DNA from: Chloroflexota bacterium
Lineage (GTDB): Bacteria; Chloroflexota; Limnocylindria; Limnocylindrales; CSP1-4
Reading direction: 5' to 3'
Length of the DNA stretch: 64,000 nucleotides
Assembly (NCBI GenBank): GCA_005883615.1
Contig: VBEC01000014.1
Coordinates: 48,497 to 112,496, forward strand
The translations under genes and the position numbers were made by a program. A model generated the notes under the pieces. The model worked only from the letters and a program-made list of their open reading frames with translations, searched no databases and was not told the origin of the DNA. Shown piece after piece: positions 1 through 64,000 of this stretch; the stretch's first letter is position 1; each line of letters starts with the position of its first letter.

Positions 1-491
1 TTGGTCATGCAGTACACCGATTCCGTCGGCAGCGCCACGAAGCCCGCCTGCGAGCTGAGGCTGATGATGCGACCGTAGCTCTGCCGGATCATCACCCGGC
101 CGGCTGCCTGGCTGGTGAAGAAGACGCCCTTCACGTTGACCGCGACTGTTAGGTCGAAGTTCTCCTCCGTCACATCCTCCGCGGCTGCCTCCGGGCCGAG
201 TCCGGCGTTGTTCACCAGGATGTCCAGTCGGCCGAATTCGGAGGTTACCGCGTCGATTGCGGCGGTGATCTGACCCAGGTTGGTGACGTCCATCTGCACG
301 GGCAGCGCGCGGCGTCCCATCGCCTCGATCTCGGCCGGAAGCGTTCGGGCGGTGGTCGCGTCGCGGAGCCCGAGGGCAACGTCGGCCCCCGCATGCGCCA
401 GGGCGAGGGCGATCGAGCTGCCCAGGCCTCGAGCCGCGCCGGTGACGAGGGCCACCTGGCCGGTCAGGTCGTAGCGGGGGTAGTCGTCCAC
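1..491 (-). CDS. SDR-family short-chain dehydrogenase/reductase, C-terminus runs off the window start
   Basis: Minus-strand frame read by eye. GTG start at 489-491 gives MDDYPRYDLTGQVALVTGAARGLG (Rossmann TGxxxGxG) and later NNAGL, typical SDR motifs. Its start overlaps the stop of the upstream LacI gene. Confidence 0.75.
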   Translation of the reverse strand, partial: MDDYPRYDLTGQVALVTGAARGLGSSIALALAHAGADVALGLRDATTARTLPAEIEAMGRRALPVQMDVTNLGQITAAIDAVTSEFGRLDILVNNAGLGPEAAAEDVTEENFDLTVAVNVKGVFFTSQAAGRVMIRQSYGRIISLSSQAGFVALPTESVYCMT

Positions 492-492
492 G

Positions 493-1545
493 CTAGGCCA
501 CCTCGAGAGCGGGTGCCGTCGACTGCCGGACGACGAGCTGCGGCCGGATGACGACGTCCTCGACTTCGAGGCCCGGCGTGCCATGCTCGATCATGTCGAG
601 GAGCATGTTCGCCGCGGTACGGCCCATGTGGACCCCCTCCTGGCTGATCGTGGTGAGGGGCGGCACCGTGAACCCGGCGATGTCGATGTTGTCGAAGCCC
701 ACGATCGATACCTGGCCGGGGACGGACACCCCCATCTGGAAGGCGGCCTGGATGAGCCCGAGAGCCAGGGTATCGGAGCCTGCGAAGATCGCCGTCGGCC
801 GGCTGGGGCGATCGAAGTGCGCAAACAGCTCACGCCCAAGGCGGTAGCTCGGGCCGGGATCGGGCTGTGTCACGAAATAGGTACGGGCCCGCTCGCCGAC
901 GCCGTGGTCCCGCATGAAGCGCTCGTACGTCCTCGCACGGAACGGTCCGTCGGCCATTCGCTCATCCGAAACGCACACGATGCTGCGGTGGCCCAGGCTC
1001 CACAGGTGCTCCATGGCCAGCTCGGTGCCGAGGGCGTTGTCGACATAAACACCGGGTACGCCCCGGCGCTCGATTCGGTCGCTCACGCCGACCACGTAGC
1101 GATGGCGTCGCGCCATGTCGTCCAGCGCAGCATCGCCACCCTGGATGTCGCCCATCAGCATGATTCCGTCGGCATGCGACTGCTCGAACATCGAGCCGTA
1201 AACCGCAGCGACATCGGGCCGGTAGTCGACATGGCCGAGGAACAGGCGAAAACCGCGCAGCCGCGCCACGTCGTTGATGCCGCGCAGCACCTGGAACAGA
1301 AAAGGGTCGGCGATGTCGCGCACGATCACGCCGAGCAGCGAGCTCTGGCTGCCGCGCAGCGCGCGGGCGAGGAGGTTGGGCTTGTAGCCCAGCTCCTCGG
1401 CGGCCGACATGATCCGCTCGCGGGTGGTGTCCCGCACGGGCACGCCAGTCTCGCGCCCGTTGAGGATGCGCGACACCGTGGTAATCGACACGCCGGCCTT
1501 CTCGGCAACGTGGCGTAGCGTCACGGCCGGCAACGCGTCCCTCAT
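493..1545 (-). CDS. LacI-family transcriptional regulator
   Basis: N-terminal HTH (VTLRHVAEKAGVSITTVSRILNG) followed by a periplasmic-binding-like sugar-binding fold; 350 aa. Confidence 0.9.
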   Translation of the reverse strand: MRDALPAVTLRHVAEKAGVSITTVSRILNGRETGVPVRDTTRERIMSAAEELGYKPNLLARALRGSQSSLLGVIVRDIADPFLFQVLRGINDVARLRGFRLFLGHVDYRPDVAAVYGSMFEQSHADGIMLMGDIQGGDAALDDMARRHRYVVGVSDRIERRGVPGVYVDNALGTELAMEHLWSLGHRSIVCVSDERMADGPFRARTYERFMRDHGVGERARTYFVTQPDPGPSYRLGRELFAHFDRPSRPTAIFAGSDTLALGLIQAAFQMGVSVPGQVSIVGFDNIDIAGFTVPPLTTISQEGVHMGRTAANMLLDMIEHGTPGLEVEDVVIRPQLVVRQSTAPALEVA

Positions 1546-1671
1546 CGGGCTCGATTCCCTCCTCTTGACAACCCGGACTATCGTTCACCCAGACTGCAAA
1601 CGTCAAGCCTCATCGTTGAGCCTCTCCGGGACGGGCTTCAACTGGAACCGCGCAGGCGGTGACAGGAGGAC

Positions 1672-2760
1672 ATGAGCGTCATCTCGGGCGACGTTGCCGA
1701 AGTGAGCAGCCCTCGCGTCACGGTCCGTCCGTCGACCGCTCCCGAGTTCCCAACGGTGTTCGGCCGCGAGCTCCTTGGCGAGCTGTCGAGCTTCGCCCAC
1801 CGGCCGTATCTGGTCGTGACCATGCCGGACCTGTGGCCGAGCCTTGAGCACTTCTTCGACTCGAACCTGGCCGGCGTGCACATGGTGTCATCGCTCGACC
1901 TCGAGACCCTCACCGCGCAGGTCGAAGGCTTGCCGACCTTCGCCAGCGTCATCGGGCTTGGCGGGGGGCAGGCCATGGACGTGGCCAAGTACATCTCATG
2001 GACCCGGCGGACACCACTTTTCCAGACACCAACTGCGATGACGACGAACGCCCCGTTCAGCCACCGAGCGCTGCTGCGAACCGGCGGCAAGGCCGTCGCC
2101 CTCGGCTGGGCCGTCCCGGAGGGGGTGTATGTCGACTTCGACGTAATCCGGACGGCGCCGGGGCTCCTCAATCGGAGTGGTGTCTGCGACGTGCTGTGCT
2201 ACCACACCGCTCACTACGACTGGAAGCTCGCACACGACATGGGCAAGGAGGAGCGCCGATGGCCCTATGACGAACATCTCGTCGCCGAGGCTCGCCTGCG
2301 CCTCGACTCTGTCCTGGCGAATCTCGACGAGATACGGGCGGTCAGCGACGAGGGCATTCGAACCCTCATGCTCGCCCATCGGTGGGGAGGCACCGCGTTT
2401 CACAACGCGGGCTGGAACGCGCGCCACATGGACGGCGTCGACCACTGCTACCTGTATTGCCTGGAGTACGTCACGGGCAAGCATTTCATCCACGGCCAGG
2501 CGGTGGGCCTGGGGATGTATGTCGGCGCCGAGCTGCAGCGCAACGAGCCCGACCTGGTGCTCGACGCTCTGCGCCGCACCGGGGTGGACATCCGGCCCGA
2601 AGCCATGGGCATCACCTGGGATGAGGCGGCAACAGCGATGCGCCAGCTCGCCTGGTACGTCCGCTTCGCCGACCTCTGGTACACCGTCGCCGATGCTCGA
2701 CCGGTGACCGATGAGCTGGTCGAGCGAATCCGCGAGAAGCTCTACGCCACGTTCGACTGA
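1672..2760 (+). CDS. Iron-containing alcohol dehydrogenase / glycerol-1-phosphate dehydrogenase-like (DHQS-like fold) protein
   Basis: GLGGGQAMDVAKY glycine-rich NAD(P) loop and conserved His/Asp metal ligands typical of the Fe-ADH/G1PDH/AraM superfamily; 362 aa. Confidence 0.65.
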   Translation: MSVISGDVAEVSSPRVTVRPSTAPEFPTVFGRELLGELSSFAHRPYLVVTMPDLWPSLEHFFDSNLAGVHMVSSLDLETLTAQVEGLPTFASVIGLGGGQAMDVAKYISWTRRTPLFQTPTAMTTNAPFSHRALLRTGGKAVALGWAVPEGVYVDFDVIRTAPGLLNRSGVCDVLCYHTAHYDWKLAHDMGKEERRWPYDEHLVAEARLRLDSVLANLDEIRAVSDEGIRTLMLAHRWGGTAFHNAGWNARHMDGVDHCYLYCLEYVTGKHFIHGQAVGLGMYVGAELQRNEPDLVLDALRRTGVDIRPEAMGITWDEAATAMRQLAWYVRFADLWYTVADARPVTDELVERIREKLYATFD

Positions 2761-2824
2761 CCGCGCGGCATGAGGCGGCCGGAGTGCCGGGCTCTCAGGC
2801 CGGCGCATAGAGGAGGAGGTCCAA

Positions 2825-4089
2825 TGGATTCTCGCAATCGGGGAATGTCGACGAGCCGTCTGGTGGCGGTAGCCATGACGGCCGTGCTGGTCCTTGGGGC
2901 GTGCCGTGCTGCTGCAACCCCCTCGCCGGCCGCCAGTCCCTCGACCGCCGGCTCGGCAAGCCAGTCCGCTGCCGCCAGCGCTGCGGCCGCGACAAAGCAC
3001 GTGTCGATCGTCAACAAGGACATGACGGACGATCAGATCAAGGCCGCGATCCAGGCGGAAGGCGGCGTCACGGTCGGCAACTGGACTTACGCAGCCACCG
3101 ACGAGATCGTCAAGCAGTTCCAGAAATACGTGAGCGACACGTACGGGGTCACGATCAAGCTGACCTACAAGGGGACGCAGTCCCCGAGCGAATACATCAC
3201 GGCATTGGCCGCCGCAAAGAAGGCCGGCAAGCCCGCGCCGTTCGACGTGATCGCGATCGAGGAGAACTACTGGTACGACGCGACGAGCCAGGACCTCGTT
3301 GACAACTACCTGCCGTCCGACCTGATCCCCAATCAGAAGCTGGTCCTGGACGCGTTCCAGCACGTTCCGACGTCGATTGCCTTCCAGTCCACCGCGTATC
3401 CCGGGGTCGTCTACAACAAGAAGACCGCTTCGTTCCTGAAGTCCCTCAAGGACCTCGCGGATCCACGTCTCAAAAACAGGATCACGCTGCCCCTGCCCGG
3501 CGACATCACGGCCGGGGGATTCCTGCTCGGCCTCGCGTCGGAGTTGGGCAAGGATTACAAGGACCCCAATCAGATGAAGGAGGTCGTGGACTGGGTCGCG
3601 ACGAACATCAAGCCCAATGTGGCCAAGTTCACGACGGACCAGGCGACGCTCCAGAAGCTGTTCGAATCAGGCGCGGTGGACGTGGTCACCTTCTGGAACA
3701 GCCTCGCCCGGCTGGAGTACCTCGGCGGCCACACCGATGCGACCTTGTTGGTCCCCTCGACCATCTATCCCGCAAACGGTTACCTGTGGATCCCGAAGGG
3801 TGCTCAACACCCGGTGCTCGCCCAGATCTTCATCAACTGGCGTCTCTCACCGGAGGTCCAGTTCCCGAACAGCTGGCCGATCGACCACGGCAAGTGGAGC
3901 GAGCTGAGCGAGGGATTCCTCGGCCCGGACTACGAGAGCCAGGTGCCGGACTGGTTCAAGAAGGACTACTTCACGTACTTCCCGACACTCGACCAGATCA
4001 AGAGCTCGTTCAAGCCCATTGACTGGAAGGCCTACACGGACAGCGCGAAGGTTTTCCAGGCCTACTACAAGCAGAAACTCGGCCTGTAA
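2825..4089 (+). CDS. ABC transporter substrate-binding lipoprotein (PotD/Fe3+-type family)
   Basis: GGAGGAGG RBS before the ATG. Signal peptide plus lipobox (LVLGAC), then an Ala/Ser-rich linker and a periplasmic-binding fold. First gene of a permease/ATPase operon. Confidence 0.8.
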
Positions 4090-4169
4090 ACGCGAAACCT
4101 TGCGGCCTCCTCTTCGGCGTACGCTGCGACTGAGGAGGAGGTCGTTCTCCTTCGTGAGGCAGCTGCGCG

Positions 4170-5072
4170 ATGGCGACTGATTCGGGCTCGCTGACGTCCT
4201 CCGTGCGGGCGCTGGCGCCCGAGTTGCGGCGACGACAACGCGCCGATCGGTTCAGAACCGCCATGTTCCTGGCGCCGGCGGCCCTGCTGGCGATCCTCTT
4301 CCTGTACTCGCCCCTCGCCTTCATCGTCCACATGAGCTTCACCATCGGGTCGTCGTTCCTGTCGCCCGCTGGACCCCAGTACACGGTCGACAACTACGGC
4401 CTGATGCTGGATCAGTACCTGCCGAACCTGTTGGTAACGATCCAGCTCGCGACGCTGGCGATGCTCGTCGACCTGGTCTTCGGGGTTCCATTCGCCTACC
4501 TCCTGGTCCGCAAGGTGCGCTATCGCGACGTCGTGCGGGCGGTCATGGTGTTCCCGATGTTCGGTGCGCTCTACGTCGCGTTCGGCCTGAGCTTCGCGCT
4601 GCTCCCGGGCGGCCTGCTCGATCCGGTGCTGCGTCTGCTCGGCATTCCGAACACGGCTCTCCTGTTCAGCCTGCCTGCTGTCGTCTTCGCAATGTCCATC
4701 TTCACGTTCCCGTTCATGGTCATGAACGTTGGCACCGCGCTCAGCAACGTCGATCCCACCCTCGAGGAGGCCGCCGCATGCCTTGGCGCGCGCCCGTGGC
4801 AGACTGCAACGCGCGTGATCCTGCCGCTGACTCGCGCCGGGATCGTGGCGGGAGCCCTGATGGTCTTCGGCTGGAGCATCGGCACCTTTGCCGAGCCGCT
4901 CCTGCTCGGCTCTCTCAACGAGCAGCGCTCGCTGGCCTGGACGGTCTACCAGAACGCGGTCGTCGAGAACGACTACGGCATCGCGTCGGCCATGGGCATC
5001 GTGCTGCTGGCGCTTGCCTTCGTGGTGACCTACTTCTCCCTCCGCTACTCCCGCGGCGCGCTCGTCGAATGA
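4170..5072 (+). CDS. ABC transporter permease (PotB-like)
   Basis: Six TM segments and an EAA loop (EEAAACLGARPWQT). Confidence 0.85.
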   Translation: MATDSGSLTSSVRALAPELRRRQRADRFRTAMFLAPAALLAILFLYSPLAFIVHMSFTIGSSFLSPAGPQYTVDNYGLMLDQYLPNLLVTIQLATLAMLVDLVFGVPFAYLLVRKVRYRDVVRAVMVFPMFGALYVAFGLSFALLPGGLLDPVLRLLGIPNTALLFSLPAVVFAMSIFTFPFMVMNVGTALSNVDPTLEEAAACLGARPWQTATRVILPLTRAGIVAGALMVFGWSIGTFAEPLLLGSLNEQRSLAWTVYQNAVVENDYGIASAMGIVLLALAFVVTYFSLRYSRGALVE

Positions 5073-5884
5073 CCGCCATGACGCTCCACCGACCGCGGCT
5101 CAAAGCCCGCCGACTGACGGACATCCTTAGTCACGGGTACATCTGGTTCTGTCTCGTCCTGTTCGTCCTGCCATTCGTGGCGCTCCTGACGCAGTCGCTC
5201 GGCGAGCGCGGCGGGACCTCCGGCATCGACAACTACGCCGACGTGTTCGGGAGCTTTGGAGACAACCTGCTGTGGAGCTTCAAGATCTCGGGGTTGGCGC
5301 TGCTGGTCGACCTCGCGGTGTGCTTGCCGGCGGCCTATGCACTTGTGCGCTACCCCGTGCCGGGCAAGCGAGTGATCTTCTCGCTGCTGCAACTCCCGCT
5401 GTACGTTCCGGGTGCTGTGATCGGCCTTTCCCTGTTGATGACGTACACCTTTGTCTATCCCATCGAGTTCATGTGGGGCCTGGTCCTGGCAATGTCGGTC
5501 GGGTCGTTTCCCCTCATGCTTACCCCGATCGTCGTGGCGCTCAAGGACCTGCCCCTCGTCTTCGAGGAGGCGGCCGAGTGCCTTGGGGCGACGAAGTGGC
5601 AGGCGTATCGGAAGATCGTCTTCCCGCTGATTGGGCCGGGAGTCTCGGCGGGGCTGCTCCTGTGCTTCATCATCGTGTTCAACGAGTACCTGGTCACGTT
5701 GTTCGTCGCGCCACCCGATCTGGAAACGGCACCACTGCGCGTGTTCAACCTGGTTCGGACGAACGGCCTCGCACCGTCCACCGCGGCTCTCGCGGTCACG
5801 ATGCAGCTGATCTCGTTCGTGGCGGTCCTGGCCTTCTTCCGGCTCTTCGGTACGCGGCACTTCAAGGGGACCTACATCCTCTGA
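5069..5884 (+). CDS. ABC transporter permease (PotC-like)
   Basis: ATGA overlap with the upstream permease. TM segments and EAA motif (EEAAECLGATKWQAYRKIVFPL). The longer track ORF 4778..5884 is a spurious N-extension. Confidence 0.85.
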   Translation: MTAMTLHRPRLKARRLTDILSHGYIWFCLVLFVLPFVALLTQSLGERGGTSGIDNYADVFGSFGDNLLWSFKISGLALLVDLAVCLPAAYALVRYPVPGKRVIFSLLQLPLYVPGAVIGLSLLMTYTFVYPIEFMWGLVLAMSVGSFPLMLTPIVVALKDLPLVFEEAAECLGATKWQAYRKIVFPLIGPGVSAGLLLCFIIVFNEYLVTLFVAPPDLETAPLRVFNLVRTNGLAPSTAALAVTMQLISFVAVLAFFRLFGTRHFKGTYIL

Positions 5885-6993
5885 TGGCAATCGTTCACCT
5901 CGTTTCGGTCAGCAAGCGCTACGGCGCGACGGTCGCCGTCGAGGATTTCAGCCTGGACATCGCGGACGGCGAGTTCGTCACGCTGCTGGGACCGTCCGGC
6001 TGCGGCAAGACGACGACATTGCGAATCGTCGCCGGGCTGGTCGAGCCGACCTCGGGCCGCATCCGCTTCGATGACCAGGACGTCACGGACCTGCCCCCGC
6101 GCAAGCGCAACATCGGTTTCGTCTTCCAGACGCCAGCCCTCTTTCCGCATCTTTCTGTGGCCGACAACATCGGCTTCGGGCTGTCGGTAAAGAAGGCCAG
6201 GAAGGACCAGATCGCGGCGCGCGTCGACGAGATGCTAACCATGGTCGGTCTCTCCGGTTACGGCGCCCGTCTCCCGGCCCAACTCTCGGGTGGCCAGCAA
6301 CAGCGCATCGCGCTGGCGCGAGTCCTCGCCACCGACCCTCGCGTGCTGCTCTTCGACGAGCCCCTCTCGGCGCTCGACAAGAACCTCCGCGATTCCCTGA
6401 AGTACTCGATCCTCGACCTGCAGCGCCGGACTCGCAAGACTGCGATCTATGTCACCCACGACCAATCCGAGGCCTTTGCCATCTCGGATCGGATCGTGGT
6501 CATGAATGCCGGCCATGCCGAACAGATCGGCACGCAGACCGACATCTACCTGCATCCCCAGACGCCATTCGTGGCCGAGTTCATCGGGGCCAACAATGGC
6601 CTGCCCGGGAAGGTCACCGGGACAGACGGGTCGGGGGACGATGAGCGCTCCGTGGTCTCGGCCGGCGGTCTCACGTTGCGAGCCCGCCCGCGCGCCGGCG
6701 TTGGGCCCGGCGACGAAGTGCTGGTATACCTCCGGCCCGAGAACCTCGTCGTGCTCCCCGATGGCGACGGCGCAGGCTATGACAACGTGGTGGATGGCAC
6801 GATCGAGCGGGTCATCTTCGAAGGCCCCACCGCCCAGCTGCGGGTGGACGTCGCCGGACGCGAGCTGCGGGTCGACGTGAGCGGCGGCCGCCGACTGGAG
6901 CTCATCCAGCGGCACGGCCGGGTGCGCCTCGGGTTCAACGATCTCACACTGATCCCCGTGACGGCCGCAGCCGCTCCGCCACCAACATCATGA
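5884..6993 (+). CDS. ABC transporter ATP-binding protein (PotA/FbpC-like with C-terminal TOBE domain)
   Basis: TGATG overlap start. Walker A GPSGCGKTT, signature [13 protein letters not shown], Walker B LLFDEPLSALD. Confidence 0.9.
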   Translation: MAIVHLVSVSKRYGATVAVEDFSLDIADGEFVTLLGPSGCGKTTTLRIVAGLVEPTSGRIRFDDQDVTDLPPRKRNIGFVFQTPALFPHLSVADNIGFGLSVKKARKDQIAARVDEMLTMVGLSGYGARLPAQLSGGQQQRIALARVLATDPRVLLFDEPLSALDKNLRDSLKYSILDLQRRTRKTAIYVTHDQSEAFAISDRIVVMNAGHAEQIGTQTDIYLHPQTPFVAEFIGANNGLPGKVTGTDGSGDDERSVVSAGGLTLRARPRAGVGPGDEVLVYLRPENLVVLPDGDGAGYDNVVDGTIERVIFEGPTAQLRVDVAGRELRVDVSGGRRLELIQRHGRVRLGFNDLTLIPVTAAAAPPPTS

Positions 6994-7508
6994 GCACCCG
7001 AAGGCCGGCCACGGGCCATCGGCATCCCGTGAATCGCAAGCTCTACGACGAAGCGCCACTCGGTTCTCGCGTCGCGGACCGGGTGACGAACTTCATGGGC
7101 AGCTGGACGTTCATCGTGATCCAGACCATCGTCGTGGCCATATGGGTCGCCGGGAACGCCTACCTCGTGCTCTTCCATTTCGACCCGTACCCGTTCATCT
7201 TCCTCAACCTGGCCTTCTCGACGCAGGCGGCCTACGCGGCGCCGCTGATCCTGCTGGCCAGCAATCGACAATCGGTCCGCGATCGCCTGACGCTCGAACA
7301 CGCAGCCGACCAGGCCGACGTTGAGGAAAAGCAGAACGAGCGCCTGCTGCAGGGCAATATCGAGATCCTCAAGCGTGTCGAGGGCCTGGAGCAGCAGATC
7401 CTCGAGCTGGAAAAACGGATCATGACAACGCTCGAGGACCACGTCGCGGCGGGTGCACAGCGCCCTGGCGCGAGCGGCGCGCCAGAGCCTGGGACCAAAC
7501 CGCCCTGA
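6990..7508 (+). CDS. DUF1003 family membrane protein
   Basis: ATGA overlap with the ATPase gene. Two TM helices and a C-terminal coiled coil; sequence pattern typical of DUF1003. Confidence 0.7.
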   Translation: MSTRRPATGHRHPVNRKLYDEAPLGSRVADRVTNFMGSWTFIVIQTIVVAIWVAGNAYLVLFHFDPYPFIFLNLAFSTQAAYAAPLILLASNRQSVRDRLTLEHAADQADVEEKQNERLLQGNIEILKRVEGLEQQILELEKRIMTTLEDHVAAGAQRPGASGAPEPGTKPP

Positions 7509-7540
7509 CGCAGGGCTCACGAGTCTGGTACAAACGCCCG

Positions 7541-8461
7541 GTGCGCAGCCACCTCGTCCGCACGACTGCCGCGCTGACCATCGCCGTCGGGCTGGGCGCG
7601 ACCCTGCCCGTTGTCCACGACCGTATCGATGCGCCACTGCCCGCCGCAGCGGTTCTCTCGGTCGAGACGGGACCATCTCCGTCGGCTGGCGCCTCCCCAG
7701 CACCCGCCCTCGACATCGCCAGGACAAGTGGTACGGTCGCCGATCGGGCCGGGGCCAACGACCCAAACCAAGGCCGGCTGGCAGACCCGGCCCTGCGCGG
7801 CCGAATCCCGCCGTCGCCCGCAGATCTCCTGGGCTATGTCTGGCCGCTCTCCCATGGCCGCCTCACCCAGCCGTTCGGCTTCAGCCCATGGGGGACCCTC
7901 GTCGTTGGCGGCCGGCCCTTTCACGATGGGCTCGATCTCGCGACCTTTTGCGGTGATCGGATCGTGGCCGCTCACGACGGTGTCGTCCTCGCCGCGGGCC
8001 GGCGCTCGGACGCCTTCGTCGGCTGGCTCGGCTCACTCGATGCGTATCGTGCGAAGCTCGACATGGAGCACCGCTGGGGCGTGCTGGCGATCATCGTCGT
8101 CATCGGCGACGGCAACGGATACCGCAGCCTGTACGTCCATCTCAGCCAGACGGTGGTTCGCCCTGGACAGAAGGTAAAGGCCGGCCAGCTGATCGGATAC
8201 GAGGGGGCGACCGGCTTTGCAACAGGTTGCCATCTGCACTACAGCCTGTTCAGTCCGTTCGAGACCGCCACGATGGAGCTCGATCCGAAGATCGCGAAGA
8301 CGACGCTCTTGCCGGCGGAGGAAATCGCCCGGATCGACCCTCTCCTCGTCCTGCCGCGTCCGTCGGCGCCGACGGCCGTCTCAGACGGAGGCGTCGACCA
8401 GTCGCCGGTAGCGCCGGCCGATCAGAGCATTCGCAGGGATCCGCGCGAGCGACCGACTTAG
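7541..8461 (+). CDS. M23 family metallopeptidase (LytM-like)
   Basis: HDGLDLA ... GATGFATGCHLHYSLF zinc-binding motifs of the M23/LytM domain. Its C-terminal tail overlaps the convergent HD gene by about 80 nt. Confidence 0.8.
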   Translation: MRSHLVRTTAALTIAVGLGATLPVVHDRIDAPLPAAAVLSVETGPSPSAGASPAPALDIARTSGTVADRAGANDPNQGRLADPALRGRIPPSPADLLGYVWPLSHGRLTQPFGFSPWGTLVVGGRPFHDGLDLATFCGDRIVAAHDGVVLAAGRRSDAFVGWLGSLDAYRAKLDMEHRWGVLAIIVVIGDGNGYRSLYVHLSQTVVRPGQKVKAGQLIGYEGATGFATGCHLHYSLFSPFETATMELDPKIAKTTLLPAEEIARIDPLLVLPRPSAPTAVSDGGVDQSPVAPADQSIRRDPRERPT

Positions 8462-9820
8462 GACGAGCGGCACGCCGCCGTTTCGCGCCTCGAGCGCCAG
8501 CAGGGAATCGGCCGCGGACGCGTCTGCCGGCCGGGCATCGACGATCGCAAGGTCGATCGCGATGCGGCCCGGCTCCGACTCTCCGAGCTCGGTGAGCCCG
8601 GCGACGGGCAGCTCGCCGTCGTACTCGAGCCGGACTTCCGCCTCCGCGCGCCAGCGGGGACGCCGGAGCAGGATCGCGCGCCAGCCATCAGCAACCTCCG
8701 GGGTCACCCGCCCGTCACCCGGCTGCGGGTCCCGCGAGATGAACTCACCGCGCGACCAGAGCGCCGCCTGGTGGAGCAGTGCGTACTCATCAAGGTCGGC
8801 GTAGTCCGACAGGCGGTCGGCCGGTGACCCGTCCCCGAAGATTGCCCGGATGGACGGCGCGAAGACCTCGGCCAGGTCGAGGTCGATGGCTCGCACCGTC
8901 CGGTGGAAATACACCTGCTGGTACATGAACCGACGTGCCGTGAGGAACATCTCCAGGGCACCCAGTCCGGGCTCGTAGAGAGTCAGGCCCTGATCGGAGA
9001 TGAATGTGTACCGCCGCAGCCGCTCCACGTCGACCGGCCCGACTGCCACTCCTGTGAAGTAGGCATCCCGCCGGACGTAGTCGAGGTTGTCGACGGTGAA
9101 TACGCCGGACAACAACGGCTGCAGCCATCTGACCCAGCGGGGCATGGCCGGATCGACCAGAGCCGGCTTGGAGACCAGGAACGAAACCCAGGATGGATCA
9201 ATCGTCTGTCCATCCGCGAAGACATCACGATCCCGCGCGGTTCCCGGCGCCCGGCGCAGCTTACGGATCAGAGGCCCAAGCTCGCGTTCGATGATCAGCT
9301 GGCTGAGGTCCTCATGGGAAAGCCGCTTGTCGACGCGCCGCCGGGTATCGGGAGGTGCCGGGAAGGCGGCCAGCACGTGGTTGTCGAAAAAATGGGCGAA
9401 CGGGCCGTGCCCGACATCATGCAGGAGCCCGGCGACGCGGAGAGTCTCGACGACCAGTCCCTCTGATGGCAGCGGCGCCTCGCCCGCCTCCGCCAGCGCG
9501 CTGCCCAAGCTCGGATAGAGGTGGCGTGCCCACAGGCCCGCCTCGTGCATGACGCCGAGACCGTGCGTGAAGCGTGAGTGCTCGGCGGTTGGGAATACCC
9601 AGCGCGCGCTCTGCAGCTGGCTGATCCGTCGCAACCGCTGGAGCCAGGCGGCGTCGAGGAGGTCCTCTTCGGCGGCCTCCTCGAGCGGCAGGCCGGCCAA
9701 CCGTGCTTCGTCTCTCGAGAGGCGTTTGGAGAGTTCGATGTAGCCGTGGATCGGGTCGCTGATGAGGTTCACGGCCGTGAAGGCGTGACGGCCCATCGAG
9801 ACCCTCGGGTCTGTTTCCAA
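8381..9820 (-). CDS. HD-domain dNTP triphosphohydrolase-like protein (Dgt/SAMHD1 family)
   Basis: HSRFTHGLGV ... LLHDVGHGPFAH motifs of the HD phosphohydrolase / dGTPase family; 479 aa. Confidence 0.8.
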   Translation of the reverse strand: METDPRVSMGRHAFTAVNLISDPIHGYIELSKRLSRDEARLAGLPLEEAAEEDLLDAAWLQRLRRISQLQSARWVFPTAEHSRFTHGLGVMHEAGLWARHLYPSLGSALAEAGEAPLPSEGLVVETLRVAGLLHDVGHGPFAHFFDNHVLAAFPAPPDTRRRVDKRLSHEDLSQLIIERELGPLIRKLRRAPGTARDRDVFADGQTIDPSWVSFLVSKPALVDPAMPRWVRWLQPLLSGVFTVDNLDYVRRDAYFTGVAVGPVDVERLRRYTFISDQGLTLYEPGLGALEMFLTARRFMYQQVYFHRTVRAIDLDLAEVFAPSIRAIFGDGSPADRLSDYADLDEYALLHQAALWSRGEFISRDPQPGDGRVTPEVADGWRAILLRRPRWRAEAEVRLEYDGELPVAGLTELGESEPGRIAIDLAIVDARPADASAADSLLALEARNGGVPLVLSRSLARIPANALIGRRYRRLVDASV

Positions 9821-9874
9821 CTGCTGCTTTCGATGCGACTCGGAGGCGTTGCCCGGATCAGGATCGTCGTCTGG

Positions 9875-10726
9875 TCAAGGCACCCAGACGCGCAGAGAGC
9901 TGCTCCAATAGGACAGGTTACCGCGGTTGTCGCGCGACCTGACGCGTACGGCGTAGCTGTGGCCGTGCGCTCGCCCGGCGAGGCTGATCGATCGGCCCGT
10001 CGTTCCGCTTCGGATCAGCCGCCAGGTCCCGCTGTCCACGCGGTAGAGGACGTCGAAGTTCCTGAGACCGGCGGTATGGGTCTGAAGCAGTGGGTCCCAG
10101 CCCCTCCACCCGAACCAGATCGTTGTGCCGCTTCGCCCCGAGCCCGTCATTCTGGCGCCGGGCCGCGTATGGTCCAGGGACTCGGTCAGAACGATCGACG
10201 CCCACGTGGTGCGGTTCGACGAGCGATAGGCGACTCCCACCCCCACGTAGTTGAAGGACGTGCTCATCAGGAGCGCCCAGTGCTCCGCGCTGTGCTTCCA
10301 CATTCCGTAGAGGTACCCGGCCGCCGTGGTCGTGTAGGGGTAACTGGTCATGCCGATCGCCTCACCCCAGCGATACCACTGCATTCCCCAGGCGCTCAGG
10401 GTCGTACCGATATTGCCGCCGGCGACCTGGTGGCTGAGCATGTTCGCCGCAGCAAGGTTGGCGGCTCTGGAGCCGGCGAGGTCATTCAGGCGGCCGTCCA
10501 TGCGTAGCGGACGAAGGCCCCGGGCGACCCGGTCCCGGTTGATCCAGCCGAAGAGAGTGTTTTCAAATGAGCTCGGCGCGCTCGCGGACGTCGAGCTTGC
10601 CGTTGCGCCGGATGTAGCCGCCAATGCCGGGGCTGCGAACCCCGCCCCGGCGATGGCCAGAAGGCCGGCCAGCGCCAGAGAGACGAGCAGGGCCAACGGG
10701 GACGTGGTGCGTTGGTAGTGGCTCAT
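9875..10726 (-). CDS. Secreted CAP (SCP/PR1-like) domain protein
   Basis: Start chosen at MSHYQRTT with a signal peptide (LLAIAGAGFAAPALA). CAP domain (WINRDRVARGLRPLRMDGRLNDLAGSRAANLAAANMLSHQ) followed by a beta-rich C-terminal domain. Confidence 0.7.
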   Translation of the reverse strand: MSHYQRTTSPLALLVSLALAGLLAIAGAGFAAPALAATSGATASSTSASAPSSFENTLFGWINRDRVARGLRPLRMDGRLNDLAGSRAANLAAANMLSHQVAGGNIGTTLSAWGMQWYRWGEAIGMTSYPYTTTAAGYLYGMWKHSAEHWALLMSTSFNYVGVGVAYRSSNRTTWASIVLTESLDHTRPGARMTGSGRSGTTIWFGWRGWDPLLQTHTAGLRNFDVLYRVDSGTWRLIRSGTTGRSISLAGRAHGHSYAVRVRSRDNRGNLSYWSSSLRVWVP

Positions 10727-10993
10727 GCGCGGAGGTACCTCCTTGCGGGGACGCGCGCCCACCCCACAGGGGCACGCGTCGGGCATCTGCCCGGAGGGTT
10801 CCGACCGCAGTAACGGAAGCGGCGTCGCCGGCGCCGGAAAGGCGGGCCCGGTCTGGGGGCTGGGGCACCACGGAAAGCCGGAACGACTCCGGAAAGGAGC
10901 GCTGCGCTCCGAGTCGCAGGCCTAGGGTATCGCAGGTCGCGACCCCAAAATGGACCAGACGCGCAGGCACCAGTGCGCGGGCAGGGTCGCGGG

Positions 10994-11983
10994 TCAGCGG
11001 TAGAGGTCGGCAGCAGTCCTCAGCCGCTGGGCGATCTCGGTCCGAAGATCCGCCGGCTCGAGGACCTCCACGTCGGGCCCCCACGACAAGATCCAGAAGC
11101 GGATCTCGATGGTCCCGGCAACCGACGCGCGCCAGATGAGGCTGCCGTCAGGCTGGCGCTCGAGCTCCTGGCTCGGGTGCCAGGTGGCCTCGGCCACGCG
11201 GGACGCGACCGAGGGCGCGAAGTGGAGTACCACCTCCGTCTCGGGTTGGTCCGCAATGATGTCCCAGGCGCGTGCGAAGGCGTCCTCGATGACATCGGGC
11301 GGCGCCTCGAAGATCTGCGGCGTCACGTCGACCGACAAGATGCGTTCGATCTTGAACGTCCGAATCGCCCCGCGGGCCTCGTCGAAACCGATCAGGTACA
11401 GAGCATGCGTCGTGGACGATGGCTCGATGAGATAGGGATGGACGCGGGCCTCCCGTGGCGGCCGCCCGGGATCATAAGCCGCGGGGTCGTAGCTGAGCCG
11501 GACGACCCGGCGATCTGCCCAGGCCTGGGTCAGCAGTCGGACGTGCCCACGGAGGCGCTCGTCGAGAGGCCGGCGGGCCATGACCTCCAGGGTCCTCGCG
11601 ACGTGCTCGGCCAGCACCGGCGGCAGCCCGACCGCAACCTTCTGGAAGGCCCCCGCAAGGTCGGGATCGTATTCGTCCGCGAAGCGGGCCATCAGGCGCG
11701 CCGACAGGAACACTGCCATCGCCTCGGCCAGGGTGAGCTTCAGGGGCGGCAGGAAGCCCTTCTCGGTGACACCCCAGCGTCCCTCGTCGCTCCAGAGCGG
11801 GACCTCCATCTCGCCTTGCAGCGATTGAAGATCCCGGTAGACCGTCCGTCGCGACATCCCGATGGCCGTGGCGATCTCTTCCGGTCGGGCACCCTGCTCG
11901 CCGCGCTCTTCGAGAAATCGGAGCTCGCGGTAATAGCGGCCTGCGCGATCCCGCTTTGCGTTAGCTCGCTCGCGAACGTCCAT
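10994..11983 (-). CDS. WYL-domain transcriptional regulator (HTH-WYL-WCX; PafBC/YafY-like)
   Basis: N-terminal HTH (IATAIGMSRRTVYRDLQSL), central WYL-like domain and C-terminal extension; 329 aa. Confidence 0.8.
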   Translation of the reverse strand: MDVRERANAKRDRAGRYYRELRFLEERGEQGARPEEIATAIGMSRRTVYRDLQSLQGEMEVPLWSDEGRWGVTEKGFLPPLKLTLAEAMAVFLSARLMARFADEYDPDLAGAFQKVAVGLPPVLAEHVARTLEVMARRPLDERLRGHVRLLTQAWADRRVVRLSYDPAAYDPGRPPREARVHPYLIEPSSTTHALYLIGFDEARGAIRTFKIERILSVDVTPQIFEAPPDVIEDAFARAWDIIADQPETEVVLHFAPSVASRVAEATWHPSQELERQPDGSLIWRASVAGTIEIRFWILSWGPDVEVLEPADLRTEIAQRLRTAADLYR

Positions 11984-11996
11984 GCAGGCTTTCCTG

Positions 11997-13181
11997 TCAG
12001 GTCGCCGGCGGCTCGATGACCACGACCTGGTCGCGATCGCTCGCCGTTATCGTGAGGCGGACCGTCCCCTGGATGCCGTTCGTGCCCAGACCTGCCGCCT
12101 CTCCGTTCAGGGCACCGGAGACCTGCCCGATCTCCGAGTCGGCGAAGACCCAGAAGTCGAGCTGACCGCGCCATCGATGCACGTCCGGCACCGGCGCGAA
12201 CCAGGCCAGCTCGGGGACGGCCGCCGCGAATGTTCGACCGTCCACTGCCACCCGGCAGTGGCGAGCCGGGGCACCCTCGACGAATTCCAGGCCGTGCTCC
12301 TCCGCGACGGCACGATTGCCGGCCGAGAGAGCAACTTCCATCAGCCGCCGATCGACCGTGCGATCGTCGAGACTCGCCGCGTCGGCGCGCTCCCAGGGGG
12401 CACCCGGGCGCTTCACCCAGGCCGCGTCGCCAACGCGCGCGGCGCCGAACTGCCCGAAGTTCCGGCTCGTGGCGACTTCCGCCATCCAGCGAAGGTCCCC
12501 TTCCGAGCGGATGCCCGAAAGCTCGACAGAGCCCAGCGATCGGCCATCGACGTCGGCCGACAGGCTGAGCGAGATGCGGGCGGTATGACCCGCGCGCACG
12601 GCGCCGTTGCACGCCGGCGGCTGGCGGTTGGGTCGGGTCGGCCCGAACGGCGAGGCGACGCTCGGCCGATCGCGCAGGGCCACCTCGTTGGCGATCGCGA
12701 CGCTCGTGAAGAACGACCCGCTGAAGGCCGTGAAAAGCACGGCGATCAGGGCGGCACGTCGCAGCCGGACGGCCCGCGGGGACCGTGGCCCGAGCGTTCT
12801 CTCGGCGAGACCCAGACCGGCATAGAGGCTCGTCCCGGCGAGCGCCAGAACCCACGGGTAGGCGCTCTCAGAGGACGGCAGCAGGGTCTGCCGCCCGCCA
12901 GCCAGCAGCTGGCTCAGGATCCCGGCGATGGATGGGATCAGCAGGAGCGTGCTGCCCAGCCCGAGCCAGACCATTCCGGCAAAGGCACGGATCCCCCGGG
13001 CGGTGGGCGGCCAGCGCAGCGCGCAGACGCTGATAACGATCGGAACGAGGCTGGCCAGACCGACCAGCTGGTCGACCGGGCCGCCCGGCTGATACACGAG
13101 CAACACGAGACCGGCGGTGAGCGTCCAAAGCGCCGTCAGCACCGCAGCGATGAGGCGGGATTCGAAGATCCGGACGCGCAT
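11997..13181 (-). CDS. Hypothetical polytopic membrane protein with large extracytoplasmic C-terminal domain
   Basis: Start placed at the internal ATG (MRVRIFESRL) at 13179-13181. About 6 TM helices then a roughly 230 aa soluble domain. The upstream in-frame extension to 13793 is Arg-rich non-coding-like sequence. Confidence 0.5.
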   Translation of the reverse strand: MRVRIFESRLIAAVLTALWTLTAGLVLLVYQPGGPVDQLVGLASLVPIVISVCALRWPPTARGIRAFAGMVWLGLGSTLLLIPSIAGILSQLLAGGRQTLLPSSESAYPWVLALAGTSLYAGLGLAERTLGPRSPRAVRLRRAALIAVLFTAFSGSFFTSVAIANEVALRDRPSVASPFGPTRPNRQPPACNGAVRAGHTARISLSLSADVDGRSLGSVELSGIRSEGDLRWMAEVATSRNFGQFGAARVGDAAWVKRPGAPWERADAASLDDRTVDRRLMEVALSAGNRAVAEEHGLEFVEGAPARHCRVAVDGRTFAAAVPELAWFAPVPDVHRWRGQLDFWVFADSEIGQVSGALNGEAAGLGTNGIQGTVRLTITASDRDQVVVIEPPAT

Positions 13182-13427
13182 CGGATGGAGTCTACGCGGC
13201 TGCCGGTCGCCGCACGACCGTAGCGCGGGCCCCATGCTTCGAACCACGTAGATGTGTACCGGAAGTACCAGGTGGCATAGGACCTGAGGGCTATCGATAG
13301 TCGCGGGGGGGAATCCGACAGTTGGCCCCTCAGCAACCGGATCGAAAGGTTCGGCCGGGTACAAGAAAGCCCTAGAAATCGACGGTCCGCGAGAGCGGTA
13401 CTGGGAGATAGGACAGGAACGTGAGCC

Positions 13428-13796
13428 ATGGCAGGCAAGGTGCGCAGTCGAGGTACACGGGGAACCGCGCGATCGTCTCGGGTCGCTCCGTCCTGGCCGG
13501 TGCTCGCGGGGGCCTCCGAGGACGTGTCTGGCTCCACAACCGGCACCCTGCCCCCGATGCGGGCCTCGTCGACGGAGCCGGCTCTTCGGGCCTTGCCGAC
13601 TCGTCCGACCTACCAGATGCTTCTGATGCGGGGGCTGGCGCCTGAAGAGGCAGCCAACCTGACCGCGTTCCTGTCGGGCATTCATGTCGGGGAGCAGAGC
13701 TGGAAGCTCAAGGAGATCAACCAGCTCCTCTTCCTGAGAAACCTCAATCGCGCAGGTCGCTTCGGGCCTGAAGACGGCAAGTCGCAGGTCCACTGA
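13428..13796 (+). CDS. Hypothetical small protein (Arg/Ser-rich disordered N-terminus, helical C-terminus)
   Basis: ORF preceded by AGGA RBS-like sequence inside a lower-GC intergenic region. C-terminal part YQMLLMRGLAPEEAANLTAFLSGIHVGEQSWKLKEINQLLFL has protein-like composition. Confidence 0.35.
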   Translation: MAGKVRSRGTRGTARSSRVAPSWPVLAGASEDVSGSTTGTLPPMRASSTEPALRALPTRPTYQMLLMRGLAPEEAANLTAFLSGIHVGEQSWKLKEINQLLFLRNLNRAGRFGPEDGKSQVH

Positions 13797-13982
13797 CTCA
13801 GACCCGCGGTCACCAATTGAATATCCAGCCTGCAGCGGCGTATCCCTAGCTACCCGCCACTGCAGTCAACCTACGAAGCGGCGCCGTACCTCCTCCCGGC
13901 GCCGCTTCGCTTTACCCATTCGTGGCACCCGATCCCGGCGGAGTCCCGGCACGAGGACCTAAGCGCCCGTACCATCCATCCC

Positions 13983-14819
13983 ATGAGCCGGCCGATGATC
14001 TCGCTGCTGACGGACTTCGGGCTGCGCGACCCTTCCGCGGCGATCTGCAAGGGCGTCATCCTGGGAATAACCCCGGACGCCCAGGTCATCGACATCAGCC
14101 ACGAGGTCCGGAAGTACGCGATCCGCGACGGTGCCCTCCTGCTGTGGTCGGCGCTGCCATACCTGCCCATCGGGATTCACGTGGCGGTCGTCGATCCTGG
14201 TGTGGGGACCGCACGCCGCGCGATCGCCATGCAGGTCGCGCGCGGGGACACGTTGATCGGCCCCGATAATGGTCTGCTGCTGCCCGGGGCGAACCGGTTG
14301 GGCGGCCCGACAGCCGTCAGGCAGCTCGAGAACGAGCGCTACCGGCTGACCCCCGTCAGTTCCAGCTTCCACGGCCGCGACGTCTTCGCGCCTGCGGCGG
14401 CTCATCTTGCGAAGGGAGCACGTTTCGAGGACCTCGGTCGAGCCGTGCCGCTCGACGAGATCGTTCGGCTGCCGTTTCTGGAAGCCACGGTGAAGCCCGG
14501 GATTCTCGAGTCGGCGGTCGTATACATCGACACCTTCGGCAACGTGAAGCTGGCCGGGACCCGCGTCGAGCTCGAGGAGGCTCTGGGCCCCGTCCGTGCG
14601 GGCGATCCGATCGAGGTCAGCATCGGTGGGCCGCACGGCCGTTCGCGTGCCACCGAGCACACGACGTTCGAGCTCACGTTCGGGACCGTGGCCGTCGGGC
14701 GATCGCTCCTCTACGAGGACTCGTACGGCCGCCTCTGCCTGGCCGACAACCAGGGCGACCTCGCGACACGCCTGGAACTGTCGGAGGACCAGCTGCTGGC
14801 GTTGAGCCGGCCCCGATAG
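13983..14819 (+). CDS. S-adenosyl-L-methionine hydroxide adenosyltransferase family protein (DUF62; SAM hydrolase/halogenase-like)
   Basis: MISLLTDFGLRDP ... VVDPGVGT ... FHGRDVFAPAAAHLA motifs characteristic of the DUF62 fluorinase/chlorinase/SAM hydrolase family. Confidence 0.8.
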   Translation: MSRPMISLLTDFGLRDPSAAICKGVILGITPDAQVIDISHEVRKYAIRDGALLLWSALPYLPIGIHVAVVDPGVGTARRAIAMQVARGDTLIGPDNGLLLPGANRLGGPTAVRQLENERYRLTPVSSSFHGRDVFAPAAAHLAKGARFEDLGRAVPLDEIVRLPFLEATVKPGILESAVVYIDTFGNVKLAGTRVELEEALGPVRAGDPIEVSIGGPHGRSRATEHTTFELTFGTVAVGRSLLYEDSYGRLCLADNQGDLATRLELSEDQLLALSRPR

Positions 14820-14905
14820 GAACGTCTCTGGAGGCGGCTCATCGCCTCGCGCGAAACCTCGGTTACACTCTCGGCCGTTCGTTCGGAGGAGGAGGCAAGC
14901 ACCCC

Positions 14906-15832
14906 ATGCGCAGCAGCACTCGCCCGATTGCCCTGGCCGTGATCGGGATCCTTCTGGCCGGCTGCACCGGCGCGGCGTCGCCAAGCCCGAGCCCGACTCC
15001 CACGCCGAACGCAGCGGCGAGCGCCTCCCCGGGTCCCAGCCCAAGTCCATCGCCTGAGGCCTGCGCCAAGGCGAACCTCCAGACGAAGACCTCCGGAAAG
15101 CTGACCATCGGAGCTGGAAACCCGGCCTACCCGCCGTATTTCCAGCCGGACCCGAAAGCTGCCGGGTGGGATCTCGGCAACCCGAACAATGGCAAGGGTC
15201 TCGAAAGTGCGACTGCCTACGCCGTTGCCCAGAAGCTCGGCTTTGCCCAGGCAGACGTCAGCTGGATCTCGGTGGCGTTCGACAACGCCGTGCAGCCAGG
15301 CGCGAAGAAGTTCGACGTCTACCTTTCCGAGGTGAGCTACAGCGCCGATCGGGCCAAGATCGTCGACCTGTCCGACGGATATTTCGACCTCAATCAGGCG
15401 GTCGTGGCGCTGAAGTCGAACGCGATCGCCCGAGTGACCGATGTTGCCGGGCTGAAGGCCTTCACGCTCGGAACCCAGGCCGGTACGTCGAGCTTCAAGT
15501 ACATCACCGATACGATCCAGCCGACCAAGACACCACGGTCCTACAACTCCCTGGACGCCGCGCTCGCCGCGCTAAAGGCCAGGCAAATCGACGGGATCGT
15601 GGCCGACCTGCCGACGACGTTCTACATGCGCGACGCGCAACTGACCAACGCCGTGATCGTTGGCTCCCTGCCGACGGTCGGCACGGTCGAGCATTACAGC
15701 ATCCTGCTGGCGAAGGGCAGTCCGCTGACGGCCTGCGTCAACGGGGCGCTCGCGGCTCTGAAGAGCGACGGGACACTGGCCGGAATCGTCCAGCAGTGGA
15801 TCACGAGCCAGGGTGCCCCAGCGCTGAAGTAA
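14906..15832 (+). CDS. Polar amino-acid ABC transporter substrate-binding lipoprotein
   Basis: Lipoprotein signal (ILLAGCTG) and a PBP type-II fold. Followed by the permease and ATPase genes. Confidence 0.85.
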   Translation: MRSSTRPIALAVIGILLAGCTGAASPSPSPTPTPNAAASASPGPSPSPSPEACAKANLQTKTSGKLTIGAGNPAYPPYFQPDPKAAGWDLGNPNNGKGLESATAYAVAQKLGFAQADVSWISVAFDNAVQPGAKKFDVYLSEVSYSADRAKIVDLSDGYFDLNQAVVALKSNAIARVTDVAGLKAFTLGTQAGTSSFKYITDTIQPTKTPRSYNSLDAALAALKARQIDGIVADLPTTFYMRDAQLTNAVIVGSLPTVGTVEHYSILLAKGSPLTACVNGALAALKSDGTLAGIVQQWITSQGAPALK

Positions 15833-15866
15833 CGGGCGGTCGCCGGCCGCGAAGGCGCCGCTCCCT

Positions 15867-16706
15867 GTGAGCGTCGATCGAGGGCCGTTCGCCAGGCGCC
15901 GCGGCCGTGAAGGCCCGGCACGAGCTGTTGCGATCGCCGTCCTGAGCTCGATCGTCCTGTTCGGGGCGGTGGGCTATGCGATCGTGCACGCGCCCAACTG
16001 GCCAGCGGTCCAGCAGTCGTTTCTTGATCCCGAGGTCTTCGCGGAATCGCTGCCGGAAATCGTCGCTGCCTTCGGCATCAATGTGCAGCTGTTCCTGATC
16101 GCCGAGGTCCTCATCCTCGTCCTCGGCCTGGTGATCGCGGTCCTCCGCAGCCTGCCGGGGCCGGTGTTCTTCCCGATCCGGGCCATGGCCACTGTCTACA
16201 CGGACCTGTTCCGCGCCGTGCCGGGCATTCTGGTCATCTACCTGCTTGGCTTCGGGATCCCCGGCCTGGACATGCCCGGAGTGCCCAACGATCCCTTCTT
16301 CTGGGCTGTCGTGGCCCTGACGCTGGTCTATTCGGCGTACGTGTCTGAGGTCTACCGAGCCGGCATCGAGTCGGTGCATCCCAGCCAGGAGGCCGCGGCT
16401 CGCTCGCTCGGCCTCAGCCGGTTCCAGGCGCTTCGCTACGTGATCGTGCCCCAAGCTGTGCGACGGGTGGTACCGCCCCTGCTCAACGACTTCATCGGCC
16501 TGCAGAAGGACACCGTCCTCGTGTCGTTCATCGGGGTCGTGGAGATCTTCCGCGTGTCGCAGAACAAGGAGAGTGCCCTCTTCAACTTCACTCCCTACCT
16601 GGCGACGGCCGTTGTCTTCCTCGCCGTGACGATCCCGCTGGCCCGGCTGACGGACTGGCTATCCGCCCGCGATCGTCGCCGCTACCTCGCCGGCGTCGCG
16701 CGTTGA
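15867..16706 (+). CDS. Amino-acid ABC transporter permease (His/Glu/Gln/Arg/opine family)
   Basis: TM helices and a conserved EAA-like loop ([23 protein letters not shown]). Start uncertain; it may lie further downstream. Confidence 0.8.
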
Positions 16707-17461
16707 CCAGCCCAGCGCCCGCCGCGTTGCGCGTCGAGGACCTGCACAAGTCCTTCGGGCCGCTCGAGGTCCTGCGCGGCATCGACCTGACCGTCTCCGA
16801 GCACGAGGTCGTCTGCCTCATCGGCGCATCTGGCTCGGGAAAATCCACGTTGCTCCGCTGCATCAACCTGCTCGAGCCGATCGATGCCGGGCGGGTCTCC
16901 GTGGAAGGCGAGGAGATCACCGCCGAAGGCGTCGACACCAACCGAATCCGTCGTCGCATCGGGATCGTGTTCCAGGCCTTCAACCTGTTTCCCCACATGA
17001 CCGTCCTCGACAACGTCACGCTCGCCCCACGCAAGGTGCTCCGACGCCCGGTCGCGACCGCCGAGGCAGAAGGGGTTGCGCTTCTCGAGCGGTTCGGTCT
17101 TGCAGACAAGCGGAACGAGTATCCCGACCGGCTCTCCGGGGGCCAGCAACAACGGGCGGCGATCGTCCGTGCTCTGGCGATGCAGCCGGACCTGATGCTG
17201 CTCGATGAAGTCACGAGCGCGCTCGACCCCGAGCTGGTCGGCGAGGTCCTCGGTGTGATCCGGAGCCTGGCCTCGGGTGGAATGACGATGCTCATCGCCA
17301 CGCACGAGATGGGTTTCGCCCGAGATATCGCCAGCCGCGTGTGCTTCCTCGACGCGGGCGTGATCCTCGAGGAGGGCCCCCCGGCTCAGATCTTCTCGGC
17401 GCCGCGAGAGGCGCGGACGCAGCAGTTCCTGCAGCGCATCATCGAAGCGGGCCGGCTCTAG
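16703..17461 (+). CDS. Amino-acid ABC transporter ATP-binding protein (GlnQ-like)
   Basis: TTG start overlapping the permease stop. Walker [25 protein letters not shown], Walker [13 protein letters not shown]. Confidence 0.9.
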
Positions 17462-18237
17462 CCGGGGACTCGCGCCCCAACGGCGCCGCGGCACGCATCG
17501 ACGAACACGCGGAACAGGCGCTCGAACGCCTCAGGGGTCGAATCGCGGCGCTCCGGATGACACTGGACGGCGAGGACGAGCGGTCCCGCGGTGCTCTCGA
17601 GCGCCTCGACCAGCTGCCCGTCAGGACTGGCCGCGTACCCACTGGCGATCAGGCCGGCTGCCAGGTCCTGGGATCGGACGGCTTGATGGTGGTAGCTGTT
17701 GACCGAGACGACGCCGCCGCGGACGTTGGTCGGTGAGAGGATTCGGGCAAGCCGGGTCCCGGGCACGAGCCGGAGCGGATGAACCGCGGGGCTGCCGCTG
17801 CCATATGGCCCACCGAGGTGCCCACTCACGTGCTGCAGCAGGGTCCCGCCGCTGAAGACGTTGATCGCCTGCAGGCCGCGGCAGATCCCGAGCACGGGCA
17901 GGCCCCGATCGCGCGCCGCTGACCAGGCCTCGGCCTCCATCGCGTCACGGTCGCGCTCCATCGCCTCGGAGCCGCCGGCACCCCCCGCGTACCGTGCGGG
18001 ATCCAGGTCGGCGCCGCCGCTCAGAAGCAGTCCGGCCATCGTCTCGAAGGCGCTTCGCCGCGCGTCCGGCGGCGTGGCGGCGTCGACCAGGAGAGGGTCG
18101 CCGCCGTGACGGCGGATGGCCTCCGCGTACAGCTCATTCTTGCGTGCCGCGAGCGCCGGATCTGCCGCCCGAGCGGCGTCGGCGACGCAAACGACGATGC
18201 TGGGGCCGATCCCGCCTCCTGCGCCTTTGATCACCAC
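17458..18237 (-). CDS. Class I glutamine amidotransferase / gamma-glutamyl hydrolase (peptidase C26) family
   Basis: GICRGLQ catalytic Cys motif, His (HHQ) and downstream Glu typical of C26/PuuD-like GATase. Confidence 0.8.
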
Positions 18238-18271
18238 GACAGGATAAGTGCCCGTGCGCTTCAGCCTGCGA

Positions 18272-19402
18272 TCAGCGCGGGAACCAGGCGTCCAGCGTCA
18301 CCGGCTCGAGTCCCAGCTGCGACACCGCGTCCAGGATGCCGGGCAAGGCGCCGAGGGTGTTGTATCCACCGAGGTGCATGAGCACGATCGAACCGCTCTG
18401 CGATCGCGAGGTCACCTTGGCGACAATGTCGTCGGTTGTCGGCCCGCCCTGCGATGTGGGCTCCCAGTCGATCGTGTCGACGTCCCAAAGGACCGTGTAT
18501 CGCCAGCCCGCGGCGCCGGCCGCGTTCCGGACGGCCAGGTTCTGGGCGCCGAACGGGGGTCGGAACCAGGGCTTCGTGGTCCGTCCCGCCAGGGGCGCGA
18601 TCGTGGCTTCCGCGCGAGTCAGCTGGCTGGTGACCTGGCTGGAAGTCAGCTTCGTAAGGTCGGGATGGTCATATGTGTGGTTGCCGAGGGCGAACAATTC
18701 CGGGTGGGATCGAACGAGTGCGAGCACCTGGCGCCCGATCGCCGTGGTGCCCATCTGCGCGGTGGGAAAGATCGTCGCCTTGACATCGTGTGCGATCAAC
18801 CAGTTCATGATCTGGACCGCCGGATCAAGGCGGCCGCCCATGTCGAACGTCAAGGCGATCTGCCCGGAATTGCGGGGGCCGTGGCTTAGCAGGACGCTCG
18901 CTCCGGTCGCCGTGCCTCCCGATGACGGGCTCGCCGAGGGACTGCGCGAGGCGGCGGGAGTCGGGCTCGGGCGGCTGCTCGGCGGGGCTGTCGGCAGCTC
19001 AGACGCGTCGACGGTCTCGCCCGGAATGAGGACGAGGACCCAGCCCACCTGGATCTGGTCGGGCCGGTAGGCGGGCGCATCGGGGTTGAGGCTCGGATAG
19101 GTGGCCCGATTCCAGTAGGCGATGCTGCGTCCGGTGGTCCCGTAGCGGCGGGCGATCCCTTCGAGCGTGTCGCCGGCTATAACGGCGTAGGCGAAGAAGG
19201 TCGGCGACGGCGCCGGGCTCGGAAGGACGAAACTGGGCATGCCGGGTGTTGCGGATGGACTCGGGCTTGCGGCCCCCACCGGACCGCTGGTGACAGGTGC
19301 GGGGGACGGAACGGAGGCGCAGGCCGCCACCAGGACACTCGCGACGACGAGCGCGATCTGAACGAGCGTTCGGCGTCTGGTACGCCGCGGCGGGGTATGC
19401 AT
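18272..19402 (-). CDS. LysM domain-containing polysaccharide deacetylase (NodB homology domain)
   Basis: Start placed at MHTPPRRT (ATG at 19400-19402) with a signal anchor. LysM (YAVIAGDTLEGIARRYG) then NodB motifs (TFDMG, HTYDHP). The track ORF N-extension to 19696 was rejected. Confidence 0.8.
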   Translation of the reverse strand: MHTPPRRTRRRTLVQIALVVASVLVAACASVPSPAPVTSGPVGAASPSPSATPGMPSFVLPSPAPSPTFFAYAVIAGDTLEGIARRYGTTGRSIAYWNRATYPSLNPDAPAYRPDQIQVGWVLVLIPGETVDASELPTAPPSSRPSPTPAASRSPSASPSSGGTATGASVLLSHGPRNSGQIALTFDMGGRLDPAVQIMNWLIAHDVKATIFPTAQMGTTAIGRQVLALVRSHPELFALGNHTYDHPDLTKLTSSQVTSQLTRAEATIAPLAGRTTKPWFRPPFGAQNLAVRNAAGAAGWRYTVLWDVDTIDWEPTSQGGPTTDDIVAKVTSRSQSGSIVLMHLGGYNTLGALPGILDAVSQLGLEPVTLDAWFPR

Positions 19403-19467
19403 GGCCGGCGCTGGGACGACGCTGCAGGCCGCCAGGTGACGTGGCGGTCCCGCTTCCACTCTGGTCC

Positions 19468-22434
19468 CTAGGGCAGTCGCACGCTGGGCGGATCGACTGG
19501 TGTCGGCTCCTGGAGCGAGAATTCCGCGGCAAGCGCGAGGCCTTCGGCGGCCGTGGCGATGCGATCCCGACCGGTCCGCTTCGCGACGAAGCAGGCGCGA
19601 TCCGCGGCCAGCAGCATCTGGGGCGCGCCGGCGCCGTCGGCGGGGTATGTCGCCACGCCGATCGAGGCTGTGACGCCCAGGCCTTCGCTCGCCCACTGCG
19701 TCCCAGGCCCGCCCACGCTGTGCACAGCCGCCCGAACCTTGCCGGCCACCTGGAGCGCGCCCGCGGCATCCGTGCCCGACAGGATCAGGGCAATCTCGTC
19801 GCCGCCATACCGGAAAACGTGATCCGAGTCGCGGCCCGCGGCCACGATCGAGCGCGAGATTTCGGACAGCAGCCGGTCGCCCGCCTGGTGGCCCAGGGCA
19901 TCGTTCACCGCCTTGAAGTCGTCGAGGTCCAGCATGATCAGGCTGAACACCTCGTCCGTCGCGACGCTGCGCTCGAGCCAGTCTCGGAAGCTTCCGTGAT
20001 TGAGCAGCCCCGTGAGGTCATCGGTCCTGGCGCGGACCTCGACCGCGCTGTGCGCCTCGGCGTTCTGGAGCGCGATCGAGACCTGTGCGGCGAACAGCTT
20101 CACCAGCTCGAACTCGCTGTCTTCGAACCGGTTGTTCACCCCCAGGCGCTCGAGGGTCAGCACCCCGGTGGCGCCTTCGCGGCCCCGCAGGGGTACGCAG
20201 ATGAGACTTCCGTGCTGTGGCTCGACATCGCGGAACAGGTTGACCCGCGGGTCCGCCAGCTGGTCGACGACCAATTGCGGCTCGTTGTGCTCGACGACCC
20301 ACGTCGCCAGTCCGGTCTCGCCCGGCTCCCATGGCTGCAGGTACTGAGCAGCGTGCATGCCGAGCGCCGTCAGCGGCTTGAGCAACCCCGCCCGGTCGAC
20401 GACCTCGATGGCGATGCTGTCGTACATCACGAGCTGCCCGAGTCGCTCCGTGATCTGGTCGAGGATGGCTCGCGGGTCGAGCGTCGCGAGGATGGATTCG
20501 GTGACTTCGAGCAGGTCGGCCTGTGAGCGGAGCTGCCGCTCGAGGGCTGCCGACTTCTGGCTCAGCCGCTCGGTCGCATCGGCATTGGCCATGGCCTGTG
20601 CGGCGAAGCTGGCGTAGATCACGAGCAGTCGCAGGTCGTCGTCGCTGAACTGGTGAAGGCCCAGCTTCGCGAGCACCAGGACGCCCAGCACCTGGTCCTC
20701 GAAGAGCATTGGGGCGAGGAGCATGGACTCCTCCAGGTTCTCCTCCGTCCCCGGGATGGTGCTGGCCCGCGGATCGCTGGCCGCGTCGGGAAGATTCTGG
20801 GCCTGCTTGTTCGCCGCCACCCAGCCGGTGATGCCGTGTCCCACCTTGATTCGTAGTTGCTCGGGCGTCTCATCCACGTACTCTCCCACCTGACCCTGCA
20901 TGGCAACCGGGATCAGGTCGTCCCCGTACAGGCGGTAGACACGGACGTTGTGGTAGTCGAGCAGCTGCCGCAGCTCGGTTGCGATCGCCAGCCCGATTTC
21001 GTGGACGCTGGTGAGCCGGTTGAGCCGCGCTCCGAGCTGTTGAATGGATTGGAGCTGGGCAGCCCACGTCGCCATCTGCGTGTAGTTCTGGGCGGTCTTG
21101 ATCGCCACGCCCGCCTGGGTTGCGAGCGCCGCCAGCGTGTCGAGCTCGTCGTCGGTCCACTCACGAGGCCGGTCGTGGTAGATGTTGAGCAGGCCCAGCA
21201 GCTCGGTGCCGTCGAAGAGCGGCGCCGTGCAGACCGTGTCGAAGCCCTCCTGCACGACGGCGGCGCGGACACCCGAGCCGCGCGGGTCATCCCGATAGTT
21301 CCTCGCGAACATCGGTCGCCGAGCCTTCACGGCCATGGCGGGCAAGGACGGCTCCGGGAAATCGCGAACGGAGGCCAGGTACCTGCCGGACAGGCGACGG
21401 GTGACCGCCGCCACGAGTTGGCCATCTCGCTGGCGGAGCATGATCGCGGCGCGGTCGCCCCCGAACAGCACCATCGCGTGGTCGACCAGGCCGGCCAGGA
21501 TCTGTTCGAGGTCCAGCTTGCTGCCGATGTCCTCGGCCACTCGACGCAGTGCATCAAGTCGGTGCACCTGCTGGATCGCCTCGTCGAGAAGGCGTGAGCG
21601 TTCGACAAGGCCGGCCAGCTGGCGGGCTGCCACGGACAGCAGCTCGACATCGTGCCCGCTCATCGTTGCCGGGCGATCGCCGATCGCGAGCAGCACGCCC
21701 CAGGTCCCGGTGCGGCCTTCGATCGGGATCGCGATCTCCGGACCGGCCACCGCCAGCATGGGTTGTGGCCGCGACGCGCCGGTCACCGCATCGGACCGGA
21801 CGGGTTGCCCGCTCGTCAGCGCAAGGCCGGCCGTCCCGAATCCAACAGGCAGGTCGGACAGCCTGGTGGTTGGGTTGGACGAGGCAACCGCCCGGGTCAC
21901 GAGAAGCTCGTCGCGGACTTCGAGCACGGCTACCAGGCTGTGCAGGTAGGCCTCCCTGAGCAGCCGTACCACCACATTCAGGGTGGAGTCGAGATCCGCG
22001 TCGTGGGTCGTGGCCTCGGCCAACTCCCCGAGGACCCGAAGGTCTAGTCGGTGTCGCTCGTCGTCGAAGAGCCCGGCGCCAGGATGCCCTCCCGCCGCGG
22101 ATGGACGATTGACGGTCCGACGCCGGGCCGCGGCGTGAAAGTCTGAGATGGTCGCTTTGTGCCGCGGTGTGCCTGCCGTCGCCGCCGCGAGCGAGCCGGA
22201 AGCGGCCTGGACGTCGTCCACGGCACCGCCTGCTGCGGACTCGAGAAATCGCTGCAGGTCGCCCAGGCGGTAGCGTCGATCGCCTCGCGGATTGATCCGG
22301 TAGTAGCGCAGGCGCCCTTGATCGCTCCAGGAGCGGATGGTGTTCGGGTGAACGCCGAGCAGTCGCGCCGCTTTCGTCACCGACAGCGTGGCATCGACCG
22401 GACGAATTGGCAGGATGGTCGTCACGACACTCAT
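19468..22434 (-). CDS. Multidomain signalling protein: N-terminal MerR/excisionase-type HTH, multiple GAF domains, C-terminal GGDEF diguanylate cyclase
   Basis: N-term LSVTKAARLLGVHPNTIRSWSDQGRLRYYR (HTH_17-like). Three to four GAF-like blocks. C-term GGDEF with the RYGGDEIA active motif and an upstream RxxD-like region. 988 aa. Confidence 0.85.
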   Translation of the reverse strand: MSVVTTILPIRPVDATLSVTKAARLLGVHPNTIRSWSDQGRLRYYRINPRGDRRYRLGDLQRFLESAAGGAVDDVQAASGSLAAATAGTPRHKATISDFHAAARRRTVNRPSAAGGHPGAGLFDDERHRLDLRVLGELAEATTHDADLDSTLNVVVRLLREAYLHSLVAVLEVRDELLVTRAVASSNPTTRLSDLPVGFGTAGLALTSGQPVRSDAVTGASRPQPMLAVAGPEIAIPIEGRTGTWGVLLAIGDRPATMSGHDVELLSVAARQLAGLVERSRLLDEAIQQVHRLDALRRVAEDIGSKLDLEQILAGLVDHAMVLFGGDRAAIMLRQRDGQLVAAVTRRLSGRYLASVRDFPEPSLPAMAVKARRPMFARNYRDDPRGSGVRAAVVQEGFDTVCTAPLFDGTELLGLLNIYHDRPREWTDDELDTLAALATQAGVAIKTAQNYTQMATWAAQLQSIQQLGARLNRLTSVHEIGLAIATELRQLLDYHNVRVYRLYGDDLIPVAMQGQVGEYVDETPEQLRIKVGHGITGWVAANKQAQNLPDAASDPRASTIPGTEENLEESMLLAPMLFEDQVLGVLVLAKLGLHQFSDDDLRLLVIYASFAAQAMANADATERLSQKSAALERQLRSQADLLEVTESILATLDPRAILDQITERLGQLVMYDSIAIEVVDRAGLLKPLTALGMHAAQYLQPWEPGETGLATWVVEHNEPQLVVDQLADPRVNLFRDVEPQHGSLICVPLRGREGATGVLTLERLGVNNRFEDSEFELVKLFAAQVSIALQNAEAHSAVEVRARTDDLTGLLNHGSFRDWLERSVATDEVFSLIMLDLDDFKAVNDALGHQAGDRLLSEISRSIVAAGRDSDHVFRYGGDEIALILSGTDAAGALQVAGKVRAAVHSVGGPGTQWASEGLGVTASIGVATYPADGAGAPQMLLAADRACFVAKRTGRDRIATAAEGLALAAEFSLQEPTPVDPPSVRLP

Positions 22435-22574
22435 GGAGGAAATGTGAAGTCGATCCCCGAGAGGCTAGGCAAGCTCACACTTCTTGCCAATAGGTCCAAA
22501 GTCCTGACGACGTTCGGTTCTGCTTTGGGATGCGAACCTCGCCGCTCGCCCCACCCGGTTCGGGGCGGCAGGAC

Positions 22575-23405
22575 TCAATGCAGTCGGGGATCGCACGCCC
22601 GAAGCGATGGCAAGGGATCGAAGGAGTCGAGGCGCCTTGTTCGCCCGCCGTAGCTGACGGCGATGAGGAATGGCGCACGCAACTCGAAATGAAGATGGGG
22701 GATCGTCTCGGCGGCGTTGCCCGATCGGCCGGTCCAGCCGACGACCTGGCCGCGGTGGACGACGTCGCCGACGGCGACCGCCAGGCGGGACAGGTGAGCG
22801 GCGATCGAGCGATAACCGAGGCTCGTGCCTTCGCTGCTCTGGATCACCACCACGTTGCCATAGCGGCTCGGCAGCCATGGCCGCCAGATGTGCGCGGGAT
22901 CGACCACGGTTCCATCGAACGAGGCGAGGACCGGCGTTCCGAGGGCGACCTGGAGGTCGACCCCGTCATGGGCGCGCAGCAAGACGCCCGTCGACGTCAC
23001 CCCCCGGATCTCGTTGTACCAGTAGGGTCTGTCGACCCGCGGAACGAGCCAGCCGTCGCCATACCGGTAACGCGCAGCCGCCGGGAGCGGAAAGACCATG
23101 GGCACAACCGTTGCCCGTGGACGGAATCCGATTGCAGACACCGGCGCCGAGCCTGGGCTGGGGTTGGCCGTCGGGCTCGGAGACGCGCTCGCCTCGGGAG
23201 TCGCCGAAGCACGCGGCGTCGCGGACACCGCCAAACCGGCTGAGGCTGCAGCCGAGGCGCTGGCGCTGCTCGCGCCGACGGCATTCGCTGGGCTACCGGT
23301 CGACCGCAGGTAGGCGAAGCCCCCTGCGCCGATCACGACTACCGCGACAACCAGCGACGCCACCCACAGGAGCCTCCTTCTGCGGGCTGGCCTTTGGAAC
23401 CTCAT
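22575..23405 (-). CDS. M23 family metallopeptidase
   Basis: HDGVDL ... GRSGNAAETIPHLHFEL LytM motifs and an N-terminal signal anchor. Confidence 0.8.
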   Translation of the reverse strand: MRFQRPARRRRLLWVASLVVAVVVIGAGGFAYLRSTGSPANAVGASSASASAAASAGLAVSATPRASATPEASASPSPTANPSPGSAPVSAIGFRPRATVVPMVFPLPAAARYRYGDGWLVPRVDRPYWYNEIRGVTSTGVLLRAHDGVDLQVALGTPVLASFDGTVVDPAHIWRPWLPSRYGNVVVIQSSEGTSLGYRSIAAHLSRLAVAVGDVVHRGQVVGWTGRSGNAAETIPHLHFELRAPFLIAVSYGGRTRRLDSFDPLPSLRACDPRLH

Positions 23406-23406
23406 G

Positions 23407-23670
23407 TCAGCCGGGCGGCCGGGATCGGCGGCCCCGATCCGAAAGACGCACGTAGCTCAGTGTCAGGAGCACCGTCAGGCCGGCCAGACCGATCACGCCG
23501 AGGACCGCCTGAAGAGGCCGGCCGACGAGACCCGGCCCCTCACCTGCGCTGCGGGTGTCGCCGCCGTTGGGGCTCGGAGAGGGACTCGCCGCGAGGGCCA
23601 CACCTGGCGCGAGCGGCAGGGGTCCCGCCGGATATGGTCGCGCCGCGAGGAGCACCACGACCACCGCCAT
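23407..23670 (-). CDS. Small membrane protein (hypothetical)
   Basis: Two predicted TM helices. Its stop (TGA) sits 1 nt before the ATG of the M23 peptidase (TGAcATG), suggesting translational coupling. Start chosen at the internal ATG (MAVVVVLL). Confidence 0.4.
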   Translation of the reverse strand: MAVVVVLLAARPYPAGPLPLAPGVALAASPSPSPNGGDTRSAGEGPGLVGRPLQAVLGVIGLAGLTVLLTLSYVRLSDRGRRSRPPG

Positions 23671-23705
23671 CAGCGCAGCCGGCAGGACTGCCCGGACCGG
23701 CCCGC

Positions 23706-24434
23706 TCAGCCGGGCGCTCCGCGGAAACTGGCGAGCAGCGCCCAGGCGAGACCGGTGCCGGCGACCAGCACGCCTGCGACCAGCAGCGACGAGGCCGTCC
23801 ACGACCGACGCCGATCGCCGCCGGCCAGGATGCGCATCGCCTCGGGCACCTCGAGCGTGGTCAGCACGAGGGGCCTGCCGTCACCAGCGCCGACTCTGGG
23901 TGTCCCATCGAGGTCGAGCCGCGGAACGCCCACCGCGATGGCGTGCTCGACCGACGACACTTGTTCGATGCGCAGGCGCACAGGCGTCTCGGGCGGCGTC
24001 CCGTCGGGCACTCGTTCCGGCGCTTCTGCGGCCGTCCCGATGGATTCCCGTGGCACGACCACGATCCCCTCGCCAAGGTCCCCAGTGGCGACAGCGATCG
24101 CAGCCAGCCCATCGCGGATCTCGAAGTCGACCGCCTCGACCTGCTCGTCGAGGGTTTGCCAGCGTCCCTCGCGCTGCATCTCGAGCACCTGGCGGCGCCA
24201 GACAAGGGGCCGGTGGTACTCATCCTCGAACTCATCCACCGAGTCGATCCGGCCCGCGATCCGGACCTGCACTGCGGCGCCGGACCGGGCATCGGCGAGG
24301 GCGCGGTCGATGGAGACAGCCGGTGCGGCCGCAAGAATCCGACCGATGCGATAGCCGGCGCCGAACGTGCGAAGGACCAGGATGCCGGCGCCGACCGAGC
24401 ACGCGCCGATCGCGATCAGAAGGATGGGGATCAC
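23706..24434 (-). CDS. Hypothetical bitopic membrane protein
   Basis: Putative GTG start immediately before TM1 (IPILLIAIGACSVGAGILVL), a soluble acidic middle domain and a C-terminal TM. No recognisable motif. Confidence 0.4.
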   Translation of the reverse strand: MIPILLIAIGACSVGAGILVLRTFGAGYRIGRILAAAPAVSIDRALADARSGAAVQVRIAGRIDSVDEFEDEYHRPLVWRRQVLEMQREGRWQTLDEQVEAVDFEIRDGLAAIAVATGDLGEGIVVVPRESIGTAAEAPERVPDGTPPETPVRLRIEQVSSVEHAIAVGVPRLDLDGTPRVGAGDGRPLVLTTLEVPEAMRILAGGDRRRSWTASSLLVAGVLVAGTGLAWALLASFRGAPG

Positions 24435-24607
24435 CCGGCGATCATAGTCCCGGGGCTCTCGAAGCCCGAATCGCGCGGGGCATGAAAGGGCCCGAAGGAA
24501 CCTCCACGAAGCGTGGGCGTTGATGCGATCTCCGCCGTTAGCATTCGCTCGGCCCCTCCGGGCTGGGAACCACGTTAGCGGGCGGGGCGACCACCCGTCA
24601 ATGCGGA

Positions 24608-24646
24608 TTGTCCACGAGATTCGTGGCCTCCGGCGAACTTGTCCAC
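24608..24646. promoter_or_regulatory. Candidate operator: 15-nt palindrome CCACGAgatTCGTGG embedded in two direct TTGTCCAC repeats
   Basis: Seen in the 245-nt intergenic region upstream of the membrane-protein / M23 peptidase operon (minus strand). Confidence 0.3.
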
Positions 24647-24679
24647 AACGCGTCCCCGTTGCTCCATGCATCCCGCTGG

Positions 24680-25250
24680 CTCAATCCGACGGGCGGCCGG
24701 TCCTGGCATCGAGCGCGACCCGGTCCCCGCGGTAGCTCGTCAGGATGAGCTGTCCCCCGACGAGCTGTGCTTCCGTCACCACATCGGAGTGAGCGACCCG
24801 CCAGACGACGTCGCCCGACGCGTCGATCGCAAACGTCTCGATCTCCGCCTGGATCAGAACGTGGTCCAGCCGAGGCGAGCCGAACACCGCCAGGATCGGA
24901 GTCCCGGATCGATGGCTCCACCGCAACGTTCCGATTCGGGCCTCGAGCCCATATGTCAGGAAGCCGTAGGCGACGACCAGCAGGCCGGCCGTGTCCCACG
25001 CGATGCCGGCCGGCTCATCGAAGATGGGCGAGGCGAAGCGAACCGTCCACGATCCGACCGGGCCGTCGGCGCGGAGCTCGGCGCGACACAGGGCGGAGGG
25101 CTCCGACGACACCAGCTCCCCCAGATCGGTCAGGATCCCGCCGGCCTCCGAAAGAGCGAAGACCTCAGCTTCGCGGCCACTGCCTGCCCACCGGAATCGG
25201 GCGCGAAGGCCCCCTGGATACTGGACCACGGCGTCGTGGGCTGATGTCAC
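24680..25250 (-). CDS. Hypothetical protein (beta-rich, possible PQQ/beta-propeller-like repeat fragment)
   Basis: Protein-like composition in contrast to the Arg-rich ORFs on the opposite strand. GTG start. Downstream of ybaK on the same strand. Confidence 0.45.
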
Positions 25251-25340
25251 GAAAGGAGCCGGAACGCGGGGTCGGGCACTGGCGGATGCCCCCCTCTGAT
25301 TCCCGAGGCCCGTCCGCGAAGCGCTGAGGCGCGCGTCAGG

Positions 25341-25955
25341 TCAGGCGCCCGCACCCTGCGCGGCGGCCGGGCCGCCATGCCCCACGCCGGCGGCCGACTC
25401 GCCGGTGGCAACGGGGTTGGCCTGAGCGACACGATTGGCCGCGACCTGCTCCGGTCGGTCCTCGGCGATGGGGGCGACGACGGCGTTGGCCAGGGTTCGG
25501 AGAGTAGCAGGAGGAACTGGAAATACCGCCGTCGCGGTTCCGGCAGCCGCCCATACGACTTCGAACCGCCCCAGGTCCGGATCCATGATCACGCGCAGAG
25601 GCCTGGAGTGGCCGATTGGCGGGATCCCACCGATGCTGAAGCCGGTCAACTCATGGGCTTCGCGCGCAGTCGCCCGGCGAACCTCCGGCTCGGCCGTCAC
25701 CGCTGCCAGACGGCCCAGATCCACACGGTTCGGTCCGGAGACCAGGCAGATGATTGGCTCGAGTCCGCCGTCCTCGCCAGGCGCCACGAATACCACGGAC
25801 TTGACGATCTGGCCGAGGTGCGCGCCAACCGCCGCAGCAGCCTCATGTGCCGTGTGGGTCGACTCATCGAAGAATCGAATCCTGAGCTCGACGCCCTTGC
25901 GAGCGGCTGCCTCCAGCACCCGTTCGATGGTGGGCTGAAGCGGGAGCTCGGGCAC
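25341..25955 (-). CDS. YbaK/EbsC-type aminoacyl-tRNA deacylase domain protein
   Basis: FSIGGIPPIGH and KSVVFV motifs of the YbaK / ProX editing domain. Confidence 0.8.
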   Translation of the reverse strand: MPELPLQPTIERVLEAAARKGVELRIRFFDESTHTAHEAAAAVGAHLGQIVKSVVFVAPGEDGGLEPIICLVSGPNRVDLGRLAAVTAEPEVRRATAREAHELTGFSIGGIPPIGHSRPLRVIMDPDLGRFEVVWAAAGTATAVFPVPPATLRTLANAVVAPIAEDRPEQVAANRVAQANPVATGESAAGVGHGGPAAAQGAGA

Positions 25956-26059
25956 GGCCCGAGTCTAGCATGGGCGACCCTTCGCTCCGCCGCCCGCCGC
26001 ACGCCGCACGCCTCACAGTCGAGGACGAGCCAGCGACGAGCGAGCGGTACGATCGGCCG

Positions 26060-26710
26060 ATGCAGGCGATCCTGTTCGACTGGGATGGCACCCTCGTCGA
26101 TTCCCTGGGTACGCTCTACGACGCGAACGCCGCGGTGATGCAGGCCTTCGGCGTGCCGTTCGATCCCGACCTCTACCGCACTCACTATGCGCCCGACTGG
26201 CGGCTGATGTATCGCCGCCTGGGGATCGCCGCCGAGCGGCTTGATGAAGCCAATGAGCTGTGGCTGGCGAGCTATGACCGCGGCGCCGGCGCCATCATGT
26301 TTGCCGGGGTGAAGCCCGCGCTGCGACGTCTGAAGCGAGCCGGCCATCGCCTCGGGCTCGTCACCGCGGGCGACCGCGACATCGTCCTCCCGCAGTTGGA
26401 GCGCTTCGGCCTCGCCAACTTGCTCGAGGTGCGGGTCTTCGGCGACGACCTGCCGGTCCACAAGCCGGATCCGGCTCCGCTCAGTCGAGCGCTGGCCGAC
26501 GTGGGCCTCGCGGCCAGCCCGGCGCAGGCGGCGTATGTCGGCGACGCCCCGGACGACATGCGGATGGCCCGAACGGTGGGCACCCATGCAGTCGGTATCG
26601 CATCGTCCCTTGGAGATCCGGCAGCCCTTCGGGCTGCCGGAGCGCTAGAGGTGGCCGCGTCGGTGCCTGAGTGGGTGGCGGGCTACCTCGCCGACAGCTC
26701 GGCCGCCTGA
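26060..26710 (+). CDS. HAD-superfamily hydrolase (phosphoglycolate phosphatase-like)
   Basis: DWDGTLVDS motif I at the N-terminus and a later VGDAPDD motif IV. Start at the internal ATG 26060. Confidence 0.8.
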   Translation: MQAILFDWDGTLVDSLGTLYDANAAVMQAFGVPFDPDLYRTHYAPDWRLMYRRLGIAAERLDEANELWLASYDRGAGAIMFAGVKPALRRLKRAGHRLGLVTAGDRDIVLPQLERFGLANLLEVRVFGDDLPVHKPDPAPLSRALADVGLAASPAQAAYVGDAPDDMRMARTVGTHAVGIASSLGDPAALRAAGALEVAASVPEWVAGYLADSSAA

Positions 26711-26712
26711 GC

Positions 26713-27402
26713 CGCCTTCCCGTGGTTCACGCGGTCGTGGTCGCGGACGGGCACACGCCGGACCGAGCGGCGCTCGACCGCGCGTGGCCCGATTGGCAGA
26801 ACGGCGTCGTCCTTGTCGTGGCCGCCGATGCAGGTGCCGTGGGAGCCGAGGCACTCGGCCTCGCGATCGACCTCGTCGTCGGCGACGGCGACTCGCTTGG
26901 GCCAGCGGGAGTTGCTCGCTTTCGGGCTGCTGGTGTGGAGGTCCGACTCAGCCCGGCGGAGAAGGACGAATCCGATACCGAGCTCGCCATGCTGGCATGC
27001 CTCGACCGAGGAGCGAGGCGCATCACCCTGCTCGGTGCTTTCGGAGGCGAACGGCTGGATCACGCCGTCGCGAACCTCTCACTGTTGGCGATGCCGGAGC
27101 TGGAAGCGCTCGACGTCAGCGCGCTCGACGAGCGGTCGAGGGTCCGACTACTCCAGGCCGCTGGCAAGCCCGCAAGCCTCGCTCTGCCCGGCAGGGTCGG
27201 GGACCTCGTCTCCCTTCTGCCCTTCGGGGCCGGGGCAGACGACATCACGACCGAAGGCCTGGCTTATGGGTTGGAGGGCGAGCCGCTTCCATTCGGGCAC
27301 GTCCGCGGGCTCTCCAATGTGCGCTTGGCCGAGGTCGCCCACGTCCGCCTCGGCCGGGGCCGCCTGCTGGTGATCGAGTCGCCTGCTACGCTCTCGGAAT
27401 GA
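26713..27402 (+). CDS. Thiamine diphosphokinase
   Basis: VGDGDSL ... LGAFGGERLDH motifs of the TPK family. GTG start assumed. Confidence 0.7.
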   Translation, partial: RLPVVHAVVVADGHTPDRAALDRAWPDWQNGVVLVVAADAGAVGAEALGLAIDLVVGDGDSLGPAGVARFRAAGVEVRLSPAEKDESDTELAMLACLDRGARRITLLGAFGGERLDHAVANLSLLAMPELEALDVSALDERSRVRLLQAAGKPASLALPGRVGDLVSLLPFGAGADDITTEGLAYGLEGEPLPFGHVRGLSNVRLAEVAHVRLGRGRLLVIESPATLSE

Positions 27403-27914
27403 GCGAGGCAACCGGCGAGATCGCCGAGCCGCGGGTCCCCGTCGTGGGCGAAACAGCGCCGCCGGTCGCCCTTCCGGACGATCGCGGAGTGATCCACCGC
27501 CTGGAGGACCAGCGCGGCGAGTGGGTCCTCTTGTACTTCTACCCTGAGGACGACACGCCGGGCTGCACCACTGAGGCGTGCCAGTTCCGGGACGCCAACG
27601 CCACCATCGAGCAGGAGGGCGCGGCGGTCTGGGGGATAAGCCCGGACGGTGCCGCCAGTCACGCCGCCTTCCGCGCCAAGTTCGGCCTGCCGTTCACCCT
27701 GCTCTCGGACGAAGACCACGACGTCTCGACGCGCTATGGAGCCTGGCGCCTGCGCCATAACTACGGGCGCCAATACATGGGCATCCAGCGCTCGAGCTTC
27801 CTGATCGACCCGGACGGCCGCATCGCATACGCGTGGCCAAAGGTCAAGGCCGACGGACACGCCGCGGACGTCCTGGCGACCCTGGAGACCGCCAGGGCAG
27901 CTCGCACGTCCTGA
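27399..27914 (+). CDS. bcp: Thioredoxin-dependent thiol peroxidase (Bcp-type peroxiredoxin)
   Basis: ATGA overlap with the upstream gene. YFYPEDDTPGCTTEACQFRD peroxidatic Cys motif. Confidence 0.9.
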   Translation: MSEATGEIAEPRVPVVGETAPPVALPDDRGVIHRLEDQRGEWVLLYFYPEDDTPGCTTEACQFRDANATIEQEGAAVWGISPDGAASHAAFRAKFGLPFTLLSDEDHDVSTRYGAWRLRHNYGRQYMGIQRSSFLIDPDGRIAYAWPKVKADGHAADVLATLETARAARTS

Positions 27915-27940
27915 ACGCCGCTCGGTTTGGCGCCTGAGCT

Positions 27941-28717
27941 GTGACTTCGGGCGACGTTTCGACGGCGGCGAACGTTCATCACGCGTGGCGGCCCGACCGG
28001 TTCATGGTGATCGTGGCTCATCCCGACGACGCGGATTTCGGACCCGCGGCGACGGCCGCGAGCTGGATCGACGCGGGATCGACGGGCTGGCTGGTCTGCT
28101 GTACGAGCGGTGACGCGGGCGGTGAGGACCCCGCTCTCGATCCGCTCGATCTGGCAGCGTTGCGTGAAGTCGAGCAAGGACGCGCCGCGGAGGTCGTCGG
28201 CTACTCGGGGGTCACGTTCCTGCACCAGCCCGACGGTGCCCTTGCGAACGAGCTGCCGCTTCGAGAGCAACTCGTCCGCGAGATCCGCACGTTCCGGCCG
28301 GACGCGGTGCTGACCCATGATCCGGAGATGGTGTTCTGGTCAGATGGTGGGGTGAACCACACGGACCACCGGACGGCCGGGATGGCAGCCGTCGACGCCG
28401 TCTATCCAGCTGCGCGAAATCCGATGGCGTTTCCGTGGCTTGCCCGGTCAGGTCTCGACGCCCACCGGGTCCGCCGGCTCTACCTCTTCTGGACTGAACG
28501 CGCGAACACGTGGATAGACGTGTCCGCGACGATCACGCGAAAGGTGGACGCGCTCCGGGCGCACGCAAGCCAGATCAAGGAGCCCGAGCGCCTCGAGGCT
28601 CGCATCCGCGAATGGGCAGGCGAAGAGGGCAGGAAGATCGGCGTGCCAGCCGCGGAGGCGCTCCGCCTCGTCGTCATCGACGAGGACGAGGAGCACGAGG
28701 GGCCGACCGACTCCTGA
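27941..28717 (+). CDS. PIG-L/LmbE-family N-acetylglucosaminyl deacetylase
   Basis: VIVAHPDDADFG and HxDH motifs (NHTDHRTAG) of the LmbE family. Confidence 0.8.
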   Translation: MTSGDVSTAANVHHAWRPDRFMVIVAHPDDADFGPAATAASWIDAGSTGWLVCCTSGDAGGEDPALDPLDLAALREVEQGRAAEVVGYSGVTFLHQPDGALANELPLREQLVREIRTFRPDAVLTHDPEMVFWSDGGVNHTDHRTAGMAAVDAVYPAARNPMAFPWLARSGLDAHRVRRLYLFWTERANTWIDVSATITRKVDALRAHASQIKEPERLEARIREWAGEEGRKIGVPAAEALRLVVIDEDEEHEGPTDS

Positions 28718-28752
28718 GGCGGCCGCCTGCCCCTATTGGGGGGCGACCAGAG

Positions 28753-30678
28753 TCAGAGCGGCTCGAGGAGTAGAGGGCGGACGCGGCCCCACGCGTTCCA
28801 CAGGTCGATCAGCGCGTCCGCGCGACGTCCCAGGAGGGACAGGAGCTCTCCCAGGGTCAAGCCCTCCGCGGCGTCCACGAGGTATTCGAAGGCCGCCACA
28901 TTGACGTCCCTGAAGAGCTCCGGCATGTCGGTTTCCGAAGGCCAATGGCGAACGCGCATCGGGTCGAGGCCGGCATAACCCGTCGCCAGCGAGAGATCGC
29001 GCTGGGCCGGCACGCGATCGTCCACAAATTCGCCCAGCCCGTCGTAGCGGAATCCGAGCGACGCCAGTGCAGTCGTGATCTCGCGGCACTGCTCCCGCGT
29101 AAACGCACCCCAGAATGGATGGTCGGTCGGGAAGTCGAGCGACGATGCCTCGATGGCGCGGGCCACGATGCCGTCGACCAGGTCAGTCAAGGCCCTGCGC
29201 CAGCGGCGGATCTCATCTGGGTTGTCGCTTGAGAGCTCGTCGACGACAGCGCCCAGGACGACTCGATCCCCGGCGAGCAAGTGGGCGATCGCCGGCTGCC
29301 TCTCGCCGCGGGCGGCAGCCGCAAGGCCGTCCGATTCCTCGGCCGCTGCCGTTGACCCGTTGGTGCCTACGGCGAGGCCGGCTTCCCCCGGCCGTGAACC
29401 CGCGCTCGCTGGAACTGCCCCGGACGGGACGCTCGTGCGACGTTCGGCGGGTCCCCGCGATGGCTGGGGCGGCATGCGCGGAGCACGCTTTCGGTCCTGC
29501 TCGGCCTCTTCGCAGGCGGCCAGCGCCTCACGCGCGGCTACGCACGTCTCGGCGGCGGACTCGGCCCCAATCCGCGCTGCGTCCGCTTCGAGGGCCAGCC
29601 GCTCGAGCGTCGCGACCATCCCGTTTGCCGCGTCGCGTTCGACCTGGAATGCGCTGGTTGCCTCACGGGCGGAGAGATTGATGCGGTTGATTTCCAGGAG
29701 CCAATCGCGAGCCGCCGCCTCAACCCCCTCCTGTGAGCCGGCTCCGTCCCGAGCGGCACGAAATGCGTGCTGGGCGGCCTCCTTGGCCGTCCGCAGGGAT
29801 CGCGGGTCCATCGTCGCGGCCGCCCTGTCGGCGCGGGCCAGATGGTCGTCGAAATCTCGCTGGGCCTGCCGGACGCCTCTTGCCCCAGCTTCCGCCTGCT
29901 CGCGCAGCCGGGCCGCCAGCGCGCAGCGTTCGTCGACGGCACGTCGCCGGTCGGAGCACGGTCCGGCGCGGTCGCCGTTGCCCTGGTCGCCGGCCGCGCT
30001 GGCAAGCGTTTCTCCGCCGGACGAAGCGGCGCTCTCGGGGGCAGCGGCTCCGCGGGCGCCAAGTCCCCGCCCTCCCGCGCTCGTCTGCTGCTCGCGGCCA
30101 CCTCCGCGCATCGCCAGGGCGACCGGCACCACGGCCGCCGCCGCCCCGACTCGAGCGAGTGCCGCCAACAATGGATCTGTACCACCGGCGATGGGGAAGC
30201 CGATCAACGGTCCACCTTCCAACGCCAGCGTCGAGCGCACGACGGAAAAGGCGCGAGGCTGCAGGCCCGCAGGCCCCTCCCATGGGCCACCGTCAGCCTG
30301 GTGCCGGGGAACAGGCGTTCGAATCGAATCGTCGGGGGGCCGGCGGGATGTCGCGATGGCCAATCGGGATTGCGGTGTCGGCAGATCTGCGGGACCGCCA
30401 CGGGCGCCCTCGCCGTCGGCACGCTGCGGACCCGTGGACGCCAGGGTCGCCGACTGTCGCCGGGGAACGCTGTCGGGAGTCACCGTGAGGCGAATCTCCC
30501 GTGGCGTGGTCGGCCGGGCGCGAAGGATGACCAGCAGGGCCGCCCCAGCGGGAACGCCCAAGATGAGTCCGAACGCAAGGAACGCGAACTCGCTCCCGCT
30601 CAATCCCGGTCCTCCTGCCGGCTCCGCCGGATCGGCCTGGTCCGTCGGCAGCGTAGCTGCCAGCAGCTGCCAGGTCAA
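28753..30678 (-). CDS. Hypothetical large membrane-anchored coiled-coil protein
   Basis: TTG start. One N-terminal TM helix (FAFLAFGLILGVPAGAALLVIL), a long Ala/Arg/Glu coiled-coil-like middle and a conserved-looking C-terminal domain. The opposite strand carries only an Ala/Ser/Arg-rich frame, typical of antisense to a GC-rich gene. Confidence 0.5.
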   Translation of the reverse strand: MTWQLLAATLPTDQADPAEPAGGPGLSGSEFAFLAFGLILGVPAGAALLVILRARPTTPREIRLTVTPDSVPRRQSATLASTGPQRADGEGARGGPADLPTPQSRLAIATSRRPPDDSIRTPVPRHQADGGPWEGPAGLQPRAFSVVRSTLALEGGPLIGFPIAGGTDPLLAALARVGAAAAVVPVALAMRGGGREQQTSAGGRGLGARGAAAPESAASSGGETLASAAGDQGNGDRAGPCSDRRRAVDERCALAARLREQAEAGARGVRQAQRDFDDHLARADRAAATMDPRSLRTAKEAAQHAFRAARDGAGSQEGVEAAARDWLLEINRINLSAREATSAFQVERDAANGMVATLERLALEADAARIGAESAAETCVAAREALAACEEAEQDRKRAPRMPPQPSRGPAERRTSVPSGAVPASAGSRPGEAGLAVGTNGSTAAAEESDGLAAAARGERQPAIAHLLAGDRVVLGAVVDELSSDNPDEIRRWRRALTDLVDGIVARAIEASSLDFPTDHPFWGAFTREQCREITTALASLGFRYDGLGEFVDDRVPAQRDLSLATGYAGLDPMRVRHWPSETDMPELFRDVNVAAFEYLVDAAEGLTLGELLSLLGRRADALIDLWNAWGRVRPLLLEPL

Positions 30679-30766
30679 ATCGAATCGGAGCGACGGAGCA
30701 CGACTCGCCCATCGATTCGAGCCGCCCGGCCGGGACCGCTCGCCTTTTGCAGGCGTTCCGATCCGG

Positions 30767-32686
30767 ATGGTAGATTCGACGTGTCGGCCGCGCCGATCCT
30801 CCCCAATTCCTGCCCGTCAGACGACCCCAGAGAGGCTCGACCCGCTCGTGGCGCTCGACCCCTACCAGGAATTCCTCGTCCAGCCCGTCGACGCGTCCTG
30901 GCTCCAGTGCAACATTGAGTGCCAGGAAGCCTGCCCGGTCGGCACCAATTGCCGGGGCTACCTCAACCTCGCCGCCGAGGGCCGCTTCGAGGAGGGCTAC
31001 ATCCTCTCGCGCGAGCCCAACCCCGTGGCGGCGATGTGCTCCTACGTCTGCTCGGCTCCGTGCGAGCGCGCCTGCCGGCGGGGTGACATCGACCGGCCCC
31101 TGGCCATCCGCGCGATGAAGCGCTTCCTCGTGGAATGGCACGAGGCGTCCGGAATCCCCGACGTGATGCCCCAGATCACCCCACGCGAGGAGCGTGTCGC
31201 CGTCGTCGGTGCAGGACCAGCCGGTCTGTCGGTCGCTCGCGAGCTGGCCATGAAGGGCATACGAGTCACGGTTTTCGACAGCCTGCCCTACGGCGGTGGC
31301 ACGATGCTGATCGGGGTGCCCGCGTTCCGTCTCCCGCGGGAGGCGATCGAGATGGACGTCCGCCTGATCGAGCGCCTCGGCGTGACTTTCGTCTACAACA
31401 CGACGATCGGCGTGGACATCACCTTCGATCAGCTCCAGCGCGACTTCGATGCGGTCGCGATCACGGCGGGCGCGATGAACCCGGTCATCCTCGACGTCCC
31501 CGGCCACGAGCTCGACGGGGTGCAGTACGGCGTCGACTTCATGAAGATCGCCAACCTCGGCGAGCAGCTCACCGTGGGCAACGACGTGGTCGTGATCGGC
31601 GGTGGCTACACGGCCATGGACTGCTCGCGCACGAGCCTCCGTCACGGTGCGGAAAACGTCGCGATCGTCTACCGGCGCACGCGCTCGGAACTCGTCGTCG
31701 ACGAAGAGGAGCTTGGCGAGACCGAGCGCGAGGGCGTTCGGATGGAGTTCCTGGCCAGCCCGGTCGAGGTGCTCGGGGAGGACGGTCACGTCACGGGCGT
31801 CAGGTTCATCCGCAACAAGCTGGGCGAGCCAGATGCATCGGGCCGCCGCTCACCGATCCCCATCCCCGGCTCGGAGTTCATGATCAAGGCCGACAGCGTG
31901 ATCCCCGCTGTGTCCCAGGCGGCGGATCTGACGTTCCTGCCCGTCGAGGCGAATTTCGAGATCGGCCGCGGTCGCGTGCGCGTCGACCCGGCGACCTACG
32001 CGAGCAACGTGCGGGGTGTGTTCGCATGCGGCGACTTCGTGACCGGTCCGACCACCCTCATCGAGGCTGCCGGCCATGGCAAGAAGTGCGCCTATGCAAT
32101 CGATCGCTACCTTGCCGCACAGGGCGACGTGACAGTGGACGCGAACGTCAAGATCACCAGCTCGTGGCGCCATGACATGCCCGAGATGTACGACGTCCTG
32201 CCTCGCCAGCACATCCCCATGGCCCCGCTCGCCGCGCGCATGGCCTCGACAGACCCCGAGGTGAACTTCACGACACCCGTCGAGCTCGGCTACGACGCCA
32301 CTCAGGCCGTCGCCGAGTCGACCCGCTGTCTCATGTGCAACTTCAACATCTGGTTCGACCCCTTCCGCTGCGTGTTGTGCGGCGCGTGCGCCGACGTCTG
32401 TCCCGAAGGCGTCATCCATATGGTCGACGTCAACCAGCTCAAGACCGAGGGCCTGCTGCCCGAAATCGAGGAGGCGTACGGCTGGGAAAACGGGGCGGCC
32501 ATGATCCTCGACGAGGAGCGCTGCATCCGCTGCGCGTTGTGCGTCAAGCGTTGCCCGTTCGACGCCATTACGATGGAGCGGTTCGAGCTGCAGGAGGTCT
32601 CGACTGACGGCCGGCTCTACAAGGAGTCGTACCGTGATGCGCAACTCGCCGGCACGCCCGGCGTGGCAGGAGGAGCCGTTCGGTGA
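30767..32686 (+). CDS. GltD-like FAD/NAD(P)H-dependent oxidoreductase fused to a C-terminal 2x[4Fe-4S] ferredoxin domain
   Basis: N-terminal Cys cluster (CNIECQEACPVGTNC ... CSYVCSAPCERAC). FAD GxGxxG VAVVGAGPAGL and NAD(P) GxGxxA VVVIGGGYTAMD. C-terminal CLMCN ... CVLCGACADVCP and CIRCALCVKRCP. Start uncertain (ATG 30767 or GTG 30848). Its stop overlaps the GTG start of cytochrome b6 (GTGA). Confidence 0.75.
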   Translation: MVDSTCRPRRSSPIPARQTTPERLDPLVALDPYQEFLVQPVDASWLQCNIECQEACPVGTNCRGYLNLAAEGRFEEGYILSREPNPVAAMCSYVCSAPCERACRRGDIDRPLAIRAMKRFLVEWHEASGIPDVMPQITPREERVAVVGAGPAGLSVARELAMKGIRVTVFDSLPYGGGTMLIGVPAFRLPREAIEMDVRLIERLGVTFVYNTTIGVDITFDQLQRDFDAVAITAGAMNPVILDVPGHELDGVQYGVDFMKIANLGEQLTVGNDVVVIGGGYTAMDCSRTSLRHGAENVAIVYRRTRSELVVDEEELGETEREGVRMEFLASPVEVLGEDGHVTGVRFIRNKLGEPDASGRRSPIPIPGSEFMIKADSVIPAVSQAADLTFLPVEANFEIGRGRVRVDPATYASNVRGVFACGDFVTGPTTLIEAAGHGKKCAYAIDRYLAAQGDVTVDANVKITSSWRHDMPEMYDVLPRQHIPMAPLAARMASTDPEVNFTTPVELGYDATQAVAESTRCLMCNFNIWFDPFRCVLCGACADVCPEGVIHMVDVNQLKTEGLLPEIEEAYGWENGAAMILDEERCIRCALCVKRCPFDAITMERFELQEVSTDGRLYKESYRDAQLAGTPGVAGGAVR

Positions 32687-33411
32687 GTTTCCTCGAGCGG
32701 GTGGACAACGCCATCCGCCGAAGCTCCGCTTGGCGCTCGCTGTTCCGTCAGCCGTACCCCTCGGACGAGCGTTCCCGGGCGTATGCGGTGATGAACAACG
32801 TCTTCCTGCATATCCATCCCGTCCGGGTGCGGCAGCACGCGGTGAAATTCGCCTACACCTTCTGCCTCGGCGGGCTGTCGTTCTTCCTGTTCCTGGTGCT
32901 GACGGTGACCGGCGTCTACCTGATGTTCTTCTACATCCCGTCGACGACCCAGGCGTACAGCAACATCCTGGACATCCAGGCACATCAGCCCTTCGGCCTG
33001 CTCACGCGAAACGTCCATCGTTGGGCCGCGCACCTGATGGTGTTCTTCGTCTTCCTGCACATGATGCGTGTCTTCTACCACGGTGCCTACAAGCCGCCAC
33101 GCGAGTTCAACTGGGTCGTTGGGATCATCCTTCTCTTCACGACCATCTTGCTGAGCTTCACGGGCTACCTGCTGCCGTGGGACCAGATCGCCTACTGGGC
33201 GATCACCATCGGCACGAACTTCGCCACCTACGTGCCTGTCTTCAACACCCCGACCCAGATCCTGTTGCTCGGTGGCCTGGAGGTTGGCCAGAACACGCTC
33301 CTGCGGTTCTACGTGCTCCACATCATGGTCCTGCCCCTGGTCGCGGCGATCTTCCTGGCGGTCCACTTCTGGCGAATTAGAAAGGACGGGGGCATTAGCG
33401 GACCGCTATGA
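32683..33411 (+). CDS. petB: Cytochrome b6 (b6f-type, N-terminal haem-binding half of cytochrome b)
   Basis: Four TM helices with conserved His pairs (HIHPV, HRWAAHLMVFFVFLHMMRV, HIMVLP). 242 aa, the typical split-b length. Confidence 0.9.
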   Translation: MSFLERVDNAIRRSSAWRSLFRQPYPSDERSRAYAVMNNVFLHIHPVRVRQHAVKFAYTFCLGGLSFFLFLVLTVTGVYLMFFYIPSTTQAYSNILDIQAHQPFGLLTRNVHRWAAHLMVFFVFLHMMRVFYHGAYKPPREFNWVVGIILLFTTILLSFTGYLLPWDQIAYWAITIGTNFATYVPVFNTPTQILLLGGLEVGQNTLLRFYVLHIMVLPLVAAIFLAVHFWRIRKDGGISGPL

Positions 33412-33545
33412 CAGCCATCTGCCGCGTTGCCGCCGCCGCTCCTTACTCATGCAAACCTCGGGCCGATGGCTTCGCGGAGCTCAGCCTCGGACCTCGGTGG
33501 GCGAACGCCAGCTCGCCATTGAGGGTGCTTACTCGTGATTGATCG

Positions 33546-34148
33546 ATGACTGATACCAAGAAGCCGTCCGAGCGGCGCGTCGTGCTGCCCGTCGATCCGT
33601 CGCGGCGAACGGAGATCGACAAGCAGCGCGTGCCGATGTCGGCGCGGCCGTACCGGCTCCTGGCGCTGGTCAAGCAGGACGCCGTCGTCCGCGTCCAGAA
33701 AGAGCCGGACGACACCGTGATGACCTGGCCGCATCTCCTGTCGATCGAGTTTCTGGCCGCCGGCATGATGAGCATCTTCGTGCTGCTCTTGGGGCTGTTC
33801 GTCAACGCGCCCCTGGAAGCGCTGGCAAACGGCAACTTGACACCGGCGGTGGCCAAGGCACCGTGGTACTTCCTCGGCCTCCAGGAGCTCCTGGCGTACG
33901 TCCACCCAACCGTTGCGGGCGTTTTGACGCCCACGTTTGTATTCGTTGGCGGAATCCTGCTCCCCTACGTCGACCGCGAAAATATCGATGAGCATCGGCC
34001 GTCGAATCGCAAGACTGCGGTCATGCTCTTCACCCTGCTGCTCGGCATGGGCCTGGTCGTCACGTTCGTTGGCATCTTCTTCCGGGGCGCGGGGTACACC
34101 TTCGTGCTCCCGTACATCGACTCACCCGGCCTCCATTTCAACCTCTGA
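33546..34148 (+). CDS. petD: Cytochrome b6f complex subunit IV (cytochrome b C-terminal half)
   Basis: PEWY-like region (APWYFLGLQELLAYVHP) and 3 TM helices. Confidence 0.85.
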   Translation: MTDTKKPSERRVVLPVDPSRRTEIDKQRVPMSARPYRLLALVKQDAVVRVQKEPDDTVMTWPHLLSIEFLAAGMMSIFVLLLGLFVNAPLEALANGNLTPAVAKAPWYFLGLQELLAYVHPTVAGVLTPTFVFVGGILLPYVDRENIDEHRPSNRKTAVMLFTLLLGMGLVVTFVGIFFRGAGYTFVLPYIDSPGLHFNL

Positions 34149-34181
34149 CCGCAGTCCAACGGTCTCCCCGGAAGTTTCCTG

Positions 34182-34856
34182 ATGAGCAACTATCAAGTCG
34201 AGCCGGTCGACCAACCGAAGGCCCTGACGCGCGAAGCCATCAAGGCACTGCGCAACGAGCAGGTCCAGGGCCTGTCAAGACGTCAGATGCTGCGCCGGTC
34301 AGTGGGCGGCGCGGTCCTCCTGTGGCTCGGGGAGGTCAGCCTTGGTACGGTCGGCTTCCTGTGGCCGAACCTGAGCGGTGGATTCGGAGCGAAGGTCAAG
34401 ATCGGCACCTACAACGACATCAAGCTGGCCAACAGCAACCTGCCTATCAATGAGGGATTTCCGGCCTACTACCCGGAGGCGCGGGCATTCGTCATCCTGA
34501 TCGACCCCGCCCGCCAGGAGTTCATCCCCGGGACCGACACGACCGGCGACGGCCACCCGCTCAACGTGCGCGGCCTGTACCAGCGTTGCCCGCACCTGGG
34601 TTGCCGGCCGAACCCGTGCCTCAAGAACTTCTGGTTCGAGTGCCCCTGCCACGGGTCCCGCTACGACCGGCTCGGCATCAAGGCAGATGGTGCGCGCTTT
34701 GGCCCGGCGCCCCGGAGCATGGACCGATTCTCAGCCACGGTCGACAGCGGGGGCGTGCTGACGCTCGACACCGGCAAGATCACGAAGGGGCCACTGCCGG
34801 TCGCGCTCGGTCAGCCAGGATTGATCCCGCCCAAGTCTCCGACCGGGTGCATTTAG
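34182..34856 (+). CDS. petC: Rieske [2Fe-2S] iron-sulfur subunit
   Basis: Tat signal (SRRQMLRR) and Rieske boxes CPHLGC ... CPCHGS. Confidence 0.9.
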   Translation: MSNYQVEPVDQPKALTREAIKALRNEQVQGLSRRQMLRRSVGGAVLLWLGEVSLGTVGFLWPNLSGGFGAKVKIGTYNDIKLANSNLPINEGFPAYYPEARAFVILIDPARQEFIPGTDTTGDGHPLNVRGLYQRCPHLGCRPNPCLKNFWFECPCHGSRYDRLGIKADGARFGPAPRSMDRFSATVDSGGVLTLDTGKITKGPLPVALGQPGLIPPKSPTGCI

Positions 34857-34890
34857 TGCAGCGGACGGCCGACGTCACCCGAGGATCGGC

Positions 34891-35961
34891 ATGACCGACG
34901 AGTCCGGAGGCGGACCGGAGCAGCGTCTGCCCGTGCCCCGGCCGGAAGCGGTCCCGGCGCCGGCAGAGCGTTTCAGCGCGCCACCCTCGGCTCACGCATT
35001 CGAGCTGACACCGGAGCGGGCGGCGGGCATCGTCCGCCAGTCGGCCAGCGCTCGATCGGTCGGGCTCCTCGCCGTGCTCGTCGTGTCGCTCTTCGTGGCT
35101 ATTTACTACTTCTACGACCTCGGCGTTCCCGGCATCTCCGGCACCGCGCGTCTGGCCGCCGAGGCCAGCGCCCAGCAGGTGACAGCGGTCGAGAATGGCC
35201 ACAACATCTTCGAGGCCAACTGCGCGCGCTGCCACGGAGCCAATGGCGAAGGCGGGATCGGCCCGGTCCTCCACGATCAGACCAAGCTCTTCCAGCACCT
35301 GAACGCGACCTACATCGCGGCCGTCCTGCGCGAGGGGGGCCGGCTCGTGTGTGGCAATGCCAAGAGCCTGATGCCGGTCTGGTCGAATGAAGGCAACCCA
35401 CCGGGGCCACTCAACTACATCGAGATCCAGGACCTGATCGCATTCATTCGAGCCCCGCAGACGCAGACCTTCCTGGTTCGGGACCCGACCACCAATGAAC
35501 CCGTCAAGGACGCCACCGGCAAGGACGAAACCTTCAACGGCTGGCTGGATCCGAACTACAAGCCGGCCGCGGATGCCACCCCGTTCCCGGACTGCTGGCA
35601 GGATGCCTTCAAGAGCAGCAGTTCACCGTCCGCTTCGGGATCTCCGTCAGCCTCGGCCACGGCTGCAGCGTCGTCCGGGGGGACCACCCTCAAGGAGACC
35701 GCCCAAGGCGTGGCTTTCCAGCAGACAGAGCTGACCGCGCCGGCCGGCCAGGGCTTCGTGATCCAGTTCACCAACAACGATGCCGGGACGTCGCACAACA
35801 TCGAGATCAAGAGCCCCGATGGGTCGGACGCGTTCAAGGGCGAGATCTTCGCGGGCCCCGGCGAGCGGACCTACAACGTGCCGCCCCTCGCGGCCGGGAC
35901 ATACCCGTTCATGTGCACCGTGCATCCGACCACGATGACCGGCACCCTCACGGTCAAGTGA
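34891..35961 (+). CDS. Membrane-anchored monoheme cytochrome c fused to a C-terminal type-1 copper cupredoxin domain
   Basis: N-terminal TM, CxxCH (CARCHGANGEGG), Ala/Ser linker, then cupredoxin ligands H (SHNIEI), C and H (FMCTVHP) and M (TTMTG). Confidence 0.8.
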   Translation: MTDESGGGPEQRLPVPRPEAVPAPAERFSAPPSAHAFELTPERAAGIVRQSASARSVGLLAVLVVSLFVAIYYFYDLGVPGISGTARLAAEASAQQVTAVENGHNIFEANCARCHGANGEGGIGPVLHDQTKLFQHLNATYIAAVLREGGRLVCGNAKSLMPVWSNEGNPPGPLNYIEIQDLIAFIRAPQTQTFLVRDPTTNEPVKDATGKDETFNGWLDPNYKPAADATPFPDCWQDAFKSSSSPSASGSPSASATAAASSGGTTLKETAQGVAFQQTELTAPAGQGFVIQFTNNDAGTSHNIEIKSPDGSDAFKGEIFAGPGERTYNVPPLAAGTYPFMCTVHPTTMTGTLTVK

Positions 35962-36007
35962 GCACACGTCCGGCGCGCGGACGCGTTTGGCGACAGGTGG
36001 GAGGACG

Positions 36008-37477
36008 ATGACGGAGGCGCTCGGTCCGGGACACAGGCAGCGGGGTCGACCGGTCTTCGGCCTGCTCGACGCCGACGGCTGGGGCTGGGCATTCCTCAAA
36101 GCCTTCTTCTGGTTCATCGTGATCCTGTTCCTTCTGGGCTATCTACCCGACCGCGCGTACTACTTCACGGTCAATCCCACCATCGACCTCGGGATCAACG
36201 CCGTTTCGCCGGTGAACTTCTGCCCGCCCGAGAACGCTGGCCTCCCCTGTCCCGCCCCGCCCGGAGGGGTCCTGCCGTGGCAGTCCTCCCCGGCCCAGCT
36301 GAAGCTGCCCGAGGCACGCCGCGACGGAGCGGCGGTGCAGGTCGGCACCAACCTGCTGTACATCGGCGGCAGCGACGGCAAGGCCCCCAGCGCGAAGGTC
36401 TACGTGACGGACCTGTTCGGCGACGGCAACTATGCGCCGTGGCGCGCGGGGCCGGACCTGCCCGAACCGCGCACCAAGGCCGCCGCCGTCTTCTTCAGCG
36501 GCTCGATCTTCGTCGCCGGCGGCGACGACGCGTCGGGCAAGCCGACCACCACCATGTGGATCCTGACGCCAGACGCCCAGACCGGCAGCCTCGGAACCTG
36601 GAAGCCCGCCGCCGACACGACCGGCAAGAACGACCCGAAACTCGACCTGAAGCTGCTGGAGGCCCGCGACGGAGCCTCGCTGGCGGCGGCGGCGGACGGA
36701 TTGTTCCTGGTCGGCGGTCGTAACGCCTCGGGCCCCGTCAATACGGTCTGGAAGTCGACCATCGACACGAAAGGTGTCCTCCACGCCTGGCAGCCAACCA
36801 CCGCGGGAACCATGCCCGGCACTCGCGCGGACGGCCTGGCCTTCCTTAACGGGAACTTCCTGTACGTGTACGGCGGCGTGGACGGCGGCTCTCCCACCAC
36901 CGCGGTCTGGGTTGCCCAGGTCGGCAAGGACAAGGACGGCGCGAGCCAGCTGACCGCGTGGGCCAGCAACATCCAGTCCTTGCCGGCGGCGCGCACGAAC
37001 GCCTCGGGTTTCGTGGCCAACCAGGCTATCTACCTGGTCGGCGGCTCGGACGGCAGCAAGGCACATACCGAGCTCTACTGGGCGATCCCGAGCAGCAACG
37101 GGGCGATCACGGAGTGGAAGCATCTATCGAACTCCGATCTGCCCGCCGGCGGTCTCCTCGGGTCGGCGGCCGCGGTCAGCGGCAGTCACGCCTTCCTGAT
37201 CGGGGGCCAGTCGGGGAACGGCCTGACCGGCTCGACGCTGCGCACGAACCTGGCACCAAAGCCGCCCTTCTTCCAGCTCGGCCTCGTGGGTGCGACGGTG
37301 CCCGGGCTCAAGATCGAGGGCGACATCGGGCCGCAGCTGGGGCTCCTCGCGGCCGCCGGCGTGGGCACGGGCAACTTCGTCATCCTGCTGCTGATCGCCT
37401 ACCTGTTCGCACACAAGGCACAGGTTCGGGCGTGGTTCTACCGAATGCGAGAGCGTCGCCGCGCGCGAGAAACCTGA
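36008..37477 (+). CDS. Kelch-repeat (beta-propeller) membrane protein
   Basis: GGAGG RBS before the ATG at 36008. N-terminal TM, 5-6 Kelch-like repeats (LYIGGSDG, IFVAGGDD, LFLVGGRN, LYVYGGVDG, IYLVGGSDG, AFLIGGQSG) and a C-terminal TM. Located 47 nt after the cyt c-cupredoxin gene. Confidence 0.7.
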   Translation: MTEALGPGHRQRGRPVFGLLDADGWGWAFLKAFFWFIVILFLLGYLPDRAYYFTVNPTIDLGINAVSPVNFCPPENAGLPCPAPPGGVLPWQSSPAQLKLPEARRDGAAVQVGTNLLYIGGSDGKAPSAKVYVTDLFGDGNYAPWRAGPDLPEPRTKAAAVFFSGSIFVAGGDDASGKPTTTMWILTPDAQTGSLGTWKPAADTTGKNDPKLDLKLLEARDGASLAAAADGLFLVGGRNASGPVNTVWKSTIDTKGVLHAWQPTTAGTMPGTRADGLAFLNGNFLYVYGGVDGGSPTTAVWVAQVGKDKDGASQLTAWASNIQSLPAARTNASGFVANQAIYLVGGSDGSKAHTELYWAIPSSNGAITEWKHLSNSDLPAGGLLGSAAAVSGSHAFLIGGQSGNGLTGSTLRTNLAPKPPFFQLGLVGATVPGLKIEGDIGPQLGLLAAAGVGTGNFVILLLIAYLFAHKAQVRAWFYRMRERRRARET

Positions 37478-37480
37478 CGG

Positions 37481-37858
37481 TTAGCGGGCGGGGAGCTTGC
37501 CCTCGTCCGGAGCCGGTTGCCCATGCCGAACGGGCAGGCCCGCCTTCTGCCAGGCGATGATGCCGCCGACGACATTGACGGCGTCGTAGCCGCTTCGCAC
37601 AAGGTGCCCGGTCGCGGCCAGGGAGCGACTGCCCGCCGCGCACATGACGAGCAACGGCCGGTCCCGTGGCAGCTCGGCGAAGCGTTCCGCGAATTCGGAC
37701 ATCGGCAGCAGGACCGCGTCAGGCACACGCACGTCTTCGAATTCGTCACGCTCGCGCACGTCGAGGAGTAGCGGCCCCCGGCCTTGCGTGCCGGCGGCGC
37801 GACGGGCATCGGCTTCGATGACGCCGATGGACGGTAGCGGCGCGGCTGCCGGGTTCAT
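37481..37858 (-). CDS. Rhodanese-domain sulfurtransferase
   Basis: LLLDVRERDEF ... CAAGSRS active-site Cys loop. ATGA overlap with the upstream DUF309 gene. Confidence 0.8.
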   Translation of the reverse strand: MNPAAAPLPSIGVIEADARRAAGTQGRGPLLLDVRERDEFEDVRVPDAVLLPMSEFAERFAELPRDRPLLVMCAAGSRSLAATGHLVRSGYDAVNVVGGIIAWQKAGLPVRHGQPAPDEGKLPAR

Positions 37859-38253
37859 ATCGTGGGCGGCCCGAGGCGGACACTCGCGCTTCCGGCCTCC
37901 AGTTGGGCCAGGCGTTCATCGATCGCCCGGACGATGGCCGACAAGTCGAGGGTCTCGGCACCCTGGCCTGGCGCGCGGCGGCGGGTCGGGGTCCCGGGCC
38001 GGGAGGAGTCGGCGGCCGCAGATAACCGCCGGCGAGCTCCGAGGAGGTTCTTGGCGATGCCCAGGGGGTTGCCTCGGACCTCGTGGACGTACGCCGCGGC
38101 CAGCTTGATCAGACCCTGGTAGAGGTCGCGCTCGGCCGGGTCATCGGTACCCATCCAGGCAGGCTCCAGCAGCTCGTGTGCCTCGAAGAAGTCTCCTCGC
38201 CGGTACGCCGCGAGCCCGGCTGCGAAGGCACGGCGTCGCGCCGCTGCCGGCAT
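37855..38253 (-). CDS. DUF309 domain protein
   Basis: FFEAHELLEPAW ... LYQGLIKLAAAYVH signature of DUF309. Start placed at the internal ATG 38251-38253; the long N-extension in the track was rejected. Confidence 0.7.
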   Translation of the reverse strand: MPAAARRRAFAAGLAAYRRGDFFEAHELLEPAWMGTDDPAERDLYQGLIKLAAAYVHEVRGNPLGIAKNLLGARRRLSAAADSSRPGTPTRRRAPGQGAETLDLSAIVRAIDERLAQLEAGSASVRLGPPTI

Positions 38254-38327
38254 CGGCCGATAGGCCTTGGCACGGCCGTCCTGGAGAACCGTCCGGCGCG
38301 CACCACGAGTCGCGGCGACGTCCGAGG

Positions 38328-38828
38328 TCACGCCAGCTCGCTCAGCGGACGGCGCCCCGGGAAGCCATCGGTCAGCTCGTGCCACCAGTCCACGCTCTCC
38401 TCGCCGAGGCGCCAGCACAGGCAGACCTGGCGGCCCGTGACCAACGCGGGAAAGTCGACCAGGCCGGTCTTGATGTCGCGCAGGGTGATCGAAAGCTCCT
38501 CGAGGCGAGCAACCGACGCCTGCATCTGGTCGATGATGCCCTGCATCCGCAGCCGCAGGCGGGTCTCGTCGGCGACCGCCACGTCCGACCGCCCGAGGGG
38601 TTCGCCGTCGGCAGTCTTTCCTGGATCGCCGCCACTCCCGCGACTCGCCTCCGAGCCGAGGCGCTCGCCCTCCGGGCTGCTCGGCCCGAGGGCCTGCTCG
38701 GATTGGAGCTCGAGAAGCCGATCCCGGAGCCGGATCAGCTCGAGGCGATGGCCCGCCAGCTGGGTCGCGATCTCGCGGACCTCGGGCAGCGCCGCATTGG
38801 CGGCATCGATGTCGTAAAAGCGGGTCAC
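38328..38828 (-). CDS. Hypothetical protein (DUF2203-like)
   Basis: N-terminal FYDIDAANAALPEV and C-terminal IKTGLVDFPA ... CWRLGE ... WWHE pattern. Protein-like composition. Confidence 0.5.
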   Translation of the reverse strand: MTRFYDIDAANAALPEVREIATQLAGHRLELIRLRDRLLELQSEQALGPSSPEGERLGSEASRGSGGDPGKTADGEPLGRSDVAVADETRLRLRMQGIIDQMQASVARLEELSITLRDIKTGLVDFPALVTGRQVCLCWRLGEESVDWWHELTDGFPGRRPLSELA

Positions 38829-38898
38829 CCACCGATTCTACGCGCGCGTCGCGCAGCTGCGGTCAACCGAGATCAGGGCGCGATGACCGGCTGCTAGG

Positions 38899-40122
38899 AT
38901 GCGGCGCATGCGACTGGCCGGCCGGATGGAGCGCCTCGGGACGGAGACGGCGTTCGAGGCCGCGGCCCGCGCACGAGCTCTCGAGCTGACCGGCCGGGAT
39001 GTGATCCACCTGGAGATCGGCGAGCCCGATTTCGATACGCCGGCGAACATCCGCTCGGCCGCGAAACGTGCTCTGGACGAGGGCTATACGCACTATCCGC
39101 CGGCACCCGGCCTGCCCGAGCTCCGCCGCGCGATCGCCGAAGACGCGGCCAGACGCAAGCGTTTCAACGTCGACCCCGAGCTGGTTGTCGTCACGCCCGG
39201 CGCGAAGCCGATCATGTTCTACGCGATCCTGGCGCTGGCGGACAGCGGCGACGAGGTCATCTATCCGGATCCCGGCTTCCCCATCTACGAGTCGATGACG
39301 CGCTTCGTTGGAGCAACCGCGGTGCCCCTGCCCATCCGCCAGGAGAACAACTTCCGGCTTGACCCCGACGAGCTGGCCTCGCTGGTGACCCCGCGGACTC
39401 GGCTGATCATCTTCAACTCGCCGGCGAACCCGACTGGTGGTGTCCTGGATCGCGGCGACATCGAGGCGATCGCCGCGCTGGCCAGAGAGCATGACCTCAT
39501 CGTGCTCGCCGACGAGATCTACGGACGCATCATCTATGAAGGGGAGCATGTCTCGATCGCCTCGTTGCCGGAAATGGCCGAGCGCACGATCGTGCTCGAC
39601 GGCTTCTCCAAGACCTATGCCATGACCGGCTGGCGCCTCGGCTATGCGATCCTGCCCGAACCGCTCGTGCTGCCCTTCAGCCGCCTGATCATCAACTCGG
39701 TGAGCGGCACGAGCGCCCACTCCCAGATGGCCGCGGTCGAGGCCTTGACCGGGCCGCAGCACGAGGTGGAGGCGATGGTCGCCGAGTTTCGCGCGCGACG
39801 CGACCTGGTTGTAGCCGGGCTGAACGAGATCCCCGGGTTCGGCTGCCTTAAGCCATCGGGCGCGTTCTACGTCTTCCCGAACGTGTCTGGGACGGGCCTG
39901 TCCGGCTCCGAGCTCGCGGGTCGGCTGCTCGACGAAGAGGGCATCTCGGTTCTCTCGGGAACGGCATTCGGGCGGGTCGGTCGCGATCACATCCGCATCA
40001 GCTACGCCAATTCGCAGGCCAATATCCGCACGGCCCTCGGCCGGATCCGGACGCTCGCCGAAAAGCTCATTCCGGCCGCGGGCGTCTCGGGTGCTGCCGG
40101 CTCCCGGGCTCCCTCGCGCTGA
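38899..40122 (+). CDS. Pyridoxal-phosphate-dependent aminotransferase class I/II (aspartate aminotransferase-like)
   Basis: [13 protein letters not shown] with the PLP lysine, and an N-terminal substrate-binding region. Confidence 0.9.
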
Positions 40123-41126
40123 TGCCTCCTCGACCGCGGGTCTTCGTGGCGCGCCGCATCCCGGACGACGGGCTGCGCCCGATCCGTGAAGCGTGCGAAG
40201 CCGAGATCTGGCCGGACGAGCTGCCTCCCCCGCGCGACGACCTGCTGCGGGCGATCGCCGCGTGCGAGGGCGTACTGACGCTGCTGACAGACCGCGTCGA
40301 CGCAGAGTTCTTCGAGCGGGCGGGCCCGCAGCTGAAGGTCATCAGCAACTACGCGGTCGGGTTCGACAACGTGGACGTCCCTGAGGCGACGCGGCGCGGA
40401 ATCCCCGTCGGGAACACGCCGGGAGTCCTGACCGAGACGACCGCTGATCTTGCCTTCGCCCTGCTCATGGCCGCGGCGCGCCGTGTGGCCGAGGGCGACC
40501 GATACGTCCGCGCTGGACGCTGGAAGACCTGGGGCCCCCTCCTCCTCATGGGACCAGACATCCATGACGCGACGCTGGGCATCATCGGCTTCGGCCGCAT
40601 CGGGCAGGCACTCGCGCGGCGGGCGGGGGGCTTTGGGATGAAGGTCCTCTACCACGACGTCAATCGGCTGCCGGCGGAGGTGGAGGAGCCACTCCGGGCG
40701 ACGTTCGTCCCCCTCGACGAGCTGCTCGCCGCCTCCGACTTCGTCTCTCTGCACGTGAACCTCACCGACGAGACGCGCCACCTGATCGATCGCGATCGGC
40801 TGAGGCTGATGAAGTCCACGGCCGTTCTCGTCAATACCTCGCGCGGCCCCGTGGTCGACCACGGGGCTCTGTACGAGGCCCTGCGCGACGGCGTCATCTG
40901 GGCCGCCGCGCTCGACGTGACCGACCCGGAGCCGCTGCCCGCGTCCGACCCGCTCCTCACGCTGGAGAATTGCCTGGTCGTGCCCCACATCGCATCCGCT
41001 TCGGGGGCAACGCGCGGCAAGATGGCCGAGATGGCTGCTGCGAACCTTCTGGCGGGTGTGCGCGGCGAACGCCTGCCCACACCGATCAATCCCGAGGTGT
41101 ACGAGTCGCCCGCGGAGACCCGCTAG
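40122..41126 (+). CDS. D-isomer-specific 2-hydroxyacid dehydrogenase (glyoxylate/hydroxypyruvate reductase-like)
   Basis: [19 protein letters not shown]-binding motif and catalytic R/E/H triad region. TGATG overlap with the upstream gene. Confidence 0.9.
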
Positions 41127-41262
41127 CGCAGGGTCGCGCAGCCTGCAGGCTGCCTCGAGACGGTCGGCGTCGAGGTGGACCCCGAACGACTCGCGTAGAC
41201 TCGTGAGAGCGGCGACACGCGACCTCCCGTCGTTCTGGCGTGAGCCGAGCCAGTGAACGCAT

Positions 41263-41337
41263 GGGCCGGTAGCTCAACGGCAGAGCAGGCGCCTTTTAAG
41301 CGCTTGGTTGTGGGTTCGAGTCCCACCCGGCTCACCA
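41263..41337 (+). tRNA. tRNA-Lys (anticodon UUU)
   Basis: Cloverleaf folded by hand: acceptor GGGCCGG/CCGGCTC, D-arm GCTC/GAGC, anticodon stem GGCGC/GCGCT with loop CTTTTAA, T-arm GTGGG/CCCAC with TTCGAGT loop, encoded CCA. Confidence 0.85.
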
Positions 41338-41342
41338 ACTAG

Positions 41343-41900
41343 ATGAACCACGACGACCACGTTCGGCTGCTGCGCTACGCGGTCCCGGCCGTTCCCGGGA
41401 TCTGGGCCGACCTCGGATCGGGTTCGGGCGCGTTCACCCTCGCCCTGGCCGACATCCTGGGGCCGTCGGGACGGATCGTGTCCGTCGATCGAGATGGCGG
41501 CGCGTTGCGCGAGCAAGAGCGCGCCTTGCACGACCGGTTCCCCAATGTGGCGGTCGAGGTTCGCCAGGCCGACTTCACCGCCGGTCTGGAGCTGCCGGCG
41601 CTGGACGGCCTGCTGATGGCCAATTCGCTGCACTTCGTACGGGACAAGCCACCCGCGCTTCGGCCCCTTCTGCGCTCCGTTCGGCCGGGCGGCCGATTCG
41701 TCCTGGTCGAATACGATGCGGACCGCGGCTATCCGTGGGTACCATTCCCGCTCTCGTTCGAGACCTGGCGAGCGATGGCCGGCGACCTCGGCCTCGAAGG
41801 GACCAGGCTCTCCGGACGTGTCCCGAGCCGGTTTCTCGGCGCGATCTACTCTGCCGTCAGCATCGTTTCGGTTCGGAGGCCGGCCTCAGCGAGCGAGTAG
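41343..41900 (+). CDS. Class I SAM-dependent methyltransferase
   Basis: Motif I ADLGSGSGAFT and motif post-I VSVDRD. Starts 5 nt after the tRNA-Lys 3' end. Confidence 0.75.
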   Translation: MNHDDHVRLLRYAVPAVPGIWADLGSGSGAFTLALADILGPSGRIVSVDRDGGALREQERALHDRFPNVAVEVRQADFTAGLELPALDGLLMANSLHFVRDKPPALRPLLRSVRPGGRFVLVEYDADRGYPWVPFPLSFETWRAMAGDLGLEGTRLSGRVPSRFLGAIYSAVSIVSVRRPASASE

Positions 41901-43112
41901 CTCGAGCAGCGCCTCCGCCAGTCGGCGGTATTGCTCGATGCTGTTGTAACGCTGCGCCGAAACCCGGAGCACCTGAGCTTGCGGAGCCTCGCCCGACGCG
42001 CGCGCGGCGTCCACCGGCCAACGTCCTGCCGCGACCTCGATGCCATACCCGTCGAACAGCATCTGCCCGAGGTTCGGTGGCGTGTCCAAGGGCAAGGGCA
42101 GCGCTGCCATCGACCCGAGCATCGACTCCGGTGCGGGTGGCTCGAGCCCCAGCGCGCTGCACAACACCCGCCGCCCTTCGATCGCGACGTCCCGATTCGT
42201 CGCCATGTGGCCAGGCCAGCCGTCGGACTCCCGGTCGGTGACGAATCGCAGGGCCGCCGGGATCGAGAGATACGAGGTCGGGTCGACTGTGCCGGGCCAG
42301 TCGAACTCGAGATGAAGCCTCGAGCGCTCCGTCCGCGGATCGTTCAAGCCGTGGCTGATCGTTAGCGGGTGGATCGAAGCCTGCCGGTCGGGGCGGACCT
42401 GGAGAAAGGCTCCGGTCTTCGGCGAGCACAACCACTTGTGCGTATCTCCGGTGACGTAGGCCGCGTCGAGTGAGCGAAGGTCGATCGGCAGCATGCCGGC
42501 AACGTGGGCAGCGTCCACGAGACAGTCAATCCCGCGGCCTTCGAGGTCGGCCACCAGCTGGGCGATCGGGAACACCAGCGCTGTGGGGCTCGTGACCGCG
42601 CTCACCATGGCGAGGCGCGTTCGAGGGGTCACGCGCTCCAGGATCGCGGCGAGCACGTCGTCCGGTCCGTCAACCGGAAAGGGCACCCTCGCAACGACAA
42701 CGCGTGCGCTATCGCGGTCGGCGGCGAATCGCAGCGCATTGATGGTTGCGTTGTACTCGTGGTTCGTCGTCAGCAGCTCGTCACCGGTCGCGAAACGCAG
42801 CGAGCGGAGCACGGTGTTGACGCCGGTCGTGGCGTTCTGGACGAACGCGAGGTTCTCCGGGTCTCCACCAAGGAACGCAGCAAGCTCGGAGCGAGCGCCA
42901 TCGAGAAGTCCTTCCAGGTCATCGTCGAAGAAGCGGCCGGGCCTGCGCTCGAGACGATCGCGCAGCTCCCGCTGGGCGCGAAGGACGACCCTCGGGCAGG
43001 CTCCAAACGAGCCGTGATTGAGGAAGGTGATCGCAGGGTCCAGCATCCATTCGTCGGCCCAGGTCGACGTCATCCCCGAAACCATAGCCTTCAAATCGGG
43101 TCGGATCGCCAC
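41886..43112 (-). CDS. Aminotransferase class V (cysteine desulfurase / isopenicillin-N epimerase-like)
   Basis: NHGSFGACP N-terminus and the THKWL PLP-lysine motif. Convergent 15-nt overlap with the methyltransferase gene. Confidence 0.85.
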   Translation of the reverse strand: MAIRPDLKAMVSGMTSTWADEWMLDPAITFLNHGSFGACPRVVLRAQRELRDRLERRPGRFFDDDLEGLLDGARSELAAFLGGDPENLAFVQNATTGVNTVLRSLRFATGDELLTTNHEYNATINALRFAADRDSARVVVARVPFPVDGPDDVLAAILERVTPRTRLAMVSAVTSPTALVFPIAQLVADLEGRGIDCLVDAAHVAGMLPIDLRSLDAAYVTGDTHKWLCSPKTGAFLQVRPDRQASIHPLTISHGLNDPRTERSRLHLEFDWPGTVDPTSYLSIPAALRFVTDRESDGWPGHMATNRDVAIEGRRVLCSALGLEPPAPESMLGSMAALPLPLDTPPNLGQMLFDGYGIEVAAGRWPVDAARASGEAPQAQVLRVSAQRYNSIEQYRRLAEALLELLAR

Positions 43113-43168
43113 CGAATCAGGGCGGACCGGCCAGATGCCGGCCCGTCCGCAGGGCGCTGCCTATGCGG

Positions 43169-43675
43169 TCACCCCGCTTTGGGAACGACGATCCGATCGG
43201 CAGTTGCCGTTCCTCCTTGGAGCTCGCTCACGACGAACACCTGATCGCCCGCCTTGAGGTCAGAGAGCTTTGCCAGCGCGCCATTCTTGCGGACTCGAGT
43301 CTTGTCGCCCGTGGCGATCGTGACGCTCGTGTTGCCGGCTTCCGAGATCGTGATGCTGCTGGCTCCTACCGTGCTGACCGTGCCGTGATCCAGCTGGACC
43401 GTGATCAAGCCTTTCCGGGGAAGATCAAGGGTGACGGTCCCGTGCACGAGCGCACGGCCGAGGCGGCGCGGCCGAAGCAGTGCGGCGTCCGAGCCATTGC
43501 CACTGGCCGTGCCCGGATTCGCCAGGAGTCCGTCCGTGACGGCCGCGGCGGCCTGATCGGTTGCGGGACGAGCGTCAGACCCGGCGCTCACAACGCTCAG
43601 CCCGACGGTCGCCAGCAGGAGCATGGCGCCGGCAAGGAGGGCGAAGCGCCGGCGAGGGATGGTGAGTGCCTGCAT
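43169..43675 (-). CDS. Secreted hypothetical protein
   Basis: Signal peptide (LLAGAMLLLATVGLSVVSAG), then a Ser/Thr/Val-rich beta domain. Confidence 0.5.
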   Translation of the reverse strand: MQALTIPRRRFALLAGAMLLLATVGLSVVSAGSDARPATDQAAAAVTDGLLANPGTASGNGSDAALLRPRRLGRALVHGTVTLDLPRKGLITVQLDHGTVSTVGASSITISEAGNTSVTIATGDKTRVRKNGALAKLSDLKAGDQVFVVSELQGGTATADRIVVPKAG

Positions 43676-43832
43676 GTCGGTCTCCTGTGATCGGGATCGA
43701 GATCCATTGGCCCTGGGGCGCGATGTCCATCGCGTTTGGCGCAGGTTCAGCTGATCAAGAGAAGCTCTGCAGCAGCCGACGTAAGACGAACGTAAGGGTC
43801 ACTCGAAGGCAGGTCCGCAGTAGCATCGTTAC

Positions 43833-44723
43833 GTGCCCTCGAGGAACGCGCGGCCGAGCGGCTGGCTGTCCGATCCGGATGCGGTGCGCCCAACGGTGCT
43901 CATTATCGGCGGGTTCCTGACCGTGCCGGCGATGTACCTGCGCTTGCGTCGGCGGCTCCTCGATCGGGGCGCAGCGGAGGTCCTGATCGCCGACGTCTAC
44001 ACCCCTGACTGGTTGCTCGCAGTCGGGCGCGGCGGTGGCGCCGTCGCCACCCGAGCATTGCGCGCGCTCATCAGGGCTATCGATGCCTCTGCGTCAAGCT
44101 CGTCGAGCCAGGGTGCACCGTTGCTCGTCGTCGGGCACTCGGCGGGCGGGATGGTCGCACGCCTGCTCACGACCTCCGAGCCGTTCGCGGGGCGTCGCCT
44201 GGGCGCCTCCGACGCCGTCGGGGGCATCGTCACCCTGGGCTCGCCACACCGGACCGGTCGGGTGGGAGACCTGGGCCGTCGGCTGGGCGTCGCCGTTGGG
44301 CAATTCGCCGATCGCGTCGTTCCTGGTGCCTTCTATGCGCCCCGGGTGGGTTATGTCGCGGTTGCCGGTCGAGCGATTCCCGGCGCTCGCTCGGGGATCG
44401 GGCGCTCCCGCGTTGCGCAGCGCTTCTACGATGGCTTGCTCCCGAATGCGGACGGCGCGACGGCCGAGGGCGACGGGCTCGTCCCTGTCGGGGCGGCGCT
44501 CCTGGAGGGCGCCCGACACGTAGTCCTCGACGGGGTCACGCACGGCCAGCTTTCAGGCCGTCCGTGGTACGGGTCGCCACAGGCCGTGGATGTCTGGTGG
44601 CCCATTGCCGTCGAAACCTGGCATGAAGCCCTGCGAGTGCGGGCCGTGCCTCCTGGGAGCGGAGGCGCCAGCGGAGCTCGTCATGGTCCCGCGCGTTTGA
44701 CGGGCGATGTGACATACCGGTAG
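43833..44723 (+). CDS. Alpha/beta-hydrolase (lipase/esterase-like)
   Basis: GHSAGG nucleophile elbow, and later Asp/His candidates. Confidence 0.7.
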   Translation: MPSRNARPSGWLSDPDAVRPTVLIIGGFLTVPAMYLRLRRRLLDRGAAEVLIADVYTPDWLLAVGRGGGAVATRALRALIRAIDASASSSSSQGAPLLVVGHSAGGMVARLLTTSEPFAGRRLGASDAVGGIVTLGSPHRTGRVGDLGRRLGVAVGQFADRVVPGAFYAPRVGYVAVAGRAIPGARSGIGRSRVAQRFYDGLLPNADGATAEGDGLVPVGAALLEGARHVVLDGVTHGQLSGRPWYGSPQAVDVWWPIAVETWHEALRVRAVPPGSGGASGARHGPARLTGDVTYR

Positions 44724-44732
44724 CATTCGAGG

Positions 44733-44808
44733 TCGCGGGGTGGAGCAGCGGCAGCTCGTCGGGCTCATAACCCGAAGGTCGGAGGTTCGAATCCTTCCCC
44801 CGCAACCA
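44733..44808 (+). tRNA. Initiator tRNA-fMet (anticodon CAU)
   Basis: Near-identical in pattern to bacterial initiator tRNA: C1xA72 mismatch, three consecutive G-C pairs in the anticodon stem (TCGGG/CCCGA), loop CTCATAA, encoded CCA. Confidence 0.9.
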
Positions 44809-44821
44809 ATTCGTATATACC

Positions 44822-44853
44822 TGAACCCCGGGCCCCGACCACCCGGGGTTCGT
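44822..44853. terminator. GC-rich stem-loop (10-bp stem) between tRNA-fMet and the convergent ABC-2 operon; candidate bidirectional terminator
   Basis: GAACCCCGGG-ccccgaccac-CCCGGGGTTC perfect inverted repeat, flanked on one side by an unusual AT-rich run (TTCGTATATAC). Confidence 0.5.
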
Positions 44854-44864
44854 CCTTCTCCGGA

Positions 44865-45617
44865 CTATTCCCAGCGGAACGTGAGGATGGCGAGAGCGGA
44901 GGCTCCGATCGCCCAGACGGCCAGGAGCACGAGTGGTGGCGTGAAGTCGCCGGCCGAGCTCCCGAGGGCGATCCGCAACAGATCCGAGAGCGCGCTCGCC
45001 GGCAGCAGCCTGGCAACCGCAGCCACTGCGGCCGGAAGCTGGTCGAGCGGGACGACGATGCCGCCGAGCAGCAGCAGCGCCAGGAACAGGCCGTTGGCGC
45101 CGGCGAGCGTGGCCTCCGCTCTCAGGGACCCGGCCATGGCCAGCCCGATTCCCGCGAACGCCAGCGTCCCGAGGAGCAACCCGACGACGACGAGCGCTGT
45201 GCCGGAGCCAGCCGGCGGTCGCCATCCGAGGAACGCCAGCGCCACCGCGAAGAGCACGGCGAACTGAACGATCTCGACGACCAGGACGGCGAGCATCTTC
45301 GCGCCGATCAGGCCGGCTCGTGGAAGCGGCGAGCCGCCGAGGAGCTTCAACACCCCGTAGTAGCGTTCATAGGCCGTTGCGATTCCGAGGTTGACGAGCG
45401 ACGTCGAGATGACGGCCAGCGCCAGGACGCCGGGCAACAGGAAGTCGACAGGCCGACCGGCCGTTACCGGCACGATTGACGTCGAGGCGAAGAACAGCAG
45501 CACCACGACGGGCAGGACGATGATGACGAGCACGTTTTCGCCACGACGTGCCGTCAAGCGCAGCTCCATGCCCGTCTGGGCGAGAGTCGATCGCCAGGCC
45601 GTTGCGGGAGCGCTCAC
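44865..45617 (-). CDS. ABC-2 type transporter permease
   Basis: Six TM helices. Downstream of and overlapping the DrrA-like ATPase gene. Confidence 0.8.
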   Translation of the reverse strand: MSAPATAWRSTLAQTGMELRLTARRGENVLVIIVLPVVVLLFFASTSIVPVTAGRPVDFLLPGVLALAVISTSLVNLGIATAYERYYGVLKLLGGSPLPRAGLIGAKMLAVLVVEIVQFAVLFAVALAFLGWRPPAGSGTALVVVGLLLGTLAFAGIGLAMAGSLRAEATLAGANGLFLALLLLGGIVVPLDQLPAAVAAVARLLPASALSDLLRIALGSSAGDFTPPLVLLAVWAIGASALAILTFRWE

Positions 45618-46585
45618 GCGTCTGCCTCCCCGCGCGGCGCGCCGGGCTCGCCTTCTGCGCCCGCAACGAGCTCCAGGTAGCGCTCCTCCAGCGACCCGCG
45701 GCCCGTCGTCAGCTCCGCAATGAGAAGTCCGCGCTCCGCACTCCAGCGCGCAAGCCTGGCGAGCACGTCCGGCTCCGCCGTGACTCCGTCGAGCCGGTAG
45801 CGGCCTCCTCCCTCATCGGTCAGACTGCCTGGTGCGCCATCGAGCAGTGTGCCGCTCAGTTCCTCTCGGTCGGCGACCTCGAGGGGATGAGGCAATCGGA
45901 AACGCAGCCGGGGGGATGCCGAGGAGGCGAGCTCGTCAGGGGATCCAGCGGCGACCAGCCGGCCGTGGTCGATCAGGGCGACGTGGTCGGCCAATCGTTC
46001 GACATCGGCGAGGTCGTGTGTCGTCAACAGGATCGCGACGCCGGTCCCGCGCAGCTCGGCGATGAGGGTCCGGGTCGCGGCACGGCCTTCGGGATCCATG
46101 CCCGCGGTCGGCTCGTCCAGGATCAGGACCTCTGGATCGCCCACCAAGGCGACCGCCAGAGCCAGCCGCTGCTTCTCGCCCCCCGAAAGGCGGCGGTAAG
46201 GCGTTCGAGCGCTGGTCCGCAACCCAACGAGATCGATCAGCTTCTGCGGGCCTCGCCCGCCGGCGTGGAAGTTCGCATACAGCCGCAGGATTTCATCGGG
46301 CCGTGCCTGTGGATAGATGCCGCCGCCGCCCTGGAGCATCAGGCCGACCCGGGCCTTCAGGTTCCGGCCGCCTGTCCCTGGGTCCGTGCCCAGCACGCGG
46401 ACCGAGCCTCCATCGGCGGTTCGGTAACCCTCCACGATCTCGACCGTGGTCGTCTTTCCGGCGCCATTCGGACCCAGGAGCGTGAACACCTCGCCGCGCG
46501 ACACGCTGAAGGTCAGGCCATCGACCACCGGTCGAGCTCCGTATCGCTTGGTGAGGTCGTCGACGACGATTGCCGGGTCGGTCAC
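45614..46585 (-). CDS. ABC transporter ATP-binding protein (DrrA/ABC-2 exporter type)
   Basis: Walker A GPNGAGKTT, LSGGEKQRLALAVAL, Walker B ILDEPTAGMD. Confidence 0.9.
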   Translation of the reverse strand: MTDPAIVVDDLTKRYGARPVVDGLTFSVSRGEVFTLLGPNGAGKTTTVEIVEGYRTADGGSVRVLGTDPGTGGRNLKARVGLMLQGGGGIYPQARPDEILRLYANFHAGGRGPQKLIDLVGLRTSARTPYRRLSGGEKQRLALAVALVGDPEVLILDEPTAGMDPEGRAATRTLIAELRGTGVAILLTTHDLADVERLADHVALIDHGRLVAAGSPDELASSASPRLRFRLPHPLEVADREELSGTLLDGAPGSLTDEGGGRYRLDGVTAEPDVLARLARWSAERGLLIAELTTGRGSLEERYLELVAGAEGEPGAPRGEADA

Positions 46586-47049
46586 CGCAGGATGGCGGCG
46601 AGCTGGCGGTCGAGATCGGCCGCGGTCAGCTCGCCGATCTGGCGCGATAGGATGACGCCCTTCCGATCGATGAAGTAGGACTGCGGCGGCGCGACGGCCT
46701 GATACGTTGCCTTGGCCGAACCGTCCGGATCCGGAAGGCTGGGCCAGCTGGCGCTGTGGTTCATCATGAAGTCACGGGCCGGTCCCGGGCTGTCGTTCCA
46801 GAGGACGCCCACGATCTCGAGGCCCTCGGCCTGGTGGTCGGCGTTGTACCGCTCGAGGAGCAACGGGAACTCCCGGGTGCACGGCACGCACCATGAGGCC
46901 CAGAAGTTCACCAGGACTGGGTGCCCTCGCAGGCTCGAAAGGCTCACCGCCCTGCCATCGATCGCAGTGCCGGCCAGCTCAGGGGCCAGCTGGCCGACCG
47001 TAGCAACCGGCTTGCTCGTGGCGCAGCCCCCGACGGCAGACAGGAGCAA
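46582..47049 (-). CDS. TlpA/ResA-family thiol-disulfide oxidoreductase (redoxin)
   Basis: WASWCVPC thioredoxin motif. Annotated TTG start. The in-frame upstream sequence encodes a lipoprotein-like signal (RLLAAALLLSAVGGC) with no canonical start codon, so the true start is uncertain. Confidence 0.75.
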   Translation of the reverse strand: MLLSAVGGCATSKPVATVGQLAPELAGTAIDGRAVSLSSLRGHPVLVNFWASWCVPCTREFPLLLERYNADHQAEGLEIVGVLWNDSPGPARDFMMNHSASWPSLPDPDGSAKATYQAVAPPQSYFIDRKGVILSRQIGELTAADLDRQLAAILR

Positions 47050-47110
47050 GGCGGCCGCGAGCAGGCGCGGAATGGGGAGTCGTGCGAGGCGGGGGACAGG
47101 CGTTGTGGAC

Positions 47111-48202
47111 CTACTTGATCGTCAGTGTCCCCGTCATCGTCGGGTGGACGGAGCAGGTGAAGGGATACGCGCCCGCGGCGAGCGCGGGGACGTTGTAGAC
47201 GGTCGAAATGGGGCCGGTCACGATCTCGCCCTTGAACACATCCTTGCCGGAAGCGTCCTTGATGTCCACGTTGTGCATGGTGGCCTGGTCTTTGTTCTGG
47301 AAGGCGATCGTGAACGGCTTGCCGGCGGGACCGGCCACATCGGGCGTGGTGAACTGGGTTGCTTCGGCAACGATCGAGACATCGCCCTTTGGCGCCGGGG
47401 CGTTCGACGGAGCCGAACCCCCCGATCCACTACCCGGGCCGGCCGCAGCGCCGGGAGCCGGCGAGCCGGCCGCGGCGGTCGTGGAGGTCTTGGGCGGCAG
47501 CACCCCCGACTGGATGACGACTGCGGCGCCTACAAGGATCACGAAGAGCGCGAGCGTGCCCATCGGGAAGGCCGGCGCCGGCGGTGGCGGCTGATGCCCC
47601 CTCCGATCGGCCTCCTCTACCAGCCGATATTCGTGCCGCGCGTCGCGCAGCCAGCCGAGCAGCGAGATGGCGAGCGTGACGATCCCGACGAGCAGCAGCG
47701 CCGGCCCGAACACAAGCCCGAAGAAGATGATCGCCAGGGCGATCGAAGCAAGGATCGGCTGGAATGATGGCACCGGGGCGTGGACACCCGGTGGCGGCTC
47801 CTCGCGCACGACCACGAGCGCGGTGTCCCGCCCCAGGAGGTGGTCGTGCTCGCGCATCGCCTCGCGGCCCCAGTACAGCAACGCCAGGGCCATCCCGATC
47901 GCGGCCAGGGGAATGGCCATGCCACCCGCCACCAGAGCGAACAGGACGAGGAAGGTCGCGATCGCACCAAAGAACGGAGCAAACGACGGCACCGGTGGGT
48001 GAACGCCGGGCGGCGGGGCCGGCGTAAGGCGGGTGCGGCCGCGTCGCCGCGGACCTACGCGAGTGAACGACCAGCCCAGCCACAGTATGTAAAGGACGAC
48101 CAGGCCCAGGATGGCCAAGGGCAGCAGTGCGATCAGCGAGCCCCAGTCGGGGGTGATGATCTGCGAGAGGATGTTGAGGATCTGGTCCCAGACGGCCTGC
48201 AT
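47111..48202 (-). CDS. Polytopic membrane protein with internal tandem duplication and C-terminal type-1 copper cupredoxin domain
   Basis: Two repeats of a 2-TM unit containing PPGVH(P/A)PVPSF. Ala/Pro/Gly linker. Cupredoxin ligands H (TMHNVDI), C and H (FTCSVHP) and M (TMTG). Its C-terminus is paralogous to the tails at 35961 and 50672. Confidence 0.7.
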   Translation of the reverse strand: MQAVWDQILNILSQIITPDWGSLIALLPLAILGLVVLYILWLGWSFTRVGPRRRGRTRLTPAPPPGVHPPVPSFAPFFGAIATFLVLFALVAGGMAIPLAAIGMALALLYWGREAMREHDHLLGRDTALVVVREEPPPGVHAPVPSFQPILASIALAIIFFGLVFGPALLLVGIVTLAISLLGWLRDARHEYRLVEEADRRGHQPPPPAPAFPMGTLALFVILVGAAVVIQSGVLPPKTSTTAAAGSPAPGAAAGPGSGSGGSAPSNAPAPKGDVSIVAEATQFTTPDVAGPAGKPFTIAFQNKDQATMHNVDIKDASGKDVFKGEIVTGPISTVYNVPALAAGAYPFTCSVHPTMTGTLTIK

Positions 48203-48214
48203 CGGGCGGCTCGG

Positions 48215-48409
48215 TCAGTCCCGGGGCGAGCCGGAGATCAGGACGTAGGCCATCAGACCCATCGCGATGCCCAGCGCACCGAGCATCGTCACCCCGGCGT
48301 AGTCAAGCTGCCACTTGCCGAAGTAGGGGACGGCCCAATAGATCACGCCGATGACGACGAAGATCACTCCCACGAGGAAGGCGTTCCGAGGATGGCGCAG
48401 CGGATGCAT
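48215..48409 (-). CDS. Putative small cytochrome c oxidase subunit IV-like membrane protein
   Basis: 64 aa with two TM helices, directly downstream of ctaE. Start at the internal ATG (MHPLRHP) chosen to avoid overlapping ctaE. Confidence 0.35.
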   Translation of the reverse strand: MHPLRHPRNAFLVGVIFVVIGVIYWAVPYFGKWQLDYAGVTMLGALGIAMGLMAYVLISGSPRD

Positions 48410-48420
48410 GACGCCGCCCG

Positions 48421-49044
48421 CTACAGGATGTAGAGGGTCGAGAAGAGGGCAACCCACACCACGTCGACGAAGTGCCAGTACAGGGAGGTTGCTTCGACGG
48501 CATCGTGGTGGCGGGCGGTGAACTGCCCGGCCAGCGCCCGGTAGAGGATCACGCTGAGCATGATCGTGCCGCCCAGGACGTGGGCGCCGTGGAAGCCGGT
48601 CAGCGTGAAGAACGTGGTCCCGAAGGTGCCGTCGGTCAGCCCGAAGCCGAGCTGGCTGTAGTCATACGCCTGGCCGAGCAGGAAGGCGATCCCCAGCACG
48701 AGCGTGACCGCAATGCCGCGCACTAGTCCGCGCCGGTCGTCGCGGCGGATGGCCCAGATGCCGAGCTGGCACGTGAACGAGCTGGTGACAAGGATGACCG
48801 TGAGGATGGCGGCCTTCCAGGGGTCTTCATGGAGGTTGAAGTGCGGGTTGTCCGCCGGCGGCCACGGGCGCGTCGACGCGCGGACCGTGAAGTAGGCGCC
48901 AAAGAGCCCGGCGAAGAACATGACCTCGCTGGTGATGAACAGCAGCATCCCGAGGACGGGGTTGCTGATTCCACCGCGCTGGTCGTGCGCCAGCCCGGCG
49001 ACGAGGCTGTGCTCGGTGGTGAGTGCGTGAGAGTCGGCTGTCAC
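48421..49044 (-). CDS. ctaE: Cytochrome c oxidase subunit III
   Basis: Five TM helices with conserved GFHGAHV and YWHFVDVVW motifs. Confidence 0.9.
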   Translation of the reverse strand: MTADSHALTTEHSLVAGLAHDQRGGISNPVLGMLLFITSEVMFFAGLFGAYFTVRASTRPWPPADNPHFNLHEDPWKAAILTVILVTSSFTCQLGIWAIRRDDRRGLVRGIAVTLVLGIAFLLGQAYDYSQLGFGLTDGTFGTTFFTLTGFHGAHVLGGTIMLSVILYRALAGQFTARHHDAVEATSLYWHFVDVVWVALFSTLYIL

Positions 49045-50663
49045 GCGTGGTTACCGGCACGACCGTGACGCAAGTCGAACAGCGGACGCTCGGAGCGGAT
49101 CTCAGGAAGATGGTCGAAGTTGTAGGGCGGCGGCGGGGAGCTCGTGGCCCATTCGAGGGTGTTGGCCTCCCACGGATCGTCGCCCGCCGGCTCGCCGTTG
49201 CGGAGCGAGATCATCACGTTCCACAGGAACGGCAGCATGCTCGTGGCAATCGTGAAGCCGCCGATCGTCGCCAGCAGGTTCAGCTCGCTCCAGCCGGCGG
49301 CTGCGCTGTAGTCGGCCACCCGCCGGGGCATGCCCATCAGTCCCAGCATGTGCATCGGGAAGAAGGTCAGGTTGAAGCCCACGAACATGAGCACGAAATG
49401 GATCTTGCCCAGGGTTTCGTCGAGCAGCCGGCCGGTCATCTTGGGGAACCAGTAGTACAGGCCGGCGAACATTCCGAACACCGACCCGCCGAAGAGCACG
49501 TAGTGGAGATGGGCGACCACCCAGTACGTGTCATGCAGGGCGAAATCCACGGGAACGGCCGCGCTGAAGGCGCCGTTGATGCCCCCGATCAGGAACATGG
49601 TCAGGAAGCCCAACGCGAACAGCATCGGCGTGCTGAAGATCAGCTGGCCTCGGAACAGCGTCGCGACCCAGTTGAACATCTTGACGCCCGTCGGCACCGC
49701 GATGAGGAACGTCATCAGTGAGAAGAACGGCAGGAACACCGAACCCGTCGTGAACATGTGGTGGGCCCACACGGAGAAGCCCAGGGCACCGATGCCCGCG
49801 GTGGCGAACACGAACGCCTTGTACCCGAACAGTGGCTTGCGCGAGAACACGGGCAGGATCTCGCTGACCATACCCATCGCGGGCAGGACCATGACGTACA
49901 CCGCGGGGTGCGAGTAGAACCAGAACACGTTCTGCCAGAGGATGGCGTTGCCGCCGGTGGCCGGATCGAAGAAGTGGCCGCCGTAGTTGCGGTCGATGAA
50001 CAGCATGATCAAGGCGCTGGTGAACACGGGCGTGGCCATCAGCACGAGCACACTCGTGACGAGGACTGTCCAGACGAGGATCGGCAGCCGGAACATGGTC
50101 AGTCCCGGAGCGCGCATCTTGAAGATGGTGGTCAGGAAGTTGACCGCCCCCAGGATGGAACTCGTCCCGATGAGGATCAGGCCCACTGCCCAGAGGTCGG
50201 TGCCCGTGCCGGAATAGGCGCGTTGGGCCAGCGGGCTGTAGCCCGTCCAGCCCTCGGCCGCCGCGCCGCCCGTGAAGAAGCCGGTGAACATCAGGATGCC
50301 GCCCAACGGCAGCATCCAGAAGGACAGCGCATTGATGCGCGGGAAGGCCATGTCCGGGGCGCCGATCTGGAGGGGGACGACGTAGTTTGCGAAGCCGGCC
50401 AGGATGGGGATGATGAACAGGAAGATCATCACAGTCCCGTGCATCGTGAACAGCTGGTTGTAGACGTCCGGGGCGAAGAACTGGATCTTCGGCTGAGCGA
50501 GTTCGGCGCGCACGCCGAGCGCCAGGAGCCCCGCCAGGAAGAAGAACAGCAACGAGTTGACGACGTACAGGATGCCGATCTTCTTGTGGTCGGTCGTCGT
50601 GATCCACTCGTACAGCCCGCTCCGGTAGGCGGGGACGGCGGGGTGTAGCGCAGTCGTCGCCAT
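49041..50663 (-). CDS. ctaD: Cytochrome c oxidase subunit I (haem-copper oxidase, aa3 type)
   Basis: TTDHKKIG, the full set of haem a / CuB His ligands (WAHHMF, HHMFT etc.) and a GGAG RBS 8 nt before the ATG at 50663. The track ORF N-extension to 50720 was rejected. Confidence 0.95.
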   Translation of the reverse strand: MATTALHPAVPAYRSGLYEWITTTDHKKIGILYVVNSLLFFFLAGLLALGVRAELAQPKIQFFAPDVYNQLFTMHGTVMIFLFIIPILAGFANYVVPLQIGAPDMAFPRINALSFWMLPLGGILMFTGFFTGGAAAEGWTGYSPLAQRAYSGTGTDLWAVGLILIGTSSILGAVNFLTTIFKMRAPGLTMFRLPILVWTVLVTSVLVLMATPVFTSALIMLFIDRNYGGHFFDPATGGNAILWQNVFWFYSHPAVYVMVLPAMGMVSEILPVFSRKPLFGYKAFVFATAGIGALGFSVWAHHMFTTGSVFLPFFSLMTFLIAVPTGVKMFNWVATLFRGQLIFSTPMLFALGFLTMFLIGGINGAFSAAVPVDFALHDTYWVVAHLHYVLFGGSVFGMFAGLYYWFPKMTGRLLDETLGKIHFVLMFVGFNLTFFPMHMLGLMGMPRRVADYSAAAGWSELNLLATIGGFTIATSMLPFLWNVMISLRNGEPAGDDPWEANTLEWATSSPPPPYNFDHLPEIRSERPLFDLRHGRAGNHA

Positions 50664-50671
50664 GCTGCTCC

Positions 50672-51820
50672 TTACCTGACGGTCAGCGTTCCGATCATGG
50701 TCGTGGGATGCACCTTGCAAACGAAGCTGTATTTGCCGGCAGGCAGGGGATTGACCGCGTAAAGCCGCGAGTCGGGACCGGTGATGACCTCACCGTCGAA
50801 GACCACCGCGCCGGTCGGCGAGTCCTTGTGGATGTCGACGTTGTGCTGGGTCGCCTGGTCGGCGTTGGTGAATTTGATGTCGAAGGGCTGGTTGGCGGGT
50901 GCCTCGAGGCTGTCCTTGTCGAAGGCCACGTTCTTGGCGGTCAGATCGAGCGTGACCTGAGCGCTCGGCGGCCCGCTCGCGGTGACCGAGCTGGCGCCCG
51001 GCGAGCCACTCGGCGATGGCGCGCCGCTGGCCGCCGGTGCGGGCGTGGCCTTCGCCTGCGTGATCTGCTGCTGAAGCCAGGCGTCGAATTCCGTCGGCGT
51101 CTTGGCCTGCACCTCGAACGACATGCCCTGGTGACCGATCCCGCACAGCTCCGCGCATTGGCCACGGAAGGTCTGGCCGGCGTCGGTCGCGTCGACCATG
51201 AAGTCGAACGTGTTCTCCTTGCCCGGAACCACGTCGCGCTTGAACAGGAATTGAGGGACGTAGAAGGCATGGATCACGTCGGGGCTGTGCAGCGACAGGT
51301 GAACGGTCTGGCCGGCCGGGACGACCATCGTGCCGGGCAACGAGACCGCCTTGCCGTCGGGACCCCTGATCAGGGACTGCCCATCCGGGCCGAGGTACTG
51401 GAAGCTCCAATCGAACCGCCGTGCGATCGCCACCACGTGGACCTGTGGGTTGGGCGAGGTGGCCTCGACGGTGTTGAGCGTCTGCCATGAGATGACGAAT
51501 AGGTAGGCGACGATGACCGTCGGGATGATCGTCCAGATGATCTCGATCAGGTTGTTCCCGTGGATCTGCGGCGGCAGCTCCGTGTCGGTGGGGTGCCGTC
51601 GATAGCGGATGACCGCATAGACGATAAGGCCCTCGACGACGAAGAAGATCGCCGCGGCGATCAGGAACACGATGTCGTACAGGTTCCTGATGTCGTGGCC
51701 CTGCGCCGTGGCCGCCTTGGGCGGATAGAAGCTGTCGATCACGGAGCAACCTGTGACGGCGGCGGCGACGCCCGCGAGCGCGAGCACCCGCGCGAGGCGC
51801 GTCGGCGTCGTCCGGAACAT
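50672..51820 (-). CDS. ctaC: Cytochrome c oxidase subunit II (CuA) with extra C-terminal cupredoxin (type-1 Cu) domain
   Basis: Lipoprotein signal (AAAVTGCS), two TM helices, CuA site H ... CAELCGIGHQGM, then Ala/Ser/Pro linker and a cupredoxin with H (TQHNVDI), C and H (FVCKVHP) and M (TTMIG). Confidence 0.9.
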   Translation of the reverse strand: MFRTTPTRLARVLALAGVAAAVTGCSVIDSFYPPKAATAQGHDIRNLYDIVFLIAAAIFFVVEGLIVYAVIRYRRHPTDTELPPQIHGNNLIEIIWTIIPTVIVAYLFVISWQTLNTVEATSPNPQVHVVAIARRFDWSFQYLGPDGQSLIRGPDGKAVSLPGTMVVPAGQTVHLSLHSPDVIHAFYVPQFLFKRDVVPGKENTFDFMVDATDAGQTFRGQCAELCGIGHQGMSFEVQAKTPTEFDAWLQQQITQAKATPAPAASGAPSPSGSPGASSVTASGPPSAQVTLDLTAKNVAFDKDSLEAPANQPFDIKFTNADQATQHNVDIHKDSPTGAVVFDGEVITGPDSRLYAVNPLPAGKYSFVCKVHPTTMIGTLTVR

Positions 51821-52005
51821 CGGCAAGGGTGTCTCCGAAGTCGATCGGTCAGCGGTCGCGGTCAGCGCCCGGGACGAGACGCGACCGGCGGAGTCGGCAA
51901 CGTGGCCCGACCTCGGCCGGACCGCTCCAATCATACCCGCAGACTTCGGGCATGTGTCGGGTGCCGGCCGGCCGCCCGAGGGTGCCGATCGTCATTCGGG
52001 GCACA

Positions 52006-53121
52006 ATGCAGCCCATGGTGCCGAGGAGGACGGCGAGGGGCCACACGGCTGGCTCCGGCGTGTTCGGATCGAGCCTGATCGCCTCGTCGGGTGCCGCGGC
52101 GCTCCTCGGACTGACCTGGTTGGCCGTTGCCAGTCCCGTCCTCGCTCACGCGGGCCAGATTGCCCCAGAACCCAGCTATCCGCAGGTGCTCCTGGCCTGG
52201 TCGTTCGACCCGACCATTCAGGTGCCGCTCTTGCTGGCCGCGCTCGGCTGGATCTGGGCGGTTCGGCGGGTCGACCGGTTCCACCCGGCGAGCCCTGTCC
52301 CGTTCGCACGAACGGTCGCCTTCCTGGGGGGCCTAGCAGTCATCGAGGTGGCCCTCCAATCGCCGATCGCGCTGTACGACGACACCCTCTTCGCCGCGCA
52401 CATGGTCCAGCACGTGATGCTGACCCTGTTCGCCCCGCCACTGATCGCGCTCGGAGGGCCGGTGACGCTGCTCCTGCGAGTTGCCCGGCCGGACCTCCGG
52501 CGGCGCCTCATCCTGCCGGTCCTCCACTCGCGGGTCTTCCGCGCCGTGAGCCACCCGGTGGTGGCATGGGTCCTGTTCGCGGGCACGATGTGGGCTACCC
52601 ATTTCTCGCCAATCTTCGAGCAGGCCCTGCAGGACGACCTCGTTCACGATCTCGAACACGTCGCCTACCTCGTGACGGGGATGCTCTTCTGGTGGCCCGC
52701 AGTCGGCCTCGATCCGAGCCCATGGCGGATTCCGCACCCGTTGCGCGTGCTGTATGTCTTCCTGCAGATGCCCCAGAACACGTTCCTGGCACTCGCGATC
52801 TACAGCGCCTCCGCGCCGCTCTATCCGACCTACGCCAACATGCAGCGCGGCTGGGGGCCCAGCCCCCTGGCGGACCAGCAGCTGGCGGGAGGGCTGATGT
52901 GGGTCATCGGCGACCTCACGTTCCTCGTTGGGATCCTCGCCCTCGTCGTCGCCTGGATGCGCGCGGATGAGCGTGCCGGCGCACGACACGACGCGCGCCT
53001 CGACGCCGAACGTGCGGAGATCCATGCGCGCGAGCTGCGGCTGGCTGAGCGATTGGCCCGCGAGTCCCCGAGCGGATGGCGTGGCGGAGGTCCCCCTCCA
53101 ACCTCGGAGCACAAGAAGTGA
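52006..53121 (+). CDS. ctaG: Cytochrome c oxidase assembly factor CtaG (Caa3_CtaG family)
   Basis: Polytopic membrane protein with HMVQHVML and LFWWP motifs. Divergent from ctaC. Confidence 0.75.
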   Translation: MQPMVPRRTARGHTAGSGVFGSSLIASSGAAALLGLTWLAVASPVLAHAGQIAPEPSYPQVLLAWSFDPTIQVPLLLAALGWIWAVRRVDRFHPASPVPFARTVAFLGGLAVIEVALQSPIALYDDTLFAAHMVQHVMLTLFAPPLIALGGPVTLLLRVARPDLRRRLILPVLHSRVFRAVSHPVVAWVLFAGTMWATHFSPIFEQALQDDLVHDLEHVAYLVTGMLFWWPAVGLDPSPWRIPHPLRVLYVFLQMPQNTFLALAIYSASAPLYPTYANMQRGWGPSPLADQQLAGGLMWVIGDLTFLVGILALVVAWMRADERAGARHDARLDAERAEIHARELRLAERLARESPSGWRGGGPPPTSEHKK

Positions 53122-53140
53122 CGTGTTGGCGCGGCTGCCG

Positions 53141-54184
53141 TCAGGGCAGGGGCGTGGCCAGGTATTCCAGGTAGCGCTCGGGCTCGATGTTGCCGCCACT
53201 GGCCACGGCAACGATCGGCCCAGCCCGGCCCTGGAGACCGGCTTCGCGCGCCCGATAGGTCAGGGCAGCGATGGCCAGGGCACCGGACGGCTCCACGACC
53301 AGGTGCGACTGCTCCGCTGCCAGTCTCACTCCCGCGATGATCTCCAGCTCGGAGACGGTCACGATGGCGTCGAGGAGCGCCGAGAGGTGGGCGAACGTCC
53401 TGTTGCCGAGGGCCTGGGTCCGCGTCCCGTCGGAGATGGTCCTCCCCACGAGCTCCGCGGGCCAGAAGATGATGTGGCCTGCGGCCAGCGAGTCTCGGGC
53501 ATCCGCCGCAAGTTCGGGCTCCACGCCCACGATCCTGGCCGAGGGAGCCAGCGCTCGGACGGCGGCAGCGACCCCGCTGGCCAGCCCGCCGCCACCGATC
53601 GGCACCAGAACCGCTGCGACGTCCGGCAACTCCTCCACGATCTCCAGTCCGCAGGTGCCCTGCCCGGCGATGATCCGGTCGTCGTCGAATGGCGGGATCA
53701 CGGTCAGGCCGCGCTCGCGCGCGAGCCGCTCGGCGACCTGCTGACGCTCGTCGCTCGACGGCCCGACCACGACGATCTCCGCGCCATCCTGCTCGACCCG
53801 AGCTCGCTTGATCGGCGGGGCGTCGGACGGCATGACGATGACTGCGTGGACGCCGAGCAGGCGAGCGGCGCGCGCCACCCCCTGCGCGTGATTTCCTGAC
53901 GAGTAGGTGATCACGCCACGAGCGCGATCGCGGTGATCGAGCGTCGCCATGGTGTTGTACGCACCGCGCAGCTTGAAGGCTCCAATCGGCTGGAGACTCT
54001 CGGCCTTCAGGAAGTGGGGGCGTTCGGGCGGTCCGTACGCGACCAATGGGGTCCGCAGGGTGACGCCCTGGAGTCGCCCGGCGGCTTCGCGGATCTGAGC
54101 GAGGCTGACGAGCCGTTCGGACGATGCCGGCCGGTCTGGAGCGGCGGAGTCTCCAGCCGGCCCGGTCGCGGAGCGCGCCGTCAT
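53141..54184 (-). CDS. Threonine ammonia-lyase / threonine dehydratase (PLP-dependent fold type II)
   Basis: PLP-lysine region (ESLQPIGAFKLRGAYN), SSGNHAQGVA and GGGGL glycine loop. Confidence 0.85.
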   Translation of the reverse strand: MTARSATGPAGDSAAPDRPASSERLVSLAQIREAAGRLQGVTLRTPLVAYGPPERPHFLKAESLQPIGAFKLRGAYNTMATLDHRDRARGVITYSSGNHAQGVARAARLLGVHAVIVMPSDAPPIKRARVEQDGAEIVVVGPSSDERQQVAERLARERGLTVIPPFDDDRIIAGQGTCGLEIVEELPDVAAVLVPIGGGGLASGVAAAVRALAPSARIVGVEPELAADARDSLAAGHIIFWPAELVGRTISDGTRTQALGNRTFAHLSALLDAIVTVSELEIIAGVRLAAEQSHLVVEPSGALAIAALTYRAREAGLQGRAGPIVAVASGGNIEPERYLEYLATPLP

Positions 54185-54657
54185 CCGCGGCTACCCGATC
54201 TGAGCCGGGCACAGTCGATGCAGTGCTCCGCCCAGGGCAGGGCTTCCAGTCGCTCGGGGGCGACCGGCTGGCCGCAGCGGACGCACGCCCCAAACCGGCC
54301 GTCGTCGATGCGCGCCAGGGCCGCCTCCACGAGAGCCAGCTGGTTCTCGGAACGACCCCGCAGGGCGAGGTCGCGTTGCTGCTCGAACACGTGCGTGGCG
54401 GCGGCGGCCTGGGAGCCGTAGGTCATCTGGCCCGGCGCTTCAATCGCGATCGCCAGCTCGTCGCGCAAACGCGATCGCTCCTCCAGCAGTGCCTTCCGTG
54501 CCGCCGCCACTCCCGCCGCCTCCATCTCCGGATCGTACGCCGGGCGATACGCCCTGGTGATGCGGCTGGCTGCTCGCCCAGAACTTCGTCCGACGGTCGG
54601 AGATAAGCCGCAGCTAAGGGCCTCGTGCGAGACTGCCTGCGGGTCCATCGGCGGCAT
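54181..54657 (-). CDS. DksA/TraR-family C4-type zinc-finger protein
   Basis: Coiled-coil N-terminus and C-terminal CVRCGQPV ... CIDC zinc finger. ATGA-type overlap with the downstream gene. Confidence 0.75.
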   Translation of the reverse strand: MPPMDPQAVSHEALSCGLSPTVGRSSGRAASRITRAYRPAYDPEMEAAGVAAARKALLEERSRLRDELAIAIEAPGQMTYGSQAAAATHVFEQQRDLALRGRSENQLALVEAALARIDDGRFGACVRCGQPVAPERLEALPWAEHCIDCARLRSGSRG

Positions 54658-54927
54658 CCCGTTGCCCGGGACTCGTCAAGGGCACGCGGAGGCTGAAACG
54701 TGCGACGAGCCAGGATCCTGCTGTCCGTAGCGGGCATCATCGTGACGCTGGCGCTGACCATGCTCGCGGGCAGCGCCGCGATGACGGCGCGCCATCCAAG
54801 CTTCAACCCCGGCGTCGATCCAGAATCTGCCGGATCGCGCTGGCACTTCGCCACCCTGGAGGCCAAAGGCCGGCGCTGGTAGCCGGCCGAACGCCCGTTC
54901 GGAGTCTTCGCCCGCCGTCGTACCGCG

Positions 54928-55719
54928 TCAGAGCCGTCCTGCGGCACCCGACGATGTGTCGGTGGTCAGCCGATTCGCAAGATAGACCGGCAGCGTCGAA
55001 AGGAGGATCAGGAAGAGGGCGACGACGTTCACGATCGAGCGCTGGTTCGGCTGATGGAGGTGGTTGAGGATCCAGATCGGGATCGTCTCCTGCGTCCCCG
55101 CGGTGAACTGCGTGACGATGATCTCGTCAAACGACAGGGCGAAGGCAAGCATGCCTCCGGCGAGAAGAGCAGTCCGGATCACCGGAAACGTCACGTAGCG
55201 GAAGGTTTGCCATGTGTCGGCGCCCAGGTCCATCGACGCTTCCTCGATCGAGGCCGAGGTCCGTCGGAGCCGCGCGACGACGTTGTTGTAGACCACGACC
55301 ACGCAGAACGTTGCGTGCCCAACCACGATCGTCAGCGTCCCGAACTGCACGTCCAGCGCGTGCACCGAGCTGTTCAACGCTATCGCGGTCACGATTCCAG
55401 GCAAGGCGATCGGCAGGATGAGCGCGAACGAGAGTGCGTCGCGACCGAAGAAGCGGTAGCGATGCACGGCCAGCGCTGCGAGGCTGCCCAGCACCAGCGC
55501 GGTCGCCATCGCCCAGAACGCCACCGTCAGCGATAGCCCGAATGCCGCACGAACCCCCTCGTTGTCGAGGGCCGCCGCGAACCAGTCCGTCGTGTACTTG
55601 GTGATGGGCCACGTCTGCGCGCGGTTCGCATTGAACGCATACAGCGCGATGATGCCAATCGGGACATACAGGAAGACGAGCACGGCGATCGTCGCGAGGC
55701 GTAGAGCGCCGCGGCCCAT
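54928..55719 (-). CDS. ABC transporter permease (PotC-like)
   Basis: EAA loop (EEASMDLGADTWQTFRYVTFPV) and 6 TM helices. Start at the internal ATG 55719. Confidence 0.85.
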   Translation of the reverse strand: MGRGALRLATIAVLVFLYVPIGIIALYAFNANRAQTWPITKYTTDWFAAALDNEGVRAAFGLSLTVAFWAMATALVLGSLAALAVHRYRFFGRDALSFALILPIALPGIVTAIALNSSVHALDVQFGTLTIVVGHATFCVVVVYNNVVARLRRTSASIEEASMDLGADTWQTFRYVTFPVIRTALLAGGMLAFALSFDEIIVTQFTAGTQETIPIWILNHLHQPNQRSIVNVVALFLILLSTLPVYLANRLTTDTSSGAAGRL

Positions 55720-55727
55720 CCCGCCTC

Positions 55728-56519
55728 CTATAGTGCTTCGAAGGCGCCGAGACGGCGCGCGACGAGCACATACACGGCGATGATCGCGATCGGGACGAGT
55801 GAAAGGGCGGCCGCGAAGGGCACGTTGCCGGCGACCCCGACGCTCTCCGCGATCGACGTGCCGATGAAGCGGCTGTTCGAGGTCAGCTGTGGCGTGATGT
55901 AGTCGCCGAGGGTCAGCGAGAAGGTGAAGATCGAGCCCGCAACCAGGGCCGGCAGCGCAAGCGGCAGGACGACGCGCCGGAACGTCGTGGCAGCACCCGC
56001 GCCGAGATCGGCGGACGCATCGAAAAACGATTGCGGGATGCGCTCGAGCCCGGCGTACAGGGGCAGGATCATGTACGGCAGCCACAGGTAGCAGAAGACG
56101 ACGGTCATCGAAACGTCGGAAACGCCGAACACGGAGGACAAGCCACCCAGCCCAATCAGGTTGAGGACCGAGCTGAGGAAGCCGTTCTCGGACAGGATCA
56201 CGCTCCACGCATAGACCCGCACCAGGTAGCTCGCCCACAACGGCAGCAGGACAGCCATGAAGAGAGCCGCGCGGACCCTGGGGCCTGCCACCCGGGCCAT
56301 GTAGTACGCGATCGGGAAGGCGATGATGCCGTCAACGATCGTCACCGCGACCGCCACAACCAGCGTCCGCAGGACGATCGTGCGGAATACTGGCTGCCCG
56401 ATCAGGTCCGCGAAGTTCTTGAAGCTCAGGGACCGGACGATGGTGTTTGTCGCGGGATCGAGGTACCAGAAGGCACTGACGAGCAGCAGCGCCAGGGCCC
56501 CGAAATAGACGACTGCCAT
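55728..56519 (-). CDS. ABC transporter permease (PotB-like); true start possibly further upstream
   Basis: EAA loop (FDASADLGAGAATTFRRVVLPL). The upstream in-frame sequence (RRRRRVLSW ... LLAPPLGW) looks like a conserved PotB N-terminus but has no ATG, GTG or TTG. Confidence 0.75.
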   Translation of the reverse strand: MAVVYFGALALLLVSAFWYLDPATNTIVRSLSFKNFADLIGQPVFRTIVLRTLVVAVAVTIVDGIIAFPIAYYMARVAGPRVRAALFMAVLLPLWASYLVRVYAWSVILSENGFLSSVLNLIGLGGLSSVFGVSDVSMTVVFCYLWLPYMILPLYAGLERIPQSFFDASADLGAGAATTFRRVVLPLALPALVAGSIFTFSLTLGDYITPQLTSNSRFIGTSIAESVGVAGNVPFAAALSLVPIAIIAVYVLVARRLGAFEAL

Positions 56520-56668
56520 CCAGCCGAGCGGCGGAGCGAGCAGCGCCCCGAGCTGGACGCGTGGGTGGCGGTACAGCCAGCTCAGGACGCGCCGTCGGCG
56601 GCGGTATGGCGCGGCGGTCGGCTCCGCGACGGTCGTCGTTATTGCCTTGCTCCCGCGGTTACGTGAGG

Positions 56669-56700
56669 AAGGGCCGGCCCGTCTCCGGGGGCCGGCCCTT
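56669..56700. terminator. 12-bp perfect GC-rich stem-loop between potD-like and potB-like genes (intercistronic hairpin/attenuator)
   Basis: AAGGGCCGGCCC-gtctccgg-GGGCCGGCCCTT, 24 nt after the SBP stop codon on the transcribed (minus) strand. No clear U-tract. Confidence 0.5.
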
Positions 56701-56723
56701 CGATCAGGTGGTTGGCGGCCGTA

Positions 56724-58001
56724 TCAGCCCTTGACGTCCGTATACGCCTTCAGCCACTGGTCGTACCCGATGCATGTGTTGCCGCGGGTATCGCCGCAGT
56801 TGCTCGACGGTGTCTTCCAGAATGCCAGCGAGTTGTAGAAGCCCTGATCGGTGGCATGGAACACGTCGCAGAAGTTTGCGACCTTATACGGTCCGTGACC
56901 CTTGTTGAGGGCATCGCATGCCTTCGGGTTCGCCGGCGCTTCACCGAAGTACTCGGCGACCTGCGTCTGGACCTCTGGGCGGACCATGTACGCCTGCCAC
57001 TTCATCATGCAGTTGGGATGCTTGGCGTACTTGGAGAGCATCCAGGTATCCGACCAGCCCGTCATGCCCTCGGTGGGGATCACGTTCTTCACGGGAACCG
57101 GGGGACTCGCGATGAGCAGCGAGTTCGTCTGGTATTGCCAGGTCGTCCCGATCGTCGAGGTTCCGTTCGTGAAGTTGTCGATCTCCTCCGTGTATGAGGC
57201 CCAGTACTTGCCCACGTATGGACGTTGCGCCTTCAAGAGCGCGACGGCCGCGTCGAACTGCGTCTGGGTCAGCTCGTAGGGATCGGTGATCGCCAGCTCA
57301 GGCCGCTTCGTCTTGAGATAGAGCGCCGCGTCGGCCATGTAGATCGTGCCGTTGTACGCGGTGACCTTGCCCTTGTAGGCATCCATCTTGGCCGGGTCGA
57401 AGACGGCGTCCCAGCTTGTTGGCGCCGTCGTGATCTTGTCCGTCCGGTACATCAGGAGGTTGCCGCCCCAGCCGTGCGACACCCCATAGTGGACGCCGTT
57501 CACGGTGTTGGCGGAGATGTTCTGCAGGAATGGCGTGATGTCGTTCCAGTTTGGGACGAGGGCCGGGTTGATGGGTGCGATCTCGCCCGAATCGATGAGG
57601 CGGTTCGACGCGTCGCCGGACGCCGACACGCCGTCGTAGAGTCCGTGGTTCTGCGTCATCAGGGTGAACATGTCGTCCGAAGTGTCGGCGACCTTCGACT
57701 TGACCTTGCACGCCGTTTCCCTCTCGAACGGATGAACCCAGTCGTACTCCTTGGCGTTCGAGCCATCCTCGGCGTAGCCGGGCCATATGACGATGTCGAG
57801 CTCACCCTCGCCCGCCCCGATTGCAGTGGGCAGGCTCGGCGTAGGGCTGGGATTCGGGCTTGGGCTGCCGGACGGTGATGGGGAACCCGCCGCCGGGCTA
57901 GGGGACGCGGGCGCCGTGCTTGGTGTCGGCGACGCCGCTCCCGTACACGCGGCCATGATGCTGACGACGCTCGCAAGCGCGAGCAACGACCGGGACCTCA
58001 T
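56724..58001 (-). CDS. ABC transporter substrate-binding lipoprotein (PotD/PotF-like)
   Basis: Lipobox (IMAACTG), Ala/Ser/Pro linker and a PBP fold with conserved Trp/Tyr/Asp polyamine-type residues. Confidence 0.85.
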   Translation of the reverse strand: MRSRSLLALASVVSIMAACTGAASPTPSTAPASPSPAAGSPSPSGSPSPNPSPTPSLPTAIGAGEGELDIVIWPGYAEDGSNAKEYDWVHPFERETACKVKSKVADTSDDMFTLMTQNHGLYDGVSASGDASNRLIDSGEIAPINPALVPNWNDITPFLQNISANTVNGVHYGVSHGWGGNLLMYRTDKITTAPTSWDAVFDPAKMDAYKGKVTAYNGTIYMADAALYLKTKRPELAITDPYELTQTQFDAAVALLKAQRPYVGKYWASYTEEIDNFTNGTSTIGTTWQYQTNSLLIASPPVPVKNVIPTEGMTGWSDTWMLSKYAKHPNCMMKWQAYMVRPEVQTQVAEYFGEAPANPKACDALNKGHGPYKVANFCDVFHATDQGFYNSLAFWKTPSSNCGDTRGNTCIGYDQWLKAYTDVKG

Positions 58002-58047
58002 GCTCTGCTCCTCCTCCTCGATGTTCCAACGAGACGCGTTGGATCCG

Positions 58048-59136
58048 CTACTCCTCGACCGGCAGATTGTGCTGCCGCTTCCAGATGAGCCGCACAGCCT
58101 TGCCGCGTGTGGCGAGGGCCTCCATGGAGGAAGTCCTCAGGTTCTGCTGGGTGACCATGAGCTCGCCGCCGGCATCGAGCGCGACCTGGTACCGGGTGTC
58201 GGGGCCGAGGTAGACGACCCCCCGAATCCGTCCGAGGGCCGAGCACTCGTCGGGGTCGATCGAGGCTTCATCGTCCGCCAGGCGGATCTTTTCCGGGCGG
58301 ACGGTGAACGTACCGGACCGTCCGATGATCGCCTCGGCGGCGGCCCCGGACAGCAGATTGGAGGTGCCGACGAAGCCCGCGACGAACGCCGTGTCCGGCC
58401 GCTCGTAGACGTCAGCCGGGCTGCCGATCTGCTCGATGCGTCCCTGATTGAAGACGGCCAGGCGGTCGCTCATCGTGAGCGCCTCCTCCTGGTCGTGGGT
58501 CACATAAATGAAGGTGATGCCGACCTCGAGCTGGATCGCCTTCAGCTCGAGCTGCATCTCCTGCCTAAGCTTGAGGTCAAGGGCGCCCAGCGGCTCGTCG
58601 AGGAGCAGGACGCGCGGTCGATTGATGAGCGCCCGCGCGAGGGCGACTCGCTGGCGCTGGCCACCTGACAACTGCGAGGGCCGGCGTTTCTCGAAGCCTT
58701 CAAGGCGAACCATCCGCAGCGCTTCGGCAACGCGCTCGGCGCGCCGTGCCTTCGGAACCTTGCGCACCATCAAGCCATAGCCGACGTTGTCGGCCACGTT
58801 CATATGCGGGAAAAGTGCGTAATCCTGGAAGACGGTGTTCACGTCCCGCTCGAACGGTGCCTGGTTCGTAACGTCACGACCATGGAGGATGACTCGGCCC
58901 GCACTCGGTAGCTCGAAGCCCGCGATCATGCGCAGCGTCGTCGTCTTGCCTGAGCCGGATGGGCCGAGCATCGAGAAAAACTCACCATCGTGTACCGCGA
59001 GATCGATGCCGGCGACTGCTTCGACGTCTCCGAAACGCTTGCTGACGCCCACCAGTCGAACCGCCTCCGCGACCCCCGTCGAGGGCTCCGTCTGACGCCC
59101 GATCCCCGGCGCTTCGCGAATGTCGGTCGTGGTCAA
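58048..59136 (-). CDS. ABC transporter ATP-binding protein (PotA-like with TOBE domain)
   Basis: Walker A GPSGSGKTT, LSGGQRQRVALARAL, Walker B LLLDEPLGALD. Confidence 0.9.
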   Translation of the reverse strand: MTTTDIREAPGIGRQTEPSTGVAEAVRLVGVSKRFGDVEAVAGIDLAVHDGEFFSMLGPSGSGKTTTLRMIAGFELPSAGRVILHGRDVTNQAPFERDVNTVFQDYALFPHMNVADNVGYGLMVRKVPKARRAERVAEALRMVRLEGFEKRRPSQLSGGQRQRVALARALINRPRVLLLDEPLGALDLKLRQEMQLELKAIQLEVGITFIYVTHDQEEALTMSDRLAVFNQGRIEQIGSPADVYERPDTAFVAGFVGTSNLLSGAAAEAIIGRSGTFTVRPEKIRLADDEASIDPDECSALGRIRGVVYLGPDTRYQVALDAGGELMVTQQNLRTSSMEALATRGKAVRLIWKRQHNLPVEE

Positions 59137-59446
59137 GCGGTTCCTCTGCCCAACGGCAGGCGATCCAGCACGGCGATCCCGCGGCTCGGCGGCCGCCCCG
59201 GCGCTCGAGGGTGACGGGCGCCAGCGGACTGGCGCGCACTGTGCGGGGTTGAGCGCGAGGGTGTCAAGCTGGAGTCGCCACGTGGATCAGCTGACATGGC
59301 GACTTGCAACGGGCCCCGAGGGTCCCGGCCCCCGGCGCCCGCGATCAGTCGGGAGTGATACGCTCAGGCCCCGGCGCCACCACTGCGCGGCGCTCGAGAA
59401 CGATCACTGTCTGGGCGTGCGGAGCGACCCGAGGAGAGAACTCGAA

Positions 59447-59734
59447 ATGGCCTACGTGATTGCCGAGCCCTGCATCGATGTGCTCGACATTTCCTGCGTC
59501 TCCGTGTGCCCGGTCGACTGCATCCACTACGAAGAGGGCGTCGACCGCAAGCTGTTCATCGATCCGAACGAGTGCATCGACTGCGGTGCCTGCGAGCCGG
59601 AGTGCCCGGTGAATGCCATCTTCCCCGAAGAGTCGCTGCCCCCGGAGTGGGCGAACTACACGGCAATCGATGCGATCTGGTACACGGACAAGGCTGCGGC
59701 CCGGGCGGAGGTCGACGCACTCAAACCGCGCTGA
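59447..59734 (+). CDS. fdxA: 7Fe ferredoxin (FdxA-type, [3Fe-4S][4Fe-4S])
   Basis: MAYVIAEPCIDVLDISCVSVCPVDCIH ... CIDCGACEPECP, close to the actinobacterial/Azotobacter FdxA pattern. GAGGAGAG RBS. Confidence 0.85.
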   Translation: MAYVIAEPCIDVLDISCVSVCPVDCIHYEEGVDRKLFIDPNECIDCGACEPECPVNAIFPEESLPPEWANYTAIDAIWYTDKAAARAEVDALKPR

Positions 59735-59823
59735 CGTCCGACTATGCCGGCCTCCCCGGTCCGGTGGCCCCTCCGAAATCGCGAAGAGTGGGGTGCGTGA
59801 CCTCTCGCCGGTAGACTCGAAGC

Positions 59824-60753
59824 GTGCGCATCGTTTCCTTGCTTCCGTCGGCCACGGAGATCGTGTGCGCCCTCGGTCTGGCCGATCAGCTCGTGGGAAT
59901 CACGCATGAATGCGATTTCCCCGCGGAGGTCGTCGGCAAGCGGGTCCTGACACGTTCCGCGCAGCCCGCAACCGGCGCGACGAGCCGTGAGATCCACCGC
60001 CGAGTGACCGACGCCGTTCATGGCGGTTCGTCGATCTACGAGCTGGATGAAACGGCGCTCGCCGAGTTGAAACCGGACCTGATCCTTACCCAGGAACTGT
60101 GTCAGGTGTGTGCGGTCAGCTATCGCGAGGTCAACGAGGCTGCCCGGTCGATCGCGGGCGACGTGACGGTGGTCTCGCTGGAGCCGACCAGCCTCGAAGG
60201 GATCTTCAACACGATCTCGACAGTCGGGGCGATGACGTCGAAGGAGACTCGGGCCGTGCGCCTCCTCGAGAGGCTGCGCGGCCGCCTCGGTCGGTTCGAA
60301 AGCAGAGTGCAGAAGCGCCGCGAACAGGGGTACACGGCCCCGAGGGTCGTGGGGCTGGAATGGCTGGACCCGCCCTTCGCGGTCGGGCATTGGGTCCCCG
60401 AACAGATCCGCCGGGCGGGCGGCTGGGATCTCCTGGGCTCCGAGGGTGAACGCTCCGTCGAGACGACATGGGAGGCAGTTCGCGACGTCGACCCCGAGAT
60501 GATCGTCCTGATGCCGTGCGGCTTCCATCTTGAGGACACCGTCACGGAGTGGGCGCGGACACCACGGCCGGGCTTCTGGACGCAGATCGAGGCAGTCCGC
60601 CGCGGCAGTGTCTTCGCCGTTGACGGGTCGGCCTACTTCAGCCGGCCGGGCCCGCGAGCCATCGACGGGATCGCCATGCTGGCCGAGATCTTCGATCCGA
60701 ACGCTTTCGTCGACACCTCGCCAGCGGGGAGCTGGACGCCGCTCCAATCCTGA
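59824..60753 (+). CDS. BtuF-like periplasmic-binding-protein fold (cobalamin/iron-siderophore binding) protein, apparently without signal peptide
   Basis: MRIVSLLPSATEIVCALG ... ITHECDFP N-terminus typical of class III PBP cobalamin-binding proteins. Confidence 0.65.
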   Translation: MRIVSLLPSATEIVCALGLADQLVGITHECDFPAEVVGKRVLTRSAQPATGATSREIHRRVTDAVHGGSSIYELDETALAELKPDLILTQELCQVCAVSYREVNEAARSIAGDVTVVSLEPTSLEGIFNTISTVGAMTSKETRAVRLLERLRGRLGRFESRVQKRREQGYTAPRVVGLEWLDPPFAVGHWVPEQIRRAGGWDLLGSEGERSVETTWEAVRDVDPEMIVLMPCGFHLEDTVTEWARTPRPGFWTQIEAVRRGSVFAVDGSAYFSRPGPRAIDGIAMLAEIFDPNAFVDTSPAGSWTPLQS

Positions 60754-61661
60754 TGCCCTTTCGACGATCGTTCGACTGCCTCTGGTGTGGGCGGCCCTAC
60801 TCCACCCGCGATCAAGACGCCCTGGAGGGCTGGGCGCAACTCTGCCCCGACTGCGTCGGAAGGGCGGACGAAAATCCATTCATCCGGTTTCGGCTGCACG
60901 CCGCGCTCCACGAACGAGCCACCGGTGCACCGCCGACCGAGGTGCGTCGAGAGACGAACGCCGCGACGGAAGGGCCCCCGACCGAGGGATCGGAAATGGT
61001 CGCCTACTACGAGGCCCGGGCGGCCGAATACGACGATTGGTATCTGCGCCGCGGCCGCTATGAACGAGGGCCGGTCCACGACGTCGCGTGGGCGGCGGAG
61101 CTTGACGAGGCCGGGCGCTGGCTGGACGCGCTGCCGATCGGGGGCCAGATCGTCGAGCTCGCGGCGGGGACGGGATGGTGGTCGCCGCTGCTCGCCGTCA
61201 AGGGCGAGCTTTCCCTGTACGACGCTGCGAGCGCTCCACTGGAACTTGCGCGTGAACGACTGCTCGCCCACCGATTGCGCGCCCATCTCCACATACGCGA
61301 TGCCTGGGCCGAACCGGACCGCCAGGTGGACGCCCTGTTCTGCGGTTTCTGGCTCAGCCACGTGCCGCGCTCGCGGCTTGCGTCCTTCTTCGAGCTGGCC
61401 CGGCACTGGCTGAGGCCGGGGGGGCTCTTTGCCTTCATCGATTCGCGATTCGATCCGCAGTCGAGCGCCGTCGACCACGCTCCGCAAGCGGATCAGGAGA
61501 CGATGCATCGTCGCCTGGACGACGGTCGCGAGTTTACGATCCCCAAGGTCTACTACCAGCCCGCGGAACTCGAGGCGGGGCTTCTGGCCGCCGGCTTCGC
61601 GAACGTAACCGTCGCCACGACCGCCCGCTTCTTCCTGCTCGGCGAAGCTCGCGCCGGGTGA
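60753..61661 (+). CDS. Zinc-ribbon plus class I SAM-dependent methyltransferase
   Basis: N-terminal CLWCGRP ... CPDC zinc ribbon, then a VELAAGTGWWS methyltransferase motif I. TGATG overlap with the upstream gene. Confidence 0.7.
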   Translation: MPFRRSFDCLWCGRPYSTRDQDALEGWAQLCPDCVGRADENPFIRFRLHAALHERATGAPPTEVRRETNAATEGPPTEGSEMVAYYEARAAEYDDWYLRRGRYERGPVHDVAWAAELDEAGRWLDALPIGGQIVELAAGTGWWSPLLAVKGELSLYDAASAPLELARERLLAHRLRAHLHIRDAWAEPDRQVDALFCGFWLSHVPRSRLASFFELARHWLRPGGLFAFIDSRFDPQSSAVDHAPQADQETMHRRLDDGREFTIPKVYYQPAELEAGLLAAGFANVTVATTARFFLLGEARAG

Positions 61662-61840
61662 GATAACCGCGAAACAAGGACCCCAGTTCACACTCGGGCG
61701 ATGGATGACGCTCGGGTCGGAGCAGCCTTCCGTGCGATCCGTCTTGGGCGGGGGATGGCGGCAACACGACCCGTGGCGAGCACGCCCGAGCAGAGTCGAG
61801 TCCGGCCGGACGCCACGGGGGCTGGGGTAGACTCGCCGCC

Positions 61841-62791
61841 ATGTCGCCGCTGACGCAGCGCACCATTTCGACGGTCGGGTCCGGAGTGATGGCCGAGGCC
61901 ATGATTGCCGGGCTGCTTCGGGGTGGCATCGTCAGCCCTGAGAGGATCGTGGCCAGCCACCCACGTCCGGAGCGCCGCGCGGAGTTGGAGGCGACCTACC
62001 GGATCAGGACCGTGGCGGGCAACGTGGATGCCGTTGCCGGCGCCGACGTGGTGCTGCTAGCCATCAAGCCGCAGATGCTCGCGCGCGTCGGGCCCGAGCT
62101 GGCCTCGGTGCTCAGGCCCGGTCAATTGGTCCTGTCGATCCTTGCCGGGGCGACCACTGCTGCGCTGACAGGCGCTCTCCGCCATCGCCAGGTCATCCGC
62201 AGCATGCCCAATACGCCGGCGCGGCTTGGCAAGGGCATGACCGTTTGGTACGCGACGCCCGAGACCAGCGCAGATCAGCGGACCCAGGCGAGCGCCATCC
62301 TTCAGGCACTTGGCCACGAGATCGAGGTCGACGACGAGCGACTCGTCGCCATGGCCACGGCCGTCAGCGGCACGGGTCCGACGTACGTGTTCCTCTTCAT
62401 GGAGGCACTCATCGACGCGGCTGTCCATCTCGGCTTCCCGCGTCACGTGGCACACGACCTCGTGATCGAGACGCTAGAGGGCAGCACCCTGTTCGCGAAG
62501 CAGTCGGGCGACCATCCGGCGGTTCTGCGGAACATGGTGACGTCGCCCGGTGGAACGAGCGCAGCGGCCCTCCACGAGCTCGAGTCGGGCCGGCTTCGTA
62601 CGGTTCTGAGCGAAGCCGTCTGGGCGGCCTTCCGCCGAACGGTCGAACTTGGCGAGCAGCTCGAGGCCGACCTGGGAGCCGCCGACGCCCGGAAGTCGAC
62701 CTCCGCGGACGCGGGCGCATCGCGCAAGGCCGGATCGAACGGGCAGGCCAAGCACGGTAGCCGTACCCGGGAGCGGTCTCGCAAGGCGTGA
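61841..62791 (+). CDS. proC: Pyrroline-5-carboxylate reductase with basic C-terminal extension
   Basis: N-terminal Rossmann fold (ISTVGSGVMAEAMIAGL), conserved ILAG and NTPA ... G motifs and a C-terminal dimerisation domain. About 45 aa Lys/Arg/Ser-rich tail. Confidence 0.85.
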   Translation: MSPLTQRTISTVGSGVMAEAMIAGLLRGGIVSPERIVASHPRPERRAELEATYRIRTVAGNVDAVAGADVVLLAIKPQMLARVGPELASVLRPGQLVLSILAGATTAALTGALRHRQVIRSMPNTPARLGKGMTVWYATPETSADQRTQASAILQALGHEIEVDDERLVAMATAVSGTGPTYVFLFMEALIDAAVHLGFPRHVAHDLVIETLEGSTLFAKQSGDHPAVLRNMVTSPGGTSAAALHELESGRLRTVLSEAVWAAFRRTVELGEQLEADLGAADARKSTSADAGASRKAGSNGQAKHGSRTRERSRKA

Positions 62792-62886
62792 CGTCCCTGG
62801 GGTCCGGGCCGGGGGCGCGCCAGGCTGTCCCCCTTCGCACCGTTCCGATGCCGACGAGGCGACCCCGTGTATGAAGCCGGAATCGA

Positions 62887-62912
62887 AAGGACCGCCGTGA
62901 CGGGCGGTCCTT
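62887..62912. terminator. 10-bp stem-loop after proC (candidate bidirectional terminator)
   Basis: AAGGACCGCC-gtgacg-GGCGGTCCTT, followed by TTCAAGGATTGTAAGG. Confidence 0.45.
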
Positions 62913-62941
62913 CAAGGATTGTAAGGGCGCGTGGCCTCAGG

Positions 62942-63040
62942 TCAGCCCCAGCGGCGGCCGGCCTCGAGCACGATGGCCATGGCTCCGATGGTCGAGAGGG
63001 CGGTCACGAGGCGGAAGGCTTGCCACTTGATAGCGCGCAT
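62942..63040 (-). CDS. Candidate small ORF (32 aa, single TM helix)
   Basis: MRAIKWQAFRLVTALSTIGAMAIVLEAGRRWG with a GAGG about 9 nt upstream. Below the 60-aa cutoff of the ORF track. Sits between a hairpin and a lower-GC spacer. Confidence 0.25.
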   Translation of the reverse strand: MRAIKWQAFRLVTALSTIGAMAIVLEAGRRWG

Positions 63041-63291
63041 TGGGGGAACCTCGAGCGATCAGGGATGAGAGCGGAGGCTCAGATGCCTCGACCAGAAACT
63101 ATTCGCTCGGATGAGGCAGGTGCCATAGCCCGTTCGTCCTAGTACCCCGGAATTCACCCATTCCTGTCGCCTGCACGCACCAAAATGAGCTCCACCCCGG
63201 GTTCCTGGACAGCTTCAGGTCGGCCTGGGCAGTGTCAGGCCGCATGGGGAGCATCAGGCCCCCTGAAAGCCGTCTGCCCGCCTCAACAGAG

Positions 63292-63840
63292 TCACCCCGT
63301 ACGCAGGGACGCCCGAAGCTGTTCGACGTGGTCCTCGAGATGCCCCGTCACGAAGCGCTCGAGGATGGCCGGGATCGCCAGGTCGCCACGTGTCGGGTGC
63401 AGCCCGCGCCTGCTCAATTCGGCCTCGCTCAGCTGGGTGAGTCGGCGGCGATAGCGAGCGATATCCGTGGCGATTCGATCGAACAGCTCGCGGGCGGGGA
63501 CGGTACGGTCGCGCTCGATCACCGCCACCCTGATCTCGTTGCTGGCAACGCGCCCGAACGGGACCGGCTCGGGTGAGCCGGCCAGGACGCGTTCGATCTC
63601 GCCCAGCCAGAACGGGAGCATCTCGGCGAGGTGGGCGAGCACCTCTGGCGGGCCCCAGTGGGCCTCCGGCTCGACGCCGATCGAGGCGCTCAACGGCCAC
63701 GGCTCACCGGCGCGGACCGCAGGTTCCAGCGCCGCCAGCGCGCGACCGGCGTGATCGAGTCGATCGAGCAACCCATCGATCACCTGCCGCAGGTTGCTGG
63801 TGTCTGTCACGACGACGCCTCCGTTGGTTGCTTGACGCAA
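63292..63840 (-). CDS. DinB/YfiT-like (DinB_2, mycothiol-dependent transferase-like) family protein
   Basis: Four-helix-bundle-like pattern with conserved His positions (HWGPPEVLAHLAE ... HLEDHVEQL). Confidence 0.55.
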   Translation of the reverse strand: MRQATNGGVVVTDTSNLRQVIDGLLDRLDHAGRALAALEPAVRAGEPWPLSASIGVEPEAHWGPPEVLAHLAEMLPFWLGEIERVLAGSPEPVPFGRVASNEIRVAVIERDRTVPARELFDRIATDIARYRRRLTQLSEAELSRRGLHPTRGDLAIPAILERFVTGHLEDHVEQLRASLRTG

Positions 63841-63942
63841 TAGGGGGCCGTTCCATACTGGCTGGAACGCCTGAGCGCGTGCGTCACCCAGTCTGGCACG
63901 CGCGATCCTGCGCTTCGCGCCGCTGCAAGGAGCCCCACGGCC

Positions 63943-64000
63943 ATGACCGAAACGATCAGCAAGGGCGTCGCAAACCAGACCGGCGCCGTGATCAACAAGG
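63943..64000 (+). CDS. Start of a hypothetical protein that runs off the window end
   Basis: AAGGAG RBS 7 nt before the ATG. MTETISKGVANQTGAVINK continues beyond the window. Confidence 0.3.
   Translation, partial: MTETISKGVANQTGAVINK

What the first reader, a model, noticed from the sequence alone, without database searches (positions are those of the whole stretch)
10994..13181. WYL-domain regulator paired with a polytopic membrane protein of unknown function
The WYL regulator (HTH-WYL-WCX) lies 14 nt downstream of a 6-TM protein with a large extracytoplasmic domain, on the same strand. WYL regulators commonly sense nucleic-acid or nucleotide ligands and control stress, DNA-damage or defence islands. 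The neighbourhood also contains an HD dNTPase-like enzyme, a CAP-domain secreted protein and an M23 peptidase. This could be a small envelope-stress or phage-response module.
Basis: inference. Interest (0 to 1): 0.5.

Follow-up and report, generated by a model that had tools for sequence, protein, structure and literature searches.

The report
WYL regulator operon with lipid-binding membrane protein
A WYL-type gene regulator is encoded with a previously undescribed membrane protein, whose outer domain resembles mycobacterial lipid carriers, in an operon inherited throughout an uncultured soil Chloroflexota class; it is a core gene pair, not a phage-defence island, and its role is untested.

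Summary
A 394-aa membrane protein (11997-13181, minus strand) is followed 13 nt later by a 329-aa HTH-WYL-WCX regulator (10994-11983).

- **Conservation:** the pair is adjacent in 79 of 80 Limnocylindria species loci. It is also adjacent in 15 of 17 loci of a distant lineage (membrane protein about 35% identical) whose other neighbours differ.
- **Transcription:** the operon appears leaderless, with TAGACT 6-7 nt before the start codon in 91 of 95 loci.
- **Downstream genes:** in half of the main-lineage species the regulator's stop abuts the start of a SAMHD1-family HD enzyme. The CAP gene is an insertion between them.
- **Candidate operator:** a conserved 38-bp element (13259-13296, core GTACC-N9-GGKAC) lies upstream of a divergent, conserved 122-aa gene.
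- **Defence reading:** no defence, phage or PafBC-type features were found.

Function remains inferred. The regulator is probably nucleic-acid-sensing, and the membrane protein is probably a co-expressed envelope lipid-handling effector. Interest is moderate to low, as a new variant of a known kind.

The parts
11997..13181 (-). Membrane protein gene (394 aa). Residues 1-170 form five predicted transmembrane helices, N-terminus inside. Residues about 180-394 form an extracytoplasmic LprG/LppX/LolA-fold domain with invariant C191 and C309.
10994..11983 (-). HTH-WYL-WCX transcription factor gene (329 aa), 13 nt after the membrane protein gene, with an AGGAAAG ribosome-binding site at 11989-11995.
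   Evidence: Pfam HTH_11, WYL and WCX. Best solved relatives are DriD and PafBC at E 1e-8 to 1e-7. Family conservation of WYL-domain residues.
13189..13194 (-). -10 box TAGACT, 7 nt upstream of the membrane gene ATG (13181). Inferred promoter of a leaderless operon mRNA.
   Evidence: TAnnnT lies 6-7 nt (rarely 8-9) before the start codon in 91 of 95 loci, and is TAGACT in 81. All six positions are 99-100% conserved in 79 main-lineage loci. No conserved -35 or -26 element.
13259..13296 (.). Conserved intergenic element. Plus-strand consensus is CG[C/G]AAGTACC-N9-GG[G/T]AC-N4-GGG[T/C]CATCG. The pseudo-palindrome GTACC-N9-GGKAC is at 13265-13283 and the invariant ATCG at 13293-13296. Candidate operator and -35 region of the divergent small gene.
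   Evidence: Found in about 71 of 76 main-lineage loci. Positions are 85-100% conserved while flanking intergenic sequence is not. Unique in the window and in each locus. No spacer covariation, so it is a DNA site and not an RNA hairpin.
13317..13322 (+). -10-like hexamer GACAGT of the divergent small gene. The inferred transcription start is near 13329, giving a 5' UTR of about 99 nt.
   Evidence: Alignment columns 66-71 have A at position 2 in 96% and T at position 6 in 99% of 71 loci.
13428..13796 (+). Divergent conserved small gene (122 aa). It has an Arg-rich disordered N-terminus (MAGQARRGTRG), a low-complexity linker and a three-helix C-terminal domain. Function unknown.
9875..10726 (-). 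CAP/YkwD-domain secreted protein gene (283 aa counted from MSHYQRT). A variable insertion between the WYL and HD genes.
   Evidence: Pfam CAP. Gene call of 283 aa on the source contig. Present between WYL and HD in 38 of 74 loci.
8381..9796 (-). SAMHD1-family HD phosphohydrolase gene (471 aa counted from M9). The last gene of the operon in the main lineage.
   Evidence: Pfam HD plus HD_assoc_2. PDB 2hek 4.8e-28, EF1143 (2o6i) 4.4e-24, SAMHD1 about 1e-17. Its start abuts or overlaps the WYL stop in loci that lack CAP. Absent downstream of WYL in the distant lineage.

Best explanation
This is a vertically inherited operon specific to the class Limnocylindria, not a mobile module.

**Transcription.** A promoter with only a -10 box (TAGACT) produces a leaderless mRNA.

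**Products.**
1. A membrane protein anchored by five helices. It displays an LprG/LppX/LolA-fold lipid-binding domain on the outer face of the membrane.
2. A single HTH-WYL-WCX transcription factor.
3. In the main lineage, a SAMHD1-family HD phosphohydrolase. A CAP-domain secreted protein is inserted before it in half of the species.

**Proposed mechanism.** The transcription factor most likely works like its characterised relatives. As a dimer, its WYL domain binds a nucleic-acid ligand (most probably single-stranded DNA). This changes how its winged-helix domains bind a pseudo-palindrome of about 19 bp. The best candidate site is GTACC-N9-GGKAC, centred about 55 bp upstream of the inferred start of the divergent 122-aa gene. 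The regulator would therefore control that gene and possibly its own operon.

The membrane protein is a co-expressed effector that handles a lipid, glycolipid or lipoprotein at the membrane surface.

**Shown:** gene structures, the fold, conservation of the pair, the promoter boxes and the conserved element.
**Inferred:** the ligand, which protein binds the element, and the cargo and role of the membrane protein.
For: - **Domains:** the HTH, WYL and WCX domains are all present.
- **Ligand residues:** four DriD ssDNA contacts align to conserved residues. Tyr168, Tyr192, Arg204 and Trp206 correspond to Y170 (at least 90% conserved) and to Y196, R208 and F210, which are at least 98% conserved across 86 family members (DriD contacts from PMC9186387).
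- **Precedent:** the characterised wHTH-WYL-WCX regulators PafBC, DriD, SiwR and CapW sense ssDNA; CapW's ssDNA-contact residues are conserved in BrxR (PMC11662680, PMC10693628, PMC11804915).
- **Site geometry:** DriD binds a 7-N7-7 pseudo-palindrome and BrxR a palindrome of about 20 bp, comparable to the conserved 19-bp site here.
- **Fold:** the C-terminal domain has the LprG/LppX fold by two independent methods.
- **Pair conservation:** adjacent in 79 of 80 main-lineage and 15 of 17 distant loci, although the downstream genes and the small gene differ between the lineages.
- **Operon structure:** gaps between the membrane gene and the WYL gene are mostly 20 nt or less, and the WYL stop abuts the HD start.
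- **Leaderless promoter:** seen in 91 of 95 loci.
Against: - No experiment or expression data exist.
- The whole region, including flanking housekeeping genes, is syntenic in the main lineage. Adjacency there is therefore weak evidence of a functional link.
- The conserved element co-occurs with the small gene and is absent from the distant lineage. In that lineage the membrane gene and the SAM_HAT gene are separated by as little as about 33 bp, containing only two -10 boxes. The element may therefore be just that gene's promoter, bound by something else.
- No second copy of the element was found in 64 kb or in about 1.5 Mb of related loci, so no regulon could be defined.
- DriD Lys202 and Ser172 are not matched in the alignment, and the CapW/BrxR RWHVR motif is absent.
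- Relation to LprG is at fold level only, at 13-16% identity.
Confidence: 0.4

Rival explanations
1. Envelope-sensor model. The membrane protein is the signal input. Its LolA/RseB-like outer domain would detect a mislocalised lipid or lipoprotein and control the WYL regulator through its short cytoplasmic segments. This would resemble how RseB/MucB gate anti-sigma factors. The pair would then be an envelope-stress switch.
For: - The pair persists across lineages while all other neighbours change.
- The cytoplasmic N-terminus (MRVRxFELRL) and the WPPxARG loop are highly conserved.
- Envelope enzymes lie nearby: M23, CAP and a polysaccharide deacetylase.
Against: - The cytoplasmic segments are very short (about 9, 12 and 17 residues), leaving little surface to hold a transcription factor.
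- No known WYL regulator is controlled by a protein partner, and the WYL ligand residues are conserved.
- Conservation of the N-terminus may instead reflect membrane insertion or leaderless translation.
Confidence: 0.2
2. Global DNA-damage regulator model. The WYL protein is the lineage's DriD/PafBC-like master regulator of a LexA-independent damage response. Its operon partners would simply be members or bystanders of that regulon, with the HD dNTPase-like enzyme tuning nucleotide pools. The membrane protein would have no special relationship to it.
For: - The gene is single-copy, core and well conserved (median 60% identity, higher than the membrane protein's 52%).
- ssDNA-contact residues are retained.
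- It is translationally coupled to a SAMHD1-family enzyme in many species.
- Its closest solved relatives are the damage regulators DriD and PafBC.
Against: - No repair genes and no further copies of the candidate site occur in the 64-kb window or within 8 kb either side in 80 genomes.
- The HD link is absent in the distant lineage, whereas the link to the membrane protein is kept.
- The membrane gene's promoter has no PafBC/SiwR-type -26 element.
Confidence: 0.25
3. Phage-defence module. A BrxR/CapW-like WYL repressor would guard a toxic effector, with the membrane protein and/or the HD dNTPase depleting nucleotides or damaging the membrane during infection.
For: - WYL regulators often accompany defence systems (PMC9122601, PMC9122588).
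- dGTPase-type HD enzymes can act in defence. There is a weak PADLOC dGTPase match (E 0.0057) and a match of the regulator to the N-terminal third of a 'Cas3c' model.
Against: - The locus is syntenic and vertically inherited in 346 species, flanked by housekeeping genes, with no integrases or defence genes.
- The HD protein is about 76% identical across the class, which is typical of a core enzyme.
- The RWHVR motif of CapW/BrxR is absent.
- The Cas3c match covers only the fused WYL part of that model (positions 24-316 of 1009).
- There are no relatives on 2.9 million viral contigs.
Confidence: 0.03

Closest known systems
DriD (Caulobacter crescentus), a homodimeric wHTH-WYL-WCX activator of an SOS-independent DNA-damage response
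   Same: - Same three-domain architecture and similar length (329 against 327 aa), encoded by a single gene.
- Best PDB match (E 1.3e-8).
- Tyr168, Tyr192, Arg204 and Trp206 equivalents are conserved.
- DriD binds a pseudo-palindrome of similar span (7-N7-7) at promoters that lack a -35 hexamer.
   Different: - Sequence similarity is confined to the WYL-WCX half.
- The candidate site sequence is unrelated (GTACC-N9-GGKAC against ATACGAC-N7-GTCGTAT).
- DriD is not encoded with a membrane protein or an HD enzyme.
- Neither the ligand nor the targets were tested here.
PafBC and SiwR (Actinobacteria), WYL activators that act at a -26 element of TAnnnT promoters
   Same: - WYL-WCX core.
- GC-rich hosts whose promoters consist mainly of a TAnnnT -10 box (leaderless in the case here).
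- SiwR controls adjacent genes, as proposed here.
   Different: - PafBC is a heterodimer or fusion of two WYL proteins and is linked to Pup-proteasome genes. Here there is one gene, no paralogue in 64 kb and no paf genes nearby.
- No conserved -26 element lies upstream of the membrane gene's -10 box.
- The 'proteasome accessory factor B' labels in JGI are automatic names.
CapW/BrxR, WYL repressors of CBASS and BREX defence systems
   Same: wHTH-WYL-WCX dimer-type architecture. They bind palindromes of about 20 bp in the promoter region next to their own gene.
   Different: - No defence genes are adjacent.
- The RWHVR motif is replaced by THALYLIG.
- The locus is core and syntenic rather than part of a variable island.
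LprG, LprF and LppX lipoproteins of mycobacteria (LolA-like lipid/glycolipid carriers; per the PDB entry titles, LprG binds PIM and triacylglyceride)
   Different: - Only 13-16% identity, with no Pfam LppX_LprAFG match.
- Anchored by a conserved five-helix membrane domain instead of a lipid-modified cysteine.
- From general knowledge, LprG is encoded with a transporter (Rv1410c). Here the partner is a transcription factor.
RseB/MucB, LolA-like periplasmic sensors that gate anti-sigma factors
   Different: - A weaker match than to the carrier proteins.
- No sigma or anti-sigma genes are present.
- The partner is a WYL factor that has its own ligand-binding domain.

Membership tests
wHTH-WYL-WCX transcription factors | N-terminal (winged) helix-turn-helix DNA-binding domain | tested here: met
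   Pfam HTH_11 E 6.9e-6, residues 21-71. The RTVYRDL recognition region is conserved across 86 homologues.
wHTH-WYL-WCX transcription factors | WYL (Sm-like) domain followed by a WCX dimerisation domain | tested here: met
   Pfam WYL 9.3e-12 (residues 147-220) and WCX 1.8e-20 (residues 248-325).
wHTH-WYL-WCX transcription factors | Conserved ssDNA-contacting residues on the WYL surface | tested here: inconclusive
   Y170, Y196, R208 and F210 align with DriD Tyr168, Tyr192, Arg204 and Trp206 and are conserved (Y170 at least 90%, the others at least 98%). DriD Ser172 and Lys202 are not matched, and the alignment upstream of residue 190 has low confidence.
wHTH-WYL-WCX transcription factors | Ligand (ssDNA) binding that switches operator binding | not testable with these tools
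   Requires purified protein (fluorescence polarisation, EMSA).
PafBC-type regulators | Two WYL proteins (PafB and PafC, tandem or fused) that form a heterodimer | tested here: not met
   A single gene. A family HMM finds no second copy in the 64-kb window, and gene calls within 10 kb either side show none.
PafBC-type regulators | Linkage to pafA / Pup-proteasome genes | tested here: not met
   The neighbours are ABC transporters, SAM_HAT, GATase, M23, DUF1003, CAP and HD.
PafBC-type regulators | Conserved -26 element upstream of a TAnnnT -10 box at target promoters | tested here: not met
   Upstream of the membrane gene's TAGACT box, no position from -45 to -1 exceeds 0.61 bits in 79 loci. 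Only this one promoter could be examined.
CapW/BrxR defence-associated repressors | Encoded next to a defence system (CBASS, BREX or another) | tested here: not met
   PADLOC finds no defence protein among the six neighbours, apart from WYL-domain models and a 0.0057 dGTPase hit. The context is housekeeping.
CapW/BrxR defence-associated repressors | RWHVR motif around the WYL triplet | tested here: not met
   The corresponding sequence is T-H-A-L-Y-L-I-G, with no flanking arginines.
LppX_LprAFG / LolA-like lipid-binding proteins | Half-barrel beta-sheet with helices (LolA-like fold) | tested here: met
LppX_LprAFG / LolA-like lipid-binding proteins | Sequence-family membership (Pfam PF07161 or a PDB sequence match) | tested here: not met
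   No Pfam or NCBIfam hit at E 0.01 or below. A profile search of the PDB finds nothing at E 10 or below.
LppX_LprAFG / LolA-like lipid-binding proteins | Lipoprotein signal peptide with a lipobox cysteine | tested here: not met
   The N-terminal 170 residues form five conserved membrane helices instead.
LppX_LprAFG / LolA-like lipid-binding proteins | Hydrophobic cavity that binds acylated ligands | not testable with these tools
A binding assay is needed.
SAMHD1-family HD dNTP triphosphohydrolases (neighbouring gene) | HD domain plus the HD-associated region, with similarity to EF1143/SAMHD1 | tested here: met
   Pfam HD 3.7e-7 and HD_assoc_2 1.4e-6. PDB 2hek 4.8e-28, 2o6i 4.4e-24, SAMHD1 about 1e-17. 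Enzyme activity was not tested.

The most novel reading that the evidence does not exclude
The conserved pair could be a new kind of signalling unit that ties a WYL transcription factor to the cell envelope. There are two versions. In one, the LprG/RseB-like outer domain senses a lipid or lipoprotein signal and gates the regulator. In the other, a nucleic-acid-sensing WYL factor drives envelope lipid remodelling together with nucleotide-pool control (through the SAMHD1-like enzyme) as one damage response. All WYL regulators characterised so far act in DNA-damage or phage-defence circuits with no envelope component.
Probability: 0.15. Interest if true: 0.65.

Novelty: new variant of a known kind. 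Interest (0 to 1): 0.35.

Why it matters
WYL regulators are known from DNA-damage responses and phage-defence islands. Here one is fixed in the core genome of an abundant, uncultured soil and freshwater class. It is encoded with a membrane-anchored lipid-carrier-fold protein that belongs to no described family, and in most members with a SAMHD1-type enzyme.

If the link is functional, it would extend the physiological reach of WYL sensing to the cell envelope. It would also give a first functional handle on a lineage-specific membrane protein family that has only about 420 sequence clusters among 1.8 billion.

The locus also documents promoter design in this class: leaderless transcripts driven by a -10 box alone. 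That is useful for annotating these metagenome-assembled genomes.

Without cultured hosts or expression data the practical impact is modest.

Tried and rejected
- **Known RNA families:** Rfam (gathering threshold) finds only two tRNAs in the window and nothing in the intergenic regions.
- **RNA structure in the intergenic region or the small gene's 5' UTR:** RNAalifold gives no consensus on two alignments. The spacer of the GTACC...GGKAC repeat shows no significant complementarity beyond shuffles. The hairpin idea was dropped.
- **Further copies of the conserved element:** none in the window or in about 100 related loci. A recurrent GTACTTCC about 800 nt away is a coding motif of the SAM_HAT gene.
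- **A -35 or -26 element for the operon promoter:** none found. The sigma-70 consensus scan finds nothing, and the two terminator-like hits lie inside coding regions.
- **Sequence identification of the membrane protein:** Pfam, NCBIfam, PADLOC and a PDB profile search were all negative.
- **The small 122-aa protein:** no Pfam, NCBIfam or PDB sequence match, and no structural match.
- **Defence or phage origin:** PADLOC and viral-contig scans were negative.
- **The PADLOC 'Cas3c' hit of the regulator (E 8e-66):** it covers only model positions 24-316 of 1009, the fused WYL module, so it is not evidence of a cas gene.
- **Two distant-lineage contigs without WYL after the membrane gene (L090, L100):** both are short, and one has 0.56x coverage with a fragmentary gene. 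They were treated as uninformative.
- **AlphaFold-database fold library:** unavailable.
Full report
**1. Observation.** The window is GC-rich, about 68%. On the minus strand a 329-aa ORF (10994-11983) carries the Pfam domains HTH_11, WYL and WCX (E 6.9e-6, 9.3e-12 and 1.8e-20). It sits 13 nt downstream of a 394-aa ORF (11997-13181) that matches nothing in Pfam or NCBIfam.
- The 13181 start is correct. More than 250 homologues have the same length of about 394 aa and the same N-terminus, MRVRxFELRL.
- The 13-nt spacer (CAGGAAAGCCTGC) contains a ribosome-binding site.
- Independent gene calls on the source metagenome contig (147 kb, ENA ERZ28573540) give the same genes. They place the CAP start at 10726 (283 aa) and the HD start at 9796 (471 aa).

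**2. The membrane protein.** An AlphaFold2 model built on 24 homologues is confident (mean pLDDT 86).
- Residues 2-170 form five long helices. Hydropathy finds four strong segments and one weaker one (residues 104-130).
- Lys/Arg counts (3, 0, 3, 1 and 6 in successive loops) place the N-terminus inside and the C-terminal domain outside.
- The two outside loops (YRPGGPxD and QTLLPSxEAxYPW) and two cysteines of the C-domain (C191, C309) are invariant.
- Foldseek independently ranks LprG first (E 1.1e-7, probability 1.0), followed by LprF, LppX and other LolA-superfamily proteins, including MucB.
- Identity is only 13-16%, and a profile search of PDB sequences finds nothing. The relationship is therefore one of fold, not of family.
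- The family is narrow. An exhaustive HMMER search of 1.84 billion cluster representatives returns 420 hits. The named ones are almost all Limnocylindria/Chloroflexota metagenome-assembled genomes.

**3. Is the pairing real?** A scan of one genome per GTDB species found relatives in 346 species, and I examined the best 80 loci.
- The order in essentially all of them is: small gene (opposite strand), then the membrane gene, the WYL gene, CAP (sometimes) and HD, with a convergent M23 gene at the end.
- WYL follows the membrane gene in 79 of 80 loci. The exception is a contig that ends right after the membrane gene.
- Flanking housekeeping genes (an amino-acid ABC transporter, GATase, SAM_HAT) are often syntenic as well. 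Adjacency within this lineage alone is therefore weak evidence of a link.
- I then fetched a more distant lineage, with the membrane protein 33-40% and WYL about 50% identical. WYL still follows the membrane gene there in 15 of 17 loci with enough downstream sequence.
- In that lineage the small gene and HD are absent, and convergent transhydrogenase genes follow WYL instead. The two exceptions are short or low-coverage contigs.
- The two-gene unit is therefore the conserved core. HD, CAP and the small gene are lineage-specific additions.

**4. Operon anatomy.**
- In 91 of 95 loci a TAnnnT box (TAGACT in 81) lies 6-7 nt upstream of the membrane gene's ATG or GTG. In the window it is at 13189-13194. 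This implies a leaderless transcript.
- All six positions of TAGACT are 99-100% conserved in 79 loci. Nothing upstream is conserved, so there is no -35 or -26 element.
- The design is general in this genome. TAGACT-N6-GTG marks the first start codon of two other long ORFs, and the SAM_HAT gene has TACCAT-N7-ATG.
- Gaps between the membrane gene and the WYL gene are mostly 20 nt or less.
- In the 36 main-lineage loci without CAP, the HD start abuts or overlaps the WYL stop, which suggests translational coupling.
- CAP sits between WYL and HD in 38 of 74 loci.
- HD belongs to the SAMHD1/EF1143 family and is the most conserved gene of the cluster, at a median identity of 76%.

**5. Conserved cis element.** One is there.
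- It is a 38-bp block at 13259-13296, with consensus CG[C/G]AAGTACC-N9-GG[G/T]AC-N4-GGG[T/C]CATCG on the plus strand.
- The AC of the second arm and the ATCG are 100% conserved, while the surrounding intergenic sequence is not.
- Twenty nucleotides downstream lies a -10-like hexamer (GACAGT, 13317-13322), with A at position 2 in 96% and T at position 6 in 99% of loci.
- These features place the ATCG near -35 and the pseudo-palindrome GTACC-N9-GGKAC near -55 of the divergent small gene.
- The element's distance to the small gene's ATG is 117-190 nt. Its distance to the membrane gene's start is 19-219 nt. It therefore belongs primarily to the small gene's promoter, although in a few species it overlaps the operon promoter.
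- The spacer shows no covariation, and RNA folding of the region gives nothing. It is a DNA site.
- It is unique in the window and in each related locus.
- The distant lineage, which lacks the small gene, lacks the element. There the membrane gene and the SAM_HAT gene can be only about 33 bp apart, with two back-to-back -10 boxes between them.
- The span of the site resembles the DriD site (7-N7-7) and the BrxR palindrome of about 20 bp. That the WYL protein binds it is an inference.

**6. The regulator.**
- Its best solved relatives are DriD (E 1.3e-8) and PafBC (1.5e-7), aligned only over the WYL-WCX half. It is not an orthologue of either.
- It is a single gene with no paralogue in 64 kb and no Pup/proteasome genes nearby. 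It is therefore not PafBC-type, despite automatic 'pafB' labels on homologues.
- The CapW/BrxR RWHVR motif is absent; the sequence here is THALYLIG.
- Residues aligned with DriD's ssDNA contacts (Tyr168, Tyr192, Arg204 and Trp206, corresponding to Y170, Y196, R208 and F210) are conserved across 86 family members: Y170 in at least 90%, the other three in at least 98%.
- The characterised members PafBC, DriD, SiwR and CapW sense ssDNA, and CapW's contact residues are conserved in BrxR. A nucleic-acid ligand is therefore the best guess.
- PADLOC matches only WYL-domain models, including the N-terminal third of a 'Cas3c' model. No defence protein is found among the neighbours. No relatives of either gene occur on viral contigs.

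**7. Interpretation.**
- **Best supported (confidence about 0.4):** a core, leaderless operon that co-expresses an envelope lipid-handling membrane protein, a ligand-sensing WYL regulator and, in most species, a SAMHD1-type enzyme. The regulator probably acts at the conserved pseudo-palindrome next to its operon.
- **Rival, sensor role (0.2):** the membrane protein acts as an RseB-like sensor that gates the regulator.
- **Rival, global role (0.25):** the regulator is a DriD-like global damage regulator, and its operon partners are incidental.
- **Rival, defence (0.03):** a phage-defence module. This is effectively excluded.
- None of the functional steps is shown experimentally.

**8. Novelty and score.** The regulator is a new member of a well-known family, and the membrane protein is an undescribed family with a known fold. 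Their conserved coupling has no counterpart in the literature I could search: no paper mentions both the WYL domain and LprG. I rate it a new variant of a known kind, with an interest of 0.35. It is a solid, well-conserved association with a concrete candidate operator. However, functional coupling rests on gene order, and the host lineage is uncultured.

Noticed in passing
window 13189-13194 (-), 13970-13975 (+), 25953-25967 (-), 59812-59826 (+): Leaderless gene design appears to be general in this genome. A TAnnnT box (TAGACT or TACCAT) lies 6-7 nt before the first start codon of the membrane gene, the SAM_HAT gene and two other long ORFs (25341-25955 on the minus strand, 59824-60753 on the plus strand). 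TAGACT-N6-RTG occurs twice, against 0.13 expected by chance.
   Followed up: partly
window 13428-13796 (+): A conserved 122-aa protein of unknown function. It has an Arg-rich disordered N-terminus (MAGQARRGTRG...), a low-complexity linker and a confidently predicted three-helix C-terminal domain. It has no Pfam, PDB or fold match. It is present only in the main lineage, always divergent from the operon and next to the conserved element.
   Followed up: yes
window 13875-13908 (+): A perfect 12-bp inverted repeat (GAAGCGGCGCCG, a 10-nt loop, then CGGCGCCGCTTC) followed by GCTTT, between the small gene and the SAM_HAT gene. It looks like a terminator, but the consensus scan missed it because of the long loop and the short T run.
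   Followed up: no
window 9797-9820 and loci L004-L080 (WYL/HD junction): The true HD start is the ninth codon (M) of the longest ORF. In about 36 related species that lack CAP, this ATG overlaps or abuts the WYL stop codon (gap of -1 to +10 nt). This suggests translational coupling of the regulator and the SAMHD1-family enzyme.
   Followed up: partly
window 9875-10993: The CAP/YkwD-domain gene and its 267-nt upstream spacer behave as an insertion into the operon, present in 38 of 74 related loci. The spacer contains a TACCCT box and a TCGCGA palindrome, which I did not analyse across species.
   Followed up: no
window 10994-11983 (-): The regulator matches positions 24-316 of the 1009-position PADLOC 'Cas3c' model at E 8e-66, far better than it matches any solved WYL protein. 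Some Cas3 proteins therefore carry an N-terminal HTH-WYL-WCX module closely related to this family.
   Followed up: no
window 8381-8461: The convergent HD gene (minus strand) and M23 peptidase gene (plus strand) overlap by 81 nt at their 3' ends.
   Followed up: no
loci L083-L096 (distant lineage), intergenic region upstream of the membrane gene: The SAM_HAT gene and the membrane gene are divergent and leaderless, with their -10 boxes back to back. In L093 the start codons are 33 nt apart and the two boxes are separated by 2 bp. This is an extremely compact bidirectional promoter.
   Followed up: partly

What the first reader, a model, noticed from the sequence alone, without database searches (positions are those of the whole stretch)
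30767..37477. b6f-type Rieske/cytochrome b complex operon with a translationally coupled NAD(P)H-flavoprotein/FeS subunit
A GltD-like FAD/NAD(P)H oxidoreductase has an N-terminal Cys cluster and two C-terminal 4Fe-4S ferredoxin motifs. It ends in TGA overlapping the GTG start of cytochrome b6 (GTGA). It is followed by subunit IV, a Tat-dependent Rieske protein, a cytochrome c-cupredoxin fusion and a Kelch membrane protein, all on one strand with short gaps. A pyridine-nucleotide-linked flavoprotein encoded as part of a bc-type complex operon is reminiscent of the unusual Rieske/cyt b complexes of anammox bacteria, which are proposed to couple quinol oxidation to NAD(P)+ reduction or to bifurcate electrons. 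Its presence beside an aa3 oxidase in a high-GC aerobe-like genome is not a textbook arrangement. It could be a quinol:NAD(P)+ or NAD(P)H:cupredoxin module.
Basis: partly seen in the sequence, partly recalled or inferred. Interest (0 to 1): 0.85.

Follow-up and report, generated by a model that had tools for sequence, protein, structure and literature searches.

The report
Respiratory bc complex with NADPH flavoprotein
This aerobic Chloroflexota bacterium encodes a b6-type Rieske/cytochrome b complex whose first, translationally coupled gene is an NADP(H)-binding iron-sulfur flavoprotein; the same kind of complex is already known from anammox bacteria and occurs in many phyla, but nobody has yet shown what the flavoprotein does.

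Summary
Six same-strand genes encode a GltD/NfnB-like FAD/NADP(H) protein with four [4Fe-4S] motifs, cytochrome b6, subunit IV, a Tat-dependent Rieske protein, a cytochrome c-cupredoxin fusion and a Kelch membrane protein. The flavoprotein's TGA overlaps the cytochrome b6 GTG. The flavoprotein more likely starts at 30848 than 30767.

The linkage is not chance. I found it in Limnocylindria, Acidobacteriota, Ignavibacteriota, Eisenbacteria, Nitrospinota and anammox Scalindua, in three different gene orders. The window's flavoprotein is 41% identical to the Scalindua "NAD(P) oxidoreductase". All linked complexes share the APWY quinol-site motif and an N-terminal cytochrome b motif with an invariant His43. 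A common sister clade carries only the two-cluster ferredoxin module upstream of cytochrome b6.

The association is already published (Kartal 2013; Dibrova 2013, 2017; Hauser 2025), so this is a new member of a known, biochemically uncharacterised kind.

My best reading is that the flavoprotein is a cytoplasmic-side subunit wiring NADP(H) to the low-potential haems. That it is a subunit: about 0.85. The direction is unresolved: quinol-driven NADP+ reduction about 0.4, NADPH feeding the quinone-reduction site about 0.3.

The parts
30848..32686 (+). Flavoprotein (FP), 612 aa. It has an N-terminal two-[4Fe-4S] domain (Fer4_20), FAD and NADP(H) Rossmann domains (VYRRTR motif) and a C-terminal 2x[4Fe-4S] ferredoxin domain. 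No TM helix. An alternative upstream ATG lies at 30767.
   Evidence: Pfam. PDB sequence hits NfnA 9n5u, 9bov, StnC 8oh5_C and NfnB 4ylf_B. AF2 core pLDDT is above 90, and Foldseek top hits are StnC, NfnABC and NfnI. Start choice. No TM helix.
32668..32686 (+). Translational-coupling junction. The Shine-Dalgarno-like AGGAGGAG (32668-32675) lies inside the FP 3' end, and the GTGA (32683-32686) carries both the cytochrome b6 start and the FP stop.
   Evidence: Sequence read. The same 4-nt overlap occurs in L001, in Nitrospinota L082, and as an FP/Rieske overlap in L083.
32683..33411 (+). Cytochrome b6, 242 aa. It has four invariant His haem ligands (H112, H126, H213, H228) and the haem cn motif C61-L-G-G. 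A roughly 58-residue N-terminal extension carries WRSLFR and NNVFLH43IHP. The C-terminus is GISGPL.
   Evidence: Pfam. PDB b6 hits at E 2.6e-51, aligning only from residue 59. Alignments.
33546..34148 (+). Subunit IV, 200 aa, with three predicted TM helices. The quinol-oxidation (Qo) motif is AKAPWYFLGLQE (APWY type). The WPHLLSIEF motif has a Glu at the position of spinach subunit IV Phe40, which faces haem cn.
   Evidence: Pfam. Motifs. TM prediction.
34182..34856 (+). Rieske [2Fe-2S] protein with the Tat motif SRRQMLRR and the cluster boxes CPHLGC and CPCHGSRY. The S-Y signature predicts a high midpoint potential.
   Evidence: Pfam. Motifs. S-Y rule from PMC4122944.
34891..35961 (+). Membrane-anchored monohaem cytochrome c (CARCH) fused to a type-1 cupredoxin domain. 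It is the presumed high-potential acceptor of the Rieske protein.
   Evidence: Pfam. TM helix. Cupredoxin paralogy. Clade L003/L004 has a dihaem cytochrome c instead.
35987..37477 (+). Kelch beta-propeller protein with N- and C-terminal TM helices. It is co-oriented with the operon and conserved only in the closest relatives. Its role is unknown.
   Evidence: Pfam. Present in L001 and L002, not detected in L003 or L004. TM helices.
47111..51826 (-). Context: the aa3-type oxidase. CoxII-cupredoxin fusion at 50672-51826, CoxI at 49041-50720, CoxIII at 48421-49044, an 80-aa ORF at 48215-48457, and a polytopic membrane protein with a C-terminal cupredoxin at 47111-48202. This is the likely electron sink for the bc operon.
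   Evidence: Pfam. The cupredoxin domains are 51-54% identical to the one in the bc operon.

Best explanation
The operon encodes a menaquinol-oxidising, b6-type Rieske/cytochrome b complex of the 'APWY'/subfamily-G kind. Its first gene product, the flavoprotein (FP), has no membrane helix. It most likely docks on the cytoplasmic (N) side of the cytochrome b6 dimer through its C-terminal two-cluster ferredoxin domain.

That would give a wire running NADP(H) - FAD - four [4Fe-4S] clusters - (possibly an extra haem held by His43 of the two b6 copies) - haem cn/bN - haem bP - Qo site.

The proposed working direction is as follows. Quinol is oxidised at the Qo site. One electron falls to the high-potential Rieske cluster, then to cytochrome c-cupredoxin, the aa3 oxidase and O2. 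That fall pays for pushing the second electron through the b haems and the FeS wire onto NADP+. Complex III would then act as a respiration-driven quinol:NADP+ reductase, the mechanism proposed for the anammox complexes.

What is shown: gene content, cofactor motifs, translational coupling, conserved linkage and homology to the anammox subunits. What is inferred: physical attachment, the cofactor path and the direction.

That FP is a subunit of the complex: about 0.85. That the direction is NADP+ reduction: about 0.4, which is the confidence given here.
For: 1. The FP stop overlaps the cytochrome b6 start, with a strong Shine-Dalgarno sequence. No terminator lies between the genes.

2. FP is as conserved as cytochrome b6 itself. 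Against L001/L002 the identities are FP 89-92%, cytochrome b6 86%, subunit IV 76-78%, Rieske 66-73% and cytochrome c-cupredoxin 45-56%.

3. FP is linked to Rieske/cytochrome b/subunit IV genes in 9 of 81 GltD-like loci from the genome scan. All nine carry the FP architecture, from Chloroflexota, Acidobacteriota, Eisenbacteria and Ignavibacteriota. The linkage also occurs in Nitrospinota and Acidobacteriia, in an unnamed MAG whose contig ends after FP-Rieske, and in two Scalindua loci. The gene orders differ: FP-b, FP-Rieske-b and b-FP.

4. Among the 80 closest metagenomic cytochrome b relatives, 66 have an informative upstream region. Of these, 9-11 have FP and 38-43 have only the two-cluster ferredoxin module directly upstream. 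This points to the ferredoxin domain as the docking module.

5. FP-linked cytochrome b proteins share an N-terminal extension with an invariant His43. It is absent from spinach b6, and PDB b6 sequences align only from residue 59. His43 of Kuste4571 is the predicted ligand of an extra interfacial haem in AlphaFold3 models (PMC12954380).

6. All subunits of the Kuenenia complex co-migrate, as cited in PMC12954380.

7. For direction: the Rieske signature S-Y predicts a potential above 260 mV. The Glu at the haem cn face is typical of low-potential, menaquinone-type haem cn. This is the same combination argued to permit NAD(P)+ reduction in anammox bacteria.

8. The closest solved relatives of FP are the NADP(H)-binding bifurcating subunits StnC, NfnABC-NfnA and NfnB.
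Against: - No biochemical data exist for any APWY-type complex (PMC4122944).
- My own estimate of the energetics is marginal. It uses literature midpoint values and no tool result. The gain is about 374 mV (menaquinol to a +300 mV Rieske). The cost is about 246 mV (to NADP+) plus the membrane potential the electron must cross.
- The host looks like an organoheterotroph with sugar ABC transporters. It has no obvious need for reverse electron flow.
- The haem cn motif and the neighbouring His and Glu are kept. That fits a working quinone-reduction site, which would compete for the electron.
- The ferredoxin-only sister clade has no NAD(P) site at all.
- Proteins of the same architecture also occur alone or beside other enzymes.
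- The pool quinone of this organism is not known.
- The AF2 model of the C-terminal ferredoxin domain has low confidence, and no multimer model could be run.
Confidence: 0.4

Rival explanations
1. The architecture is the same, with FP bound on the N side, but electrons run the opposite way. NADPH reduces FAD, and the electrons pass down the four clusters to haem cn/bN. There they reduce menaquinone at the quinone-reduction (Qn) site. The complex would then be a built-in, non-pumping NADPH:menaquinone reductase that feeds its own Q cycle. It would resemble the ferredoxin/FNR-to-haem-cn route proposed for cyclic electron flow in chloroplast b6f.
For: - The reaction is strongly downhill (about -320 to -74 mV), so no special energetics are needed.
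- Haem cn (CLGG), its Glu and a nearby His are conserved, as expected for proton-coupled quinone reduction (discussed).
- The abundant sister clade has only a two-cluster ferredoxin upstream of cytochrome b6. That is easiest to read as an entry port for cytoplasmic reductant.
- The host is an aerobic heterotroph.
- FP has the NADPH-type VYRR motif.
Against: - Hauser et al. judge this route wasteful where proton-pumping NADH dehydrogenases exist.
- It does not explain the predicted high-potential S-Y Rieske paired with a menaquinone-type haem cn.
- It does not explain the universal loss of the Qo-site carboxylate in the APWY motif.
- Several FP-linked lineages have lost the haem cn cysteine.
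Confidence: 0.3
2. FP is bound to the complex but acts as a reversible valve or redox sensor rather than as a main catalytic route. It would equilibrate the low-potential b haems with the NADP(H) pool. It would drain electrons when the quinone pool is over-reduced, which limits semiquinone and superoxide formation in an aerobe, and supply them when the pool is oxidised.
For: - The energetics are near equilibrium in the outward direction (my estimate).
- The lifestyle is aerobic, and peroxiredoxin genes flank the respiratory loci at 27399-27914 and 46582-47049.
- FP-type modules in Nfn and Stn enzymes work reversibly (structures).
Against: - There is no direct evidence for this role.
- FP is very highly conserved (85-93% across more than 120 clusters) and its expression is coupled stoichiometrically to cytochrome b6. 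Both suggest a core catalytic role.
- This reading is hard to separate from the two directional models by sequence alone.
Confidence: 0.15
3. FP is an independent soluble NADPH:ferredoxin or NADPH:acceptor oxidoreductase, a GltD/SudA-like paralogue. It would be co-transcribed with the bc genes without being part of the complex.
For: - The same architecture occurs unlinked to any cytochrome b: L005 and L017 stand alone, L045 lies beside a 2-oxoacid:ferredoxin oxidoreductase, L087 stands alone, and L088 lies beside a xanthine-dehydrogenase-type enzyme.
- FP has no membrane helix.
- No FP-cytochrome b or FP-Rieske fusion protein was found.
Against: - Adjacency is conserved over at least six phyla and three gene orders.
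- Start/stop overlaps recur with cytochrome b or Rieske.
- FP-linked cytochrome b proteins carry a specific conserved N-terminal extension.
- All subunits co-migrate in Kuenenia.
- The ferredoxin module alone is retained upstream of cytochrome b6 in the sister clade.
Confidence: 0.07

Closest known systems
Anammox Rieske/cytochrome b complexes with an NAD(P) oxidoreductase subunit (Kuenenia Kuste4569-4574 and Kustd1480-1485; Scalindua homologs in L085 and L086)
   Same: - The flavoprotein is homologous: 41% identity, E 8e-155, with the same Fer4_20 + FAD/NADP + 2xFer4 layout and the YRR motif.
- Cytochrome b6 is split from subunit IV and carries the haem cn C-x-G-G motif.
- The WRSxFR and FLH(I/L)HP N-terminal motifs, including His43, are shared.
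- The APWY Qo motif and the Glu at the haem cn face are shared.
- The Rieske protein has the Ser after CPCHG.
   Different: - The host is an aerobic heterotroph-like Chloroflexota with an aa3 oxidase.
- The high-potential partner is a monohaem cytochrome c-cupredoxin fusion, not a hexa- or octahaem cytochrome c or an HAO-like protein.
- Subunit IV has three, not five, TM helices.
- The gene order is FP-b6-IV-Rieske, and a Kelch membrane protein is appended.
'APWY clade' of cytochrome b (Kao & Hunte 2014), equivalent to 'subfamily G' (Dibrova et al. 2013, 2017)
   Same: The Qo motif A-P-W-Y is invariant in the window and in every FP-linked locus examined. Chloroflexi are listed among the clade members. 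Co-occurrence with large NAD(P)-binding FeS proteins has been noted for subfamily G.
   Different: Those papers rest on phylogeny alone, and no member has been characterised. Neither the Limnocylindria version with cupredoxin and Kelch genes nor the ferredoxin-only sister operons appears in the parts I read.
Cyanobacterial/chloroplast cytochrome b6f
   Same: Cytochrome b6 aligns over residues 59-242 at E 2.6e-51, down to the GISGPL C-terminus. It shares haem cn, a split subunit IV and a cupredoxin (plastocyanin-like) acceptor. FNR/ferredoxin interaction with the N side of b6f is a long-standing proposal (my knowledge).
   Different: - There is no cytochrome f and no small Pet subunits.
- The Qo motif is APWY, not PEWY.
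- Glu replaces Phe at the haem cn face.
- Cytochrome b6 has a 58-residue N-terminal extension.
- The flavoprotein is encoded in the operon and is NfnB-like, not FNR-like.
NfnB / NfnABC-NfnA / StnC / GltD family of NADP(H)-FAD-[4Fe-4S] proteins
   Same: These are the best sequence and structure matches: 9n5u_A at 3.7e-104, 8oh5_C, and 4ylf_B at 1.9e-83, with Foldseek TM-scores of 0.61-0.70 (normalised to the query) for the best-matching chain of each of these proteins. The N-terminal two-cluster domain and both Rossmann domains are shared.
   Different: No NfnA (FAD/[2Fe-2S]), GltB or HydB-like partner is encoded nearby. The partner is instead a membrane cytochrome b6. Whether the FAD bifurcates here is unknown.

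Membership tests
b6-type Rieske/cytochrome b complex | Four-helix cytochrome b6 with four His ligands for haems bP and bN | tested here: met
   Cytochrome_B Pfam hit at 2.7e-45. H112, H126, H213 and H228 are invariant in the alignment of eight FP-linked cytochromes b. PDB b6 hits at E 2.6e-51.
b6-type Rieske/cytochrome b complex | Separate subunit IV gene carrying the Qo-site motif | tested here: met
   Cytochrom_B_C Pfam hit. Three predicted TM helices. The motif is AKAPWYF, which is APWY rather than PEWY.
b6-type Rieske/cytochrome b complex | Haem cn attachment motif CxGG in helix A | tested here: met
   C61-L-G-G in the window and in L001-L004; CMGG in Scalindua. The cysteine is absent in the Acidobacteriota, Ignavibacteriota and Eisenbacteria versions.
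b6-type Rieske/cytochrome b complex | Rieske 2Fe-2S boxes CxH...CxxH with Tat export | tested here: met
   CPHLGC and CPCHGSRY, with SRRQMLRR.
b6-type Rieske/cytochrome b complex | Cytochrome f as the high-potential subunit (b6f sensu stricto) | tested here: not met
   The subunit is a monohaem class-I-type cytochrome c fused to a cupredoxin. This is therefore not a b6f complex in the strict sense.
APWY clade / subfamily G cytochrome bc complexes | Qo motif A-P-W-Y | tested here: met
   Present in the window and in all 14 linked loci checked. The clade is defined in PMC4122944.
APWY clade / subfamily G cytochrome bc complexes | Placement inside the clade in a cytochrome b phylogeny | not tested
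   I built no cytochrome b tree with reference members. Membership is inferred from the motif and from shared features with the Scalindua, Nitrospinota and Acidobacteriota sequences.
Rieske/cytochrome b complexes with an NAD(P) oxidoreductase subunit (anammox type) | Flavoprotein homologous to the anammox NAD(P) oxidoreductase subunit and encoded with the Rieske/cytochrome b genes | tested here: met
   41% identity over 578 aa, E 8e-155, to P0408 'NAD(P) oxidoreductase [Ca. Scalindua rubra]'. P0408 lies between cytochrome b and the subunit IV-like gene in L085.
Rieske/cytochrome b complexes with an NAD(P) oxidoreductase subunit (anammox type) | Conserved N-terminal His of cytochrome b, proposed as the ligand of an extra interfacial haem b | tested here: met
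   The FLH43IHP His is invariant in all 14 FP-linked cytochromes b aligned. Haem binding itself cannot be tested here.
Rieske/cytochrome b complexes with an NAD(P) oxidoreductase subunit (anammox type) | Multihaem (hexa- or octahaem) cytochrome c and/or HAO-like subunit; five-helix subunit IV | tested here: not met
   The window has one CxxCH plus a cupredoxin and a three-TM subunit IV. It is therefore a different variant of the kind, not an orthologous copy of the anammox operons.
Rieske/cytochrome b complexes with an NAD(P) oxidoreductase subunit (anammox type) | Physical association of FP with the membrane complex, and NAD(P)-linked activity | not testable with these tools
   The only support is literature on Kuenenia co-migration. 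No multimer prediction was available.
NfnB/GltD-like NADP(H)-dependent FAD/FeS oxidoreductases | Fer4_20 two-cluster domain plus FAD and NAD(P) Rossmann domains | tested here: met
   Pfam. PDB sequence hits. AF2 core pLDDT above 90 with Foldseek matches to NfnI, NfnABC, Stn, GltD and DPD.
NfnB/GltD-like NADP(H)-dependent FAD/FeS oxidoreductases | Partner subunit that defines the enzyme (NfnA, GltB, or the DPD FMN domain) | tested here: not met
   None is encoded within the neighbourhood or fused to the protein. FP is therefore not Nfn, glutamate synthase or DPD.

The most novel reading that the evidence does not exclude
APWY-type b6 complexes as a class may have a cytoplasmic iron-sulfur 'port' on the low-potential haem chain. 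The port would be a bare two-cluster ferredoxin in one abundant clade and the same module fused to an NADP(H) flavoprotein in others. In widespread aerobic soil and freshwater bacteria such as Limnocylindria, complex III would use this port to make NADPH directly from quinol, by Qo-site bifurcation paid for by O2 reduction. This would be a respiration-driven, pmf-independent route to biosynthetic reductant, possibly involving a fourth, inter-monomer haem bound by His43.
Probability: 0.3. Interest if true: 0.8.

Novelty: new member of a known kind. Interest (0 to 1): 0.55.

Why it matters
No Rieske/cytochrome b complex with a cytoplasmic NAD(P)-linked flavoprotein has been characterised. Whether a Q-cycle enzyme can divert its low-potential electron to NADP+, or take NADPH in at the haem cn side, is still open. 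The question is currently argued only for slow-growing anammox bacteria.

This window and its relatives show the same core in aerobes, with a simple cytochrome c or cupredoxin outlet next to an aa3 oxidase. The core comprises the FP, the b6 N-terminal His motif, APWY, and (in the Limnocylindria and anammox versions) haem cn. Similar complexes occur in lineages that have cultured members, such as Acidobacteriota, Chloracidobacterium and Ignavibacteriota. These give more tractable systems and a cleaner thermodynamic setting for testing the idea.

The ferredoxin-only sister operons suggest which module docks to cytochrome b6. They also bear on the old question of what haem cn is for.

Tried and rejected
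- **Over-diverse alignment.** A 61-sequence FP alignment was too diverse for the locus scan. A 13-sequence one worked.
- **Row limit in the genome scan.** Only 9 of 81 were informative for linkage, so frequencies from it are a sample, not a census.
- **Fusion search.** I looked for natural FP-cytochrome b or FP-Rieske fusions among long homologs and found none. The extensions were response-regulator, 2Fe-2S, TPP or unannotated domains.
- **Linked-only signature.** I looked for a sequence signature present only in cytochrome b-linked FPs, in the C-terminal region, and saw none. The split I did find (YRR type against LES type with an insertion) cuts across linked and unlinked proteins.
- **Phylogeny.** The NJ tree of FP homologs is star-like. 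It cannot say whether the FP-bc association arose once or several times.
- **Structure prediction.** AF2 of FP gave a confident core but a low-confidence ferredoxin domain (pLDDT below 50 for most of residues 498-612), so I took no geometry from it. Multimer modelling was not possible.
- **Literature.** A search for Limnocylindria respiratory chains returned nothing relevant. Dibrova 2013 (PMC3839093) is not held. The Nitrospina genome paper does not discuss the flavoprotein in the passages shown.
- **Promoter and terminator scan.** No promoter-like sites were found, and the terminator-like sites lie only inside coding sequence. This is uninformative for a 68% GC Chloroflexota genome.

Full report
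**What is in the window**

The window is about 68% GC.

- **Flavoprotein (FP).** It has Fer4_20, Pyr_redox_2 and two ferredoxin-type CxxCxxCxxxCP motifs.
- **Cytochrome b6,** 242 aa.
- **Subunit IV,** 200 aa.
- **Rieske protein** with a twin-arginine signal.
- **Cytochrome c-cupredoxin.** A membrane-anchored monohaem cytochrome c fused to a type-1 cupredoxin.
- **Kelch propeller protein** with a TM helix at each end.

The FP stop codon and the b6 GTG start share GTGA at 32683-32686. AGGAGGAG lies 7 nt upstream of the start. The other gaps are 25-34 nt, except 134 nt before subunit IV. No terminator-like hairpin lies in any gap.

FP most likely starts at GTG 30848, giving 612 aa, rather than at ATG 30767. 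Most of the listed homologs are 610-612 aa, and alignments begin there.

**Genomic context**

The upstream neighbour is a divergent 641-aa low-complexity protein. Downstream lie rhodanese, DUF309 and DUF2203 genes on the other strand.

An aa3-type oxidase lies 11 kb away on the minus strand, with its CtaG assembly factor next to it on the plus strand. Its CoxII carries a C-terminal cupredoxin. The rest of the window encodes sugar and solute ABC transporters and regulators, which suggests an aerobic organoheterotroph.

**Organism and conservation**

The closest FP homologs number more than 120 clusters at 85-93% identity. The few that carry a source name are labelled Candidatus Limnocylindrales/Limnocylindria, Chloroflexota or (probably mislabelled) Dormibacteraeota.

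In a library clustered at 50% identity there is a jump from 83% to at most 49% identity. The clade is therefore tight and strongly constrained.

In two relatives with long contigs (L001, L002) the six genes are in the same order with the same 4-nt overlap. FP is at least as conserved as cytochrome b6:

| Protein | Identity to the window (%) |
|---|---|
| FP | 89-92 |
| Cytochrome b6 | 86 |
| Subunit IV | 76-78 |
| Rieske | 66-73 |
| Cytochrome c-cupredoxin | 45-56 |
| Kelch | 48-53 |

A second Limnocylindria clade (L003, L004; FP 53% identical) keeps FP-b6-IV-Rieske. It has a dihaem cytochrome c and no Kelch gene.

**Is the linkage more than local synteny?**

Yes. A scan of one genome per species returned 80 GltD-like loci.

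- Together with L001 (fetched), 9 of 81 loci carry cytochrome b, subunit IV and Rieske next to the FP-type protein. They come from Chloroflexota, Chloracidobacterium, other Acidobacteriota, Eisenbacteria and Ignavibacteriota.
- Look-ups of further homologs added a Nitrospinota locus, where the FP stop overlaps a fused cytochrome b start. They also added an Acidobacteriia locus, where the FP stop overlaps the Rieske start, and an unnamed MAG whose contig ends after FP-Rieske.
- A profile of the window's nearest non-Limnocylindria relatives recovered 'NAD(P) oxidoreductase [Ca. Scalindua rubra]' and a Scalinduaceae protein. Both sit inside Rieske/cytochrome b/multihaem operons of the anammox type.
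- The window FP is 41% identical to the Scalindua protein over 578 residues, E 8e-155.

The gene order differs between lineages (FP-b, FP-Rieske-b, b-FP). Conserved neighbourhood by descent alone therefore does not explain the pattern.

Proteins of the same architecture also occur without any cytochrome b. Some stand alone, one lies beside a 2-oxoacid:ferredoxin oxidoreductase, and one lies beside a xanthine-dehydrogenase-type enzyme. A crude tree does not resolve how many times the association arose.

**Shared sequence features of FP-linked complexes**

- **Qo motif.** Every linked subunit IV or fused cytochrome b has AKAPWYFL(G/W)LQE. This is the 'APWY' quinol-oxidation motif. [quoted passage not shown]
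- **Cytochrome b N-terminus.** Every linked cytochrome b has an N-terminal extension with W(R/K)SxFR and N-x-F-L-H. The His (H43 in the window) is invariant in all 14 sequences aligned. Spinach b6, taken from memory, has no counterpart, and PDB b6 sequences align only from residue 59.
- **Possible extra haem.** Hauser et al. (2025) predicted with AlphaFold3 that His43 of the two Kuste4571 copies binds an extra haem b. It would sit on the dimer axis between haem cn/bN and the first FeS cluster of the NAD(P) reductase (PMC12954380). The window has the corresponding residue.
- **Haem cn face.** A Glu lies at the position facing haem cn (spinach subunit IV Phe40) in all linked complexes. In the window it is preceded by WPH.

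**Two subtypes**

| Feature | Limnocylindria and Scalindua | Acidobacteriota, Ignavibacteriota, Eisenbacteria, Nitrospinota, Chloracidobacterium |
|---|---|---|
| FP motif in the NAD(P) domain | VYRR (NADPH type) | V(C/S)LES |
| Insertion in the NAD(P) domain | none | about 20-55 residues |
| Haem cn cysteine in cytochrome b | present, C(L/M)GG | absent |

The window therefore belongs to the same subtype as the anammox complexes.

It differs from them on the positive side, with a monohaem c-cupredoxin instead of hexa- or octahaem and HAO-like proteins. It also has a three-helix rather than a five-helix subunit IV.

**The reverse question: what accompanies cytochromes b of this kind?**

I fetched the 80 closest metagenomic relatives of the window's b6, at 51-88% identity. 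Sixty-six have informative upstream sequence.

- 9-11 have FP directly upstream.
- 38-43 have only a roughly 138-aa protein directly upstream. It matches just the C-terminal two-cluster ferredoxin domain of FP.
- 12 have neither.

One ferredoxin-only operon (L099) reads small membrane protein - 2x[4Fe-4S] ferredoxin - b6 - subunit IV - Rieske - dihaem cytochrome c. Its b6 has CLGG, LYHLHP and GISGPL. Its subunit IV has VWPHLL..E and SKAPWYF. Its Rieske protein has CPCHGSKY.

From this I infer that the ferredoxin module is the part that meets cytochrome b6. The NADP(H)-flavin part would be an add-on present in some lineages.

One cytochrome b6 copy that is 87% identical (L091) has no FP, subunit IV or Rieske nearby.

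**What FP is**

By sequence, its best solved relatives are NfnA of NfnABC (9n5u, 3.7e-104), 9bov, StnC (8oh5_C) and NfnB (4ylf_B, 1.9e-83), followed by GltD and DPD.

An AF2 model has a confident core, with pLDDT above 90 for residues about 100-420, but a poorly predicted ferredoxin domain. Foldseek ranks the same proteins first.

In all of these, NADP(H) binds at the FAD, and [4Fe-4S] clusters carry single electrons to or from it. No NfnA, GltB or other usual partner is encoded nearby. FP has no TM helix.

**How it most likely works**

- **Shown:** the cofactor motifs, the coupling, the conserved linkage and the homology to the anammox subunits.
- **From the literature:** all subunits of the Kuenenia complex co-migrate (cited). 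Dibrova et al. noted that subfamily-G cytochromes b co-occur with such oxidoreductases 'in many other cases'.
- **Inferred:** FP sits on the cytoplasmic face of the b6 dimer. It links NADP(H) through FAD and four clusters to haem cn/bN, perhaps through a haem bound by His43.

I put the claim that FP is a subunit of the complex at about 0.85.

Direction is the open point.

*For quinol-driven NADP+ reduction:*
- The Rieske signature after CxCH is S-Y, which predicts a potential above 260 mV.
- The Glu-faced haem cn is the low-potential, menaquinone type.
- This is the pairing that Hauser et al. argue would push haem bP low enough to reduce NAD(P)+.
- APWY also removes the usual Qo-site carboxylate.

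*Against it:*
- My own estimate leaves little margin. It uses literature midpoint potentials and is not a tool result. The gain is about 374 mV. The cost is about 246 mV plus the membrane potential.
- The host looks heterotrophic.
- The haem cn site looks intact.
- The ferredoxin-only relatives have no NAD(P) site at all.

The opposite flow, from NADPH to haem cn to menaquinone, is thermodynamically easy and resembles the proposed ferredoxin/FNR route into chloroplast b6f. It does not explain the Rieske or APWY features.

My estimates are 0.4 for NADP+ reduction, 0.3 for NADPH oxidation, 0.15 for a reversible valve, and 0.07 for an unattached enzyme.

**Comparison with what is known, and novelty**

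The window is a member of the APWY/subfamily-G Rieske/cytochrome b complexes that carry an NAD(P)-linked flavoprotein. The kind has been recognised since Kartal et al. and Dibrova et al., and was modelled in 2025 for Kuenenia.

New relative to the papers I could read are four points:
- a Limnocylindria version in an aerobe, with a cytochrome c-cupredoxin outlet and a Kelch protein;
- conservation of the b6 His43 motif across six phyla;
- the two FP/cytochrome b subtypes;
- the abundant ferredoxin-only sister operons.

I rate it a new member of a known kind. Interest is moderate to high, because the kind is uncharacterised and aerobic carriers could make the mechanism testable.

**Limits**

- I ran no multimer model and no whole-genome context.
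- The pool quinone is unknown.
- I built no cytochrome b phylogeny with reference sequences.

Noticed in passing
window 34891-35961 (+), 50672-51826 (-), 47111-48202 (-): Three paralogous type-1 cupredoxin domains, 51-54% identical, are C-terminal fusions. They sit on the bc-operon cytochrome c, on CoxII of the aa3 oxidase (CuA motif intact), and on a polytopic membrane protein next to the oxidase genes. This suggests a tethered copper relay between complexes III and IV.
   Followed up: partly
L098-L160 (e.g. L099:5056-10647): An abundant sister clade, with cytochrome b6 about 60% identical to the window's, has operons reading small TM protein - 138-aa 2x[4Fe-4S] ferredoxin - b6 (CLGG, His motif) - subunit IV (APWY) - Rieske - dihaem cytochrome c. 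It keeps only the ferredoxin module of the flavoprotein. It accounts for 38-43 of 66 informative metagenomic loci. GC is 66-72% in L099, and the taxon is unknown.
   Followed up: partly
L091:5034-5777: A cytochrome b6 copy 87% identical to the window's sits in a 11.8-kb locus with no flavoprotein, subunit IV or Rieske gene nearby. It is an orphan paralogue in a different context.
   Followed up: no
L008, L009, L020, L028, L069, L082, L083 (flavoprotein and cytochrome b genes): A second flavoprotein subtype has a roughly 20-55-residue insertion in the NAD(P) domain and V(C/S)LES in place of VYRR, which may mean a different nucleotide preference. It always pairs with a cytochrome b that has lost the haem cn cysteine. 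It occurs in Acidobacteriota, Ignavibacteriota, Eisenbacteria, Nitrospinota and Chloracidobacterium.
   Followed up: partly
L045:7917-12708; L088:7001-14089: Proteins with the same Fer4_20 + FAD/NADP + 2xFer4 architecture lie next to a 2-oxoacid:ferredoxin oxidoreductase in an Alphaproteobacteria MAG. Another lies next to a xanthine-dehydrogenase-type molybdoenzyme. The module is therefore reused as an NAD(P) adaptor for other redox enzymes.
   Followed up: no
window 28753-30678 (-): A divergently oriented 641-aa protein with an N-terminal TM helix and Ala/Arg-rich low-complexity or coiled-coil sequence has no Pfam match. A 617-aa gene with no Pfam match occupies the same position in L001.
   Followed up: no
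window 37481-38828 (-); 26671-28717 (+): The flanking genes are also syntenic with L001. They are rhodanese, DUF309 and DUF2203 downstream, and thiamin pyrophosphokinase, peroxiredoxin and PIG-L upstream. The whole neighbourhood, not only the operon, is conserved in the close relative.
   Followed up: no
window 33412-33545: The gap between cytochrome b6 and subunit IV is 134 nt here, 45 nt in L001 and about 93 nt in L002. I did not check it for a small ORF. It is the only place in the operon where an internal promoter or processing site could lie.
   Followed up: no
L084:1-6894: In one MAG the flavoprotein-Rieske pair follows molybdopterin, 4Fe-4S and NrfD genes (ACIII/Psr-like) and a cytochrome c on the same strand. 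This may be a hybrid quinone-interacting module. The contig ends before any cytochrome b.
   Followed up: no

Follow-up and report, generated by a model that had tools for sequence, protein, structure and literature searches.

A Kelch gene at the end of a Rieske/cytochrome b gene cluster

We analyzed a 64,000-nucleotide stretch of a Limnocylindria contig, referred to here as the window, in which six consecutive genes on the + strand encode a Rieske/cytochrome b complex and a Kelch protein. The first gene (positions 30848 to 32686) specifies a 612-aa GltD-like FAD/NAD(P)-binding flavoprotein with [4Fe-4S] domains; the next gene upstream is divergent, on the - strand (28753-30678). Translation of the flavoprotein probably starts at GTG 30848, as judged from its homology: the Pfam families Fer4_20, Pyr_redox_2, and Fer4 match only residues 610 to 1170 of the 1203-aa open reading frame (ORF), and the protein is 609 to 616 aa long in relatives. 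Its gene overlaps by 4 nt the start of the gene for the cytochrome b6-type subunit (32683 to 33411, 242 aa; Pfam Cytochrome_B, 155 bits), which is about 87% identical among relatives and scores 291.2 with NCBIfam ExtP against a cutoff of 290. Next come subunit IV, the PetD-like C-terminal half of cytochrome b (33546 to 34148, 200 aa; Pfam Cytochrom_B_C, 28.7 bits), whose ExtQ-like match of 52.5 bits is under the cutoff, and the Rieske [2Fe-2S] subunit (34182 to 34856), whose cluster motifs are CPHLGC and CPCHGS and whose twin-arginine signal reads SRRQMLRR. The fifth gene (34891 to 35961) encodes a membrane-anchored fusion matching Pfam Cytochrom_C and Cupredoxin_1, in which a monoheme cytochrome c (CARCH) is joined via an Ala/Ser-rich linker to a type-1-copper cupredoxin with the ligand residues H..C-x2-H-x3-M. 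Its cupredoxin has two paralogues: subunit II (COX2) of an aa3 oxidase encoded about 10 kb from this cluster, which also bears a cupredoxin, and a third copy.

The sixth gene, the Kelch gene, occupies positions 36008 to 37477 of the + strand and encodes 489 aa. Its longest ORF opens at TTG 35987; homologue alignments favored the ATG at 36008, which is preceded by the Shine-Dalgarno sequence GGTGGGAGG, itself conserved among relatives. GC content by codon position (0.64/0.55/0.88) was typical of coding sequence within the window. Downstream, a convergent rhodanese gene ends 3 nt after the Kelch stop codon.

The sequence-only reading, an earlier interpretation made from the letters of the window, had placed the Kelch gene 47 nt behind the cytochrome c-cupredoxin gene on the same strand. 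The strand was correct, whereas the distance had to be amended to 46 nt, since the upstream gene ends at 35961. The spacer (35962 to 36007, + strand) contains GGTGGGAGG, and scanning its 46 nt revealed no promoter-like and no terminator-like site. Its predicted RNA fold was not better than that of shuffled sequences (z of 0.46 and -0.25 in two runs) and the U tract of an intrinsic terminator was absent, so that such a terminator was rejected. An independent promoter or terminator, which the sequence-only reading had named as evidence against linkage, was accordingly lacking in the window gap, with the caveat that in about half of the relatives this spacer can form a GC-rich hairpin that has no U tract (mean z of -1.79).

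Predicted architecture and topology of the Kelch protein

That the gene is real and encodes a six-bladed Kelch protein with N- and C-terminal transmembrane (TM) helices was confirmed by the ORF, by Pfam, and by an AF2 model. The protein passed the Pfam gathering scores of PF24681 (86.1 versus 50) and PF01344 (57.8 versus 20.1), and PF13415, PF13418, and PF13964 were also above cutoff, which assigns it to the Kelch-repeat superfamily. The AF2 model (pLDDT of 89.3, pTM of 0.79) comprised six blades, with a propeller pLDDT above 90, and helices at residues 25-55 and 440-468; the sequence has two hydrophobic segments only.

From the N terminus, a basic tail predicted to be cytoplasmic (aa 1-24; 36008 to 36079), with the conserved motif FGLLDxDGW, leads into TM helix 1 (aa 25-47; 36080 to 36148), in which W25, W27, K31, A32, W35, Y45, and P47 are conserved. 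The juxtamembrane segment that follows on the predicted outer face (aa 48-99; 36149 to 36304) contains a PDRAYYFTV motif with conserved D48, R49, Y51, and Y52, a beta hairpin, and a Cys loop, CPPENxxLPCPAP, with an invariant Cys72/Cys81 pair; exactly two Cys occur in this segment in 121 of 121 sequences. The propeller (aa 100-415; 36305 to 37252) has one GG doublet per blade (120/121, 171/172, 236/237, 289/290, 345/346, and 399/400) and a recurring LPxPR at the blade start. It is followed by the C-terminal stalk APKPPFFQLGLVGATVPGLKIEG (aa 416-437; 37253 to 37318), a predicted beta hairpin with strands at 422-424 and 427-432, by TM helix 2 (aa 438-468; 37319 to 37411) with a small-residue motif (G438, G441, Q443, G445, and A449), and by an Arg-rich, putatively cytoplasmic helix (aa 469-489), which ends with the stop codon (37412 to 37477). 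All of these parts are encoded on the + strand.

Family-wide net charges of +1.7 and +5.9 for the two tails and of -2.4 for the loop after TM helix 1 indicate that both termini lie inside and the propeller outside. The question of whether the propeller is periplasmic could thus be answered by prediction: together with the AF2 helices, this charge bias shows the modeled propeller on the P side of the membrane, where the head of the Rieske protein and the cytochrome c-blue-copper domain tethered to the membrane are located as well. An anti-sigma or sensor role was rejected, the cytoplasmic tails being only about 24 and 21 aa long and free of domains.

The best Foldseek matches of the model were the protein-binding six-bladed Kelch domains of KLHL12, NS1-BP, LZTR1, KLHL3, and Keap1 (E of about 1e-17 to 1e-18, target TM of 0.75-0.84, ∼20% identity), and the best PDB sequence matches were to the same eukaryotic domains. 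No enzyme was found among the top structural matches. We therefore regard it as hardly credible that the Kelch protein is itself an enzyme, be it a galactose-oxidase/GlxA-type copper-radical oxidase trading electrons with the cupredoxin, as the sequence-only reading had suggested, or a NanM-type mutarotase. Such a function might be read from weak matches (∼34 bits) to Kelch_3 and Kelch_4, two Pfam models that take their name from the central domain of galactose oxidase, and from the JGI label of N-acetylneuraminic acid mutarotase on some relatives. Against it, the propeller has six blades rather than seven and contains no Cys in 121 of 121 sequences, which makes a Tyr-Cys cofactor impossible; it averages 1.9 His, of which H372 alone is conserved, and the conserved Tyr118 and Tyr342 belong to the structural YxGG motif. 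NanM family models scored 28.6 to 44.8 bits against cutoffs of 243 to 416. The propeller likewise has no conserved His/Tyr or other metal-ligand set that would mark a metal site. Outside the propeller, H469 was rejected as a heme or metal ligand, since Gln takes its position in the Limnocylindrus clade.

Conservation of the linkage and of the membrane anchors

Conservation of the Kelch gene downstream of the complex, proposed earlier as a check, was found throughout. In all 83 Kelch-anchored genome loci that had DNA upstream of the Kelch gene, the cytochrome c-cupredoxin gene lay directly upstream and the order was flavoprotein, cytochrome b, subunit IV, Rieske, cytochrome c-cupredoxin, and Kelch; in 45 of 45 Rieske-anchored metagenome loci, the Kelch gene again followed the cytochrome c-cupredoxin gene. 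The linkage was hence without exception in 128 loci sampled within Limnocylindria. The same order was present, among other flanking genes, in every divergent clade (41-46% identity) for which sequence in front of the Kelch gene was obtained (L085, L087-L089, L091, and L092). The gap between the last two genes had a median of 43 nt, was 16 nt or less in about 20 loci, and gave way to a 4-nt overlap in a further 9; this short or overlapping spacing suggests co-translation.

Distances between Kelch proteins correlated with those between cytochrome c-cupredoxin proteins (r of 0.79; partial, 0.75) and Rieske proteins (0.72) and less with those of flanking housekeeping genes (0.63 and 0.36). This mirror-tree and partial Mantel analysis rests on 26 sequences and 15-25 loci and is confounded by divergence level, and we treat its outcome as suggestive only.

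Within the protein, conservation was higher in the anchors and stalk (0.77-0.89) than in the propeller (0.62), peaking at aa 48-63 (0.89), with the C-terminal stalk at 0.85. Conservation this high is unusual for a passive anchor. The conserved propeller residues were nearly all generic residues of the Kelch fold, so that a binding surface is not identifiable from them. A scan of a genome collection found the family in at least 305 species, with motifs that miss the Limnocylindrus clade, and the hallmark motifs were present in 6 of 6 representatives of 50%-identity clusters. A profile search of 1.84 billion representatives placed six genuine full-length cluster representatives, besides fragments and frameshifted assemblies, among its top 150 matches; the remaining places went to giant multi-Kelch proteins, which saturated the list because their repeat scores add up. 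Source annotations of the relatives read only hypothetical, Kelch repeat, or mutarotase-like, with some called N-acetylneuraminic acid mutarotase by JGI.

These data also bear on whether the Kelch protein could be an independent surface protein that binds, for example, an envelope glycan or an unrelated protein and shares only the promoter of the operon. These annotations, the variable propeller surface, and a weak, sub-threshold similarity to NanM-type sugar mutarotases would suit such a protein. We nevertheless consider it quite unlikely: the linkage has outlasted complete turnover of the flanking genes and divergence to 41-46% identity with no exception among the 128 loci, stop and start codons overlap in 9 of them, and the anchors are conserved.

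A Kelch variant with an inserted cupredoxin speaks against it as well, tying the family to redox chemistry. In one sublineage, the Kelch protein is 630 aa long (P0271 and P0389) and carries a SoxE-type (sulfocyanin-type) cupredoxin as an insertion behind the Cys loop and ahead of blade 1; the type-1-copper ligand residues are present in this domain. The variant was recovered from two independent assemblies. A derivation of the P0271 insert as a copy of the neighboring gene's cupredoxin was rejected (E of 0.17).

A possible accessory subunit of the complex

Invariant, tight synteny and the conservation of the anchors support the view that the Kelch protein partners the bc complex in an accessory, assembly, or scaffolding role. 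Of the two roles offered by the sequence-only reading, this one was upheld, and that of a Cu-radical oxidoreductase was not. More specifically, we tentatively favor a role in the b6c-type Rieske/cytochrome b complex of Limnocylindria, in which the Kelch protein would be an accessory or docking subunit on the P side that is specific to this lineage. This proposal is built on comparative sequence analysis and structure prediction. The Kelch gene would be co-transcribed as the sixth and final gene of the bc operon, and, by the topology given above, a two-helix hairpin with a small beta stalk holds the six-bladed propeller at the outer (P) face. The highly conserved hairpin and stalk may pack on the equally conserved membrane core, with cytochrome b, subunit IV, and the Rieske or cytochrome c TM helices as candidate partners. 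The faster-evolving propeller may serve as a protein-binding platform without a cofactor of its own. What this platform positions or docks could be the tethered domains with heme c and cupredoxin, or else COX2 of the aa3 oxidase with its own cupredoxin, and electrons could then exit the complex without a soluble carrier.

A bolder version, which we regard as doubtful, makes the Kelch protein a stoichiometric sixth subunit of an undescribed flavoprotein-Rieske/cytochrome b complex and a docking hub that wires the tethered heme c and blue-copper domains to the cupredoxin-bearing aa3 oxidase. The domains of the complex itself, COX2, and the third paralogue would then make up a fixed electron wire. 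If so, the Kelch protein would be the first beta-propeller subunit of a bc/b6f-type complex and the center of a carrier-free III-IV supercomplex. A subunit has a low prior, because propeller subunits are not known from any bc or b6f complex. Our search of the full-text literature yielded no paper reporting a Kelch or propeller subunit of a bc/b6f complex, and nothing relevant was found on Kelch or propeller proteins together with bc complexes or Limnocylindria. Also against a subunit, the spacer hairpin, present in roughly half of the relatives, could keep Kelch expression below that of the core genes, a difference more in line with an assembly factor than with a stoichiometric subunit.

The main rival is a factor that helps to assemble or mature the P-side parts. 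It would act transiently on a nascent subunit, for example in cupredoxin copper loading, heme c attachment, or Rieske docking after Tat export, and be absent from the mature complex. Besides the sub-stoichiometric expression that the recurrent hairpin could yield, the Kelch gene closes the operon, a common site for assembly genes, its product has a protein-binding propeller fold on the correct side of the membrane, and the invariant synteny applies equally. We still judge this factor unlikely. The extreme conservation of the TM helices and stalk suggests a permanent and specific membrane contact, and the redox-competent cupredoxin that one lineage has acquired within its Kelch protein points to a part in electron transfer itself. 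The window does encode a CtaG dedicated to the oxidase, but type 1 copper sites are not known to require factors of this sort.

Rieske/cytochrome b complexes have been studied heavily, and lineage-specific extra subunits often explain their stabilization or the wiring to their partners. Limnocylindria, an abundant class of bacteria from soil and freshwater, are essentially uncultured, and a 489-aa propeller tied to the operon throughout the class would add a new kind of accessory component. The complex has two further oddities: its operon opens with the gene for an NAD(P)-type iron-sulfur flavoprotein, and its cytochrome c is fused to a blue-copper domain with paralogues on the terminal oxidase. 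A Kelch protein that organizes the tethered domains would show how these bacteria pass electrons between complexes III and IV with no soluble carrier involved. In practice, thousands of proteins now called hypothetical or N-acetylneuraminic acid mutarotase would be given a better functional context.

Comparison with known systems

The eukaryotic BTB-Kelch/KLHDC substrate adaptors (KLHL12, KLHL3, NS1-BP, Keap1, and LZTR1) share fold and blade number with the Kelch protein and act by cofactor-free binding of proteins or peptides. In contrast to them, the Kelch protein is bacterial, is predicted to be extracytoplasmic, has TM helices at both ends and a conserved stalk, and lacks a BTB/BACK domain or ubiquitin context.

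NanM/YjhT is likewise a bacterial Kelch propeller outside the cytoplasm and is the origin of the automatic name on some relatives. The Kelch protein falls outside this family, however, scoring 28.6 with TIGR03547 (cutoff of 256.35), 30.5 with NF010730 (416), 44.8 with TIGR03548 (243.2), and 29 with Pfam NANM (45); NanM is soluble, whereas the Kelch protein is membrane anchored, and sialic acid genes are absent nearby.

Galactose oxidase and GlxA also have a Kelch-type propeller, and GlxA of Streptomyces is, like the Kelch protein, membrane anchored and outside the cytoplasm. Their propeller is seven-bladed, with copper bound at a His2Tyr2 site and Tyr cross-linked to Cys; the Kelch protein has six blades and conserves neither the Tyr-Cys pair nor the His/Tyr copper ligands.

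NosZ and methylamine dehydrogenase with amicyanin also combine a beta-propeller with a cupredoxin, of the blue or purple copper kind, and in P0271 the two share a single chain. In NosZ, seven hub His of the propeller bind CuZ, and methylamine dehydrogenase carries TTQ, whereas the Kelch propeller, with a mean of 1.9 His and one conserved, has no conserved ligand set.

The rival role of an assembly factor has a parallel in Ycf48/HCF136, a lumenal, P-side propeller that acts through protein binding in the assembly of photosystem II, a membrane electron-transfer complex. It differs from the Kelch protein in being seven-bladed and BNR-type, a lipoprotein or soluble, and without a TM hairpin, and no family of its type was among the Pfam matches of the Kelch protein at E ≤ 0.01.

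The supernumerary bc subunits that we know of are small, mostly single helices or lipoproteins, with no propeller of about 490 aa among them. Subunit IV of Rhodobacter sphaeroides is one example (PMC10041115). Such subunits, found also in actinobacterial bcc-aa3 supercomplexes, are lineage-specific, membrane anchored, and noncatalytic, as we propose for the Kelch protein, and they are encoded or associated with the core and thought to stabilize or connect complexes. The Kelch gene, too, is encoded and conserved with a Rieske/cytochrome b operon, in the genome and metagenome loci as well as in the divergent clades.

The Kelch gene closes a six-gene bc operon

The Kelch gene (36008-37477, + strand) is a genuine gene: its ATG at 36008 is preceded by a GGTGGGAGG ribosome-binding site, its GC content by codon position (0.64/0.55/0.88) follows the same pattern as other genes of the 68% GC window, and its 489-aa product aligns end to end with over 1,900 proteins (476 to 513 aa) in the databases. 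It is the sixth and last of six co-oriented genes, following those for a GltD-like FAD/NAD(P) iron-sulfur flavoprotein (30848-32686, +), cytochrome b6 (32683-33411, +, overlapping the flavoprotein gene by 4 nt), subunit IV (33546-34148, +), a Rieske protein with a Tat signal (34182-34856, +), and a membrane-anchored monohaem cytochrome c fused to a type-1-copper cupredoxin (34891-35961, +). The sequence-only reading had described the gene and its product correctly except for a single nucleotide, in that the distance from the cytochrome c-cupredoxin gene, which ends at 35961, is 46 nt and not 47 nt. We take these six genes as the unit, since they are bounded upstream by a divergently oriented gene and downstream by a convergent rhodanese gene whose end lies 3 nt from Kelch. 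A scan of the region detected no promoter-like site and a scan of the 46-nt gap no terminator-like site; with neither kind of site in the gap, the proposed operon membership stands.

Several features of the surroundings were also observed. The flavoprotein gene heading the operon encodes, from its probable start at 30848, 612 aa with [4Fe-4S] domains and is ∼90% conserved across the class; a 1203-aa ORF from 29075 was rejected as an over-extension of it, relatives having only 609 to 616 aa. Why aerobic heterotrophs should have an NAD(P)-linked module on a Rieske/cytochrome b complex is a puzzle in its own right. Cytochrome b (32683-33411) barely reaches the NCBIfam ExtP equivalog cutoff (291.2 versus 290), and subunit IV matches ExtQ under the cutoff. 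The real upstream neighbor is probably a divergent 641-aa ORF (28753-30678, −) with no Pfam match, and similar unannotated genes of 502 to 576 aa occupy the equivalent place in three loci of relatives (L002, L003, and L087). On the other side, a rhodanese and then a DUF309 gene (37481-38832, −) converge on Kelch; this pair, often with DUF2203, lies at variable distance downstream in most soil-clade loci and is missing or rearranged in L085 and L087. Elsewhere in the window, a 988-aa protein (19468-22434, −) carries a MerR-type helix-turn-helix, four GAF domains, and a GGDEF diguanylate cyclase domain.

Linkage to the bc genes outlasts general synteny

In a taxonomic scan of one genome per GTDB species, the Kelch gene was found in at least 305 species, the best 80 of which were all Limnocylindria/Chloroflexota MAGs except for two short contigs filed under other phyla, which are probably mis-binned. 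The cytochrome c-cupredoxin gene lay directly upstream, with the full six-gene order kept, in every one of the 83 loci whose contigs extend upstream of Kelch, and the downstream rhodanese, DUF309, and aminotransferase genes were at variable distance or absent. The gap to Kelch had a median of 43 nt, was replaced by a 4-nt stop/start overlap in nine loci, and measured at most 16 nt in about twenty more. The suggested association also held in the reverse direction, as Kelch followed the cytochrome c-cupredoxin gene in all 45 of the Rieske-anchored metagenome contigs that extend far enough downstream. In one locus (L002, 8854-9958; same contig as L020), cytochrome c and cupredoxin are called as separate genes of 123 and 213 aa, and Kelch still comes next.

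When 1.84 billion cluster representatives were searched with a profile, only six of the matches listed were genuine full-length relatives, with 41 to 52% identity to the window protein. Gene contexts were examined for five of these. In four, the freshwater “Ca. Limnocylindrus” clade (through its relative P0274, L085) and the clades of P0129, P0124, and P0126 (L087, L091, and L092), the gene directly upstream either encodes cytochrome c-cupredoxin or, where cut by the contig end, matches it in size; the L087 subunit keeps the copper ligand residues, though Pfam missed the domain. In the fifth, the contig ends just 5' of Kelch in a 52-aa copper-binding C terminus that matches Pfam Copper-bind. 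Flanking genes were entirely different in L085 and L087. Since the order is kept in divergent clades, the linkage outlives general synteny, which is the signature of a functional unit; Kelch is the invariant last gene of the bc operon. That it is instead an unrelated passenger appears quite unlikely. Many lower-scoring cluster representatives (P0137, P0141, P0143, P0149, P0162, P0196, P0200, P0201, P0212, and P0237) were judged to be assembly artifacts and not divergent relatives, because their translations are frameshifted or mis-assembled and contain nonsense stretches rich in Arg and Pro; P0149 resembles a read-through of the cupredoxin C terminus into Kelch.

We also compared the spacers of 30 to 170 nt upstream of Kelch in 48 relatives with dinucleotide shuffles. 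They folded better than the shuffles (mean z, −1.79; 48% under −1.64), and about half of the relatives have a GC-rich hairpin whose sequence varies while the stem persists (among L003 to L083, e.g., L013, L040, L052, and L079). Lacking a U tract, this is not a canonical terminator. It could nevertheless keep Kelch expression lower than that of the core genes by acting within the operon on processing, stability, or attenuation. The window's own spacer was unremarkable (z, −0.25 and 0.46 in two tests), and about one-third of loci have no spacer at all.

A propeller held outside the membrane by conserved anchors

The protein belongs to the Kelch superfamily, scoring above the Pfam thresholds for PF24681 (86.1 versus 50) and PF01344 (57.8 versus 20.1). 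A confident AlphaFold2 model based on 121 sequences (pLDDT, 89.3; pTM, 0.79) comprises a long helix (aa 25 to 55), a short beta hairpin, a six-bladed propeller (aa ∼100 to 415) with one GG doublet per blade, a second beta hairpin (aa 422 to 432), a helix (aa 440 to 468), and a terminal helix (aa 470 to 488). There are only two hydrophobic segments, and net charge across the family is +1.7 in the N-terminal tail, +5.9 in the C-terminal tail, and −2.4 in the loop after TM1. By the positive-inside rule, this pattern places both ends in the cytoplasm and the propeller outside, a point that the sequence-only reading had proposed to check. The protein is thus an N-in/C-in hairpin that carries, on the P side, a propeller of six blades and no cofactor. 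Exactly two Cys residues occur in 121 of 121 sequences, both in the outside loop CPPENxxLPCPAP, and a disulfide between them is plausible.

Conservation, measured as the fraction of sequences with the commonest residue, is inverted relative to that of a passive anchor: it is 0.89 in the juxtamembrane PDRAYYFTV segment, 0.85 in the C-terminal stalk APxPPFFQLGLxGATVPxLxIxGE, 0.80 and 0.77 in TM helices 2 and 1, and 0.62 in the propeller. These unusually conserved anchor motifs are retained in all six divergent representatives. H469 was dismissed as an essential ligand, being invariant in the soil clade but Gln in the freshwater clade, and a signaling or anti-sigma role would require longer cytoplasmic tails.

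The conserved propeller residues are those of the generic Kelch fold (GG doublets, W, the Y of YxGG, and LPxPR blade starts). Copper-radical oxidases have seven blades, a Tyr-Cys cofactor, and a His2Tyr2 site, and the CuZ site of NosZ has seven His. The six-bladed propeller here contains no Cys in any of the 121 sequences and a single conserved His (H372), which disposes of the suggested copper-radical oxidoreductase; on the features tested, we ruled out both a galactose-oxidase-type enzyme and a NosZ-like site. Sources name the relatives hypothetical, Kelch repeat, or mutarotase, and NanM-type mutarotase family models scored far under their cutoffs. We therefore consider an enzymatic role highly improbable. 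Among solved structures, those closest in both fold and sequence, at ∼20% identity, were the protein-binding six-bladed Kelch domains of KLHL12, NS1-BP, LZTR1, KLHL3, and Keap1; designed Kelch proteins likewise matched.

Links to electron transfer

In a Limnocylindrus-related clade, one relative (P0271, 630 aa; L086, 1277-3169) has an additional domain of ∼125 aa that separates the Cys loop from blade 1. This domain is a cupredoxin of the sulfocyanin (SoxE) type (PF06525, 26.2 versus 21) with the type-1-copper ligand residues His...Cys-x4-His-x4-Met, unrelated to the cupredoxin of the neighboring gene. P0389, also 630 aa long and in the 90% cluster of P0271, comes from another source, giving two independent assemblies. 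The Kelch scaffold thereby gains a redox carrier on the P side, at a height close to the membrane. Across 25 loci and the window, Kelch distances correlated with those of cytochrome c-cupredoxin (r = 0.79, or 0.75 when two flanking housekeeping genes are controlled for), Rieske (0.72), the flanking aminotransferase (0.63), and the flanking 2-hydroxyacid dehydrogenase (0.36). Such correlated divergence supports a link to electron transfer, but weakly, because fast-evolving proteins yield less noisy distances.

An aa3-type oxidase cluster lies ∼10 kb downstream (46582-53121). It comprises COX2 (subunit II; 50672-51934, −) with an extra C-terminal Cupredoxin_1 domain, COX1 (49041-50720), COX3 (48421-49044), a 363-aa protein (47111-48202, −) whose cupredoxin is 54% identical to that on the bc cytochrome c, an AhpC-like gene (46582-47121), and CtaG (51829-53121, +). 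The presence of three paralogous blue-copper domains, all of them tethered, suggests that complexes III and IV are joined by a relay that needs no carrier and would benefit from a fixed scaffold.

A possible role and its precedents

Our favored reading, to which we give a little short of an even chance, is that the Kelch protein is a docking or structural subunit of the bc complex. The hairpin and stalk would bind the conserved membrane core, and the propeller may serve as a platform that binds either the haem c and blue-copper domains, which are tethered, or the terminal oxidase; the aa3 cluster in the window, with its cupredoxin-bearing parts, supports the latter target. An assembly factor appears unlikely, and the weight left over by these two readings, the passenger gene, and the enzyme goes to roles that we have not thought of.

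No curated family covering the protein was found in Pfam or NCBIfam, and full-text literature searches returned no paper in which a bc or b6f complex, or respiration in Limnocylindria, is tied to a Kelch protein or propeller; a bc-type operon with a propeller accessory gene thus appears unprecedented. Genomically the case is strong, and the architecture is unusual, but the function is one we infer for an essentially uncultured lineage. As a docking or structural subunit, the Kelch protein would play a role like that of the supernumerary subunits of bc complexes; alternatively, it could act like a Ycf48-type assembly propeller.
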